DNA from: Centroscyllium fabricii
Taxonomy: Eukaryota
Direction: 5' to 3'
Length of the DNA: 64,000 nt
Assembly: GCA_051313645.2 (NCBI GenBank)
Contig: JBNRSN020000008.1
Coordinates: 244,590,001-244,654,000, forward strand
Part shown: positions 1-64,000 of the stretch, piece by piece
Layout: each line of letters begins with the position of its first letter
How positions within the stretch are numbered: the first letter of the stretch is position 1
The notes under the pieces: generated by a model
The model's database searches: none
What the model was told of the DNA's origin: nothing
Seen by the model: the letters and a program-made list of their open reading frames with translations, nothing else
Made by a program: the position numbers and the translations under genes

Positions 1-447
1 GTCGGACGTGATGTAGGCGGGCACTCCGAATCGGGCATCCCACGTGGCAGTGAAGGCTCTGGTGATGTCCGCTGTTGTGGTGGAGGCCAGTGGTATTGCC
101 TCGGGCCAGCAAGTGGTGCGGTCCACGATAGTGAGCAAGTGGGTGTGGCCCTGTGCAGGTGGCAGTGGTCCCTCAATATCCACGTGGCTGTGGTCGATCC
201 TTCATGTGGGGACGTAGATCTGTCCGAGGGGTGCTTTTGTGTGCTGGTGCAACTTGGCCCATGGGCAGGCCGTGCAGGAGTTGGCCCAAGTACGCACATC
301 TTACCTAAGTCCACGCCAGACGAGGTGGATGGCTACCAATTTGATGGATGTGCGGGCGCTGGGGTGGGAGAAGTTGTGGAGTGTGTTGAATACACGCCTG
401 CGCCAGGATGCTGGGACGAAGGGGCGGGGTTGCGGCAGGGTAACGTT
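1..447 (-). pseudogene. Degenerate Gypsy-type integrase fragment (HHCC zinc finger plus start of the rve core), running off the left edge
   Basis: Manual minus-strand translation: PRPFVPASWRRRVFNTLHNFSHPSARTSIKLV..W..LR*DVRTWANSCTAC..KLHQHTKAPL..*RIDHSHVDIEGPLPPAQGHTHLLTIVDRTTCWPEAIPL..ARFGVPAYITSD, with two in-frame stops. Abuts the satellite at ~447. Confidence 0.9.
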
Positions 448-3374
448 GAGGTTCCAATGTCAGTTTCCCAGTGTGTAGGTGTGAGGGTTCAATGCCAGTT
501 TTCCCAGTGTGTAGGGGTGAGGGTCCAATGCCAGTTTCCCAGTGTGCTGGGGTGTGGGTAAAATGCCAGTTTCCCAAGTGTGTAGGGGTGAGGGTACAAT
601 CCCAGTTTCCCAGTGTGTAGGGGTGAGAGTCCAATGCTAGTTTCCCCAGTGTGTAGGGGTGAGAGTCCAATGCTAGTTTCTCCAGAGTGTAGGGGCGAGG
701 GTCCAATGCCTGTTTCCCAGTGTGTAGGGGTGAGGGTCCAATGTTACCATTCCCCAGTGTGTAGGTGTCAGGGGGCAATGACATTTTCCCCAATGTGTAG
801 GGGAGAGGGTACAATGCCAGTTTCCCCAGTGTGCTGGGGAGAGGGTACAATGCCAGTTTCCCCAGTGTGTAGGGGTGATGGTCCAATGCCAGTTTTCTCA
901 GTGTGTAGGGGTGAGGGTACAATGCCAGTTTCCCAGTGTGTATGGGTGTGGGTCCAATGCCAGTTTCGCACTGAGTAGGTGAAAGTTTCCAATGTCAGCT
1001 TTCCCGTGTGTAGGGGTGAGTTTCCAATGCCAGTTTCCCAGTGTGTAGTGGTGAGTGTCCAATGATAGTTTTCCAGCGTGTAATGGTGATCGTCTAATGC
1101 CAGTTTCCCAGTGTGTAGGGGTGGGGGTCCAATGCTACCATTCCCCAGTGTGTAGGGGTCAGGGTAAAATGCCATTTTCCCAGTGTGTATGGGTGAGGGT
1201 CCAATGCCAGTTTCGCACTGAGTAGGTGAAAGTTTCCAATGTCAGCTTCCCAGTGTGTATGGTTGAGGGTCCAATGCCAGTGTGTAGGGGTGAGGATAAA
1301 ATGCCAGTTTCCCAGTGTGTAGGGGTGAGTGTCCAGTGCTAGTTTCCCAGCTTGTAATGGTGATTGTCTAATGCCAGTTTCCCAGTGTGTAGGGGTGGGG
1401 GTCCAATGAATGCTTCCCAGTCTGTAGTGGTCAGAGCCCAATGCCAGTTTTCCAGTGTGTAGGGGTGATGATCTAATGCCAGATTCCCAGTGTGTAGGTG
1501 TGAATGTCCAATGCCAGTTTCCCAGTGTGTAGGGGTGACGGTCCAATGCCACTATTCCCAGTGTGTAGTGGTGAGGGTCCAACGCCAGTTCCCCAGTGTG
1601 CAGGGGTGAGGTTCCAATGCCAGTTCCCCAGAGTGTAGGGGTGAGGGTCAAGTGTCAGTTTCCACAGTGTATCGGGGTGAGATTCCAATGCCAGTTTCCC
1701 AGTGTGTGGGGGTGGGGGACCAATGCCAGTTTCCCAGTGTATAGGGGTGGGGGTCCAATGCCAGTTTCCCAGTGTATAGGTGTGCGATTCCAATGCCAGT
1801 TTCCACAGTGTGTAGGGGTGAGTTTCCAATATCAGTTTTCAAAGTGTGTCGGGTAAGGGTCCAATGCCAGCTTCCCAGTATGTAGGGGTGAGGGACCAAT
1901 GCCAGCTTCCCAGTGTGTAGGGGTGAGAGTCCAATGCCAGTTTCCCAGTGTGTAGGGGTGAGGGTCCAATGCCAATTTCCCAGTGTGTAGGGGTGAGGTT
2001 CCAATGCCAGTTTCCCAGTGTGTAGGGGTGAGGTTCCAATGCCAGTTTCCCAGTGTGTAGGGGTGAGGTTCCAATGCCAGTTTCCCAGTGTGTAGGGGTG
2101 AGAGTCCAATGCCAGTTTCCCAGTGTGTAGGGGTGAGGGTCCAATGCCAGTTTCCCCAGTGTGTAGTTGTGAGGTTCCAATGCCAGTTTCCCCATTGTTT
2201 AGGGGTGAGGTTCCAATGCCAGTTTCCCCAGTGTGTAGGGGTGAGGGTCCAATGCCAGTTTCCCCAGTGTGTATGGGTGAGGGTCCAATGCCAGTTTCCC
2301 CAGTGTGTTGGGGTGCTCGTCCAATACCAGTTTCCCAGTGTGTAGGGTTGGGGGTCCAATGCCAGTTTCCCCAGTGTGCAGGGCTGACGGTCCAATACCA
2401 GTGTTCCAGTAAGTAGGGATGTGGGTCTATTGCCAGTTTTCACAGTGTGTGCGGGTGAGAGTCCAATGCCAGTTTTCCAGTGATCAGGTGAGAGTTTCCA
2501 ATCCCAGTTTCCCCAGTGTGTGGGGGTGAAGGTCCAACAACAGTTTCCCCAGTCTATAGACGTGAGGGGCCAAAGCCAGTTTCCCAGTGTGTAGGGGTGA
2601 AGGGCCATTACCACTATCCCAATGTGTAGGGGTGAGGGTCCAATGCCAGTTTCCCGGTGTGTAGGTGTGAGGGTTCAATGCCAGTTTCCCCAGTGTGCAG
2701 GGGTGAGCGTCCAATGCCAGTTTCCCACTGTTTAGGGGTGAGGGTCCAATGCCAGTTTCCCAGTGTGTAGGGGTGAGGTTCCAATGGCAGTTTCCAGTGT
2801 GTCGGGATGAGGGACCAATGCCAGTTTCCCAGTGTGTAGGGGTGAGTGTCCAATGCCAGTTTCCCAGTGTGTAGGGGTGAGGATCCAATGCCAGTGTTCC
2901 CAGTGTGTAGGTGTGAGGGGCCAATGCCAGTTTTCCCAGATTGTTGGGGTGGGGGTCCAATACCAGTTTCCGTGTGTGTAGCGGTGAGGGGCCTTTGCCA
3001 CTATCCCAATGTGTAGGGGTGGGGGTCCAATGCCAGTTTCTCAGTTTGTAGGGGTGGAGGGGGGGTTCCCATGCCATTTTCCCAGTGTGTAGGGGGTGAG
3101 GTTCCAATGCCAGTTCCCTGAGTGTGTAGGGGTGAGGGTCAAATGCCAGTTTCCCAGTGTGTAGGGGTGTGGGTCCAATGCCAGTTTCCCAGTGTGTAGG
3201 GGGTGAGTGTCCAATGCCAGTTCCCTGAGTGTGTTGGGGTGAGGGTCAAATGCCAGTTTCCCAGTGTGTAGGTGTGGGGGTCCAATGCCAGTTTCCCCAG
3301 TGTGTAGCATTGAGGGTCCAATGCCAGTTTCACAGTGTGTAGGGGTGAGGGTCCAATGACAGTTTCCCCAGAGT

Positions 3375-4359
3375 TGTCACAGGGTGCCTGTCCCTTTAAG
3401 ATATCAAAACAGTTTGGTTGTGTGCTCCACACCTGTTTTGAGGACTGGTTTCCCTGTTAGTTCTATTATCTTATCAATTATCTAGTTCACTTGCCTGTGT
3501 GTCCCTGTTCTCGTTGCCTGCAGCTTATTGGCTAAACACCAAATGATCTCTATGCCGGTTTGGCTCATAAGCTGGAGGTCTCTATGAGGCAGGTGCGGGA
3601 TCATTAGCTACTTTCATTGGATTGGACTGACTTTCTTCATACTGCTGGAGGAGTTGGTTTCTGTGCTGAGCTGCTTGTGAGGCAATGGGGTTTGGAGCTC
3701 ATATCACTCAGCCTTGACATTGCACTCTGCTATTCTGCAGCCCAGGCATGGACATTCATCTGTCAAGTAAGGGCGTTCCCCTGCTAGTGGATCAGGTATA
3801 CTCTTCCTCTGAAGACTCCGTGGGAGTGAGTCTCGACCGCAGGGCGGACTCGGAAGAGATTCAGAATTCACTCCTTGGACATTTGGTCAATATCAACCGA
3901 ACTCAGGTTTGGACGTTGCTGTAGGGTATGCGAGGAGTCCCAAGGATTCTGGATGGTATTCTCTTCCTGAGAAGACTCAGTTGGAGTGAGTCTCAACCGC
4001 AGGGCGGACTCGGAAGAGATCCAGTATTGCACCCACCTGGATTCAGGATTTGGACATTTATTCCTTTGGTCAATGATGCGCTTGGCTGCGTAACATTCCT
4101 CTACTCTATTCCACACAACTTTGGAAAGTATTGTACCAGGTCCAAATGGAACTTGATTTCTAATTTTATCTTATTATTTTGTAACTGTATGAAGCTTGTG
4201 CCAGTCTTCAGCAAAGACTTGATTAGATGTTTAATAGAATTGTGTATGTGTGAAAGCAATTTATGAGGGTTTTGTTATATATATATATATTAAAGGAGTT
4301 TTGCTTTGGAAAGACGTTTCAGTGTCTCTGCATTTGGGCCCCACCACCATTCCGTTACA
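3375..4359 (+). mobile_element. Solo LTR (985 bp), chromovirus-like Gypsy family, copy 1
   Basis: TGTCA...TTACA termini; 5-bp TSD agagt (3370-3374, 4360-4364); terminal motif tgcatttgggcc...cgttaca shared with the LTRs at 7870 and 37752. Confidence 0.92.
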
Positions 4360-5750
4360 AGAGTGTAGCGTTGAGGGTCCAATGCCAGTTTCCCAGTGTG
4401 TAGGGGGTGAGGGTCCAATGCCAGTTTCCCAGTGTGTAGGGGTGAGGGTCCAATGCCAGTTTCCCAGTGTGTATGGGTGAGGGTGCAATGCCAGTTTCCC
4501 AGTGTGTATGGGTGAGGGTCCAATGCCAGTTTCCCAGTGTGTAGCGTTGAGGGTCCAATGCCAGTTTCCCAGTGTGTAGTGGTGAGGGTCCAATGCCAGT
4601 TTCCCAGTGTGTATGGGTGAGGGTCCAATGCCAGTTTCCCAGTGTGTAGCGTTGAGGGTCCAATGCCAGTTTCCCCAGTGTGCAGGGGTGAGTGTCCAAT
4701 GCCAGTTTCCCCAGTGTGTAGCATTGAGGGTCCAATGCCAGTTTCCCCAGTGTGTAGCATTGAGGGTCCAATGCCAGTTTCCCCAGTGTGTAGCATTGAG
4801 GGTTCAATGCCAGTTTCCCCAGTGTGTAGCATTGTGGGTCCAATGCAGGTTTCCCAGAGTGCAGGGGTGAGGGTCCAATGCCAGTTTCCCCAGTCTGTAG
4901 GGGTGAGGGTCCAATGCCACTTTCCCAGTGCGTAGGTGTGAGGGTCCAATGCAAGTTTCACAGTTTGTAGGGGTGAGGGTCCAATGCCAGTTTCCCAGTG
5001 TATCGGGGAGAGTGTCCAAAGCCAGTTTCCCCAGTGTAAAGGGGTGGATGTCCAATGTCAGGTTCCCAGTGTGTCGTGGTGAGTGACCAATGTCAGTTTC
5101 CCAGTGTGTAGGGGTGAGGTTCCAATGCCAGTTTCCCAGTGTGTAGGGGTGAGGTTCCAATGCCAGTTTCCCAGTGTGTAGGGGTGAGGTTCCAATGCCA
5201 GTTTCCCAGTGTGTAGGGGTGAGAGTCCAATGTCAGTTTCCCAGTGTGTAGGGGTGAGGATCCAATGCCAGTGTTCCCAGTGTGTAGGTGTGAGGGGCCA
5301 ATGCCAGTTTTCCCAGATTGTTGGGGTGGGGGTCCAATACCAGTTTCCGTGTGTGTAGCGGTAAGGGGCCTTTGCCACTATCCCAATGTGTAGGGGTGGG
5401 GGTCCAATGCCAGTTTCTCAGTTTGTAGGGGTGGAGGGGGGGTTCCCATGCCAGTTTCCCAGTGTGTAGGGGGTGAGGTTCCAATGCCAGTTCCCTGAGT
5501 GTGTATGGGTGAGGGTCAAATGCCAGTTTCCCAGTGTGTAGGGGTGTGGGTCCAATGCCAGTTTCCCAGTGTGTAGGGGTGAGGGTCCAATGCCAGTTCC
5601 CTGAGTGTGTTGGGGTGAGGGTCAAATGCCAGTTTCCCAGTGTGTAGGTGTGGGGGTCCAATGCCAGTTTCCCCAGTGTGTAGCATTGAGGGTCCAATGC
5701 CAGTTTCACAGTGTGTTGGGGTGAGGGTCCAATGACAGTTTCCCCAGAGT

Positions 5751-6735
5751 TGTCACAGGGTGCCTGTCCCTTTAAGATATCAAAACAGTTTGGTTGTGTG
5801 CTCCACACCTGTTTTGAGGACTGGTTTCCCTGTTAGTTCTATTATCTTATCAATTATCTAGTTCACTTGCCTGTGTGTCCCTGTTCTCTTTGCCTGCAGC
5901 TTATTGGCTAAACACCAAATGATCTCTATGCCGGTTTGGCTCATAAGCTGGAGGTCTCTAAGAGGCAGGTGCGGGATCATTAGCTACATTCATTGGATTG
6001 GACTGACTTTCTTCATACTGCTGGAGGAGTTGGTTTCTGTGCTGAGCTGCTTGTGAGGCAATGGGGTTTGGAGCTCATATCACTCAGCCTTGACATTGCA
6101 CTCTGCTATTCTGCAGCCCAGGCGTGGACATTCATCTGTCAAGTAAGGGCGTTCCCCTGCTAGTGGATCAGGTATACTCTTCCTCTGAAGACTCCGTGGG
6201 AGTGAGTCTCGACCGCAGGGCGGATTCGGAAGAGATTCAGAATTCACTCCTTGGACATTTGGTCAATATCAACCGAACTCAGGTTTGGACGTTGCTGTAG
6301 GGTATGCGAGGAGTCCCAAGGATTCTGGATGGTATTCTCTTCCTGAGAAGACTCAGTTGGAGTGAGTCTCGACCGCAGGGCGGACTCCGAAGAGATCCAG
6401 TATTGCACCCACCTGGATTCAGGATTTGGACATTTATTCCTTTGGTCAATGATGCGCTTGGCTGCGTAGCATTCCTCTACTCTATTCTACACAACTTTGG
6501 AAAGTATTGTACCAGTTCCAAATGGAACTTGATTTCTAATTTTATCTTATTATTTTGTAACTGTATGAAGCTTGTGCCAGTCTTCAGCAAAGACTTGATT
6601 AGATGTTTAATAGAATTGTGTATGTGTGAATGCAATTTATGAGGGTTTTGTTATATATATATATATTAAAGGAGTTTCGCTTTGGAAAGACGTTTCAGTG
6701 TCTCTGCATTTGGGCACCACCACCATTCCGTTACA
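5751..6735 (+). mobile_element. Solo LTR (985 bp), copy 2, duplicated together with its satellite flanks
   Basis: Near-identical to 3375-4359 at an offset of 2376 bp; same agagt TSD on both sides; flanking satellite variants also repeated. Confidence 0.92.
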
Positions 6736-7869
6736 AGAGTGTAGCGTTGAGGGTCCAATGCCAGTTTCCCAGTGTGTAGGGGGTGAGGGTCCAATGCCAG
6801 TTTCCCAGTGTGTAGGGGTGGGGGTCCAATGCCAGTTTCCCAGTGTGTATGGGTGAGGGTGCAATGCCAGTTTCCCAGTGTGTATGGGTGAGGGTCCAAT
6901 GCCAGTTTCCCAGTGTGTAGCGTTGAGGGTCCAATGCCAGTTTCCCAGTGTGTAGTGGTGAGGGTCCAATGCCAGTTTCCCAGTGTGTATGGGTGAGGGT
7001 CCAATGCCAGTTTCCCAGTGTGTAGCGTTGAGGGTCCAATGCCAGTTTCCCCAGTGTGCAGGGGTGAGTGTCCAATGCCAGTTTCCCCAGTGTGTAGCAT
7101 TGAGGGTCCAATGCCAGTTTCCCCAGTGTGTAGCATTGAGGGTCCAATGCCAGTTTCCCCAGTGTGTAGCATTGAGGGTTCAATGCCAGTTTCCCCAGTG
7201 GGTAGCATTGTGGGTCCAATGCAGGTTTCCCAGAGTGCAGGGGTGAGGGTCCAATGCCAGTTTCCCCAGTCTGTAGGGGTGAGGGTCCAATGCCACTTTC
7301 CCAGTGCGTTGGTGTGAGGGTCCAATGCAAGTTTCACAGTTTGTAGGGGTGAGGGTCCAATGCCAGTTTCCCAGTGTATCGGGGTGAGTGTCCAAAGCCA
7401 GTTTCCCCAGTGTAAAGGGGTGGATGTCCAATGTCAGGTTCCCAGTGTGTCGTGGTGAGTGTCCAATGTCAGTTTCCCAGTGTGTAGGGGTGAGGGTCCA
7501 ATGCCAGTTTCCCAGTGTGTAGGGGAGAGGGTCCAATGCCAGTTTCCCAGTGTGTAGAGGTGAGGGTCCAATGCCTGTTTCCCAGTGTGTAGTGGTGAGG
7601 GACCAATGCCAGTTTCCCAGTGTGTAGGGGGTGAGGTTCCAATGCCAGTTCTTTGAGTGTGTAGGGGTGAGGGTCAAATGCCAGTTTCCCAGTGTGTAGG
7701 GGTGTGGGTCCAATGCCAGTTTCCCAGTGTGTAGGGGTGAGGGTCCAATTCCAGTTCCCTGAGTGTGTTGGGGTGAGTGTCAAATGCCAGTTTCCCAGTG
7801 TGTAGGTGTGGGGGTCCAATGCCAGTTTCCCCAGTGTGTAGCATTGAGGGTCCAATGCCAGTTTCACAG

Positions 7870-10347
7870 TGTCACAGTTGGCATACCCCTTTAAGGTGCA
7901 TACCCCTTTAAGGTATCCATCTTTGTATCTTGGTTTTGTTCTTTAGTATTGTTAAATTGTACCTCAATTAGTTGTTCTCATTCCTGTGTGTTCTAGTTGT
8001 CAGTGCCTGCAGCTGGTTGGTTAACACCAAATTATCTGCTTGCCGGTTTGGCTTATAAGCTAGAGGTTTTGACCAGACTGTGGCTGGATCATTGAGAGCT
8101 CTTCATTCAAGCAAGGGAGCAAGTAACACGTGGCAGTTTCAGTGGAAGGCAGTGAGCTGTGGTTTTGGATTCCTTTCTCTGAAGACACTGGAAGTGAGAG
8201 TTCCTGTTGATCAAGACTCTGGAAGTGAGAGTTCCTGTTGATGAGTGGACACTGGAGGATTTCTATATTCCACTTCTGGACACTGTGCTTCATCACCTGT
8301 TTCAGGTTTGGACTATCCAATATTACTTCATGGATTTTGCTTACTTCATTCCAGCGGCAGTGAGGCCCTTTGAATATCCGGTTTGCTCTTGGTTGAGTTC
8401 TGGAGGTTCTGAGGATGACCACCTAAAGACCATAGATAGGGATACTCTAGGAAGAGTGTTCCAGAGGTCAGGACATTGTTGCAATCGTATTTCTTTCCAG
8501 CGGCAATGAGGCCCTTTGGATATCCGGTTTGCTCTTGGTTGTGTTCTGGAAGTTCTGAGGATGACCACCGAAAGACCATAGATAGGGATACTCTTAGTTG
8601 AGTGTTCCAGAGGTCAGGACATTGTTGTAATCATATTTCTTTACAGCGGCAATGAGGCCCTTTGGATATCCGGTTTGCTCTTGGTTGAGTTCTGGAAGTT
8701 CTGAGGATGACCACCGAAAGACCATAGATAGGGATACTCTAGGTTGAGTGTTCCGGAGGTCAGGACATTGTTGCATCATCTGCCTTCATTATTTGGACTT
8801 TTCACTACCTCTTATTATTAGGCCCTTTTTGAATTTTAGATACTCTATTATGTGTGTCTTGAGGGTTTTAATAATCTCTGTTAAGTTTGTGCCTGTCTTT
8901 AGTAAAGACTTGTGTTTCGATATGTATGTCTTTTTATAACATGTTTGAATATTAAAGGATTTAGGATCTAGACCGTTCTCTCAGTGTCATTGCATTTGGG
9001 CCCCGCACCCCGACCGTTACAGAAGGATCCAGCCAGATTAGGGGTCCAGCTGACACTGAAGCGTCTAGCTCTCCTTTTATTCCTTTTATACTTGGAGGAC
9101 GGTTGGTTCCTCTTCCGTACCCCTCCACCCACCTTAATTTTTGGTATTTGGGTACTTTTGGACGTCAGCAGTCGTCCTTTAAGGGGGGGGGGTTCTGTCA
9201 CAGTTGGCATACCCCTTTAAGGTGCATACCCCTTTAAGGTATCCATCTTTGTATCTTGGTTTTGTTCTTTAGTATTGTTAAATTGTACCTCAATTAGTTG
9301 TTCTGATTCCTGTGTGTTCTTGTTGTCAGTGCCTGCAGCTGGTTGGTTAACACCAAATTATCTGCTTGCCGGTTTGGCTTATAAGCTAGAGGTTTTGACC
9401 AGACTGTGGCTGGATCATTGAGAGCTCTTCATTCAAGCAAGGGAGCAAGTAACACGTGGCAGTTTCAGTGGAAGGCAGTGAGCTGTGGTTTTGGATTCCT
9501 TTCTCTGAAGACTCTGGAAGTGAGAGTTCCTGTTGATCAAGACTCTGGAAGTGAGAGTTCCTGTTGATGAGTGGACACTGGAGGATTTCTATATTCCACT
9601 TCTGGACACTGTGCTTCATCACCTGTTTCAGGTTTGGACTATCCAATATTACTTCATGGATTTTGCTTACTTCATTCCAGCGGCAGTGAGGCCCTTTGAA
9701 TATCCGGTTTGCTCTTGGTTGAGTTCTGGAGGTTCTGAGGATGACCACCTAAAGACCATAGATAGGGATACTCTAGGAAGAATGTTCCAGAGGTCAGGAC
9801 ATTGTTGCAATCATATTTCTTTCCAGCGGCAATGAGGCCCTTTGGATATCCGGTTTGCTCTTGGTTGAGTTCTGGAAGTTCTGAGGATGACCACCGAAAG
9901 ACCATAGATAGGGATACTCTTAGTTGAGTGTTCCAGAGGTCAGGACATTGTAGTAATCATATTTCTTTCCAGCGGCAATGAGGCCCTTTGGATATCCGGT
10001 TTGCTCTTGGTTGAGTTCTGGAAGTTCTGAGGATGACCACCGAAAGACCATAGATAGGGATACTCTAGGTTGAGTGTTCCGGAGGTCAGGACATTGTTGC
10101 ATCATCTGCCTTCATTATTTGGACTTTTCACTACCTCTTATTATTAGGCCCTTTTTGTATTTTAGATACTCTATTATGTGTGTCTTGAGGGTTTTAATAA
10201 TCTCTGTTAAGTTTGTGCCTGTCTTTAGTAAAGACTTGTGTTTCGATATGTATGTCTTTTTATAACATGTTTGAATATTAAAGGATTTAGGATCTAGACC
10301 GTTCTCTCAGTGTCATTGCATTTGGGCCCCGCACCCCGACCGTTACA
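7870..10347 (+). mobile_element. Non-autonomous two-LTR retroelement: LTRs 7870-9021 and 9196-10347 (1152 bp each), 174-bp non-coding internal region
   Basis: TG..CA LTRs with about 9 differences by eye; PPT aagggggggggg just before the 3' LTR; internal ends resemble those of the chromovirus at 37752. Only cag is visibly duplicated at the flanks; a 5-bp TSD is ambiguous because of tg/ca microhomology. Confidence 0.92.
8351..8775. repeat. About 3 x 146-bp tandem repeat inside the LTR (also at ~9677-10100 in the second LTR)
   Basis: The unit start [c/a]cagcggca recurs at 8351, 8497 and 8643. Confidence 0.9.
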
Positions 10348-11961
10348 CAGTGTGTAGGGGTGAGGGTCCAATGACAGTTTCGCCAGAGTGTAGCGTTGAG
10401 GGTCCAATGCCAGTTTCCCAGTGTGTAGGGGGTGAGGGTCCAATGCCAGTTTCCCAGTGTGTAGGGCTGAGGGTGCAATGCCAGTTTCCCAGTGTGTATG
10501 GGTGAGGGTCCAATGCCAGTTTCCCAGTGTGTAGCGTTGAGGGTCCAATGCCAGTTTCCCAGTGTGTATGGGTGAGGGTCCAATGCCAGTTTCCCAGTGT
10601 GTACCGTTGAGGGTCCAATGCCAGTTTCCCCAGTGTGCAGGGGTGAGTGTACAATGCCAGTTTCCCCAGTGTGTAGCATTGAGGGTCCAATGCCAATTTC
10701 CCCAGTGTGTAGCATTGAGGGTCCAATGCCAGTTTCCCCAGTGTGTAGCGTTGAGGGTCCAATGCCAGTTTCCCCAGTGTGTAGCATTGTGGGTCCAATG
10801 CAGGTTTCCCAGAGTGCAGGGGTGAGGGTCCAATGCCAGTTTCCCCAGTCTGTAGGGGTGAGGGTCCAATGCCACTTTCCCAGTGCGTAGGTGTGAGGGT
10901 CCAATGCAAGTTTCACAGTGTGTAGGGGTGAGGGTCCAATGCCAGTTTCCCAGTGTATCGGGGTCAGTGTCCAAAGCCAGTTTCCCCAGTGTAAAAGGGT
11001 GGATGTCCAATGTCAGGTTCCCAGTGTGTCGTGGTGAGTGTCCAATGTCAGTTTCCCAGTGTGTAGGGGTGAGGGTCCAATGCCAGTTTCCCAGTGTGTA
11101 GGGGAGAGGGTCCAATGCCAGTTTCCCAGTGTGTAGAGGTGAGGGTCCAATGCCTGTTTCCCAGTGTGTAGGGGTGAGGGACCAATGCCAGTTTCCCAGT
11201 GTGTAGTGGTGAGGGTCCAATCCCAGTTTCCCAGTGTGTAGTGGTGGGAGTCCAAAGCCAATTTCCCCAGTGTGTAGGGGTGAGGGTCCAATGCCAGTTT
11301 CCCAGTGTGTGGGGCTGAGGGTCCAATCCCAGTATCCCAGTGTTTAGGGGTGAGGTTCCAATGCCAGTTTTCCCAGTGTGTCGAAATGAGGGACCAATGC
11401 CAGTTTCCCAGTGTGTAGGGATGAGGGTTCAATCCCTGTTTCCCAGTGCATAGGGTTCAGTGTCCAATGCCAGCTTCCTAATGTGTAGGGGTGAGGGTCA
11501 AATGCCAGTTTCCCAGTGGGTCGGGGTGAGGGTCCAATGCCAGTTTCCCAGTGTGTCGGTGTGAGGGTCCAATGCCAGTTTCCCAGTGTGTATGGACAAA
11601 TTATTAATTAACACCTGAAGAAAAAACATTTTACTGAAAAATGTGTTGACAATCTTTGCGAGATCCCTCCATGGTATTAAAGGGTAAAAGATTAAAAAGG
11701 AAAAGGAAAAAACTTGCATCATGGAGCTGTTAACGCTTCCAAAACACTTTTTAAAAGGAAATTCTGTGCAAGTTGTGCGGATTCCCTCAGTGGCGATGTT
11801 GAACATTCCTTTAACAAATGTTAATGTAGCAAGATGTTATTGTAGGGACAATGTGCCTCCCGTGGCAGTTTCAGCAAATACTGTTTACATTGTCACAGCT
11901 ACCACTGATGCGAGCAGCCAGAATCTGCTCCAGCCCTTAGATCAATCGACTCTACAACATG

Positions 11962-12878
11962 GGGCCCTGTTTTCCTGTGCTCCAGAAGAGCTGCACACCC
12001 ACGAAGGGGGGTCAGAAATGCCTCGTGGGGGTGCAGCACGGGTGATTCCCAGAAACGTCAATTTCCTGTGCTGATGGGGAAGGAGCTTCAGCTTCCAACG
12101 CAGGAAGACTTTGAACTGCCGATTTCCTGTAGCAGCTGCTCAAAATGCGTGTGTATCACATGGGCAAGTCTCTCTTGAGCTGCACATTTAGAAAGCAGTC
12201 TTAGAGTTGCTGCAGGAAGCGTTGACAAGTGGAGAAACACGTTTAAAGGTAAGTTTTTTTTTGTTTCCTTTGCAGATATTTGTCTGCGGTCTTTCAGCTT
12301 TTAAATGGTAGGGTTTTTTTTTGATGATAGTGAAAAAAAAACGTTTTTAACGCGATTTCAGCAGCTCTGGTGGCCATCACAGCTGCTGAAATCGCGTTAA
12401 AAACCCGTTTTTTTTTCACTTCCAACAAAAAAAAAACCCTACCATTTAAAAGCTGAAAGACCACAGACAAATATCTGCAAAGGAATCAAAATTTTTTTAC
12501 CTTTAAACGTGTTTTTTTCACTTCCACAAAAAAAAAACCCTAACAGCAGAAAAGGCAGAAACTTTAAAAAAACAAGGTGCTTCCTAGAAAATTTTAAAAA
12601 ACAAGGTGCTTCCTAGAAACTTAAAAAAAACAAGGTGCTTCCTACCCGATATTCTTTGCACTGAGGCCGATTCTGTGCTTTGTGCGGGGGAAAAGCCGAC
12701 CTCAGTGGGCGTGGCCTGCTCACAACCCACGCACAAAGCACCTCGCACCAACAAAAGCCAGACCCCAACGCAGCAAAAAAAAACGGCATTTTCAACAGGA
12801 AATTGCCGTCAGAAAAAAAAAAATTACGTGCATGTGAGCGTGCACCCACAGCAATCGGGCCACAGGGATACAGGGCCC
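11962..12878. mobile_element. MITE, probably PIF/Harbinger-derived, with an internal long palindrome
   Basis: TIR gggccctgttttcctgtg / cacagggatacagggccc; 3-bp TSD atg; inverted repeat 12235-12514; 3 x ~30-bp tandem (aaaaacaaggtgcttccta) at ~12560-12645. Confidence 0.8.
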
Positions 12879-13681
12879 ATGATGTGGAGGTGCCAGTGTT
12901 GGACTGGGGCAGACAAAAGTAAGAAGTCACACAACACCAGGTTATAGTCCAACAGTTTTATTTGAAATCACAAGCTTTCGGAGCGCTGAAAAGACCACAC
13001 GATAACATCAAGTTCCATCCCACCATGAAACTCACCATGGACTACTCCTCAGAATTGGTTTAATTCTTGGACACACGAATCTTCATCAAAGACGGACACC
13101 TCAGCACTTCACTCAACCGCAAACCAACGGACAACCACACGATGCTCCACTTCTCCAGCTTCCACCCTAATCACGTTAAAGAAGCCATCCCCTATGGATC
13201 ACCCCTGTGAATACACAGGATCTGCTCAGACGAGGAGGAACGCGATGGACACCTACAGACACTGAAAGATGCCCTCGTAAAAACGGGATGTGACACTCGA
13301 CTCATCGATCGACAGTTCCGATGGGCCACAGCAAAAAATCGCATAGACCTCCTCAGAAGACAAACACGGGACACAACAAACAGAGTACCCTTCGTCATTC
13401 AGTATTACCCCGGAGCGGAGAAGCTACGCCATGTTCTTTGCAGCCTTCAACATGTCATCGATGATGACAAACACCTCGCTAAGGCCATCCCCACGCCTCC
13501 ACTACTCGCCTTCAAAAAGCCGCCTAACCTCAAACAGACCATCGTTCGTAGCAAATTACCCAGCTTTCAGGAGAACAGCAACCATGACACCACACAACCC
13601 TGCCACAGCAACCTCTGCAAGACATGCCATATCATCAACACAGATACCATCATCACACATGACGCCACCCACCAGGTACAT
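12879..13681 (+). mobile_element. Penelope-like element fragment with inverted terminal repeat (12879-12987) and RT C-terminal/linker region
   Basis: 12879-12987 is the reverse complement of the Penelope 3' terminal repeat. The body encodes KFHPTMKLTMDYSSE..LDTRI.IKDGHLSTSL.RKPTDNHTMLHFSSFHP and is homologous to 16600-17280. Confidence 0.9.
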
Positions 13682-14251
13682 GTCTGGCGTACACTTTGTT
13701 TACTGGCGTCTGGTATTGGGCCTTCAGGCTATCGATGGCCTCTGTGTAAGAGGCGGCATCCCGGATGAGCAAATAAGTCCAATGACTTATGCGAGTAATC
13801 AGTAGACTCGGTTTCTATGCCTCGCTAGCGGATGCGGCCCCCGTGAAGAGTTCGAAGCATCTGAGCCAGTGTCCAAATTGATTTGATGCTTCAGCAGAAT
13901 GTGGATCCAAGTCCAGACACTCTGGTTTTAGGAGTCGATCCATCCTAGTATTCAGAGCGATTAAAATTGATGAGCCTTCAATAACTACAAAACTAGAAGT
14001 TATTTTCTTATACAGATAGGCTTTTAATCACTATGAATTAGAGCTTACATCTCGACGGGCCGGCTGCCTCACAGGAATGAGTCCTACAGAGCCTAGGTTC
14101 TTTATGTAAGCGGTGCCAGGGGTGGAGCGAAAGCCAATTCCTGGAATCGCCCAGGTTTAGTCAGGAAATAGGAAGTGAAACTATACACAGTGGGGGAGGA
14201 CAATATACATGAGTGCAAAACGAATATATATAAACAACAGATTTCATTACA
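13682..14251 (-). mobile_element. Truncated Gypsy 5' end: LTR 13968-14251 plus gag N-terminus (ATG at 13943)
   Basis: Minus-strand LTR tgtaatg...catca. Gag MDRLLKPECLDLDPHSAEASNQFGHWLRCFE..YARH with a stop, homologous to the gag start of the element at 59377-64000. Confidence 0.85.
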
Positions 14252-15860
14252 CCAATGATCTTAAATCTGTCTCCTCTGGTTACTGACCCTCCTGCCAGTG
14301 GCAACAGTTTCTCCCTATTTACTCTACCAAAACCCATTATAATTTTGAACACAATGATGTTATTTCCCCTTAACCTTTTCTGCTCCAAGGAGAACAATCC
14401 CAGCTTCTCTAGTCTCGCCACATAACTGAAGTCCTTCATCCCTGGCATCACTCTAGGAAATTTCTTCTGCATCTTTTCCAAAGCAGTGACATAATTCCTG
14501 AAGATTGTTGCTCAGAAATGGACACAAAAGCCTGGATAATAACTGCAAGGCAGGAAGGGAGCGAAGGGGAGGACTGAGGCTGGGAAACTCAGAAGTACAG
14601 ATTTCCTGCAAGTCCGACCAATTTTAATGGCAGGACCGGTTTAAAATGTTTTCAATAGGTTTCCCAACAGCAGTCAGGCAGTTTGGAGTCTGGCTGGTTA
14701 CCAGGTGGGAAGGCAGCCGGGGATTGGAACAGAGGTAAGTCCGACATGGGGGAAGAGACAAGACATCGCAAGGGGTTGGGAGGGAGTCGGATAACACGGG
14801 GGACCAATCATGAAGGAAATCTTGGTGGGTGGGGACAAACACGCCTGTGCCCTCTGGTCCACAAGCAGTGGTGTAAAGGCACTTACCTGATGGATTCAAT
14901 CATTCACGCCTCCCTTCAGCTGCCAGGTTTCCCAAGGCCAAGGAACCTGGCCCGCAGACATTAAAACTAAAAGTTAAATTAAATTGGAGGCACACAGCCT
15001 CCTTAAAATATTTTAGTGATCAATCTGCATCCTGAGAATGGGTTGGTTGCCCGCCCCCCAACCCACCTCCATTAAAACTGGAAGTGTTGGGGTCGGGTTC
15101 CAGATGTTTTTATTTTTAACCCCCCAGTCCATCCTGGTGAGTTAAAATCAAGCCCAACACCCGAGGCCTAACCAGTGATTTAGAAAGGTTTGGCGTAACT
15201 TTTTTGTTTTTGTATTGCCTCTATATATAAAGCACAGGAGGCTTTTATTTTTTAAAAGCCTATTGACTTGTTCTGCCACCTTTAATGATTTGTGTATGTG
15301 AACCCCCAAGTCTCTCTGTTCCTGCAACCCCCTTTAAAATTGTCTCCTTTAAATTATATTGCCTCTCCTCATTCTTCCTTCCAAAATTCATCACCTCACA
15401 CTTTTCTGAATTAAATTTTATATGCCATGCGGCTGCCCACTTCACCAGTCTGTCTATGTCCTCCTGAAGTCTGTTACTATCTTCCTCATTGTTTACTACA
15501 TTTCTGACTTTTGTGTTATCTGCAAACGTTGAAATTGTGCCCCTGATACCCAAGTCCAGATCATTCATATATTTTTTAAAAAGAGCAGTGGTCCTGATGC
15601 TGACCCCTAGGAACACCATTGTATACTTCCTTCCAGTCTAAAAAACAACCGTTCACCACTTCTCTCTGCTCTCTCTCTCTCTCAGCCAACTTTGTATCCA
15701 TGCTGCCACTGCCCCTTTAAATCCCTGGGCCTTGATTCTACTAACTTCTATTATGAGGCACTTCATAGAACGTCTTCTGAAACTCAGCATCAACTGCACA
15801 ACCTTCATAAACCCTCTCCGTCATTTCATTGAACAACTCAAGCAAATTTGTCAGACAAAT
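14252..15860 (-). mobile_element. Degraded CR1 LINE (RT C-terminal part), interrupted by a probable old MITE at ~14529-15156
   Basis: ORF fragments STFADNTKV..LQEDIDRLVKWA..KFNSEKCEVM and SYVARLEKLGLFSLEQKRLRG; the insert has degenerate TIR-like ends. Confidence 0.88.
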
Positions 15861-16089
15861 AACGCCTTCAACAAATAATTATTCCCTAAACAGACAGCTC
15901 TAACTCTGAACATCCTCTATTGCCCAGTCAGTACACATTTGCCAATGAGTGAGTTTATGAAATAAAACACAGGGGTAGATTTTCAACTTGCTGCCTGGGC
16001 GTAAAACGGGCATTGCAGAGTGGCTGCCTGTTATGTAAACTACCCCATTTTCAGAAAATCTATTTAAAAAAAAGTCAGTCATGAACAGA

Positions 16090-17961
16090 ATATGGCAGCG
16101 GAACCCTATGTGAGAACCTCTCTGGATACATCGAGGGCATCCTGAAACCCATCGTACAGAGAACCCCCAGTTTTTGTCACAACACTACAGACTTCTTACA
16201 AAAACTCAGCACCCATTGACCAGCTGAACCAGGAACACTCCTCGCCACGACGGACATTTCGGAACTCTACACCAGTATCCCCCACGATGACGGCATCGCT
16301 GCGACAGCTTCAGTACTCAACACCAACAACAGCCAATCTCCAGACATCATCCTACAACTCATCCGCTTCATCCTTGACCACAATGTTTTCACCTTGGACA
16401 ACAATTTGTTTACACAAACACACGGAACAGCCATGGGGACCAAATTCACACCCCAATACGGCAACATCTTCATGCACAGGATCGAGCAATACTTCTTCGC
16501 TACACAGTACCTCCAACCAACGCCATACACCAGATACATCGATGACATTTTCCTCCTGTGGTCCCACGGTGAAGAATCACTGAAAAGACTACACAATAAC
16601 ATAAACAAGTTCCATTCCACCATCAAACTCACAATGGACTACTCCTCACAATCAGTTTCCTTCTTGGACACACGAATCTCCATCAAAAACGGACACCTCA
16701 GCACTTCCCTCTACCGCAAACCCACGGACAACCTCAGGATGCTCCACTAATCCAGCTTCCACCCAAACCACGTTAAAGAAGCCATCCCCTATGGACACGC
16801 CCTGCAAATACACAGGATCTGCTCTGATGAGGAGGAATGCGACGGACACCTACAGACACTGAGAGACGCCCTCGTAAGAACGGGATATGACACTCAACTC
16901 ATCGATCGATAGTTCCGACGGGCCACAACGAAAAATCGCATAGACCTCCTCTGAAGATGACCACGGGACACAACCAACAGAGTACTGTTTGTCGTCCAGT
17001 ACTTCTCCGGAGCAGAGAAACTACGCCATGTTCTTCGCAGCCTTCAACATATCATTGATAACGACGAACACCTCGCTAAGGCCATCCCCACACCTCCACT
17101 ACTCGCCTTCAAACAGCCACCTAAGCTCAAACAGACCATCGTTCGCAGCAAATTACCCAGCCTTCAGGAGAACAGCAACCATGACACCACACAACCCTGC
17201 CACAGCAACCTCTGCAAAACGTGCCAAATCATCAGCACAGATACCAGCATCACACGTGAGGACACCACACACCAGGTACATGGTGCATACTCATGTAACT
17301 CGACCAATGTTGTCTACCTCATACGTTGCAGGAAAGCATGCCCCAGGGCATGGTACATCGGCGAGACCATGCAGACACTTCGACAACGAATGAACGGACA
17401 CCGCACAATTGCCAGGCAGGCGTGTTCCCTCCCAGTCGGGGAACATTTCTGCAGTGAAGGACATTCAGCCTCCAATCTTCGGGAAGTATTCTCCAAGGTG
17501 GCCTTCGAGACACACGACAATGCAAAATCATCAAGCAGAGGCTGAGACCCAAATTCCGCACCCATGAGGACGCCCTCAACCGTGATATCGGCTTCAGGTC
17601 ACGCTACATGTGACCCAGCCTGATGTAGAGTCATCCAGACCAGAGACATCTTTGTCTTACCCCAGCATGTGCAGCATTTGGCCCCTTGTGACCCCACCTC
17701 ATTGTTCTTTGATGGAATGTTTTGCTGACTGACCTGTTTGGACACCATTCACACCTTTGATTGTGGTGATTATCACAACTCGGCAGAGAGACAAAGAGCA
17801 GTTAAGAGGAATTACCTGTAATCATCTAGCATTGTTTTCTGACTATATATGCTGTGCCTATGTGCATCTCTCCACTTCACCTGACGAAGGAGCAGCGCTC
17901 CGAAAGCTTGTGATTTAAAATAAACTGTTGGACTATAACCTGGTGTTGTGTGACTTCTTGC
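16090..17961 (+). mobile_element. Penelope-like retroelement, 5'-truncated and disabled (RT + GIY-YIG endonuclease + 3' terminal repeat)
   Basis: RT motifs LYTSIPH, QTHGTAMGTKFTPQYGNIFM, RYIDDIF; GIY-YIG motif NVVYLIRCRKAC..WYIGETMQTLRQRMNGHR; in-frame stops; terminal repeat ending gtgacttcttgc. Confidence 0.95.
17877..17913 (+). ncRNA. Minimal type I hammerhead ribozyme of the Penelope terminal repeat
   Basis: tcac-CTGACGA-a-ggagc(agc)gctcc-GAAA-gctt-gtga: conserved core boxes, stem II, stem I tcac/gtga, palindromic aagctt in place of stem III. Confidence 0.8.
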
Positions 17962-17982
17962 ACATGAACAGAATAAAGATGC

Positions 17983-17988
17983 TTTATT
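17983..17988 (-). promoter_or_regulatory. Candidate polyadenylation signal (AATAAA) for the CEACAM-like transcript
   Basis: tttatt on the plus strand, ~180 nt downstream of the TAA at 18167-18169. A hexamer alone is weak evidence. Confidence 0.35.
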
Positions 17989-18166
17989 TCTTCTTTTGTT
18001 ATCATTTCACATATGATTGTGAGGGACAAAATTAAACAAGTGTACAAGTCGGCAGAGATATACAATTCCTACTACTGCTACGACCACCACCACTACTACT
18101 ACAACAACAACCAGAAACAAAGTTCACAAGTTACAACAACACTTCTACCTTCTCTGGACATCATCA

Positions 18167-18438
18167 TTACGTAACTACCACAACCAGATCCCTTGATGTC
18201 GCACTGTATTTTTGTGTTGCTTTGTTAAAGGCCTCACAAGTGTAATTACCAGTGTTATTCAAGGAAATATCAGAAATGATTAGCTGCTGTCCATTTTGCT
18301 GAAGAGAAGAACCATTGAGATACCACTGAAATTCAGAAGGGGGATTTGAAACGGCAGAACAGGAAAAATTCACATTTGACCCCAAAATGTATAAAGTAAG
18401 TTCTGGGCTGATGGATATATCAAGAGATTCTGGTCCAT
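18167..18438 (-). CDS. CEACAM-like IgC2 (B-type) domain exon, open, reading through to a stop codon
   Basis: Acceptor ttttag|ATGGACCA (phase 1); GPESLDISISPELTLYILGSNVNFSCSAVSNPPSEFQWYLNG..LIISDISLNNTGNYTCEAFN with both cysteines. The expected donor after 18175 reads ttacgt rather than gtacgt. Confidence 0.85.
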
Positions 18439-18739
18439 CTAAAATAAATCCACAAGTTCGGTTGCAACATTTTATTTAGAAAATGCAGATTGTAGAACTA
18501 GCATGCAGCCCATCACCACAGGACTAAATGAAACCAGTCCACTACTAATTCTATCCATCACTCATGTAATTAACTATATTGAGATAAACTATGAAAACAA
18601 ACCTATGAGCTAAATAACACATGTAAAACAAAGCTTTGTTCCAAAATAAAGGCCACTTTTTAATTTTACTTTTTAAATGTTCATCAACATTGAATAAGAG
18701 CAAAACGGTTTATATCTTGGACATGGTCATCCTTTGCTG

Positions 18740-21293
18740 TCTTACTCAGATGGTTAATGATCACATGAGGGGGTGGGAGACCTCTCTGGATTAATGTTTT
18801 ATGTACTGCCCAGAGATGATTGACGAAGTTAAGGTTCGGAAACATCTTGGAAATAGTGACCATAACATAACTGCATTTAATGTCAGACGTATCTGGATAT
18901 GGAGAATAATACGATGATTCTTAATATTTTGAAGATGGACTTTGGGGTAATTTGGTTGGACTGGTACAGATTGTTAGAGAGACAAAGCTTGGGAGAGAAG
19001 TCGTAACTTTTTAATACGTAATGCATGAATTACGTTGCGAATTTATACCACAGAGTAAGAAACACAATTGAAATAAGTGGAAACAACTGGTCCAAGAAGA
19101 AACGTCAAAAAAGAGGCGGGGCTTCTCCCGATGTCCTGGCTAACATTTATCGCTCAACCAATACCACCAAAACAGTTTAATTGGCCATTTTTATCAGTGC
19201 TGTTTCGGATACCTAGCTGTGTGCAAATTGGCTGCCATGTTTCCGTACATTGTAACAGATCCTACATTTCAAACTACTTCATCGGCTGTGAAGCACATTC
19301 TGGGATCATTAAAGGCGTGAAATTAATGCAAGTTCTTTCGTCCTGTTCCTTCCTAAAATAGTTATCCTCAACTTCAGTGGTGGACACAAAATGTAAGGAT
19401 AGGATGAAGACTGTTCCAAATTAGACAAGGAGATTCGGATTGCAAGGATTGTAAAAACAGTATAAATGGCTTATATTAACACATCAAGTGAAACAGAGCA
19501 TCAATGGGATAGTAATACCTTTGAAAGATACCAGTTGGTTTGTGGTATTAGGCAACCAATAAATGGTGGATATCCTGAACAGTTCATATTGATGTTCATG
19601 TAAGAAATCTCTGCTTCTCTCCCGGAAGTGCTGATTGATTTTTCAGGAAATTAGGAGTAATTTCCAGGATAATAGTAAATCCTGATAAGGGCATGTTGAA
19701 GGCATCGAAAGATAATGTATTGGACTCAATGTCCTGCATAAAAAGAAACTGGGCAACAAAATTAATCATGTTCTATTGGGGATCTTTGGGAATTATTAGA
19801 GCTGGGAGTTTTACTGAAGGATTGGAGAGATGGAAACTTAACAGCAATCTTTAAAGAGCCAAACAGCAGTCCTGGAAATTACAAGCCAATGAGCCTATAG
19901 GTTAAATGTTAGAGGTTATCCTAACGAAAGTTATTGTGAAACAGCCAGAGAATATTGAAGTCATTAGGGAAGGTCAGTGTGACTCTGAGGAAGATCAAGC
20001 TTGAAAAACCGGTTAGAATTCTTCGAGACGATATATGAACTTGTGGGTGAAGGGAACTCAGTCAACATTATTTAGTAGACATCAGTAAGCCTTCTGAGAT
20101 GTACAATTAGCAGGTTGGTCCGTATGGTCGAAAGGCATTGATTATGTGGGTAACTATTGAAGAGGATTGGGCAACTGGTTGTGTCAAAAGAGACAGAAGG
20201 TGGTCATGCATGGAGCATGGTATGTGATCACTGCTCGGACTTTTGCTATTCACATGGTGTACCAATGACTTGGAAATAGGGGTCGAGATAAAATTGTCAA
20301 TTTTTAATCAACAGCAAATTGGAGGAAGCTGCACAGAATCAAGGGGTCGGGTTATCAGATGCTAAGGGTTTTAAACAGATTGGGAAGTTGGGCTGAAAAA
20401 TGCCCAATGTAATTGTTAACAGCAGTAAAATGATGAAAAAAGGGAAGAAGAAGAAACATTGTAATTATAAACTAAGTTGTGTCCATCTGCATGATACAGC
20501 ATCAGAAAATAATTTGGTGGCATCGGTGGACCGATCAATGTAACCATCTGCACCGTGTGTGGCAACAGTAAATGAGGCAAATGGGGAGTTGGGTTGAAAG
20601 GTGCACAGAAAATAATAAAAATCACAAGATGAGATATGAAGCCTATACATGACTTTGGTTCATCCCTATCACAATTACTGTGTGCAAATCTATGCACCAG
20701 ATTACAAGGAGGACATCATGGCACAAAGTCCTGCCTTCCTGATATCTGGCTTCAGACACTAATACTATAAGAAGGAAGTACAGAAACTGAGTTTGTCTAA
20801 ACTAGAAAACAGTAGATTGAGAGGGAATATTAATGAGGTATTCCAGATCCTATTATGGACAGGTTGAACCCCGAGGCCATCAAGGAAAACAAGGGGGCAA
20901 AGGTTGAAGTGCAGAAGAGGAAAGGTGAAAGCTCACATCCGATATAATAACTTCACACAGAGGGTGATGAATCTGTGTAATGGTCTGCCCAGGGAGGTGA
21001 TGGAGGCTGAGAACATCAGTAAATTTAAGAGTTGGACAGAAAATGCTGATAAAATCAAACAAGGATCGCTTAGATGGGTCGGAAAGGAATTTCCCAGATT
21101 TTTTTCTCCCAAATTGGCCACTGGGTTTTTTATCTGGTTTTTCGCCCCTCCCGGGTGATCACATGGGTTTGGGCGGGATGGAGAGTAAAAATAAAATTGA
21201 TGTTTGGATGATCAGCCATGATCTTGTTGAATAGCGGAGCAGGCTCGAGGGGCCGATTGGCCTACTCCTGCTCCTATTTCTTATGTTCGTATG
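18740..21293 (+). mobile_element. Old, highly degraded CR1 LINE with 3' tail
   Basis: Remnant motifs SDHN (~18855), PGNYKPMSL (~19870), LEFFE (~20015), NFTQRVMNL.NGLP.EVMEA (~20950); CR1-like 3' end ggcctactcctgctcctatttcttatgttcgtatg. Confidence 0.8.
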
Positions 21294-22322
21294 AGTATAG
21301 CTAGTGAACAGTCTATTATGCTTTTGAACTTTGGGGCTAGTCAGATGAACTAAAATGGGCTTTTCACCATCCTATAAATTCATCATTTGTAATTTTTTTT
21401 TTTTTTATTAACCTATCAATTGACATCAAATTCTTATTTACCCTTAAGAGACTGTGTCTGATTTAGATTTAGAATTTTCCACTTGTTTACAACATTGCTC
21501 AAATCGCAAAGTTTATGCACAAAATAAATGTATATGAAAATATTTTCTCCGTACACCAGTCCTAGCAAAAAACAGGTTTACAATTTTGATAGAGAATCTA
21601 CCCCCACCACACCCCATTGCTTCTCCCATACTTCTAAATCAGTTCCGTGTTCATTTTATAGAATGACACCGTGATGTTTTGCCATTTCAGACTTTACACT
21701 TTTTCTAATTACATTAAATATCAATTGTAAAATTATGGTGTGTATGATTTTAACAAGTGCAGCTTGTTCTGCTGCCATTGGTGGGGATAAAAATAGTTTG
21801 TTTTACAGTTTTTTGCAACATGGTCATTATCAGTGACTTTGCATTAAAATGACAACAATTAATGTAATAATTAATTGCTGCGAGGTGATGGTGATGAAAT
21901 CTAAAGCTTTCTTTCACACGTCCTACGTCAATTCTAACTTGATGCTATTAAGATGACTGATAGTTTCTCAGTAAAATCAAGGATCATGGCACTTGTAATG
22001 GGTAATATATAATCTTCATATTAAGTTGAATATGTATCTCATTACCTAATAAAAATTAGTATTTTGAATAGACACCATGATATCATATGCCCCATCAGTC
22101 AACTTTCTCATATTACCAAACCAACTGAAGATAAAAATGATTAGAATTCTATACATTTTAAACCCAAAATCTAACATAGCAGCAATACATAATTTGCAAA
22201 GTACATATTGGATATCTCAAATCGGATTTATTCGCTTTCAATCGTCCCCATGCTAAACTCAGTAGGTTTGGTAATAATTAACAAAGCAAATACAAGATTT
22301 ACATAATTTGCTGTGAAATTAC

Positions 22323-22596
22323 AGCTAGTATTTATATCATATGGGTCACTTCTTCTTCCATCAATAGAATGAAATGTATAGCACACAAATCCTCCATCAG
22401 ACCTCAATACTATGATATAGTGAGGGTTTTATTATCTCCACTGAGAGCAATCCTACCACCAGGGTTAAAAGTTGTATTTTCTTTGAGCCAGTTATAAGAA
22501 TCTGCTGGCCTGAAGCACGACTTGTCAGAGTCACTGTATCACTGTGTTCAACAGGACGTGTGTTATTGGATGAGATGGTAGGCTTAGAAATATATT
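22323..22596 (-). pseudogene. CEACAM-like IgC2 (A-type) exon, disabled
   Basis: Acceptor ttgacag|; EYISKPTISSNNTRPVEHSDTVTLTS (Ser where Cys is expected); two apparent 1-nt deletions separate YNWLKEN..RIALSGDNKTLTIS and VLRSDGGFVC..SDPYDIN; donor T|gtaatt; 274 nt, not a multiple of 3. Confidence 0.85.
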
Positions 22597-22635
22597 CTGT
22601 CAAAATACAGGAGATTATTGTTCATGTGCATAATA

Positions 22636-24570
22636 TAGAGTCATAGAGTCATACAGCACAGAAAGAGGCCCTTCGGCCCATCACATCCGAGCCGCCCATC
22701 CAAACCTATTCTATTCTAATCCCACTTTCCTGCATTTGGACCGTAGCCTTGTATGTTGTAACCTTTCAGGTGTACATCCAAATGCTTCTTGAACGTTGTG
22801 ACTGTTCCCGCCTCTACCACCCTTTCAGGCAGTGAGTTCCAGACTCCAACCACCCTCTTGGTGAAAAAGTTCTTCCTCACATCCCCCCAAAACCTCCTGC
22901 CTCTCACCCTGTATCTATGCCCCCTCGTTATTGACCCTTCCACCAATGGAAAAAGTTCCCCGCCATCTACCTTATCTATGTCCCTCATGATTTTGTACAC
23001 CTCAATCATGTCCCCTCTCAGCCTCTTCTGCTCCAAGGAAATCAACCCCAGCCTGTCCAGTCTCTCCTCATAGCTGAAGCTCTCCATCCCAGGCAGCATC
23101 CTGGTGAATCTCCTCTGCACCCTCTCCAAAGCTATCACATCCTTCCTATAGTGTGGCGACCAGAACTGCACACAGTACTCCAGCTGTGCCCTCACCAGTC
23201 TTTTGTACAGCTCCATCATCACCTCCCTACTTTTATATTCTATGCCCCTGCTAATGAAGGCAAGTATCCCATATGCCTTCTTGACCACCCTACCCACCTG
23301 CCCTGCTGCCTTCAAGGACTTGTGTACCTGTACACCAAGGTCCCTCTGATCCTCTGTCTTCCCGAGAGTGCTACCATTCATGGTGTATTCCCACTCCATG
23401 TTAGTCCTGCCAAAATGCATCACTTCCCACTTTTCAGGGTTAAATTCCATCTGCCACAGTTCCGCCCATCTGACCAGCTCATCTATATCCTCCTGCAGCC
23501 TGCAGATCTCTTCCTCACTATTTACCACCCCTCCTATCTTCGTGTCGTCTGCAAACTTGCTGATCATGCCTTTTACGTTGATGTCCAAATCACTAATATA
23601 GATTACAAACAGCAAGGGACCCAACACCGATCCCTGCGGTACCCCATTGGACACCGGCCTCCAGTCACAAAAGCAACCTTCGACCATCACCCTCTGCCTT
23701 CTGTCACCAAGCCAGATTGTGCCAAGGTGCCCTGGATCCCATGGGCTCTTATTTCTTGAGTAGTCTCCTATGCGGGACCTTATCAAAAGCCTTACTAAAA
23801 TCCATGTAGACCACATCCACTGCACTACACCAATCCACATTCTTGGTCACCCCTTCAAAAAATTCAATCAAATTAGTCAGACACGATCTTCCCTTGACAA
23901 AGCCATGTTGACTATCCTTAATGAATCCCTGACTCTCCAAGTGAAGACTGATTTTGTCCCTCAAAACTTTTTCTAGTAGCTTCCCCACCACCGATGTCAG
24001 GCTCACCGGCCTGTAGTTCCCTGTTTTTTCCATACTGCCTTTCTTAAATAATGGTACCACATTGGCTAGCCTCCAGTCCTCTGGCACATTCCCTGTTGCA
24101 AGAGAGGTTCTGAAAATTTGTGCCAGAACCCCCGCAATCTCTTCCCTTGCCTCCCTCAGCATCCTGAGATACATCTCGACAGGACCTGGGGACTTATCTA
24201 ATTTTAAGTCCGCTAGAACCGCTGGTACCTCCTCCCTGTCAATACTAACACGATCAAGTATATCACCTCTCTCCTGTCCTATTTCAATGTCTGCATCGCC
24301 CCTCTCCATCGTAAAAATAGATGCGAAAAATTCATTCAAAACCCCACCTACATCTTCTGGCTCCACACACAGCTTCCCGCTTTGGTCCCTGATGGGCCCC
24401 ACTCTTTCCCTCGTTATCCTTTTACCCTTAATATACTTATAGAACACCGTGGGATTATCTTTTATTTTGCCTGCTAGTGTTATCTCATGGCCCGTCTTTG
24501 CTCTCCTAATTTCTTTTTTAAGAACCCCCCCCTACACCTTCTGTATTCCTCTAAACTCGCCTGTTTCTAT
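22636..24570 (-). mobile_element. CR1 LINE, 5'-truncated, relatively young (ORF2 RT pieces 23749-24447 and 22716-23840)
   Basis: Motifs KSPGP, NYRPVSLTS, QHGF, YMDFSKAFDKVPH, GVPQGSVLGPLLF, FADDTK; one frameshift/deletion near 23720-23760; (tatgactc)n tail at ~22636-22655. Confidence 0.96.
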
Positions 24571-24833
24571 GTAATTATCTGCAGCAAAATCTTGTGCCCC
24601 TGTCAATTTTATTTATCTCTCTTCAATTTTCTGAAACAGGTTCACTAAGTTTTTTTCTGCACGGAAGGAGGAAAGTATCTGGGGGGGAAACCCCAGAAAT
24701 ATTAATCTAAAGTTTCCTTTATACCTCATCAGCTTGATGGGGAAACAGTGAACTAATTTTATTTATTATGTGATACAGCAAGGCAGAGAATGTCAAAGGA
24801 TCATAAATTTGTTCTAAGAAACCTTGTGATATT

Positions 24834-25603
24834 GGCCCAGAAATTCCCGTCAGCGCATATCGGGTTTAAGCTCTGCAAGTGCACCAGAGCTTAAACCCGC
24901 AGAAAGCAGCCAGAGCGCACGCTTCAGGATTTCCTGTGCCGCCCAACGGGGGGGGGGGGGGGGTCGCTGCTTCCTGCGAGGTCCAGCGCAGGAATCAGCG
25001 AACTACGGGATCACCCAGTCTTTCCGATGTTTTTTTAAACTTTTTCTACGGACCAAGAGAAGAAAATTCAACGCTGGAAAAAAGGAGTCGTAAACACCCG
25101 TTTTCATCTGTTAAGTGTGTATTTTATTGATTTTAATTGTTGTTTTTTCAGGTTTTTAATTGTTGATAACTTTAGAGACAGGTAAGTATTTTTTTAGACT
25201 TGTTGGAAGTTGAAAACATTTTTTGCAAATTTTTCTTTTTTCTTTAAAATAAGTTATTTGTGTTAGTTGGGGTAATGTTTAAAAAATGTGGTGTTTGTAA
25301 CAATTTATTTTTGTGTTTAGATGTCTTTTGGGAATCTCTCTTTTCAAAACTCGCACAGATTCCTCTGTGGAAGTTTTGAACGGACAATTGGTTCCATTGA
25401 TTGGCTCCCTGCCAATCACGTGGTCTCAAAAGCCATCTCGCACTAATTACGTCCTTGAGATGCCCATGAAACTCGCATGGAGCTCTGACAGGCTGGGCTA
25501 ACGGGAATTTCTCAGTGTAAAAAAGCAAAACTGAATATGGGCAATTAAAGTGCGTTAAGCAGGTTCTGCACCCGCAGGAAGGCTCCACAGCAATTTCTGG
25601 GCC
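24834..25603. mobile_element. MITE (Harbinger-like)
   Basis: TIR ggcccagaaatt / aatttctgggcc; 3-bp TSD att; AT-rich core. Confidence 0.85.
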
Positions 25604-26669
25604 ATTAAGGCATGGAGTTTCCAGGAGGGGCGCAATCTGCAAAATGCGCCCAGAATGCGCTGGACACTGCGCCGGTTTTACTGAGGTGAAGTTACGCACA
25701 AGTTTCTATGCAAATTTATTCACATAATTCCGAGCGTAAAATCTTCCATGAATGAGTTCCACCAAGCTATGTAATCGATCGTAATCAATTCTAACGGGAA
25801 CTTGGCAGTAACGCTGGATTCATGTGACCACGGGTGCCTGTGTGCTTGTGATTCTGGGCACATTGTGAACAACCCGAACAGGCTCAATCGGTGGAGACTC
25901 GTCAGCCCGACCTGGGGGAAGGGGGTGGCCAGTTTTTTTCCGCGGAATGCTTGGGACGAATGGAACCAGCGAAAACGATCACGGATACTCTAGCATAAAG
26001 AGGTTACAGGCATAACTCACGTTTAAAATTCTGCAATCTTTAACGCTGTTTAATTTGATTCTGCCCAGATTATGGTGATATCTGTGCTTTTGTCATACAG
26101 AAATGCAGTTCCTAAATTCGGGTATGTTTATATAACAACTCTGGCATTAGTGTGAGATTGTTTCATTTTGTAGCAATGGTGCAGTTATAGTGCAAATCCA
26201 AGCTCACCATCGAGGAGTGGAATGAGAGACCCTGGAGTCTCGGTGCACTTGGCTCTGTAGTTATGTGGGACCCCAACTCGAGATTTACACTACACAACTT
26301 TAGTGTACGGATTAAACTTACTGTGCCATAAACCAACTTGCAGATAAAGGGATTTTTTTTGCCACAACCCAGTTGAGGCACCAACATGTTCTGATCTGGT
26401 ACAGTAGTACAATCCTCTGCTTGATTTTATGCAGGCAGGCGGTACCCATTCGGCAGATGCCCCAAACTAACAGTGGATGTAATTCCAACCTGTTCATTAT
26501 TTGTAAAACCTGAATTTCCCCATCGGAGAATACACACTAACAAGTCAGTGATTATACAGGGTATATTGAAAATATGTGACTGATGCTGTAAAGTTTACTG
26601 TATTTATATATATTAAATTAGCAAACATGTAAAATTACAATAATTAACAAATAATCCTCCAATATAAAC

Positions 26670-27673
26670 AAAAAGATGTTTGATAAAGTGCCACATAATA
26701 GGCTTACCGGAAAAGCTGAAGCCCATTAAATAAAAGGGACACTGGCAGTATGGATACGAAATTGGCGAATTGACAGGAACCAGGGTCGTGGTGAACAGCT
26801 GTTTTTTGGACTGGAGGAAGGTATACAGTGGTGTTGCCCAGGGGCCATTGCTTTTCTTGATATATATGAGTGACTTGAGCTACAGGGCACAATTTCAAAA
26901 TTTGCAGATGAGACAAAACTTGGAGGTATCGTGAACAGTTAGGAGGATATTGATAGACTTCAGGAAGACATAGAGAAGCTGGTGAAATGGTCAGACACAT
27001 GGCAGATTAAATTTTATGCAGAAAAGTGTGAAGTGATACATTTTGGTAGAAAGAATGAGGAAAGGCAATCCAAACTAAAGGGTGCAATCCTTAACTGGGA
27101 GTATGACCAGAGAGACCTGGGGGTATAGGTGCACAAATCGTTGAAGGTGGCGGGGCAGGTTGAGAAAGGGGTTAAGAAAGCATTTGGGATCCTGGGCTTC
27201 ATAAATAGAGGCAGAGAGTACAGAAGCAAGGAAGCTATGATGAACCTTTATAAAACACTGGTTCGGCCTCAACTGGAGTATTGCGTCCGGTTCTGGGCAG
27301 CGCACTTTAGGAAGGATGTGTAGGCCTTAGAGAGGGTGCAGAAAAGATTTACAAGAATGATTCCAGGGATGAGGGACTTCAGTTACGTGGCTAGACTGGA
27401 GAAGCTGGGGTTGTTCTCCATGGAGCAGAGAAGGTTGAGAGGAGATTTGATAGAGGTGTTCAAAATGATGACATGTCTGGACAGAGGAGAGAGAAACTGT
27501 TCCCATTGGTGGAAGGGTCGAGAACCAGAGGACGCAGGTTCATGGTAATTGGGTAATTGGCAGAAGAACCAAAGGCGACATGAGGAAAACCTTTTTACGC
27601 AGCGAGTGGTTAGGATGCGGAATTCACTGCCTGAGAGGGTGGTGGAGGCAGACTCAATCACAGCTTTCAAAAG
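26670..27673 (+). mobile_element. CR1 LINE 5' part; its 3' end resumes at 34397
   Basis: FDKVPH, KFADETKLGG, LYKTLVRPQLEYCV.FW, FTQRVVRM.NSLPERVVEA; breaks at cagctttcaaaag (27661-27673). Confidence 0.92.
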
Positions 27674-27890
27674 CCATGATGTGGAGGTGCCGGTGCTGGA
27701 CTGGTGTGGGCAAATGCAAGAAGTCACACAACACCAGGTTATAGTCCAACAGTTTTATTCTAAATCACAAGCTTTCAGAGCAGCTGATCCTTCATCAGGT
27801 GAAAGAGAAGTTGATTTAAAGAATGCACATATGGAAGGGAGAGAGAAATCTGAGGTGAGATGTGGGAGATCAGATTTCTCTCTCCCTTCC
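27674..27890 (-). mobile_element. Penelope terminal-repeat fold-back insertion: left arm and hairpin centre (right arm continues at 34285-34396)
   Basis: Reverse complement of the Penelope terminal repeat; perfect 21-bp inverted repeat 27833-27853 / 27870-27890; 13-bp TSD cagctttcaaaag at 27661-27673 and 34397-34409. Confidence 0.85.
27765..27802 (-). ncRNA. Penelope hammerhead copy with disrupted stem II
   Basis: Minus strand tcac-CTGATGA-aggatcagctgctct-GAAA-gctt-gtga; two substitutions weaken stem II. Confidence 0.6.
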
Positions 27891-28272
27891 TTGGGGGGAA
27901 TTTTCATGTCCCCGTCAGGTGGGGTTTTGGGCGGGTGGGAGATGAAAATTCGAAAATTTTGGTTGCCGGCCAAGCACGCCCATTCCCCGCCAGATTTGAA
28001 TTTTTGGCGGCCTTTTTTCCCGCCCAAAATCTTTCCCGCCGGCGCCCAGCGGGGATGCTTGTTAAGGTCATTAAGGGCCCTTAATTGGCATCAGTAATCT
28101 CATTTTAAGGGCCCTGAGCAATTTTCATGTGTTTCACGCACAAAACCCCCCAAGATAAACCCCGTCAGGTGAAACCCTTGTGTGAACTCAGTGGGACTGT
28201 GGAGTATCTGTGTCCAGTCACTCAATGAAGGCTCACATTCAATCAGCCATCATTCGCTTCCGCAAACACATT

Positions 28273-29119
28273 GGGCCAGAAATTCGGGTACCTAAAGCAG
28301 ATGCCCACGGCGATGCCCATGAAAAATGCCCACGGATCCGAGATGCCCACGGATCCAAAACTTCTGATGCTGAGGGAAAAGGGCGCTCAGCATGATGCCC
28401 AGGAATGAGTTGCACCCAAAACTTCGGATTCAAAAAAGGTCAAAAAGGGTCATTTTTTTCAGTGATTCTGTGGGCAACGGAGCCCACAGATGCACTTGAA
28501 AAAAGCTTGAGTAACTCGGTGGTGAGGTAGAGAGAAACGTTCTTAAGCAAGGTAAGGTAAGTTTTTTACTTTAATTTAAATTTTTTACAGTTTTTGGGAG
28601 TAGTGTGTCCAGATCGGTAACGTTAAATTTTTAAGTTAAAGTTTTTTAAAAAATGTAACAAATTCAATTTTAAGTTAATTTACTTGGTTGAAATCGCTAA
28701 TTTTTAAAGTTACATTTGTGAAATTTTTAACTCTCTAGCTAATTTTAAAATTTTAAAAATCTACGGAGAAAAAATGGCTGAACCTACCTGCCGTTTCTTC
28801 CTCTGAGCTGCTGCTGTTCCCCCGCGCTGCTCCCCGCGAGTTTGTTATGCAGCTCCGCACTTACCTGCTCTCACTAAGGTCCGACTCGGGATCTCGGCAT
28901 TTAAATTAGGGATCTGGTGGGCGTTTTCTATTTAAATTTGGGATCTGTGGGCGGGGTTTACACTTTGCACGTAACGTGGCTGGACTGCCACGTTGCGAAC
29001 GAAGGGGGCGGAGCCAATCACAAGTTTTGAGAAAAAAAAACCTCCGATCTTGCTGGGCTTCGTTAGTGCTCCGCATGGTCCTAGTTGCCCTCCAACCGGC
29101 AAACCCGAATTTCTGGCCC
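28273..29119. mobile_element. MITE nested in the Harbinger element
   Basis: 17-bp perfect TIR gggccagaaattcgggt / acccgaatttctggccc; TSD att. Confidence 0.9.
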
Positions 29120-30353
29120 ATTGTTCTCTCAGTCCTGGGGATATTTGCAACAGGCTTCAGCACACCTGTGGAAAGTTGAATCCTCAAACACTACTGCAGT
29201 GTGACCTGGGAAAGCCCTCTCACTTCCACCCCTCACTCAGTGCTTCCTCAGCCGAGGCTGCCAGCACAGCCATGGGAGCCATTTTCTTCCTTCCCTTCTT
29301 GGGATTACATGATCTCTACCAGGAGCAGATGCAGCTACAGCAGCAAAAGCAACAGCCACACCAGGAGCCTGACGCTCCTGCGGACCCTCCAGGGGCAGCA
29401 TGGGCCAGAAGGCATCGGTGCATCCAAGGCCGTCGCTGCAGAAGATACTCCCCAAACAGGGTCTACAGAGTCCGAGCCACCTACCTCAACATGAGTGAGC
29501 GGTGGTGCCAAAGGCGACTCCGACTTTCCAGAGACCAGTCACAGACATCTGCGTCATGCTGCAGCAAGAGCTGGAGCCCAGCACACCATGTAGACATGCC
29601 TTACCAGTGGCCCTCAAAGTCACCACCGCACTCAACTTCTTTGCCTCGGGTTCATTCCAGGGATCAGCAGCCGACATCAGCGGAATCTCCCAGTAGGCCG
29701 CACACTCCTGCATCACCCAGCTAACCGATGCCCTCTTTGCCCGTGCCCACAATTTCATCCATTTTACCATGGAACGCGCAAGTGTGAGGGCCCGAGCGAT
29801 TGGAATGGCTCGTCTAGCAGGCTTCCCAAGGGTACAGGGCATCATTGACTGCACACATGTTGCCCTTAGGGCACCCAACGACAACCCAGTAGCTTTTCTC
29901 AACCGCAAGGGCTTCCATTCATTCAATGTTCAACTGGTGCGTGACCACAACAAGGAGATTTTGCATGTGTGTGCCAGTTACCCTGGCAGCTGCCATGACT
30001 CCTATGTCCTGCGCCAATGAACCTTACCTACACTCTTCACACCGCTGGACCAGCTTCCGGGGTGGCTACTTGGAGACAAGGGCTATCCCCACAGGACTTG
30101 GCTCATGACGTCTGTCAGGAGGCCAGCCAGTGAGGCTGAGGAGAACTACAACTCCAGACACCTCTCCACAAGCAGCATTATAGAGCACACCATCGGCTTG
30201 CTCAAGATGTGTTTCAGATGCTTGTACAGATCAGGTGGAGCCCTGCAATGCACCCCAGCCAGCGTCTCCAGAATGGTAGTGGTATGCTGTCAACTTCACA
30301 ACATGGCCCAGCGCCGTGGCTTGCAACCTCCTGACCAAGACTGTGACGAGGCT

Positions 30354-30535
30354 GTAAGCCTCCAGAACTCTAAAAAAAAAATCCGGTACCTACAGGCCTG
30401 ATTATGTACTTTACTGTCTGCAATTTGCATGTAATTTATTTGAACTACTCTCGGGAGCGTCGAGTCTTCGTCTCATTGTATTGTACTAGTACTCTGCAAT
30501 GACAATAAAACTTGAATTGAATTGAATTGAATTGA
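30354..30535 (+). mobile_element. 3' tail fragment of a non-LTR retroposon inserted in the transposase
   Basis: Ends in caataaaa followed by (ttgaa)n, a microsatellite-type LINE tail; interrupts the transposase between DCDEA and EDLPP. Confidence 0.7.
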
Positions 30536-30565
30536 AGACCTTCCTCCTCGCATACCGTCCTTAGA

Positions 30566-30667
30566 TGAGGAGGAGGAGGAGGAAGAGGTGGTGGAGGAGG
30601 AAGAGGAGGAGGAAGAGGAGGAGGAAGAGGAAGAGGAAGAAGAAGAGGAGGAGGTAGAGGAGGAGGC
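30566..30667 (+). repeat. GAG/GAA trinucleotide run (acidic tail of the transposase)
   Basis: gaggaggaggaagag... seen directly. Confidence 0.95.
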
Positions 30668-31981
30668 GGACGGGGTTGCTGCCACTCGACCCCAGCCAGC
30701 GCCACCATTACGCAAGAACGTTGCTGGCCGGCAAGCAAGGATGGAGCTCATCCTTGCAAGATTTTCTTAGACTACTCAAGCCAGCTTGTGTTACTCTCCT
30801 CATCATAACAGCACATCCTCAATGACACACTCCAATCAGTTCCACAGCTCATACCTACATGAGGCCCACTACTGTAACAACATCTGTGGGGGGGGGGGGT
30901 TGGGAGAGTGTGCTTTTGGGGCTGCCAAGTGCCTGTGAAGGCTTTCTGCGCTCGTGCATGCACTCACGCCCCTGACGCACCACACATTTCCTTGATGAAC
31001 ATGGTCCCACCCAAACATCCATCCATCCATCACATGCAATAATGAGCACAGAAACATTAAAGGTTGCAACTGCAACATGCTGTTTAGTAAAGACATTAAG
31101 CAAACATGGCCACATGCATGGAAGTTCAACTGATGACCAGCACTTATGAATCACTGCATTAATGATGTCCCGGGCATCTCAGCTGCAGACATGCAGGTTG
31201 AAACGGTCAAAATGTCATTATCAGCAATGCTGCACCTCAGCCAGTCCAGTTTTGAGCTTGCAACTTCATATCCATTGTCAATCATGTTCCCCCCTCTCAC
31301 GTGCTGCCCCTCCCTTTTCTAGAGTGACACATTCTGACAAACCAGGGCAGCGCACCCGCACATGAGGCAGGAGCTGTGGAGGGTGGTGAGGGTCAATGTC
31401 TGGTGGTTCTTCACCCACCTGATCTTGTTTGAGGTGTGAGAGCTGAGGCATGCTGGCACCATGTCTCCTTGGCCATTCCATCAGGGTCAGGTGCTGTGAG
31501 GGGCCAGTTGCAGCCAGATGATGTTGGATGCATGGGTACTTTGGCCAGTTGGCCCATCTTTTCTTTGCCCACCTCCATCCTTTTAAAGTTTTGTTCGTGT
31601 TAAAGTTCAGCCCTGAGGCATGTTTGCTGGTATAGCGAAAACATCAGGTGGTTTGTTCAGTTAACCTGGTCATCCTTTGGACAACACATCGGTCATGCAG
31701 TACCTCTGTTTGCTGGTGTGCATCACCATGAAGGTAGGCTGGTGTCAAGGACCTTCACTGTTAACCATTGAGCTGCAGTCTGTTATTGAACCTCATTCGT
31801 CTTGCTGTAAGTCCTTCTGCCATGTTGCGTCTGCATCCTTGCATATCTGTGAGGCCTGCCCAATTGCTGTCCAGCCTGCATAAGGTTTCAATGTGGAAGG
31901 GCCATTCGCAAGATTTCAGACATGACAACTGCATCAGGTGGCACCTGCAGTGGGCTGCTGTCTGACCACTGCTTTCGACAC

Positions 31982-34041
31982 CTAACTGACTGTTACACTA
32001 ACACCCAAGTGACTCCCGTTGTGCATAAGGGTGCTTAATTGTTCTTTTGCGAGTGCTCCTACGCGGTGGTGGCCCTGTAGTGTCAGCAGATATGGAGGCC
32101 CCCTGCTGAGTGCCCTGCTGCTCCTGTCTGGAAACCTTTGGCGGTCATCCTCTGGGGCGGCGAGCCTGTGGGAGCTCGCTACCAGTCTGCTGCTCCTGCG
32201 GCTGGGCAGGGTTGGAGACTTCCATCTCAGGTGCATGGGGACTCCGGCGGGCCTCTGACCGAGGGCTCTGCAGTGGTGTGGACGTGGGAGCGCTTGGAGA
32301 GTAGCCCCCACTTCCTTCAGCTGCACCACCAACCTTCCTCTCATGGGTCACCTCCCTCTCAGTGCCTGCAACTGGCTGGACAGCACCTTGCTGCACTTCA
32401 GGGGGGCCATGGTGACCCGTTTCTGCAGTGGAAGTCCTACTGTGAGGGACTTCCATGAAGGTCTGGTTCCTGTGCTCAACAGATGCCACTCGGTGCTCAA
32501 GAGATGTGTAACTATTGTGGACAGTGCCCATGTCTTCGAAAGACTGGTGACTTATGTGCTCGATGGCCGTGGCCATCCTCTCGTCCACAGTCGCTATCCT
32601 TTCCATGGTTTTCACCATCCTTTCCATGGTGGTCGCCATCCTTTCCATGGTGGTTGCCATCCTTTCCATGGTGATGAGATCATGCACCACTGACTACGCA
32701 AGGTCGCTTCTCATGCTTGCGACAGACCCCTCATACTCCTGACACTCGCAGCTAACTGGTAGACAAAACCTGTCAGAGAAGCCTGCATCTGTGTCTGGAG
32801 ACCCATCATGATGGATCCAAAGGTGCTGTGTCGACATGCAGCTCAGCTAAGCTGGCAGTGTCCTGCGCCCTCTGACTAGGACTCTGCACTGCTGTCCCTG
32901 TCTCCACAATCTGCTGAGGCTCACTAGTGCTGTCTGAATCACCCGGTGACAAGTCATGTGTAGCTCTAGGGGGGCCCACCGAGGTGCTAGTATCTGCGCT
33001 CGTGCCGGGTGGAGTCTGTGGTGCTGACGGTGCACCCTCAGAGGTGGCAGGTTCCTCTGAGGACTGGATGGGGCAGCCTGGTGCTGATCTCTGGTTGGCC
33101 GTCCAGATGCTGCTGGGCCTGTGGGGCAGTAAAGGCAGAGGTTAGAGATATGTCAGTAAGGTTACATACAGATAGCATTCAGGAGCTGAGCAGAGCTGCC
33201 TCTGCAGTGCTTTTACATTCATTGTGCCAGTCTCATGTGTTCCTTGTTAGAGAAATAATTAAACCATGCTGTCACCAGCTCGAGATTGCATGCCTGCCTC
33301 GCCGTCACCCACTCCCGGGGCGTGCCCCTCCCCAACGAGGCCTAGCACTGCCTCCTCCCAGGTGGTGAGCTGCTGGATGTTGGAGGGTCCTCCTCCGGTC
33401 CCGGCGCTGTGCCGCTTGTTTGTGGCTGTCTTTTCCTGCAATGAGGGAGAGAAGTGGAGGTCGAGTGAGAAGGAAGGAGTTGGTGCAGTGAGTGAGCAGC
33501 AAAGTTTGTTGTAGGGTGACAAAGATGCAGTGAGCCTGCAAGACCAAAGGCTCTCCCTGTGTGGTGCCAGATGTGCAGCAAGCATGAGAGTGAGAGGGAG
33601 TGTGAGGGCAGAATGGAGGGAAAGGACCGTGAGTGCGAGCATAGATAGAGAGGGAATGGGTAAGGTTGCTTGGAGGTGATGGGCAAGTGGGATGTGGAGG
33701 AAGGGAGTGGTGAAGATAAGTTGTGGAGAGGAGAGGTGTGGGGGATGAGATTGAGGATATGGGGAAATGAATACTTACTCTTGCAGTGCGATGAAGGTCA
33801 TGCAATCTGTTGCGACACTGCAGCCATGACTGGTGTGTTGTGCCCAAAGAGCTGACCCCCTCAGCCACCTGCTGCCATGCAGCCTTAGCCTGTGAGGGAG
33901 GTCTCTTCCTCCCTGAGGAGGGTAAGAGAACCTCCCTATGGGAAGTTGCCCCCTCGAGCAATGCGTCGAGTGAGGCATCATCAAATTTGGGGGCGGGTCG
34001 CCCCTCGCACTGCCCGATGCAGCACCCCCATGCTCTGCCAT
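31982..34041 (-). pseudogene. Harbinger Myb/SANT-like DNA-binding gene, 3 exons (34041-33779, 33435-33276, 33118-~31982), disabled
   Basis: RPAPKFDDASLDALLEG..REVL..AKAAWQQVAEGVS..SWLQCRNRLHDL|gtaagt; ttgcag|EKTATNKR..TGGGP..LTTWEEAVL|gtgac; ccacag| exon 3 with MERMATT heptads; frameshifts and stops. The 3' end is approximate. Confidence 0.9.
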
Positions 34042-34314
34042 CCTGCTGAAGGTTGCAGAGCTCTGAGCAGTGCGGGAGGCGAGCTGTTTTTATTAAAGGA
34101 AACCCGAATCCTGACGTCATATTGTGCGACTTTCTGACTGGAAATCGGTAATTGGGAATGCTTCCCACAGGCGGGGAATTAATTGAGTTGTTAGACGAAA
34201 ATCTCGTGGGAAACGCAGGCACTTATTCGGGCGGGACAAAAACCCGCCCGACCAATCCCCGCCATTAGGGCAAAATTCCTGCCCATATGTGCGTTCTTTA
34301 AATCAACGTCTCTT

Positions 34315-34352
34315 TCACCTGACGAAGGAGCAGCTGCTCCGAAAGCTTGTGA
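34315..34352 (+). ncRNA. Penelope minimal hammerhead ribozyme (in the right arm 34285-34396)
   Basis: tcac-CTGACGA-a-ggagcagctgctcc-GAAA-gctt-gtga; stem II is a perfect palindrome. Confidence 0.8.
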
Positions 34353-34396
34353 TTTAAACCTGGTTGGACTATAACCTGGTGTTGTGTGACTTCTTG

Positions 34397-34550
34397 CAGC
34401 TTTCAAAAGGGAATTGGATAAGTACCTGAAGGAAAGAAATTGGAGGACTGGGGGAAAGTGGGGGGGGGGACTCACTGAAGTGTTTTTGCGGCGAGCCGGT
34501 ATGGGCCCGACGGGCCGAATGACCTCCTGTGCTGTAACCATTCTAGGATT
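34397..34550 (+). mobile_element. CR1 3' end (continuation of 26670-27673); duplicated at 36346-36502
   Basis: AFKRELDKYLK followed by gggccgaatgacctcctgtgctgtaaccattct, a CR1-type 3' UTR/tail. Confidence 0.88.
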
Positions 34551-34566
34551 GTAAACTTTCACTTAC

Positions 34567-34884
34567 CGAGTACTTGCAGAGTGATGGTTGCTGTTGTTTG
34601 AGCCCCGGTGCTTGGAACCATGGTGACAATGTAATCTCCACTGTCGGAAGCTGTCACTGACTTCAGCAGGAGCGATCCGTTCGGGAGGAATAACTCAATC
34701 CGTGTTGTGTAGGCAGCAGCTATAGACTCAGCTGCACCGATCCACTGACCTACAGTTGTCTCCCCGAATTTCCAGTTCCCACTATCCAACTCAGCTGACG
34801 GCCACACTGAAAAAAATGCGTTGCGTCCGACGGTCACATTTATCCGACTGTTTTCTGTTTGTATAGTGAACTCCTGGGGCTCAA
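34567..34884 (-). CDS. CEACAM-like N-terminal IgV domain exon, copy 1 (open, 318 nt, phase 1-1)
   Basis: cctcag|..EPQEFTIQTENSRINVTVGRNAFFSV..GNWKF..RIELFLPNGSLLLKSVTASDSGDYIVTM..ITLQVL G|gtaagt; cysteine-less IgV with NGSLLL and DSGxY motifs typical of CEACAM N domains. Confidence 0.9.
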
Positions 34885-35049
34885 CTGAGGAAAGAAAATC
34901 ACATTGAGGAGGAAGTAAAGAGAAACACTCAAACTCGACACAATATATACTTTTCTGAAGTGATAGTTAAACTTGATTTTATATGACAATCGCTTGCTGT
35001 CATGATTTTCTAATCACTAAAAGAAATGAGAGGAGAAAGTGATCCTCAC

Positions 35050-35101
35050 CCGCAGATATGAATAAGCAAACAGCTACCGCGGTAAGTGGCAGTGTGAGCA
35101 T
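35050..35101 (-). CDS. Signal-peptide (leader) exon, copy 1
   Basis: MLTLPLTAVAVCLFISA G|gtgag; phase 1, matching the N exon. Confidence 0.85.
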
Positions 35102-36263
35102 CCTGAGAGAGCAGCGCCAGTCCCTGTTACACTCGCTGACTGAGCCGCTCCTCCTGGTCCACACAACACATCAGTTGAGTCATTTACTGAAGCGGCGATG
35201 CTGATTGGACCCAGTGCTGTTCACATGACTGGAAACATTTGCAGTAAGAGTCCATTCTAAAATGTTAAATATCAGTACGAATTTGTGGAAATATACTGGG
35301 ATTGGGAGGAAGAGTTAGTTCAACTTCAAGTGTTTAAATCTTTGCCCAGAACCTAAAACAAAATGCCCATTATTTAGTGTGACTTCTTGCATTTGTCCAC
35401 CCCGGGCACATCCCCATCATAGCCATTATTTAGCTGTCAGCGAAGGAATAGCGTCCCCCGTTCATCAAGCTTACAGCTGCCCAGTCTTTTCGTGGGCTAA
35501 TGACAGGCAATTTCTGGTTCCAAGAGATCTTTTTCAATGCGGCGTCTTCTGCCGGGATATGTGGCATTTGTGAACGAGACAAGCCACAGTGTGTCTCTTT
35601 AATCAATCACTGAAGATTCACTGAAACACGTAGGCGTTGATTTTCCTTCAGGCGGGCTTTGAGGCGTCTGGGGGCTTAAAATCGCACAAAGTGAGGATCG
35701 CGACCCCCGGCCTGGTTCCCCACACTTAGCCACCTGATCGACTCAATCAGTCCCACTGCAACAGGCGGGACTGGTCTTTAGGGCCCTTAGTGTGGTTAAA
35801 CAGAGTGCGTTCTTGGATCTGGGTGAGTAGCAGTCTTACTGGTTGCTGAAAACGTTGTTTGTTTCACATTTACTGTGTACTTTTAACTGTTTTTCCCCAG
35901 ATTTAAGCAAGGTTAAAAAGGGATAAACAAGTCCAGCAAGTCAGGGCAGCTGTAGGCAGTTAACGCAGGCTTTTTTTAAAACCAGGGGGTGGGGCCAATT
36001 CATCTGCTACCAGTATATAGGTGGAGCAGTTAAAGGAATCCCGAATCTTGGCGTCATAGTGTGTGCCTTTCTGACTGGAAATCGGTGATTGGGAAGGCTT
36101 CCCACAGGCGGGGAATTAATTGAGTCATTAGACGAAAATCTCGTGGGAAACGCAGGCACTTATTCGGGCGGGACAAAAACCCGCCCCGTCCAATCCCCGC
36201 CAGTTCCCCGCCATTAGGGCAAAATTCCAACCCATATGTGCGTTCTTTAAATCAACTTCTCTT

Positions 36264-36301
36264 TCACCTGACGAAGGAGCAGCTGCTCCGAAAGCTTGTG
36301 A
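36264..36301 (+). ncRNA. Penelope minimal hammerhead ribozyme, duplicated copy
   Basis: Identical to 34315-34352. Confidence 0.8.
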
Positions 36302-36518
36302 TTTAAACCTGGTTGGACTATAACCTGGTGTTGTGTGACTTCTTGCAGCTTTCAAAAGGGAATTGGATAAGTACCTGAAGGAAAGAAATTGCAGGACTGC
36401 GGTAAAGGGGGGGGGGGGGGGACTCGCTGAAGTGTTTTTGCGGAGAGCCGGTATGGGCCCGACGGGCCGAATGACCTCCTGTGCTGTAACCATTCTAGGA
36501 TTGTAAACTTTCACTTAC

Positions 36519-36833
36519 CGAGTACTTGCAGAGTGATGGTTGCTGTTGCTTGAGTCCCGGTGCTTGGAACCATGGTGACAGTGTAATCTCCACTGTCGGA
36601 AGCTGTGACTGACTTCAGCAGGAGCGATCCGTTCAGGAGGAATAACTCAATCCGTGTTGTGTAGGCAGCAGCTATAGACTCAGCTGCACCGATCCACTGA
36701 CCTACAGTTGTCTCCCCGAATTTCCAGTTCCCACTATCCAACTCAGCTGACGGCCGCACTGAAAAAAATGCGTTGCGTCCGACGGTCACATTTATCCGAC
36801 TGTTTTCTGTTTGTATAGTGAACTGGGGCTCAA
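36519..36833 (-). CDS. CEACAM-like IgV N-domain exon, copy 2 (open, 315 nt)
   Basis: Same splice sites as copy 1; one in-frame codon deletion and 6 substitutions relative to copy 1. Confidence 0.9.
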
Positions 36834-36997
36834 CTGAGGAAACAAAATCACATTGAGGAGGAAGTAAAGAGAAACACTCAAACTCGACACAATATATACT
36901 TTTCTGAAGTGATAGTTAAACTTGATTTTATATGACAATCGCTTGCTGTCATGGTTTCTAATAACTAAAAGAAATGAGAGGAGAAAGTGATCCTCAC

Positions 36998-37049
36998 CCG
37001 CAGATATAAATAAGCAAACAGCTACCGCGGTAAGTGGCAATGTAACCAT
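36998..37049 (-). CDS. Signal-peptide (leader) exon, copy 2
   Basis: MVTLPLTAVAVCLFISA G|gtgag. Confidence 0.85.
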
Positions 37050-37325
37050 CCTCAGAGAGCAGCGCCAGTCCCTGTTACACTCGCTGACTGAGCCACTCTT
37101 CCTGGTCCACACAACACATCAGTTGAGTCATTTACAGAAGCGGCGATGCTGATTGGACCCAGTGCTGTTCACATGACTGGAAACATTTGCAGTAAGAGTC
37201 CATTCTAAAATGTTAAATGTCAGTACGAATTTGTGGAAATATACAGGGAATGGGAGGAAGAGTTAGTTTAACTTCAAGTGTTTAGATCTTTGCCCAGAAC
37301 CTAAAACAAAATGTCCATTATTTAG

Positions 37326-37380
37326 TGTGACTTCTTGCATTTGTCCACCCCAGTCCAACACCGGCACCTCCACATCATAG
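37326..37380 (+). mobile_element. 55-bp Penelope 3'-tail micro-insertion (shorter counterpart at 35378-35422)
   Basis: tgtgacttcttgcatttgtccaccccagtccaacaccggcacctccacatcatag matches the Penelope terminus; 11-bp TSD ccattatttag. Confidence 0.8.
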
Positions 37381-38272
37381 CCATTATTTAGCTGTCAGCG
37401 AAGGAATAGCGTCCCCCATTCATCAAGCTTACAGCTGCCCACAGTCTTTTCGTGGGCTTCTGACGGGCAATTTCCGGTTCCAAGAGATCTTTTTCAGTGT
37501 GGTGTACTCTGCCGGGATATGTGGCGTTTGTGAACGAGTCAAGCCACAGTGTGTCTCTTTAATCCATCAATGAAGATTCACTGAAACACGTAGGTGTCGA
37601 TTTTCCTTCAGGCGGGCTTTGAGGCGTGTGGGGGGTTAAAATCGCAAAAAGTGAGGGTCGTGACCCCCGGCCTGGTTCCCCACACTTAGCCATCTGATCG
37701 ACCCAATCAGTCCCACTGCAACAGGCGGGACTGGTCTTTAGAGACTTAATCTGTCATAGGTTGGCTGTTCCCCTTTAACTCATAGGTTGGCTCTTCCCCT
37801 TTAACTGGTTATCACCTCGTTAGCGCTACTGCCCGCACCTGATTGAACAGCCCAGATTCACCAGTGATAATCAAGAGCTGTATATAAGACCCTGCTTTCT
37901 ACCTAGTGGTTGCCAGATCGTTTGTTCTTTCTGACTGTGATACCTGTGTGTAGTTCTAGCTCTCTGATCCTGCCTGTTCGAGATACTGACCTGCTTTCTG
38001 GAATTTGGATTCTCTTCTGCCTGACCTCGTTTTGGATTTGTCGCTCTCGTGGACGGACTACCCGGTATTGACCTGTTTTTGGTATTTGGATTCTCTTCTG
38101 CCTGATCTCTGCTTTGGACTTGTTGCCTCCGTGAACTTTCTGCCGATACATTGACCCACTGTTACCTATGTCTTCAACTGCTCAGAAATAAAGGAGTTTA
38201 CTTCTACGTGGCTGTTTCGGTGTATTGCATTTGGGCCCAACCTACAACCGTTACACAACGATCTGGCCAGAA

Positions 38273-39241
38273 ATGGACCCAGCAGACACACCGGATCATC
38301 TTGCGCAGGTTGAGTGCGCCCTAAGGCACCAGGGGCAGACCTTGGGGAAGCTATATGCTCAAGTGGAGCAGCTAACCGCCGCCCTGATCAAGCGGGCAGC
38401 TTCGGATCCGGCAGGGACCACACCACCACCATTTCTTGCTCCAGCATCGGTGTCGGCACCCATGCCTCACCCACAAGGCCTCACACCCGAACCCCGGGTC
38501 GGGGTCCTGGAGCTTTATGCTGGTGAACCTGAGTAATGCAATCCCTTCCTCACTAACTGTTCCATTCTTTTTACATTGCAGCCCCACACCTTTGCCAATG
38601 AGGCGGCAAAGGTAGCCTTTGCTATTAACCACCTTACTGGAAGAGCTCGCCTCTGGGGAACCGCCGAGTGGGAGAGAGAGACTCTGGCTTGCTCTTCCTT
38701 CCAGATGTTTGCCATCGAATTAAGAAAGGTATTCGGCATGGTGACCTACGGCTCTGAAGCAGCTCGGGGAATCATGAATCTGAGCCAGGGTAATCAGACA
38801 GTGGCCGACTATTCCATAGATTTCCGAATCAGAGCTCGTCAGAGTGATTGGAACTCTGCTGCATTATGTGACGTTTTTCTCCATGGGCTTGCAGAGTACA
38901 TCAAGGATGAACTGGTCTCCTATGATCTCCCTTCCACCCTGGATGAACTAATTAGTCTTGCCACCAGGATTGACCTCCATATCCAGGCGCGTCGACGTGA
39001 GAGACGACTGGGAACGACTGGTCGACCTCCTCCGAAACAGTCCCAAGAGATTTTCGTGGCACCCAGGTCTACTGCGACAGCAAGGTCACAGTCTTTGGGG
39101 CCCGAACCGATGCAGTTGGGTCGCACCAGTCTCTCATTGGAGGAGCATGAACGACGCCGCCAGGGGAATCCCTGTCTGTACTGTGGGCAGGCCGGCCATT
39201 TTGTTTCCCGATGCCCAGCAAAAGGCCGGGCTCACCAGTAG
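38273..39241 (+). pseudogene. gag: Gag with CCHC knuckle; premature stop at 38534-38536
   Basis: MDPADTP..; [43 protein letters not shown]. Confidence 0.93.
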
Positions 39242-42200
39242 ATGGGGTCGTACTGGTGAGCCGAACTCCTACAAGACTCTCTCCCAATCCACGACCCTTG
39301 TGCCAGGCCAGACTTCTTCTTCCCAGTGGATCCCAGACTCTCGCCAACTTTATTGACTCTGGAGCCGATGTTAACATTATTGATGAGGATCTTGTCACAC
39401 AGCTGGAGATTGACCGGGTTCCACTGCCACAGCCGGTTCCTGCCAACGCCCTCGACAGTCACCTCCTGGGAACGGTGACACATCAGACCTCACTGGTTCA
39501 CATGCTTATGTCTGGTAATCATTATGAAAGTATTCAGTTTCATATCCTGAAATCACCTCGGCTTCCTTTGATTCTGGGACACACTTGGCTTCGCCGCCAC
39601 AACCCCCACATTGACTGGAACACGGGAACTATTCTGGGGTGGAGTTCCTCCTGTCACCAGGTCTGTCTGAAACAGGCTACCGTCTCCCAACAGCCATTAA
39701 CACCTCTTCCCGCTCCAGATCTTTCAGTGGTCCCCACTGAATACCACAATTTTAGGGAGGTATTCAGCAAGGCTAGAGCCACGTCGCTGCCCCCACAGCG
39801 CCGCTATGACTGCGCCATTGATCTGCTGCCAGGGTCTTCCCCACTCAAGGGACGCCTGTATTCCTTGTCTGCACCTGAGAGGGAGGCCATGGAAACATAC
39901 ATCAGCGACTCTATGGCGGCGGGGATCATCCGTTCCTCCTCATCACCTGCTGGGGCTGGATTCTTTTTTGTTGGTAAGAAGGACGGGTCGCTGCAACCAT
40001 GCATCGACTACAGGGGTCTAAATGACATCACGATAAAGAACGGGTATCCTCTTCCTCTCATCTCTTCTGCCTTTGAGTTGCTACAGGGGGCGATCATCTT
40101 TACCAAGCTTGACCTTCGTAACGCCTATCACTTGGTCCGGATCCGAGAGGGCGATGAATGGAAGACAGCTTTCAACACTCCCTCTGGTCATTATTAATAC
40201 CTCGTAATGCCGTTCGGGTTAACCAATGCCCCGGCGGTATTCCAATCCTTGGTGAATGACGTGTTAAGAGACATGCTGAATCGGTTTGTGTTCATTTACA
40301 TGGACGACATTTTGATTTTTTCTAAGTCTCGTGAGCAGCATGTTCACCATGTCCAGACTGTCCTGCAATGGCTTCTCGAGAACTCGTTATTTGTGAAGGC
40401 GGAGAAGTGTGAGTTTCACGTCACTACCGTATCTTTCTTGGGGTACATCATTGCGCAGGGGAGCGTGCAGATGGATCCAGAGAAGGTGGCAGCTGTCACG
40501 TCTTGGCCTATTCCGGAGACACGTAAACAGCTACAGCGGTTCCTGGGGTTCGCTAACTTCTATCGAAGGTTCATTCAAGGCTACAGCACGGTAGCGGCCC
40601 CGTTATCGGCCCTTACCTCCTCTACGGTGCCGTTTCTGTGGTCTTCTGCAGCGGAGGAGGCTTTTCGAGGTCTCAGGTCCCGGTTCACCTCTGCTCCCAT
40701 TCTCCAGGTGCCTGATCCGGATCAGCAGTTCGTGGTAGAGGTGGATGCATCAGATGTTGGAGTAGGGGCTATTCTGTCCCAACATTCTGCTTCCGACCAA
40801 AAGCTACATCCCTGTGCCTATTTTTCTAAACGCCTGTCCTCGGCTGAGATGAATTATGACATCGGGAACCGGGAGCTACTGGCGGTCAAGATGGCATTGG
40901 AGGAGTGGCGCCATTGGCTAGAGGGGACCAAGCTGCCATTCCTAGTCTGGACAGACCATAAGAACCTCGAATACATTCATACGGCCAAGAGGCTGAATTC
41001 ACAGCAGGCTAGGTGGTCCCTCTTCTTTACCCGTTTCAACTTCACCCTCTCCTACCGGCCTGGTTCTCGCAATTTCAAGCCTGATGCTCTGTCCCGCCAG
41101 TTCCAGAAGGAGGAGAGTTCCGCTCCTGGATCTGACCTCATCCTTCCAGCTCCATGTCTGATTGCTGCCGTTACGTGGGAGATCGAGGAGAGGTTGAGAT
41201 CAGCCGTGGAGAATCAGGCTGGACCCAGCGGTTGTCCTCCCGACCATCTATTCGTTCCCAGGGACCTTCGACCTGATGTTCTCCAGTGGGCCCATGCTTC
41301 CAAGCTTTCCTGCCATCCGGGGGCTCAAAGGACCAAGGAGGTTATACTGCGGAGGTTCTGGTGGGATACTCTGGAAGAAGACATCCGGGAGTTTGTCAAC
41401 GCCTGCTCGGTCTGCAACCAACACAAGCCGTCTCATCAGGCTCCCGCTGGTCTTCTGCAACCTCTGCCGGTGCCACATCGTCCTTGGTCCCACATATCCT
41501 TGGACTTTGTTACTGGTCTGCCTCCATCCAAGGGACTAACCACTATCCTGACAGTGGTGGACCGATTCAGCAAGATGGCTCATTTCATACCTTTGCCTAA
41601 ACTGCCCTCGGCGAAGGAGACGGCTGAACTTATGCTGCAACATGTTTTCCGTCTTCATGGTCTTCCTGTCGATGTAGTCTCTGATCGGGGTCCACAGTTT
41701 ACGTCAGTATTCTGGAGGGAGTTCTGCAGGCTGATCGGGGCCACAGTCAGTCTGTCTTCAGGTTTTCATCCGCAGTCCAACGGGCAGGCTGAATGCATGA
41801 ATCAGGAGATGGAGAAGGCCCTACGATGCATGGTCTCCCAGAATCCCTCTTCCTGGTCCCAGTTACTCCTGTGGGTAGAGTACGCCCACAACACCCTGAC
41901 CAGTTCCGCCACCGGACTCTCCCCGTTCCAGTGCGCCTATGGGTTCCAGCCCCCATTGTTTCCGGACCTGGAGAGGGAGGTTTCCTGTCCGTCTGACCAG
42001 TCATTTATTCATCGTTGTCGCCGGACATGGGCCCAGGCACGGACTTCATTGCTTCGCTCAGTGGACCGCTACTCTGCTGCTGCCAACCGTCGTCGCTCGG
42101 AGGCTCCGAACTATCAGGCTGGTCAGAAGGTGTGGCTCTCCACTAAGGACCTGCCCCTCCAGGTGGAGTCTAAGAAGCTAGCTCCCAGGTTTATCGGTCC

Positions 42201-42693
42201 CTTCGAGATCCAGAAGGTCATCAACCCAGCGGCAGTGAGACTCAAGCTTCCTTGATCCATGCGGGTTCATCCCACTTTTCATGTGTCGCAGGTCAAACCA
42301 GCACGAGAGAGTACATTGGTGCCTGTTGCCACGCCCCCTCCGCCTCCTCGTATGCTCGACGGCGGGTTGGTCTACACTGTTCGCCGCCTACTTCGCTCCT
42401 GTCGCCGAGGGAGAGGACTTCAGTACCTGGTGGACTGGGAGGGGTATGGTCCAGAGGAGAGGTCCTGGGTTCCTCCTCGTCACATTGTTGATCCTCAGCT
42501 TATAGCCGACTTCCACAGAAGGCATCCCGACCAGCCGAGTAGGAGGACTGCGCCCCCTGGGGAGTCTGGGCAAGGGCCCAGTTCCGTGCATTCTCCTGAA
42601 ACCCTGGACGAGGAGGTGCAATCCTCTGATGAGGAGAATTCTCTTCATTCAAGTGATGAAATGGACGTGGATGAGGGTCCTGAGGAATATTAG
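39211..42693 (+). pseudogene. pol: Pol (PR-RT-RNaseH-IN-chromodomain) in the -1 frame relative to gag; stops at 40195-40197 and 42253-42255
   Basis: [56 protein letters not shown] motif, chromodomain [23 protein letters not shown]. Confidence 0.96.
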
Positions 42694-43726
42694 TCCCTCC
42701 TCCGCACCCTCTCCCCCCACCCGACTCTGGCATTTGGGGTTTGGGACGTCGGGAGCCATCCCTTGAGGGGGGGTTCTGTCATAGGTTGGCTCTTCCCCTT
42801 TAACTCATAGGTTGGCTCTTCCCCTTTAACTGGTTATCACCTCGTTAGCTCTACTGCCCGCACCTGATTGAACAGCCCAGATTCACCAGTGATAATCAAG
42901 AGCTGTATATAAGACCCTGCTTTCTACCTAGTGGTTGCCAGATCGTTTGTTCTTTCTGACTGTGATACCTGTGTGTAGTTCTAGCTCTCTGATCCTGCCT
43001 GTTCGAGATACTGACCTGCTTTCTGGAATTTGGATTCTCTTCTGCCTGACCTCATTTTGGATTTGTCGCTCTCGTGGACGGACTACCCGGTATTGACCTG
43101 TTTTTGGTATTTGGATTCTCTTCTGCCTGATCTCTGTTTTGGACTTGTTGCCTCCGTGAACTTTCTGCCGATACATTGACCCACTGTTACCTATGTCTTC
43201 TACTGCTCAGAAATAAAGGAGTTTACTTCTACGTGGCTGTTTCGGTGTATTGCATTTGGGCCCAACCTACAACCGTTACATAATCAGCACACGGCCATTT
43301 TTAAAGGCCCTTGCTATTTTACCCCTTTTCCCAAGTAAAACAGGCCTGGTGGGAATCACGCCTGTGAATCCTGGCATGAGCACTATTGGCTTTCTGACTA
43401 TCAGCTGCAGGTCAACCAGAAAATGACGACGTCATATTCGGAGACTTATTGACAGGAAATTGTCAATTGCCAAGGTTTCCCACACATTGGAAATCAATTG
43501 GCCAATTGAGTTAAAATTGCATCAATCTCACAGACCCATTTAGATTTGTGTGGGAAGCTCGACATTCGGGAAACCCAACAATTCCCCGCACCTGAGGGAA
43601 AATCGAGGCCGTAGAGTCTAAACCAGGAAGTATGAATTAGAATATTTAATTCCTTGTAAAATCATGCACAGAAAGAGAAATAAAACATTAGTTTGACCCC
43701 AGTTGGAATATGACACCTATTCTGGG

Positions 43727-43916
43727 GTGGCCCTGGAGATGGAGCACGCGGTGTCCACCGGCATGCTTGAGGCTATCCGCAACCGGTGGGCGCCGCGGGG
43801 CTGGAGTGCATCATCAATTCGGACAATGACATTTTAATTTAATTTGTTGAGGTTTATTTTATTTAAAGTTTTATTAAGTTACAGTTTAGTTGGTTATGCA
43901 CCCACCAAAAAAGAGT
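43727..43916 (+). mobile_element. 3' fragment of an L1/Tx1-like LINE inserted in a CR1 remnant
   Basis: Coding end VALEMEHAVSTGMLEAIRNRWAP, T-rich UTR and A tail; degenerate direct repeat acacctattctggg / acactaattctggg. The family assignment is from recollection only. Confidence 0.55.
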
Positions 43917-46900
43917 ACACTAATTCTGGGCACCATGCTTTAGAAAGGATGTGAAGATTTTGAAGAGGGAGGGAGTGGGTCATTTTGGAACTATTTATTC
44001 TCCTAGTCCTTATAATTCTTCTGAAAATACATCCAAAGTGGGAGACGCAAAGCAGTATATTTTTAATTTGCAGTCAGTTCTGGGCCATTAACTCCTCTGT
44101 CTATTGATTTAACCTGCTCTTCAATTACAAGAAATAAAGTAGGAAACTCGGCACTTCCACTGATCGGAGCACCAGGCCTACGCAGTACGTTTCCGCACAT
44201 GCTGCACCCTGTGGAATCCGTGCGTAATTACGTTGCCCTCGAGAACGCAGCATCAGAGAATAAGTTCATGAAGGTGGGTCCCATCAGGTAAGTTCATATT
44301 CTATTCTGTTGCCGACTGCAAAATCTGCACCATTTTCTCTTTTTTAAATCTCCAACAATAATTAAATTCTGAGGGAATGAGACTCAGCACTTCTAAAATT
44401 CGATATTTGGTGCCAGAGAGGTTGTTTGGCAGTAATTAAGACTTATCATGCCATTCACTTACACCTGAATGCAGCAGCCCTAAATGTTTCTGATGTATTT
44501 AATGGGTAACTAGTGGGTAAGCTTCACATCAGAGACAGAAGTGTTCACAATTAGTTTGGAGGTAACTTCCATATCTCCACTTCTTGAGCACTCTGCCTCT
44601 GAAGATAACAAATAACCCTGAATGGGTGGAGTCCGAATTTTTGAAAGGCAAATCATGACATACTGTGATTTTTGATGTCTGCAGATAAATTCTTAGAATT
44701 GCTGGGTCTCTTGCTACGCCATTATAGTGATCTGGGGTGTTATGATTGGGGATGTCCACCAGGTGGTGCTGCAGCTATTGTATACTGTCTGAGGGTCAAA
44801 GGGCAGCCAATGGCGGGAAACTCCAGGGTCTTCTATGTTGTATTTAAACTGTACAGACACAAAATAAAGTATCTCATTTTGTTACTGTTCTGATGCCTCT
44901 TCGAGTCCTGCTTTCGCAATCGGGGATATTACATTGGCGACGAGATAAAAACAAAGAACCCAGAAGAATAAAAAGTCGAACAGGACTTTTGGAAAAGAAA
45001 AAAAAATAACAAACTCACAAGCTAAAGCTGCTGCAATTTGGACATGAGCATGGCTACCAAGGTAGGAACGGTCTCTGCTTTTGATATGCAAGCACAAACC
45101 TGGGAGGAATTCTGTGAAGTGTTGGGTTATTTCTTTGAGGAAAATGAAATAAACGATGCCGGAAATAGGAGAGCAATTCTATTGAGCTCTGTAGGAAGCC
45201 AGACCTATAGTTTGCTGAAGAATCTTCTCAGTCCTGAAAAGCCTGGTGACAAATCAATGGTTGAATTAGTGGCCTTATTAAAAGAACATTTCAACCCCAA
45301 GCCGAGTGAAATTGTACAAGGGTTCAAGTTTAATTCGAGGAACAGGGACGAGGAAGAGAGTGTACTGGCATATGTTGCAGCGTTGTGCAAATTAGCACGA
45401 GATTGCAATGATGGAAACAACCTGAAGGAAATGCTGAGAGATAGGCTAGTCTGCGGAATAATGGACGACCGAATACAGCGTAGATTATTATCCGAGACTG
45501 GGCTTAAATATGAAAAAGCATTGGAACTTGCTCAAGCCTTCGAGACAGTGAACAGAGATGTAAAAGAAATACAGGGTTCAGACAGAGCTAATGCTAAGCC
45601 AGTAGCAGATCTGGTTATTGTGCACAAGTTAAACATGCGTCAGAAACCACAATGGGAGCATGTAAAGGCATGTTACAGATGCAAGGGTGATCACCTAGCG
45701 AGGGAATGCAGGTTTCGGGAGGAAAAGTGCCACAAGTGTGGGAAACAAGGACACATAAAACAAGCATGCCGGGCAAAATCACCTGTGGAGAAAAACCTAA
45801 GAGGAGAAGTGAAAAAACATGGAGCACACCACATCAGCGGGGAAGCTGAGGAAGAAGAGGACATGTTCACAATGTTAGAGAACATCCCAAAAGTGGCTCC
45901 TATCACATTGCAACTGACAGTAAATGACGCTAAGGTGAACTTTGAAGTTGACACAGGGTGCGGGGTAACCATAATGAACAGGGCAGAGTACTCAAAATTG
46001 GGTAACCGTACAAAAGTTCCAGAGCTAGAGTCTTGCTCTCAGTGTCTTAAAACATATACAGGTGAACATGTAGTGATTCTATGACATTAGGTGTAGCTAA
46101 TGTAACGGTGCAACACAGGGACATGGTGGAACTGTAGTTATAGTATTGGGTACCGGCCCAAACCTGTTAGGTTGGGGCTGGATAAAAAATCTTAAATTGA
46201 ACTGGGGAGCAGTAAATCAAATAGATGAAGACAAACAGTTGACCTTGCAAGAAGTGTTGAGTGAACAGGAGAATGTGTTCAAGGAGGAACTGGGCATATT
46301 TAAGGGCCCCCCAGCTAAGATTTATGGTGTACAAGGAGGCACTGCCAAGGTTTTTTAAACAACGACCTGTGCCTTATGCCATGAAACCAAAGGTAGAGGT
46401 TGAATTTGACCGTCTATTGAGAGAGAACATACTGGAACCAGTGAAATGTTCAGAATGGGCAGCTCCCATAGTACCTGTTCGGTAAGGCTCTGTGGAGATT
46501 ATAAATTGACAGTCAATCGGGTGTCCAAACTTGAGCAGTATCCGATTCCTAAAACAGGATCGCTTTGCAAACCTGGCCGGAGGAAAGAAATTCACGAAGT
46601 TGGATATGAGTCATGCATACTTCCAGATTACACTGGATGATTAATCGAAGAAGTATGTTAATATAAATACCCATAAGGGCTTGTTTACATATAACCGCTT
46701 ACCGTTTGGTGTCTCATTCAGTCCAGGTATCTTCCAGAGGGCAATCGAAGGTGGACTGCAAGGGATCCCACATGTTTCCATCTATCTGGATGACATTCTG
46801 GTGACGGGAAGAACCGACCAGGAGCATCTGAGCACTTTGAGAGAGGTACTACAGAGATTGGAGAATGCAGGGTTACGGCTCAAGAGGAGTAAGTGCACCT

Positions 46901-47985
46901 TCCTGGGGAAGGAGGCAGTGTTCTTGGGACACAGAGTGGATGCCACCGGGCTCCACCCAATCAAGGAGAAGGTACAAGCACTCCAGGAAGCCCCTGCTCC
47001 TACAAATGTGGCTGAGTTAAAGGCCTACCTGGGACTGCTGAACTATTATAACAGGTTTTTGCCAAATTTGTCAACAGTGTTAGCACCTCTTCACAAACTA
47101 CTGCGCAAGGAGACACAGTAGCAGTGGGGAGAGGAGCAGGGGGTTTCATTTGAACAGTCCAAGAAACTGATGCTGTTGGCGGATGTGCTGGTTCACCACA
47201 ATGAAGAGAAAGACATTATTCTCTCTTGTGATGCTTCAGCTTACGGGGTGGGGGCAGTTCTTTCACACCGCATGGAAGATGGAATTGAAAGCCCAATAGG
47301 GTTCATGTCACGAACCCAAACACCAGCGGAAAAAAAACTATTCCCAGTCAGAGAAAGATGGGTTAGCAGTAATGTTTGGGTTACAGAGGTTCCACAAGTA
47401 TGTATATGGCAGGAAATTTACCATATGCACTGATCATAAACCTCTTATCTCTCTTTTCAATGAAATGAAAGCAGTTCCACAATTGGTGTCTCCCCGGATC
47501 CAGAGGTGGGCAGTGATGTTGAGGGCATATAAATAGGTTATCATCTACAAGGCGGGCAAGTACTATGGGAACGCAGATGCCTTGAGGCATCTTCCACTGC
47601 CAGGCACACCTATCTAGGCAGCTCCAGAGGACAGAGTTTTAATGTTCGGGGACACTGACATGGCACTGGTGACTGCAGAACAAGTTAGAACATGGACAGG
47701 TAAAGATACAGTACTGTCTAGAGTTCGAGAATATGTGGTGAGGGGATGGCCACAGCATCCGGAAGGGACTGACTTCACATCCTACAGTGTCAGGAAAACA
47801 GAGCTGAGTGTGCAGGATGGCTGCATGTTGTGGGGAGCACGAGCGATTATTCCACAGTCAGCACGACAGTCTATCCTAAAGCAACTACATCAGTGTCATC
47901 CGGGGGTCTCGCATACGAAAGCCTTGGCTAGGAGTTACTTGTGGTGGCCAAAGCTAGATGAGGAGATAGAAAATCTAGTCAAGAC

Positions 47986-48296
47986 GGCACGGTGGCATAG
48001 TGGTTAGCACTGTTGCCTCACAGCGCCAGGGCTCGGGTTCAAATCCGGCCTCGGGTGACTCTCTGTGTGGAGTTTGCACATTCTCCCCGTGTCTGCATGG
48101 GTTTCCTCCGGGTGCTCCAGTTTCCTCCCACAGTCCAAAGATGTGCGGGTTAGGTTGATTGGCCAGGATAAATTGACCCTTAGTGTTAAGGGGATTAAAA
48201 TATGGGGTTACGGGGATCAGGTGGGATATGTGTCGGTGCAGGCTCGATGGGCCGAAATGGCCTCTATCTGCACTGTAGGGATTCTATGATTCTATG
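47986..48296 (+). mobile_element. tRNA-derived SINE with CR1-type tail (HE1-like elasmobranch SINE)
   Basis: A box tggcatagtgg, B box ggttcaaatcc, core gtgtggagtttgcacattctccccgtgtctgc, tail gattctatgattctatg; TSD aagac. Confidence 0.92.
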
Positions 48297-48943
48297 AAGA
48301 CATGCAACACTTGTCAGGGACACAGGAAGGCACCAGCAGCGGCTCCTCTCCACCCATGGGAGTGGCCGGATAAACCATGGAGAAGATTGCACTCAGATTA
48401 TGCATGTCCATCCAGGGGGAAGATGTTCCTCATAATCATTGATGCACATTCCAAATGGATTGATGTTTATCCTGTAAATTCTGCTTCCTCCACTACTACT
48501 ATAGACTGCCTACATCAGAGCTTCAGTAATCAAGGGCTACCGGAGATCATGGTAAGTGACAATGCCACTTGTTTTGTGAGTACCGAGATAAAGGATTTCA
48601 TGAGGAAGAATGGTATAGTGCAGGTGACCTCGGCTCCATATCATCCGTCCTCAAATGGACTTGCGGAGAGAGCTGTACAGACCTTCAAAGAAATGATGAA
48701 GAAAAGTGCAGAATGGAGTTTAGCAGCCAAAGTGTCATGGGTTTTGGTCAGCTACAGAATAACACCTCAATCCACCACAGGACTCTCTCCTGCTGAGATG
48801 TTATTAGGTCGTAGACTACGCTCCACTCTGGACCTTGTCCACCCAGACCTAAAAAGGAAAATTGAAAACAGACAAATCAAACATAAAGAGAACCATGACA
48901 AAAGAATGAAGTGCCAATGTTTTGGAGAAGGAGATGCGGTCCT

Positions 48944-51900
48944 TGTTATATCTATTAATGATCACACACAGAGCCTTCATAAACGTTGACTAGTTTATTG
49001 CATAGCAGCCATTACACAGCCCTACATGCTGTGGTTACCCAGCATCCTTTGGGGATGGAACATTCCAAGTATCACAGCCCTTAAGGGGAGTGCAGACTCT
49101 ACCAATATATAACATCTCCTCCCCCCTTACAATCAACGTCCATAGTTAACAATAACATTACAATTAACAAAAGTAACATACCAACTAACAAAACATTATT
49201 ATACATATATACATTATTTCCAGTACCTGGGGTGAGGGCACCCGACTTCCTCAGACCCCGGCAATTCCCATGGGCATTATTCTGCCCCAGTTGTTTTGGG
49301 TATGCCTCTATTAGTAACTCAGTCGTTCAGGGGGCCGCCGCTGTCTAGCAGGATATCGGCGGTCATTCGGAACATTGTCTTCGCTTGTTGGCGATGGTGA
49401 ATCGGAGCAAACTGGAGAGGCAACAGGAGGAAGAACATCTTCCTCGGCGGGCAGGTCCGGAACCACAGGGTCAGGCTGAGGCAACACTGGGGGCACGTTC
49501 TGCGAGGACTGGTCAACAGGTGGAACCTCACATTGGATCTCCGGGCGACTCTCGTCAGGTAGTCCTGAGGGCTGAACCGTGTGTAGCAGTTGGTCCACTT
49601 GCCGTCTCCAGACAGTACCAGTAGTCGTCTGGACTGTATATGAAACTGGTCCCGTCTGAGCAACAATAGTGGCTGGAATCCAGTTGGGCCCACTGACGTA
49701 ACTTCGTATCAACACTGATGCCCCTGGCGTGAAAGCTCTGGGCTTCGCATGCTGGTCTCTTCTAATAATTTGGGACTCCTGCTGCTGTTGCACAGTGTCC
49801 TTCACTGATGGTGGCTTCAGGAGGTCAAAATGAGACCGCAGCTCTCTTTTGAGTAATAGGCGAGCTGGTGATACTTTGGTCGTAGCATGGGCCGTATTAC
49901 GGTAGGTCAGTAAGAACCTATGCAATCTTTGATGCAAAGTTCCTTGGCCTTGGGATGCTCTCAGGGCGTGCTTCATCGTTTGCACAAACCTTTCAGCGAG
50001 GCCATTGGTTGCAGGATGATATGGGGCGGACCTGATATGCTGCACTCCATTTACTTGCAAGAAGGCAGCCATCTCCTGCGATACAAACTGTGGGCCATTG
50101 TCAGATACAAGCTGGATGGGAGCTCCAAACCGACTGAACATTTCCCCCAACTTCTCAATGGTCCTTTCTGACGTGGTGGAACGCATGATTGCCACTTCAG
50201 GCCATTTGCTGTGTGCATCAACAGCAACAAGAAACATATTTTCTTCAAACGGTCCTGCAAAATCAACATGGACCCTGTGCCATGGTTCTTCAGAGAAACT
50301 CCATGGGTGTAGAGGAGCCAACTGTGGATGATTTCTGACCTTCTGGCATGAAGAGCATGTCTTCGCAATGCTCTCGATCTGTCCATCCATGCCTGGCCAC
50401 CAGAAATAGCTTCTTGCTATTTCCTTCATTCGGACAATTCCGCTGTGCCCTGAGTGGAGTTGTTGCAACACTGGTTTGCGTAATGATGGTGGAATGACCA
50501 CCCTCCTTCCCCATAGCAAACATCCCAACTGTACTGACAATTCCATTTTCTTTGATAGGTAGGGCTGTAAGTTGCTGTCCCCATTACCAACGGTGCCCTT
50601 TACAATGATCTCCACAACAGCCGATAAGATGGGATCGCTGCGCATAGCACCTCGTACTTGAGAAGCTGAGACAGGAGCATTGTCCACCTGGCTAAAATAA
50701 AAGACTTCTGCCTTATGGAATTCGGGTTTAGTGACAGGAAGTGGCAACCTAGATAAACCATCGGCGTTGCAGTGTGACTCTGCCTTACGATATTTTATGT
50801 CATAAGAATGAGCAGACAATAATAAAGCCCAACGTTGCAGACGACTTGCAACAAGAGACGGTATCCCAGTGTGTGGACCCAGGATGGTTGTGAGAGGCCG
50901 ATGGTCTGTAAGAAGTGTGAACCTCCGTCCATATAAATACTGGTGGAATTTCCGAACTCCAAAAACGATACTTAAAGCTTCTCGCTCCAGTTGAGCATAG
51001 TTGGCCTCTGCTTTATTCAGTGTCCTTGACGCAAAAGCGATGGGTCTTACCTCCCCATTTGACAGGACATGCGAAAGAACTGCACCTACCCCATATGGAG
51101 ATGCATCACAGGCCAGTTGAAGAGGAAGTGAAGGGTCAAAATGAGTCAAGACATCTGAACGAACTAGCAGCTCTTTAGCCTTTTTAAAAGCTTCTTGACA
51201 TGCAGTACTCCATTTCCATGTTCTGTCTTGGCACAGCAATTCATGAAGTGGCTTCAACAACGATGCTAGATTTGGCATAAACCGACCATAATAATTAAGT
51301 AGACCTAGAAAAGAACGCAGTTGACTGACGTTCTGTGGTGGTGGCGCATCCACAATGGCTGCGGTTTTAGATGGGGCAGTATGCAACCCCTCAGCATCAA
51401 TGACATGCCCCAAGTACTCTACCGATGCTTTGAAAAATTCACACTTGTCTTTACGAACTCTGAGTCCATACTGTTTAAGACGATTTAGCATCGCATCCAA
51501 ATTCTGAAGGTGTTGCTCATCAGTGACTCCAGTACAAAGAATATCATCCAGGTAACACTGTACTCCGGACAGTCCGCTAAGAATTTGATCCATGGCACAC
51601 TGGAACAGCGCTGGAGCTGACGTAATACCGAAAGGCAACCGACAATAACGAAAAAGACCCTTGTGCGTGGTAATGGTGAGCAATTCACGCGAGTCTTTGT
51701 GGACATGCATTTGAAAATAGGCTTGACATATGTCTATTTTACTGAACTTTTGTCCCCCACTGAGTCCAGCGAATAGATCATCGATGTGGGGAAGCGGGTA
51801 CTGTTCTGCACATAACACTGTGTTAAGTGTTACCTTTAAATCCCCACAGGTTCGGATGCCTCCATCTTTTTTTGGTACTGGAACTATCGGTGTAGCCCAA

Positions 51901-53791
51901 TCACTAACAGTGACCGGTTCCAATACTCCATTTTCCACGAGAGCATCTAGATCAGCTTCTACTTTCGGTTTGATAGCGTATGGTACTGACCTGGCCTTCA
52001 TGAACACCGGCCTGCTATCCAGCTTAACATGTAATTTAACTGTTATGCCCTTCATGCTCCCCAGTTCATCTCGAAAAACTGTATCAGAGGGTCGCAGCTT
52101 TAGGTGCCTCAAGGAGTTGTAAAAGACCTTGGTCGAAATAATTGAGGCCCGTGACCCGGTATCAATCTGCATTCTAACTGCGTGTCCCTCTAGCTTGGGT
52201 GAAACCCAGTATCCATCTGAACCCTCATCTATGTTCCATATTCTAAGGGTGTTTACCAGCAGTTCCTCCCCGGAGGAGTCACTTGACTTGTTCTCTTGTT
52301 TCATTGTATGAACGTATTTCTTCGTCCTAGCCCCGTATTTCGATGGGGTGCCCGTGCTTTTCTTACTGCGACATGCCCGTTCTATGTGGTCCTTTTTCCC
52401 GCAGCTGCGGCATTCCAAATCCCTGCACCAACACGAAGGTGCCAGGTGTCGCTTTTGTCCACAACGGAAGCACTGACCTTGACTGCTCGGTCCTTGGCCA
52501 CTTAGCTTACCACCGTCAACCTTATATACACGACTTGTCGTCGCCTGCAGCTGCTGAGCTTCCTTCGAAGCCATTTCCATGCTCACTGCAATATTCAGGG
52601 CTTGCTCCCATGTTAACTCCTTCTCTGTTAATAATTTCTTTTGAGCGGCTTCATTGCTTAAGCCACATACTAGCCGGTCTCTCAGTGTATCGTTCAGCGA
52701 TTGCCCAAAATTGCAATGCTCTGCGAGCTTCCGCAACGCTGCTGCAAACTTTGTAACCGCCTCTCCGTCTCCTTGGCTGCGACTATGAAAGCGAAACCGT
52801 TCCGCGATGACCAAGGGTTTGGGTGCAAAATGGTTGGCCAGTGTCTCTACGATTAATCCATAGGTTTGGGTTCCCGGTTTGTCTGGCTGCAGTAAATCAC
52901 GCAGTAGATTATATGTTCTCGGGCCCATCATGCTCAAAAATGTGGCGGAAATTCTTTCTTCCTTGATGTCATTTGCTTTGACAAAACAGTCAAATCGCTC
53001 CGTATACCCAGACCACTGCTCTGTTCCATCATCATAGGGCCCAATCGTTCCATAGACTGCCGCCATTGTTCACCCCTTTTCGCGCCCTTTTTTTTTAACG
53101 GCCTCACGTTCTGTTCGAGCTCTCTTTAAACAACCAAAACGGCTTTGCGCTCTTTTTTTAAAATTATATGGCTCTCTCTCTTGCCTCCTTTTGAGGTACC
53201 TGGTGGTCGACTCATTTGTCTGTTTCTTGGCACCACCACGCCCGCTGTTTGGAGTGCTCCCAGCTCCTCCAACCTCCAGCGGTGGCAGGCCTCCTCCTCT
53301 GTTGGCTGTCCTCCAGCCCCGTTCAGCCTCCTGTGAGTGTCCGTCGACCGCGGTTCCTCCCGCCGGTCCCGGTTCCGTTTTTTTTGTTTTTTTCTTTCTC
53401 TGCAGCTGCCTCACCAATACCGGAACGTTGGACATCCGATGTCCACTCCAGTACCGAGTGCGTCCTGCCTTTTTTTTTCTTTTAAAGACGGCGAGTTCTT
53501 CTTTTTTTTTTCAAAAAAAAATGTTTATATTACTTTTTTTTTTCTTTTTAAAATTATTTTAACTTGTCGATGAGTCTGTTTGACTCATCAATAGTGGATC
53601 CTATCCACCTCGTTGCCAGATGTTATATCTATTAATGATCACACACAGAGCCTTCATAAACATCGACTAGTTTATTGCATAGCAGCCATTACACAGCCCT
53701 ACATGCTGTGGTTACTCAGCATCCTTTGGGGATGGAACATTCCAAGTATCACAGCCCTTAAGGGGAGTGCAGACTCTACCAATATATAACA
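48944..53791 (-). mobile_element. Young Gypsy (Mag-like) nested in the outer Gypsy; LTRs 53621-53791 (5') and 48944-49114 (3')
   Basis: 171-bp LTRs with 3 differences; TSD gtcct; PBS tggcaacgagg; PPT aaggggggaggaga. Confidence 0.97.
49311..53066 (-). CDS. Single uninterrupted gag-pol ORF (1251 aa) with an in-frame deletion in the protease
   Basis: Gag knuckles, IDTG, RLPFGI, YLDD, CDASPYGVG, HVDFAGP, SDNGPQF, NGLAERFV; the segment between SDTVF and RDELG is missing. Confidence 0.95.
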   Translation of the reverse strand: MAAVYGTIGPYDDGTEQWSGYTERFDCFVKANDIKEERISATFLSMMGPRTYNLLRDLLQPDKPGTQTYGLIVETLANHFAPKPLVIAERFRFHSRSQGDGEAVTKFAAALRKLAEHCNFGQSLNDTLRDRLVCGLSNEAAQKKLLTEKELTWEQALNIAVSMEMASKEAQQLQATTSRVYKVDGGKLSGQGPSSQGQCFRCGQKRHLAPSCWCRDLECRSCGKKDHIERACRSKKSTGTPSKYGARTKKYVHTMKQENKSSDSSGEELLVNTLRIWNIDEGSDGYWVSPKLEGHAVRMQIDTGSRASIISTKVFYNSLRHLKLRPSDTVFRDELGSMKGITVKLHVKLDSRPVFMKARSVPYAIKPKVEADLDALVENGVLEPVTVSDWATPIVPVPKKDGGIRTCGDLKVTLNTVLCAEQYPLPHIDDLFAGLSGGQKFSKIDICQAYFQMHVHKDSRELLTITTHKGLFRYCRLPFGITSAPALFQCAMDQILSGLSGVQCYLDDILCTGVTDEQHLQNLDAMLNRLKQYGLRVRKDKCEFFKASVEYLGHVIDAEGLHTAPSKTAAIVDAPPPQNVSQLRSFLGLLNYYGRFMPNLASLLKPLHELLCQDRTWKWSTACQEAFKKAKELLVRSDVLTHFDPSLPLQLACDASPYGVGAVLSHVLSNGEVRPIAFASRTLNKAEANYAQLEREALSIVFGVRKFHQYLYGRRFTLLTDHRPLTTILGPHTGIPSLVASRLQRWALLLSAHSYDIKYRKAESHCNADGLSRLPLPVTKPEFHKAEVFYFSQVDNAPVSASQVRGAMRSDPILSAVVEIIVKGTVGNGDSNLQPYLSKKMELSVQLGCLLWGRRVVIPPSLRKPVLQQLHSGHSGIVRMKEIARSYFWWPGMDGQIESIAKTCSSCQKVRNHPQLAPLHPWSFSEEPWHRVHVDFAGPFEENMFLVAVDAHSKWPEVAIMRSTTSERTIEKLGEMFSRFGAPIQLVSDNGPQFVSQEMAAFLQVNGVQHIRSAPYHPATNGLAERFVQTMKHALRASQGQGTLHQRLHRFLLTYRNTAHATTKVSPARLLLKRELRSHFDLLKPPSVKDTVQQQQESQIIRRDQHAKPRAFTPGASVLIRSYVSGPNWIPATIVAQTGPVSYTVQTTTGTVWRRQVDQLLHTVQPSGLPDESRPEIQCEVPPVDQSSQNVPPVLPQPDPVVPDLPAEEDVLPPVASPVCSDSPSPTSEDNVPNDRRYPARQRRPPERLSY

Positions 53792-55761
53792 GTCCTTACC
53801 AGGAATTTCAGTTTTGGACCAAAGTGGATTCCTGGCTTCATAGACTCAATGACAGGTCCAGTATCATACAAGGTCAGGGTGGGAAATGGTAGGGTAGTAC
53901 GCAGACATGTAGATCAGATACTTACCAGACAAGGGGAAATTGAAATCGAGGTTCCAAATGCAATGGCTGAGGACAGGGTTGCCCCCAGTTATACAAGAGC
54001 ATCTGTGGTGTCACCACCAAGGACAGAGACCATTCCACAGGAACCCATTTGTCAAGAAGATATCATCATTGCAGAGTCAGATACTCTGAGCACTGCTCAG
54101 GAGCAGCTGGTGGCTGCACTACAACCAAGTGGGGATTTTACTGTTAGACGTTCACAGAGGGTTCACAAGCCACTAGAGAGACTTGTACAAACCTGGTAGA
54201 TTTGTCAAGTAAGGAACATCGAGAATGGAGAATCTTATGAGACCGTTTGGAATGTTGTTATTGAGGAATTCATACTGAAATCTTAAAGGGGGAGGAATAG
54301 AGTAATCTGGGGTGTTATAATTGGGGTTGTCCACCAGGTGGTGCTGCAACTATTGTATACTGGCTGAGGGTCAAAGGGCAGCCAAGGGTGACAAACTCCA
54401 GGGACTTCCATGTTGTATTTCAGCTGTACAGACACAGAATAAAGCCTCTCACTTTGTTCCTGTTCTAACGCCGCTTCGAGTCCTGCTTTCGCGAGCGGGG
54501 ATATTACAGCCATCAATATGCATGTGGTCTGAAAAGCCATGGTTACCTGTTCAAAAGGAAAACAGAGAATCCATTGTTGCTCTGCTTACGAGCCCAGGGG
54601 GTTCATTTTTCAATTCATTAATTTCTTCTGCACTGTGGAAATATCCACTCAAAATTAAGAAACTTAAATTTAATAATGCCTAATATATATAAATTTCATT
54701 CAGCAATACAAAGGTTGTGTGATTAACAAAATAAAGCTCTCAGCAGAAAGGTTTAACGTCTTTGCAGGTTTATAAGAAGGCGGAGCAAATACAATCAGAT
54801 GCATGCAATTGGGTCACTTCATGTAAACCTACTTTTTAAACTTTCCCAATCGAAAAGGAACCAAGCGCCCATTACTTTTTTCCAAGTCTTTGTGCTTTTG
54901 GAGTCAATCACGATACCATGTCTCGGACTTGCAGTAACCAAATTAAAAAGACAGTGCTTTGTAAATGTTCAAATTGATTTAAAACAAAACCACACATTTT
55001 TAATTTAAACTGCATAAGGCAATAGAATTCTGTTACTTTAATTCAATGAATAAAGTGCTCTGAAAAGTAAGACATTTCCTACCAGACACCATGGTGTAAA
55101 GACTGAAGCTTATCTTTTGTACATCCAACATTTGGGTGCTTTTCACACTGGCACAAGTAACCTTCAGTCAAATTAAATCCATACATACGTTTTTAACTTA
55201 AAATGTAATTAAAAGTTTTCCCAATTCTGGGTGCACAACCGTAAATTGAAATGAACATCAGCCACATTTACAATTTAATGCAACTTAAAATATTGATCCC
55301 TGTAATGGGTTACGAACTCCAAGTGTCAAATCTTTTTATGTGTTATTCCAAGGCACAAGCCTGTTCACACAGTTTAAATCAGTTCAAAATCCAAAAACAT
55401 GGCTTAAGTTTCTCACAAATAATAAATGTGTGCACGCATAAATCAATTATCAAATTTTAAACTATACACCTGTAGGAAAGACGTAATTAAAAATGCTTAA
55501 TACTTCCAATATCCAAGACAAGATTACAAAGAGTCAAACCGCTTTTAGCTCTGTGCACAGAACAGTTGATGGAGCTAAAACAAACATAGCAGACACAAAA
55601 GTATCAGACAAAAGAAATGCTTTAACTTGTTAAATATTCATCGCCCGGGCGCTAGTTGCTTTGTACCCTGTTAGTGCCTTAAGAGGGCGCTAACGAGAGG
55701 CACAAAGCAACCAAATTCCCCCCCACCCCGGCATCTTCCCTATCTCTCTGTTTTCTATAAT

Positions 55762-56440
55762 GGGCCTGAAATTCGGGTCGGAGGCTTCCCGCAAGTGCGA
55801 GCCTCCAACCTGCACTTACCGAGCGCGCCGGCCATCAAGCTGTGCCTCCGCATGGAATCCCGATGTGGGGCCTTCCTGAACTGCCGGCGCGCCACGCTCC
55901 CGGATCCCTGCAGCGAAGATCCGTGCGATCCCGCACGGGATCACGTGCCACGGAGAGCCAATCGGAGCACAGAATGCTCCATTCATAAGTTTCACGGGAA
56001 GACCTGTCAAACATATAAATACTACAAGCCCCAAAACCACAGTAAATCTTCAAATTTTTTTTTAATCACATTGTTTTAAATAACTATCAATTACATAAAT
56101 TAGCTATTTTAAACAAAAATTTCAAATTTTGAAAAAGATAATTAAAGTTTTTAACGGGGCTAAAAATAAACTTACCTTTCTTTAAAGTATCTAAAAATAA
56201 AAAACCTGTGGAAATTTTTTTTTTAATTGAATTAATTCACCACCTACCTTCTGAAAAGGGGTCTTTGCGCGTGAAAACAGGAGCCGCAACTGTTTCCTTA
56301 CTTACCCGCACACAGACCTGTAAAAAAATCGGAAGTCCATTGCGTGCATGCGCTGTGCATGCATGAAACCAGCACTTCGGATGGGCCTACGAGTGAGTAC
56401 CCAGTGCGTACTCGTGCGTTGGGACCGGAATTTCTGGGCC
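55762..56440. mobile_element. MITE (Harbinger-like)
   Basis: TIR gggcctgaaattc / gaatttctgggcc; TSD aat. Confidence 0.8.
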
Positions 56441-56545
56441 AATGTTATCAGTCTAGTTCTATGGTTGAGCATTTCCCAGCCCTTTTCCAAGGTCCTGCTG
56501 CAATATTTCAATTGTTCAGTTATATTTTAATTGTGTTAAATATTT

Positions 56546-59376
56546 GGGGCTCGATTTTTGCCAGGCCCGAGGAGGCGGGATTGGAGGCACGTGAGGTGTT
56601 CAAATCGCAAAAACTGGCAGGCGGGCCCGATCCCGCATCCATCCTGCCTCCGAGCAATTTTTCCACATGCAAGTTTTCTGACCCCGTCGCCATCCCGCCT
56701 CCAAGAGGCGCGATAGGCCCTTAAGGCCCTTAACAACCAGTTAAGTGCCTTTATAACACCATTTTGAGAGGCCTTTCTGATTTTAAGTTTTCTCCCGTGC
56801 TGCATGCCTCCTCTGAAACACGCCAGTGAAACCTGGCAGCAGCACAAGTGGATTGCTTACTAACAGCTGCAGCTCCACCATTAAAAAGGAGTTTTCAGCA
56901 ATCTTCATTTGCAGGTGGCAGAACTTTGTTGTCTCAGGTCTGTGGGAACTTTTAACAGACCTACTCATTGTTGTGGAAGTTTGGAGCCTGACACCCAATT
57001 CCAGTGTGACCTCCTGGGAAAACCCTCTCCCCACCTTGAATGAACACTTCCTCAACTGAGGTATATACCAGAATAATGGGATCCATTTATTTCCTTTCCT
57101 CTTGGACATCAGATTCAGACGAAGACTATCCGTGGCAGCAGCAGAACCCTGAACAACAGCAGCACCAACAGCAGCAGCAACAGCAGGAGTGCCAAGCTGC
57201 TGCTCACCCACCTGAAGCTGCACAGGCCAGAAGGCGCCAGCGTGCAACCACATTGCTGCCCAGGATGCAAGGGACACACACATCTTGGCCAGATTTGCTT
57301 AGCCTGCACAATCAAACGCTTTTGCCTCGCACCTTCTGATCAGACCGTCGACAATGGCCAAGAACCTGTGGATTCCTATCACTCTGACCACCATACTAAC
57401 AATTTCAAGTTGCCGTAAGCCCCCAATGTGGAAGTTCCATTTGCGAAATGACACATGCCACATCTGCAAGTTTGCCATCAGAATTTTTTAGGACAATAAG
57501 CAAGTGATGGCATTTTAAAAATAAACACATTACACCCAAGTGACTACCCTTATGACTACTTGTGGATTATCTTTCGCTTACGCATGCTCCTACATGGTGC
57601 ACCCCTGTGGCTCAGCAGATGTGGAGGCCCCTTGCTCACTTTCTTGCTGCTCCTGTCTCAACACCTTTGGCGGGCATTCTCTGGGGTTGCGAATCTGTGA
57701 GGGCTCGGCAACAGTCTGCTGCTCCTGCAGCTGTGCAGGGGTTGAGTCGCCAATCTCAGTTGGGTGGGGACTCTGGTGGGGCTCTGGCTGAGGGCTCTGC
57801 AGTGGCATGGTCATGTGAGTGCTTGGAGAGGAGCCCCCACTTCCTTGTTGTCTGCCACCAACATCCCTCTCATGGGTCAGCCCCACTTCAGAGCTAGCAA
57901 GCGGCTTGAAAGCACCTTGCTGCAATTCAGGGGGGGGCCATGAGGACCCGTTTCTGTACTGGAGGTCCTACTCCCGAGGACTTGCCTGAAGGTCTGGTTT
58001 GTTTGCTCAAGAGCTGACTATCGCTTCTCAAGTGATGTCAGTCTATTCTGAACAAATCCCATGTTTTCCATACCCTGGCAACTAAGCTCCTCCATGGAGG
58101 TAACCATCCTTTCCACTGAGGTTGCCATCCTTTCCATGGTGATGCGTTCATGCGCCAACGCCTCCACAAAGTCTCTGCTCATGTTAGCGATGGACTCCTC
58201 CATTCACTCCACACTCACAGCGATCCTCGCAGCAAGACACAAACTGCCAGAGACTCCTACACCTGCTCCTGGAGTTCCAGCACCGTTCTTCCACTGGATG
58301 GACCCGGAGGCAGAGGGTCGATATGCAGCTGAGTCGAGCTGGCAACGTCATGTGCCCTCCGACTAGGACACTCCACTGCTGTCCCTGTCTCCACCATCTG
58401 CTGATGCTCACTTCTGAGCTGTGATACACCAGGTGACAACATTACACTATCTCGCGAAGGTACCACCGAGGTATGAGTGTCTGCGCTGGTGCTGGGTGCG
58501 CTGAATTCTGCTGATGCTGTGCCCTCAGAGGTTGCAGTGCCCTCTGAGGAGTCTGGAGGCTCAGGCTGTCCCTCCTGGATAGTGGGATGGGGGCTTTCGA
58601 TGGTCTTGTGAGGGAGTAAAGGAAAGAGTCAGAGATGTGAGGACAAGGTTACATGCACATTGCATATTGCAGATGATCATAAGTCAATCTGTTAGAGCAT
58701 CAGAATCATTATCAGTGACTCCTGCAATGTCAATGAGAGAGATGATGAACTATTCTGTCACCAGCTTGCTCTGATGCATCTGTCCATCCCCCACTTATGC
58801 ATCATCCTCCACTCCCACGATCTCCAGGGCCGCATCCTCCCAGGGGGTGAGATGGGCTACTGAGGGTGGCCCTCCTCCTGCCCACACACTTTCCCTCTTA
58901 TTGTGAGCTCTCTCTTCCTGCAATGAGGGAGACAAGTGGAGTTGGAGTGAGAATGAAGGAGTGAGTGTAGCGAATCGATATCATTGATGGTTAGAAGAAG
59001 ACAAAGATGGAGTGAGGTGGCAAGACCAAGGGCCCTCCCTGTGTTGTTAGTTGTTTTCATAGCATCACAGCGACAGGGAGTGTGAGGGCTGCATGCCTGA
59101 ATAGTTAGGTGAATGTGACCATAGAGAGAGCGAGGGAGTGGGTAAAGGAGCATGGATGTCCCTGTCAAGTGGGATGTGGAGGAAGAGGTGGTCAAAGCTG
59201 AGTGCTGGTGAGGAGAGGCAATGGGGATCAGATTGAAGGTGATGGAAAGTCATACTCACTTTTCCAGTGCACAGAAGGTCATGAAACCTCTTCCTCCACT
59301 GCAGCCAGGATCTGTGTCATAGACAAAGAGTTGACCTGCTGCGCCACTTGTATCCACACAGCTTTCGTCTGATGGG
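56546..59376. mobile_element. Second Harbinger element, internally deleted: transposase N-terminus only (57076-~57270, +) and Myb-like gene remnants (-), cut by a Gypsy at 59377
   Basis: MGSIYFL..poly-Q start like 29272; exons 59376-59260 (KAVWIQVAQQVNS..WRKRFHDL|gtgagt), 58917-58762 and an exon 3 with MERMATS, homologous to 31982-34041. Confidence 0.85.
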
Positions 59377-62300
59377 TGTGACCGAAATAACGACCTCGTG
59401 CATGAGTAGTTAGAAGGGTGAAACAATGCGGTTTTTATTCACTAAATGGTGGACATGCACCAGGTAGTCGACCGTCCCCAGGAATGGCCGGGGGATGGGA
59501 GACGGCCTCTTATATACCTCCTCCTGGGAGGGAGGAGTCGCGGGCGGAGCCAGCCTGGGCATGTCCAGGTAATCTTACAACAGGTTATACAGGTTATGGA
59601 TATAAGCATGATTACAGAGATACATCATAGGGTGGGTACATACAATGGGAACAGTGGGAAACAGTGGTTTATCAAATTCACCCCTTCTTTAAAACAAAAG
59701 TCCGGCGGGGTGAATGCAACAGTTCTTTTATTTATTTATAAATTAAGTCGCTCCGGCGGCCTGGTGATCCTGGTTGAGCGTCACACCGCTGCTGGTGTCC
59801 GCGGTCGTGGAGTGGCCGGCCGAGTTGGTTGTAATGATGGTGCTGATGCTGGTTGGCGAGCGGTGATCGTCGGTTGGTTTCTGGGTGGTGGTGCCCTTAT
59901 ACTGACAGTAGGAGGCGTGCTCTCTCCCTCGTCGTCTGACTCTAGGGGGCGTGCACTGTGGAGCCATGCTGGAGGCCATGCCGTGCTGCTCCCAGGTGCC
60001 GGGTGGACGTACCGGGGTGCTGGGTCCTCGTGCCGGGGAGCGTACCTTGGCGCCGGTGGCCCGGGTGGCGTGACTGGCCACGGTAGCCTGGGTGGGGTAG
60101 CTGGCCATCCTGGGTGCGCGGGCTGTTGTGCGGGGCTGGGCTTGGGAACTCCTGCTGGCGCCAGGTCCTTGATGGACACTGTGTCCTCCCTCGCATCGGG
60201 GTACGCCACAGAGGCGTACTGGGGATTGGCATGCAGGAGATGGACCCGTTCGACCAGGGGATCTGCCTTGTGGCCCCTCACGTGCTTCCGTATTATGACC
60301 GGTCCCGGGGATAGTAGCCACGATGGTAGCGAGGTCCCGGAAGCCGACTTCCTGGGGAAGGCAAAAAGTCGTTTGTGAGGGGTGGCATTAGTGGCAGTAC
60401 ACAGGAGGGACCGGATAGAGTGGAGCGCTTCGGGGAGAACGTCCTGTCACCGGGAGACTGGGAGGCTTTTAGACCATAGGGCTAACAGGATGGCCTTCCA
60501 GACAGTGGCGTTCTCCCTCTCTACCTGCCCGTTCCCCCGGGGGTTGTAGCTGGTAGTTCTGCTAGTCGCGATGCCCTTGGCTAGCAGAAACTGACGCAGC
60601 TCGTCACTCATAAAGGACGCTCCCCGGTCACTATGAATATAGTTGGGATAGCCGAACAGGGAGAAGATGCTGTGGAGGGCTTTGATGACAGTGGCGGAGG
60701 TCATGTCCGGGCAGGGGATGGCAAAGGGGAAGCAGGAGTACTCATCAATCACGTTGAGGAAGTACACATTCCTGTTGGAGGAGGGAAGGGGCCCTTTGAA
60801 ATCGACGCTGAGTCGTTCAAAGGGGCGAGTGGCCTTGATCAAGTGCGCCCGGTCTGGCCGGTAGAAGTGCGGCTTGCACTCCGCGCAGACCTGGCAATTG
60901 CTGGTCAGGGTCTTGACCTCCTCGATGGAGTAGGGGAGGTTGCGGGACTTCACGAAGTGAACCAACCTGGTGACCCCCGGGTGGCAGAGGTCATTGTGTA
61001 AGGTTTGGAGGCGGTCTGTCTGTGCACCGGCACAGGTACCGCGGGATAGGGCGTCTGGGGGTTCGTTAAATTTCCCGGGCCGGTACAAGATATCATAATT
61101 AAACGCGGAGAGTTCAATTCTCCACCTTAATATCTTGTCATTCTTGATTTTACCCCGCTCTTTGTTGTTGAAAATAAAAGCGACTGATCGTTGGTCAGTC
61201 AACAGGGTAAAACGCTTGCTGGCCAGGTAGTGCTTCCAGTGATGCACTGCTTCAACGATGGCCTGGGCCTCCTTCTCGACTGAGGAGTGGCCATTCTCGG
61301 GGACCTGGAGGGTGCGTGAGAAGAAGGCCACAGGTCTGCCCGCCTGGTTAAGGTTGGCGGCCAGGGCAAAGTCCGATGCATCGCTCTCTACTTGAAACAG
61401 GACGGACTCGTCCACAGTGTGCATCGTGGCATTTGCGATGTCATTCTTAATGCTACAGAACGCCGAGCGGGCTTCTGCTGACAGGGGAAATAGGTGGATT
61501 TAAGCAGTGGGCGAGCTTTGTCCGCGTAATTGGGGACCCACTGGGCATAATATGCAAAGAACCCCAAGCACCATTTAAGGGCCTTGGGGGAGTGGGGGAG
61601 GGTGAGCTCCATGAGGGGGCGCATGCGGTCCGGGTCGGGACCGATGACCCCATTCTCCACAATACTGCCGAGGATGGCCAGGCGGGTGGTACTGAACACA
61701 CATTTTTCAGTGTTATAGGTCAGATTAAGTGTTTTGGCGGTGTGGAGAAATTTCTGGAGGTTAGCGTCATGGTCCTGCTGATCGTGGCCGCAGATGGTCA
61801 CATTATCGAGGTACGGGAAAGTGGCTCGCAGCCCGTACTGATCGACCATTCGGTCCATCTCTCTCTGGAAGACCGAGACCCCATTCGTGATGCCAAACGG
61901 GACCCTAAGGAAGTGGTAGAGGCGACTGTCAGCCTCGAAGGCTGTATAGAGATGGTCCTCTGGGCGGATGGGAAGCTGGTGATATGCGGACTTCAGATCT
62001 ATGATGGAGAACACCCGGAACTGCGCAATCTGATTCACCATGTCCGCTATCCGGGGGAGGGGGTAAGCTTCTAGCTGGGTGAACCGGTTTATGGTCTGAC
62101 TGTAGTCAACGACCATCCGGTTCTTCGCTCCGGTTTTCACCACCGCTACCTGCGCCCTCCAGGGGCTATTACTGGCCTCGATAACCCCCTCCTTCAGGAG
62201 GCGCTGCACCTCGGACTTGATAAAGTCCATGTCCCCAGCACTGTAGCGCCTACTCTTGGTGGCGACGGGCTTGCAGTCTGGGGTGAGGTTGGCAAAGAGC

Positions 62301-64000
62301 GAAGGAGGGGCGACCTTAAGGGTCGAGAGGCCACAGGTAGCGCGCCGAGGGTGCGGCGCCGAGCGCTGGTTTATGACTGTGAGCGGGGGAAGGGGCCCAC
62401 CGTACGCCATGGTAATGCTTTGGAGATGGCACTGGAAGTCCAGACCCAATAGTAATGGAGCGCAGAGCTGCGGCAGCATGAAAAAGCTAAAATTATCAAA
62501 ATGCACGCCCTGTACAGTTAGGGCCACTGCGCAACGCCCAGAGACGTCCGCGGATTCAGATTTAGAAGCCATTGATATTCTTTGGCTCGAAGGCATAACC
62601 TTAAGGGAGAGGCGCTTTACTGTCTCCGGATGAACAAAACTCACCGTGCTCCCACTGTTGAAATGGCACACCACGTGCTGTCCGTTCACTCCCACCGGCA
62701 TCATCGATTTCCCAAGCGATTGGGTCTTGTTCTGGTCGAGAGTTACTGATGCTAAAATTGGGTCAGCCGATTCCTCTTGATCCGCAGAGTAGTCCTCTGG
62801 GACCTGTCCCCAAGATGGCTGCCGCCATGCGGTGTACTGCGGAGGGGGTGGCTGGGTCCAATATGGTGACTGCTGCCACGTGGGGTGCTGAGTGGGGGAT
62901 GGTTGAGTCCAATATGGCTGCTCCCATGTTCCACACGCGGCGCTGCCCGGTTTCGGTTTCGGGGTTGATGTGGTCGCCTTACAGACTTTGCCATAATGTC
63001 CCTTTTTACCACATTTTGAGCAGGCCGCTTCTCTTGCCGGGCAGCTACGTCTCGGGTGCTGAGACTGCCCGCATAAGTAACATTTAGCCGTCTTTGCGTG
63101 AGCGGCTGCGATCATTTCTTCCGCCGGCCGTTGCGCCGGCGTTGTCCAAGATGGTGGGGCTGGGCCCACATAGTTGCCGAAATACGACGAGAGGTTTAGC
63201 GAGGCCACGTCCAGCGCGTGTCCCAGATCCGTTGTTGCCTGCAAGTCAAGGCCGTTCTGCTCTAACAGCCTCTGTCTTATATATTCCGACCTGAGGCCTG
63301 TCACATATGCATCTCTGATTAGACTGTCCACATGGATCTGGGCCGATAGTGCTCTGCAGTCACAGGCCCGTGAAAGCACTCTCAGCGCTCTTAAAAATTC
63401 CACGCTGGACTCACCGGGTTGCTGCTTCCTGGTGGCTAGGAGATGTCTGGCGTGGACGATATTGGGTGCCCGGTTTTACTCCGCCTTGAGGATCCTGATA
63501 GCATCCAAGTATGATGATGCTTCCACTATCATGGAGTACACCTGAGGGCCCACCCGGGCGTTGAGGAGCCGCCATTTGTCCTCTTCGGTCCTGACGACTG
63601 CTGCATTCGCTCTCAGGTACGCATCGAAAACACTATACTAGTGTGTAAATGTGTTTGATGCGCCTGGTGTCCGGGGGTCCAGTTCAAACGTTGCTGGCTT
63701 GAGCATAGCTTCCATCTTCAAAATTTAGTGAATAAAATTGTGACCGAAATAACGACCTCGTGGATGAGTAGTTAGAAGGGTGAAACAATGCGGCTTTTAT
63801 TCACTAAATGGTGGACATGCACCAGGTAGTCGACCGTCCCCAGGAATGGCCGGGGGATGGGAGACGGCCTCTTATATACCTCCTCCTGGGAGGGAGGAGT
63901 CGCGGGCGGAGCCAGCCTGGGCATGTCCAGGTAATCTTACAAAAGGTTATACAGGTTATGGATATAAGCATGATTACAGAGATACATCATAGGGTGGGTA
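59377..64000 (-). mobile_element. Gypsy LTR retrotransposon; 3' LTR 59377-59674, 5' LTR from 63739 past the window edge
   Basis: Direct repeats with 3 differences over the 262 visible bp; PPT aaagaaggggtgaa; no TGG-type PBS. The inner LTR boundary is inferred because the partner end is outside the window. Confidence 0.95.
59736..63715 (-). pseudogene. Gag-pol, disabled (pieces 61388-63403, 60447-61424, C-terminus to 59736)
   Basis: CCHC knuckles, protease FNSGS (Asn at the catalytic Asp position), IDLKSAYHQ, VPFGITNG, YLDN, SDASD, VDFKGP, HSDRG, GNGQVER; stops and frameshifts. Confidence 0.95.

Follow-up and report, generated by a model that had tools for sequence, protein, structure and literature searches.

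Genomic traces of probable self-priming in a non-chromovirus Ty3/Gypsy clade, studied in Centroscyllium fabricii, with a putative long primer ending in a poly(A) signal

The window analysed here is a stretch of 64,000 nucleotides from the 7.2 Gb genome of Centroscyllium fabricii (contig JBNRSN020000008.1, positions 244,590,001 to 244,654,000 of the forward strand). It contains a minus-strand element of 4.66 kb, flanked by 300-bp LTRs at 64038-63739 and 59676-59377, which has the TG...CA LTRs, target duplication, polypurine tract and PR-RT-RH-IN domain order of Ty3/Gypsy. The end of the 5' LTR was placed at the CA at 63739 on the basis of identity with the 3' LTR end at 59377 and the 5-bp target duplication. 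A single unpaired A (63738) separates this LTR end from the primer-binding site (PBS). The features of the element, a second family of the same clade and two control elements are as follows.

63739..64000 in the window, minus strand: 5' LTR, 300 bp, TG...CA, starting at 64038, 38 nt past the window edge
63871..63878, minus strand: TATA box, as read from the sequence, 31 nt ahead of the initiator A
63843..63849, minus strand: initiator CCATTCC, with the A at 63847 as the putative transcription start and primer 5' end
63795..63847, minus strand: putative 53-nt self-primer, nt 1-53 of the predicted transcript
63795..63809, minus strand: arm, the primer 3' end and partner of the PBS, with the sole AATAAA of the LTR (63801-63796)
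63791..63794, minus strand: GCCG, directly after the predicted cut, where a second, short helix (RCCW/WGGY) begins, perhaps with CGGT at 63746-63743 as its partner
63772..63774, minus strand: likely poly(A) addition site, 22-24 nt past AAUAAA, placed by one junction (L367)
63723..63737, minus strand: PBS, beginning at LTR+2 without TGG, tightly coupled to the arm over LTR+2 to +14
59784..63715, minus strand: gag-pol region with two CCHC knuckles, protease, RT, RNase H and integrase, and no chromodomain
59677..59690, minus strand: polypurine tract
59377..59676, minus strand: 3' LTR, with an arm copy at 59447-59433 and no PBS behind it
59372..59376, minus strand: target-site duplication CCCAT, 5 bp
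13950..14078, minus strand: truncated copy of a second family of the same clade, with initiator A at 14078, arm 14038-14022 containing ATTAAA, PBS 13966-13950 and a putative primer of 57 nt
37750-43074, plus strand: sushi-like chromovirus (control), with an 11-bp self-primer at 37912-37922, 31 nt after the TATA, AATAAA at 38187, 275 nt further on, and a chromodomain at ~42370-42520
~48990-53760, minus strand: Mag-type element (control), with a TGG primer site and a 1,251-aa frame

Stop codons in gag, together with shifts of frame close to 61.4 kb and 60.4 kb, disrupt the gag-pol of the window copy; intact relatives are single ORFs of ~1,190-1,340 aa. A first look at the genome yielded 344,643 gag candidates of the clade. 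The nearest named proteins come from sharks and rays, and, judging from protein names alone, there are also relatives in cnidarians and insects. Two overlapping AATAAA motifs lie at 59736 and 59732 (minus strand), between the pol stop and the polypurine tract, and if used would yield RNAs that lack the 3' R.

The rest of the window is rich in repeats. Long arrays of 35-36-nt repeats fill 350-11450 inside larger duplications of 2,376 and 1,326 nt, and some of these repeats resemble the end of the sushi-like LTR. Perfect inverted repeats of 35, 15 and 24 bp lie nested within one another at 12288-12462 and resemble a small fold-back DNA element. A Myb/SANT-like frame (33308-34219, minus strand), of a kind typical of Harbinger-type DNA transposons, is found near a 1.95-kb duplication (32083/57612). 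The Mag-type element seems to lie inside a second Mag-type element, whose LTRs are near 44723 and 54298 (plus strand).

The element was originally predicted to be a Gypsy element outside the chromoviruses, and this assignment holds. No chromodomain was found in the polyproteins of eight relatives or in the C-terminal frame of the window copy; as a positive control, the sushi-like element of the window matches PF00385. The RT phylogeny that the prediction called for, an unrooted tree with few references (2 sushi-like and 5 Mag-type rows), places the 14 rows of the lineage in a clade of their own (100/99), apart from the two sushi-like rows and, on a long branch of its own, from the Mag-type rows.

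The same prediction held that the leader of the element is perfectly complementary to its own LTR around the poly(A) signal. On the minus strand, 63809-63795 and 63737-63723 are indeed exact reverse complements (15/15 pairs), and the arm contains AATAAA. The partner is present at the 5' LTR only, as claimed; the 3' LTR retains the arm, but host DNA comes after it. The 31-nt spacing between the TATA box (63878-63871) and the initiator A, which is alike in five families of this genome, puts the arm at nt 39-53 of the predicted transcript. The arm was thus rightly distinguished from the transcript 5' end: it begins 38 nt after the initiator, and the primer copies described below extend to the initiator. 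The arm and PBS form one of 14 perfect inverted repeats of at least 11 bp within 150 nt in the window. The folding energy of the 148-nt leader is unremarkable (z -1.25; 20 of 200 shuffles equally good), and the GCCG second helix is absent from the minimum-energy fold of the window copy. The case against chance rests on position and covariation rather than on folding energy.

Three further observations concern this region. An Rfam search of 63500-64000 gave one weak snoRNA match, far under threshold. Four contig sets aligned to the region revealed neither starts nor ends there; one contig in each of two of these sets joins across the entire 87-nt hairpin (63722-63810), possibly through a clean deletion or inversion. 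The R sequence behind the arm (63784-63774) approximates the complement of the polypurine tract (59690-59677) in two subfamilies but not in the third.

The same geometry was also said to recur at 13950-14038 with a different sequence. This locus proved to be the second family of the same clade, whose arm and PBS differ in sequence from those of the first. Its duplex shows 15/17 Watson-Crick pairs in the window copy and 17/17 in 18 of 30 family members.

Conservation of the duplex was followed through the clade at 143 gag starts, from loci in this genome and from metagenomes. A stem is present at 130 of these; at the metagenome loci it was found at 40 of 46 gag starts, compared with 20 of 230 shuffled windows. 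Clustering reduced the 143 starts to 46 clusters, of which 34 were kept as families and 12, with weak or misplaced stems and in some cases visible truncation, were dropped. With the best-scoring copy of each cluster and G-U pairs penalised, LTR+1 pairs in 1 of 34 families, LTR+2 to +14 form Watson-Crick pairs in 32-34 of 34, and pairing falls to background by about +18. Near-full pairing was obtained for 33 of 34 families with their own partners and for 20 of 1,122 swapped combinations, so the covariation across families that had been proposed as a check is present. The LTR end was borne out by a second LTR in 5 of the 7 cases where one turned up. Most of the metagenome families show no TATA/initiator pair at a fixed distance.

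The poly(A) hexamer is not the constant part of the arm. AATAAA occurs in 14 families, ATTAAA in 10 and neither in 10, and one of the families without a hexamer pairs TGAAGA with TCTTC while keeping the duplex. What stays constant across families is the 3' edge of the arm, where AAA is followed by RCC. A second helix of at least 4 bp that starts at this RCC was found in 27 of 34 families (shuffles: mean 8.9, maximum 17). One metagenome relative (L106) carries a tandem repeat of the LTR end and primer site.

The arm and PBS also covary within the window family, of which a PBS-side pattern detects 9,300 junctions in the genome. We read 96 of the first 100 junctions listed and kept the 88 copies with intact LTRs. 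These fall into three arm types, each matching its own PBS. The two variable positions are paired in 86/88 and 84/88 copies, and each partner arm column is the best linked among 208 variable columns. In a tree built without the arm and PBS columns the paired switch recurs on separate branches, and one copy (L238) has a private change present in both LTRs and in the PBS. The outermost arm position varies in 14/88 arms while the PBS stays constant, which indicates a working duplex of ~13 bp. The data do not establish that every cycle re-templates the PBS from the primer: copies with mismatched arm and PBS occur (L276, L281) and mismatched pairs persist (also L026/L027), and Ty3 does not re-template (PMC5371799).

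If the primer is LTR RNA reaching 5' beyond the arm, a plus strand that overruns the PBS should carry a copy of it. We therefore searched the genome for junctions in which the LTR end, the A and the PBS are followed by inverted LTR sequence from upstream of the arm. There are 187 such forward junctions, about 1.3% of the 14,026 LTR-PBS junctions found with a looser pattern, and the control pattern gave 0. Template switching by the host at the DNA level would be expected to produce the mirror junction equally often; it was found once (L463), and that copy is a loop inversion.

Of 100 matches listed, 93 were fetched and 92 junctions read, a few of them duplicates. The inverted copies begin in exact register. 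Copying stops after 52-55 nt, no more than 2 nt from the initiator A, in 35 junctions, a class from which L323 and L332 were removed because they continue past an indel. It ends earlier in 23 and reaches the LTR start in 19, and the remainder end between these points. Partial copies of 22-50 nt grade smoothly toward the initiator. A stricter recount of 87 distinct junctions left 72 classifiable (14 short, 29 at the initiator, 11 between and 18 at the LTR start) and 15 unclassifiable; by this recount the density of ends per nt is 0.47 before the initiator, 5.8 at it and 0.064 beyond. In the second family, 2 of 4 distinct inverted junctions (L411, L415) end exactly at the initiator A, at 57 nt. 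A third family has two junctions, both reaching the LTR start, and gives no initiator signal.

After the copy, 24 of the 35 initiator-ending junctions jump into sense internal sequence, as expected of failed plus-strand transfer, often through microhomology of 1-8 nt. Where untemplated letters follow the copy, the first of them is C in 6 of 8 cases, which hints at copying of a cap. The inverted junctions are best read as primer copies left by failed plus-strand transfer. The long class, extending to the LTR start, is best explained as plus-strand strong-stop DNA folded back on its own arm, a route that also requires a primer copy at the DNA end. Of the long products that could be tested, 5 of 7 have exact 5-bp target duplications, and in L418 the polypurine tract is copied as well.

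Some of the products have unusual structures. Six (L317, L327, L368, L375, L394 and L405) are palindromic mini-elements of ~540-550 bp, consisting of LTR, A and inverted U3-R between 5-bp target duplications, which were apparently inserted by integrase with two U3 ends. Identical junctions occur at different loci or in tandem (L352/L353/L404, L374/L384, L356), which suggests that some deleted products were copied again or duplicated.

Priming independent of tRNA, raised in the original prediction as one role for the hairpin, is strongly supported by the covariation between and within families and by the primer-copy junctions, and self-priming in some form almost certainly operates in this clade. 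Its specific form, we think, is probably priming of reverse transcription in cis with nt 1-53 of the element's own RNA, the last 13-15 nt of which, ending in AAUAAAA, would be paired to the PBS. The proposed primer would be the first 53 nt of the transcript starting at 63847, probably capped. The RNA would be cut between AAAA and GCC, after 63795, where the long duplex meets the short second helix; the most likely nuclease is the RNase H that the element itself encodes, on the model of Tf1. The 3' 13-15 nt of the primer would then start minus-strand DNA at LTR+1. This strand would take in U5 and the part of R, 21-23 nt long, that separates the cut from the poly(A) site, and the R piece would serve the first strand jump. 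The first plus strand would run into the attached primer and normally be trimmed or discarded, as proposed for Ty3; in ~1% of junctions the primer appears to have been copied further, often to the RNA 5' end, before a jump elsewhere by microhomology.

Several other readings of these data were weighed. One that we regard as unlikely is a short self-primer of 13-15 nt, as in Tf1, made by cutting the RNA on both sides of the duplex or from a second start at the arm. The 53-nt copies could then arise where plus-strand DNA bearing a short primer copy paired anew with the arm on another RNA, still uncut, and was extended to the end of that RNA. Such a primer would fit the sharp stop in arm-PBS coupling after 13 nt, the free variation of the outermost arm position against a fixed PBS and the ~99% of junctions that have no longer copy, and folding back of plus-strand DNA on the arm does happen (19/92). 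However, two cuts or two start sites would be required, no TATA lies 30 nt ahead of the arm in the window family, and the smooth gradation of the 22-50-nt copies is that expected from one continuous template.

Priming in trans, which we consider improbable, would use short capped RNAs from any LTR, solo LTRs included, that ended at the poly(A) site, annealed to the PBS of a full-length RNA and were trimmed to the duplex by an exonuclease. That the primer terminates in the poly(A) signal is in keeping with this. The cis test, a weak one, does not separate an element's own LTR from others of its type: junctions show a mean of 0.83 differences to their own LTR and 1.23 to other copies of the same arm type, and are identical in 39% and 36% of cases, respectively. 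A few junctions, L331 and L339 among them, differ from their own LTR at the subfamily position. Against this stand the conserved RCC/GGY helix at the junction, which suggests a recognised cut site, the predicted formation of the intramolecular duplex at a probability of at least 0.8 in 33/34 families, and the precedent of cis cutting in Tf1 (PMC7175516).

We give very little credence to a hairpin that solely masks the 5' poly(A) signal, with priming left to a host tRNA or fragment not yet found, and this reading is already largely refuted. The arm does hold the only AATAAA of the LTR, and AATAAA or ATTAAA lies in the arm of 24/34 families. The direct comparison with tRNAs, in which the longest PBS match was 4-5 nt, covered Cys and Lys tRNAs only (30 loci taken of 63 Rfam matches). 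Yet the PBS begins with (A)TTT rather than TGG and varies from subfamily to subfamily along with the LTR, no TGG follows the LTR in any of the 34 families, and masking leaves unexplained why, in the junctions, the PBS is followed by copied LTR RNA that terminates at the initiator. A likeness of the arm to tRNA D-loops was dropped because the arm varies with each family's PBS. Finally, it is scarcely credible that the inverted junctions are host replication template switches or assembly artefacts and so uninformative on priming: fold-back is indeed favoured by inverted repeats, and L463 is one inversion at the DNA level, but forward junctions outnumber mirror ones by 187 to 1, their end points cluster at the initiator and the LTR terminus, and the long products carry the target duplications and, in L418, the copied polypurine tract noted above.

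The relation of the 53-nt cis primer to the poly(A) signal needs separate treatment, as an RNA cleaved near the poly(A) site had been suggested as one example of a primer. The putative primer ends directly after AAUAAAA. In one junction (L367), the primer copy is followed by CC, 13 T and the reverse complement of 63784-63774, and this single junction likely places the poly(A) site 22-24 nt past AAUAAA. The likely site would then lie ~21-23 nt downstream of the primer 3' end, so the primer would not be a product of normal poly(A) cleavage, a detail that does not fit the suggestion. Reading the T-run of L367 as the U-tract that precedes the polypurine tract was rejected, as it needs at least three changes and the string occurs in 0/80 ordinary copies. 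Genome searches for poly(A)-tailed ends returned 0, 0 and 2 matches, the last against 3 in the control, which leaves L367 as the sole informative case.

The chances that the same duplex also conceals the promoter-proximal poly(A) signal seem to us about evenly balanced. Masking is plausible since the arm holds the only AATAAA of the LTR. The duplex is kept, however, in the 10/34 families without AAUAAA or AUUAAA in the arm, and this bears equally on the masking-only reading discussed above.

The widest form of the proposal, advanced tentatively and in our estimate somewhat less likely to be right than wrong, is that a widespread animal Gypsy clade invented self-priming independently of chromoviruses. 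One duplex would hide the 5' poly(A) signal and then end a capped primer of 53-57 nt after a cut between AAAA and RCC, and from failed copies one could locate the start of the RNA, the end of the primer and the poly(A) site. What is new apart from this wider proposal is self-priming with a probable long primer ending in a poly(A) signal, backed by genomic traces beyond complementarity. A design of this kind, with a long, mostly unpaired primer terminating in the poly(A) signal as opposed to that of Tf1, prompts two questions: how an RT can cleave a duplex inside an RNA, and how it tolerates so long a primer left attached. The junction search can be applied again, since in this way the primer of any high-copy LTR element can be read from a genome assembly. 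Such elements would tend to be overlooked or wrongly described by annotation tools that insist on a tRNA site.

In PMC6317226 and PMC10085805, self-priming among Gypsy elements is linked to the Tf1/sushi group. It has been shown experimentally in Tf1 and is elsewhere inferred from complementarity, mainly in chromoviruses, as far as the accessible parts of this literature indicate. Neither self-priming in a non-chromovirus animal Gypsy clade nor junctions of the present type came up in the portions available of PMC3601003, PMC3286476, PMC6238403, PMC6317226, PMC4600332, PMC10085805, PMC7175516, PMC11042837, PMC13524379, PMC8556966, PMC3670739, PMC5341516 and PMC5371799; Repbase, GyDB, Butler 2001, the Levin papers and subscription papers were outside this search. 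Motif searches of the available papers and supplements did not find a name for the clade. A protein atlas matched unnamed gag clusters only, and no relative of the element was found among viral contigs.

With the Mag lineage (A, B and C clades) the studied clade shares a two-CCHC gag, a single ORF and a 5-bp target duplication. Its gag aligns with that of the Mag-type element of the window (E ~1e-17 to 1e-18), though the RTs are only ~28-31% identical. Cigr-1 of Ciona is ~4.2 kb long, with short LTRs, one ORF of ~1,200 codons, a Mag-like gag and a divergent RT. The studied clade may correspond to Cigr-1, to a MolGy clade or to one without a name. Cigr-1 serves as a Mag-lineage reference and names a clade in molluscs in PMC6238403 and its supplements. 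Mag elements use tRNA-Ser/Leu sites (PMC3286476); the Mag-type element of the window has TGG, and the studied clade, unlike it, has no TGG tRNA site.

Outside the chromoviruses, self-priming has been predicted for the TAR/Houba/Osr-1 elements (PMC6317226), which differ in being plant elements of the Copia superfamily, with sequence prediction as the only evidence. In Ty3 and Ty1 part of the primer is copied into the first plus strand, which is then discarded (PMC5371799), and such a dead-end first plus strand means that a long primer could be tolerated. Those elements use tRNA, whereas in the studied clade the dead-end products appear to survive as insertions in the genome. The poly(A) hairpin of HIV-1 likewise holds AAUAAA in a stem near the RNA 5' end, but it is local, is present at both ends and is unrelated to priming; in the studied clade the partner of AAUAAA is the PBS, at the 5' end only.

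The nearest functional parallel is with Tf1/Tf2 of Schizosaccharomyces pombe and the sushi group, which likewise have no tRNA site and carry LTR sequence complementary to the PBS. The Tf1 primer is cut from the element's own RNA by RNase H between nt 11 and 12 (PMC7175516) and is copied into the cDNA 3' end (PMC11042837). Its 11 nt are the first of the transcript and pair throughout, as part of a pretzel of three duplexes, and these elements have a chromodomain (PMC10085805). In the studied clade, by contrast, pairing would be confined to nt 39-53 of a primer that is probably 53 nt long; this stretch overlaps the poly(A) signal, and the element has no chromodomain. One conserved extra helix is seen in the clade, adjoining the arm and mostly not the PBS. 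The clade works like Tf1 without being a member of the Tf1/sushi group.
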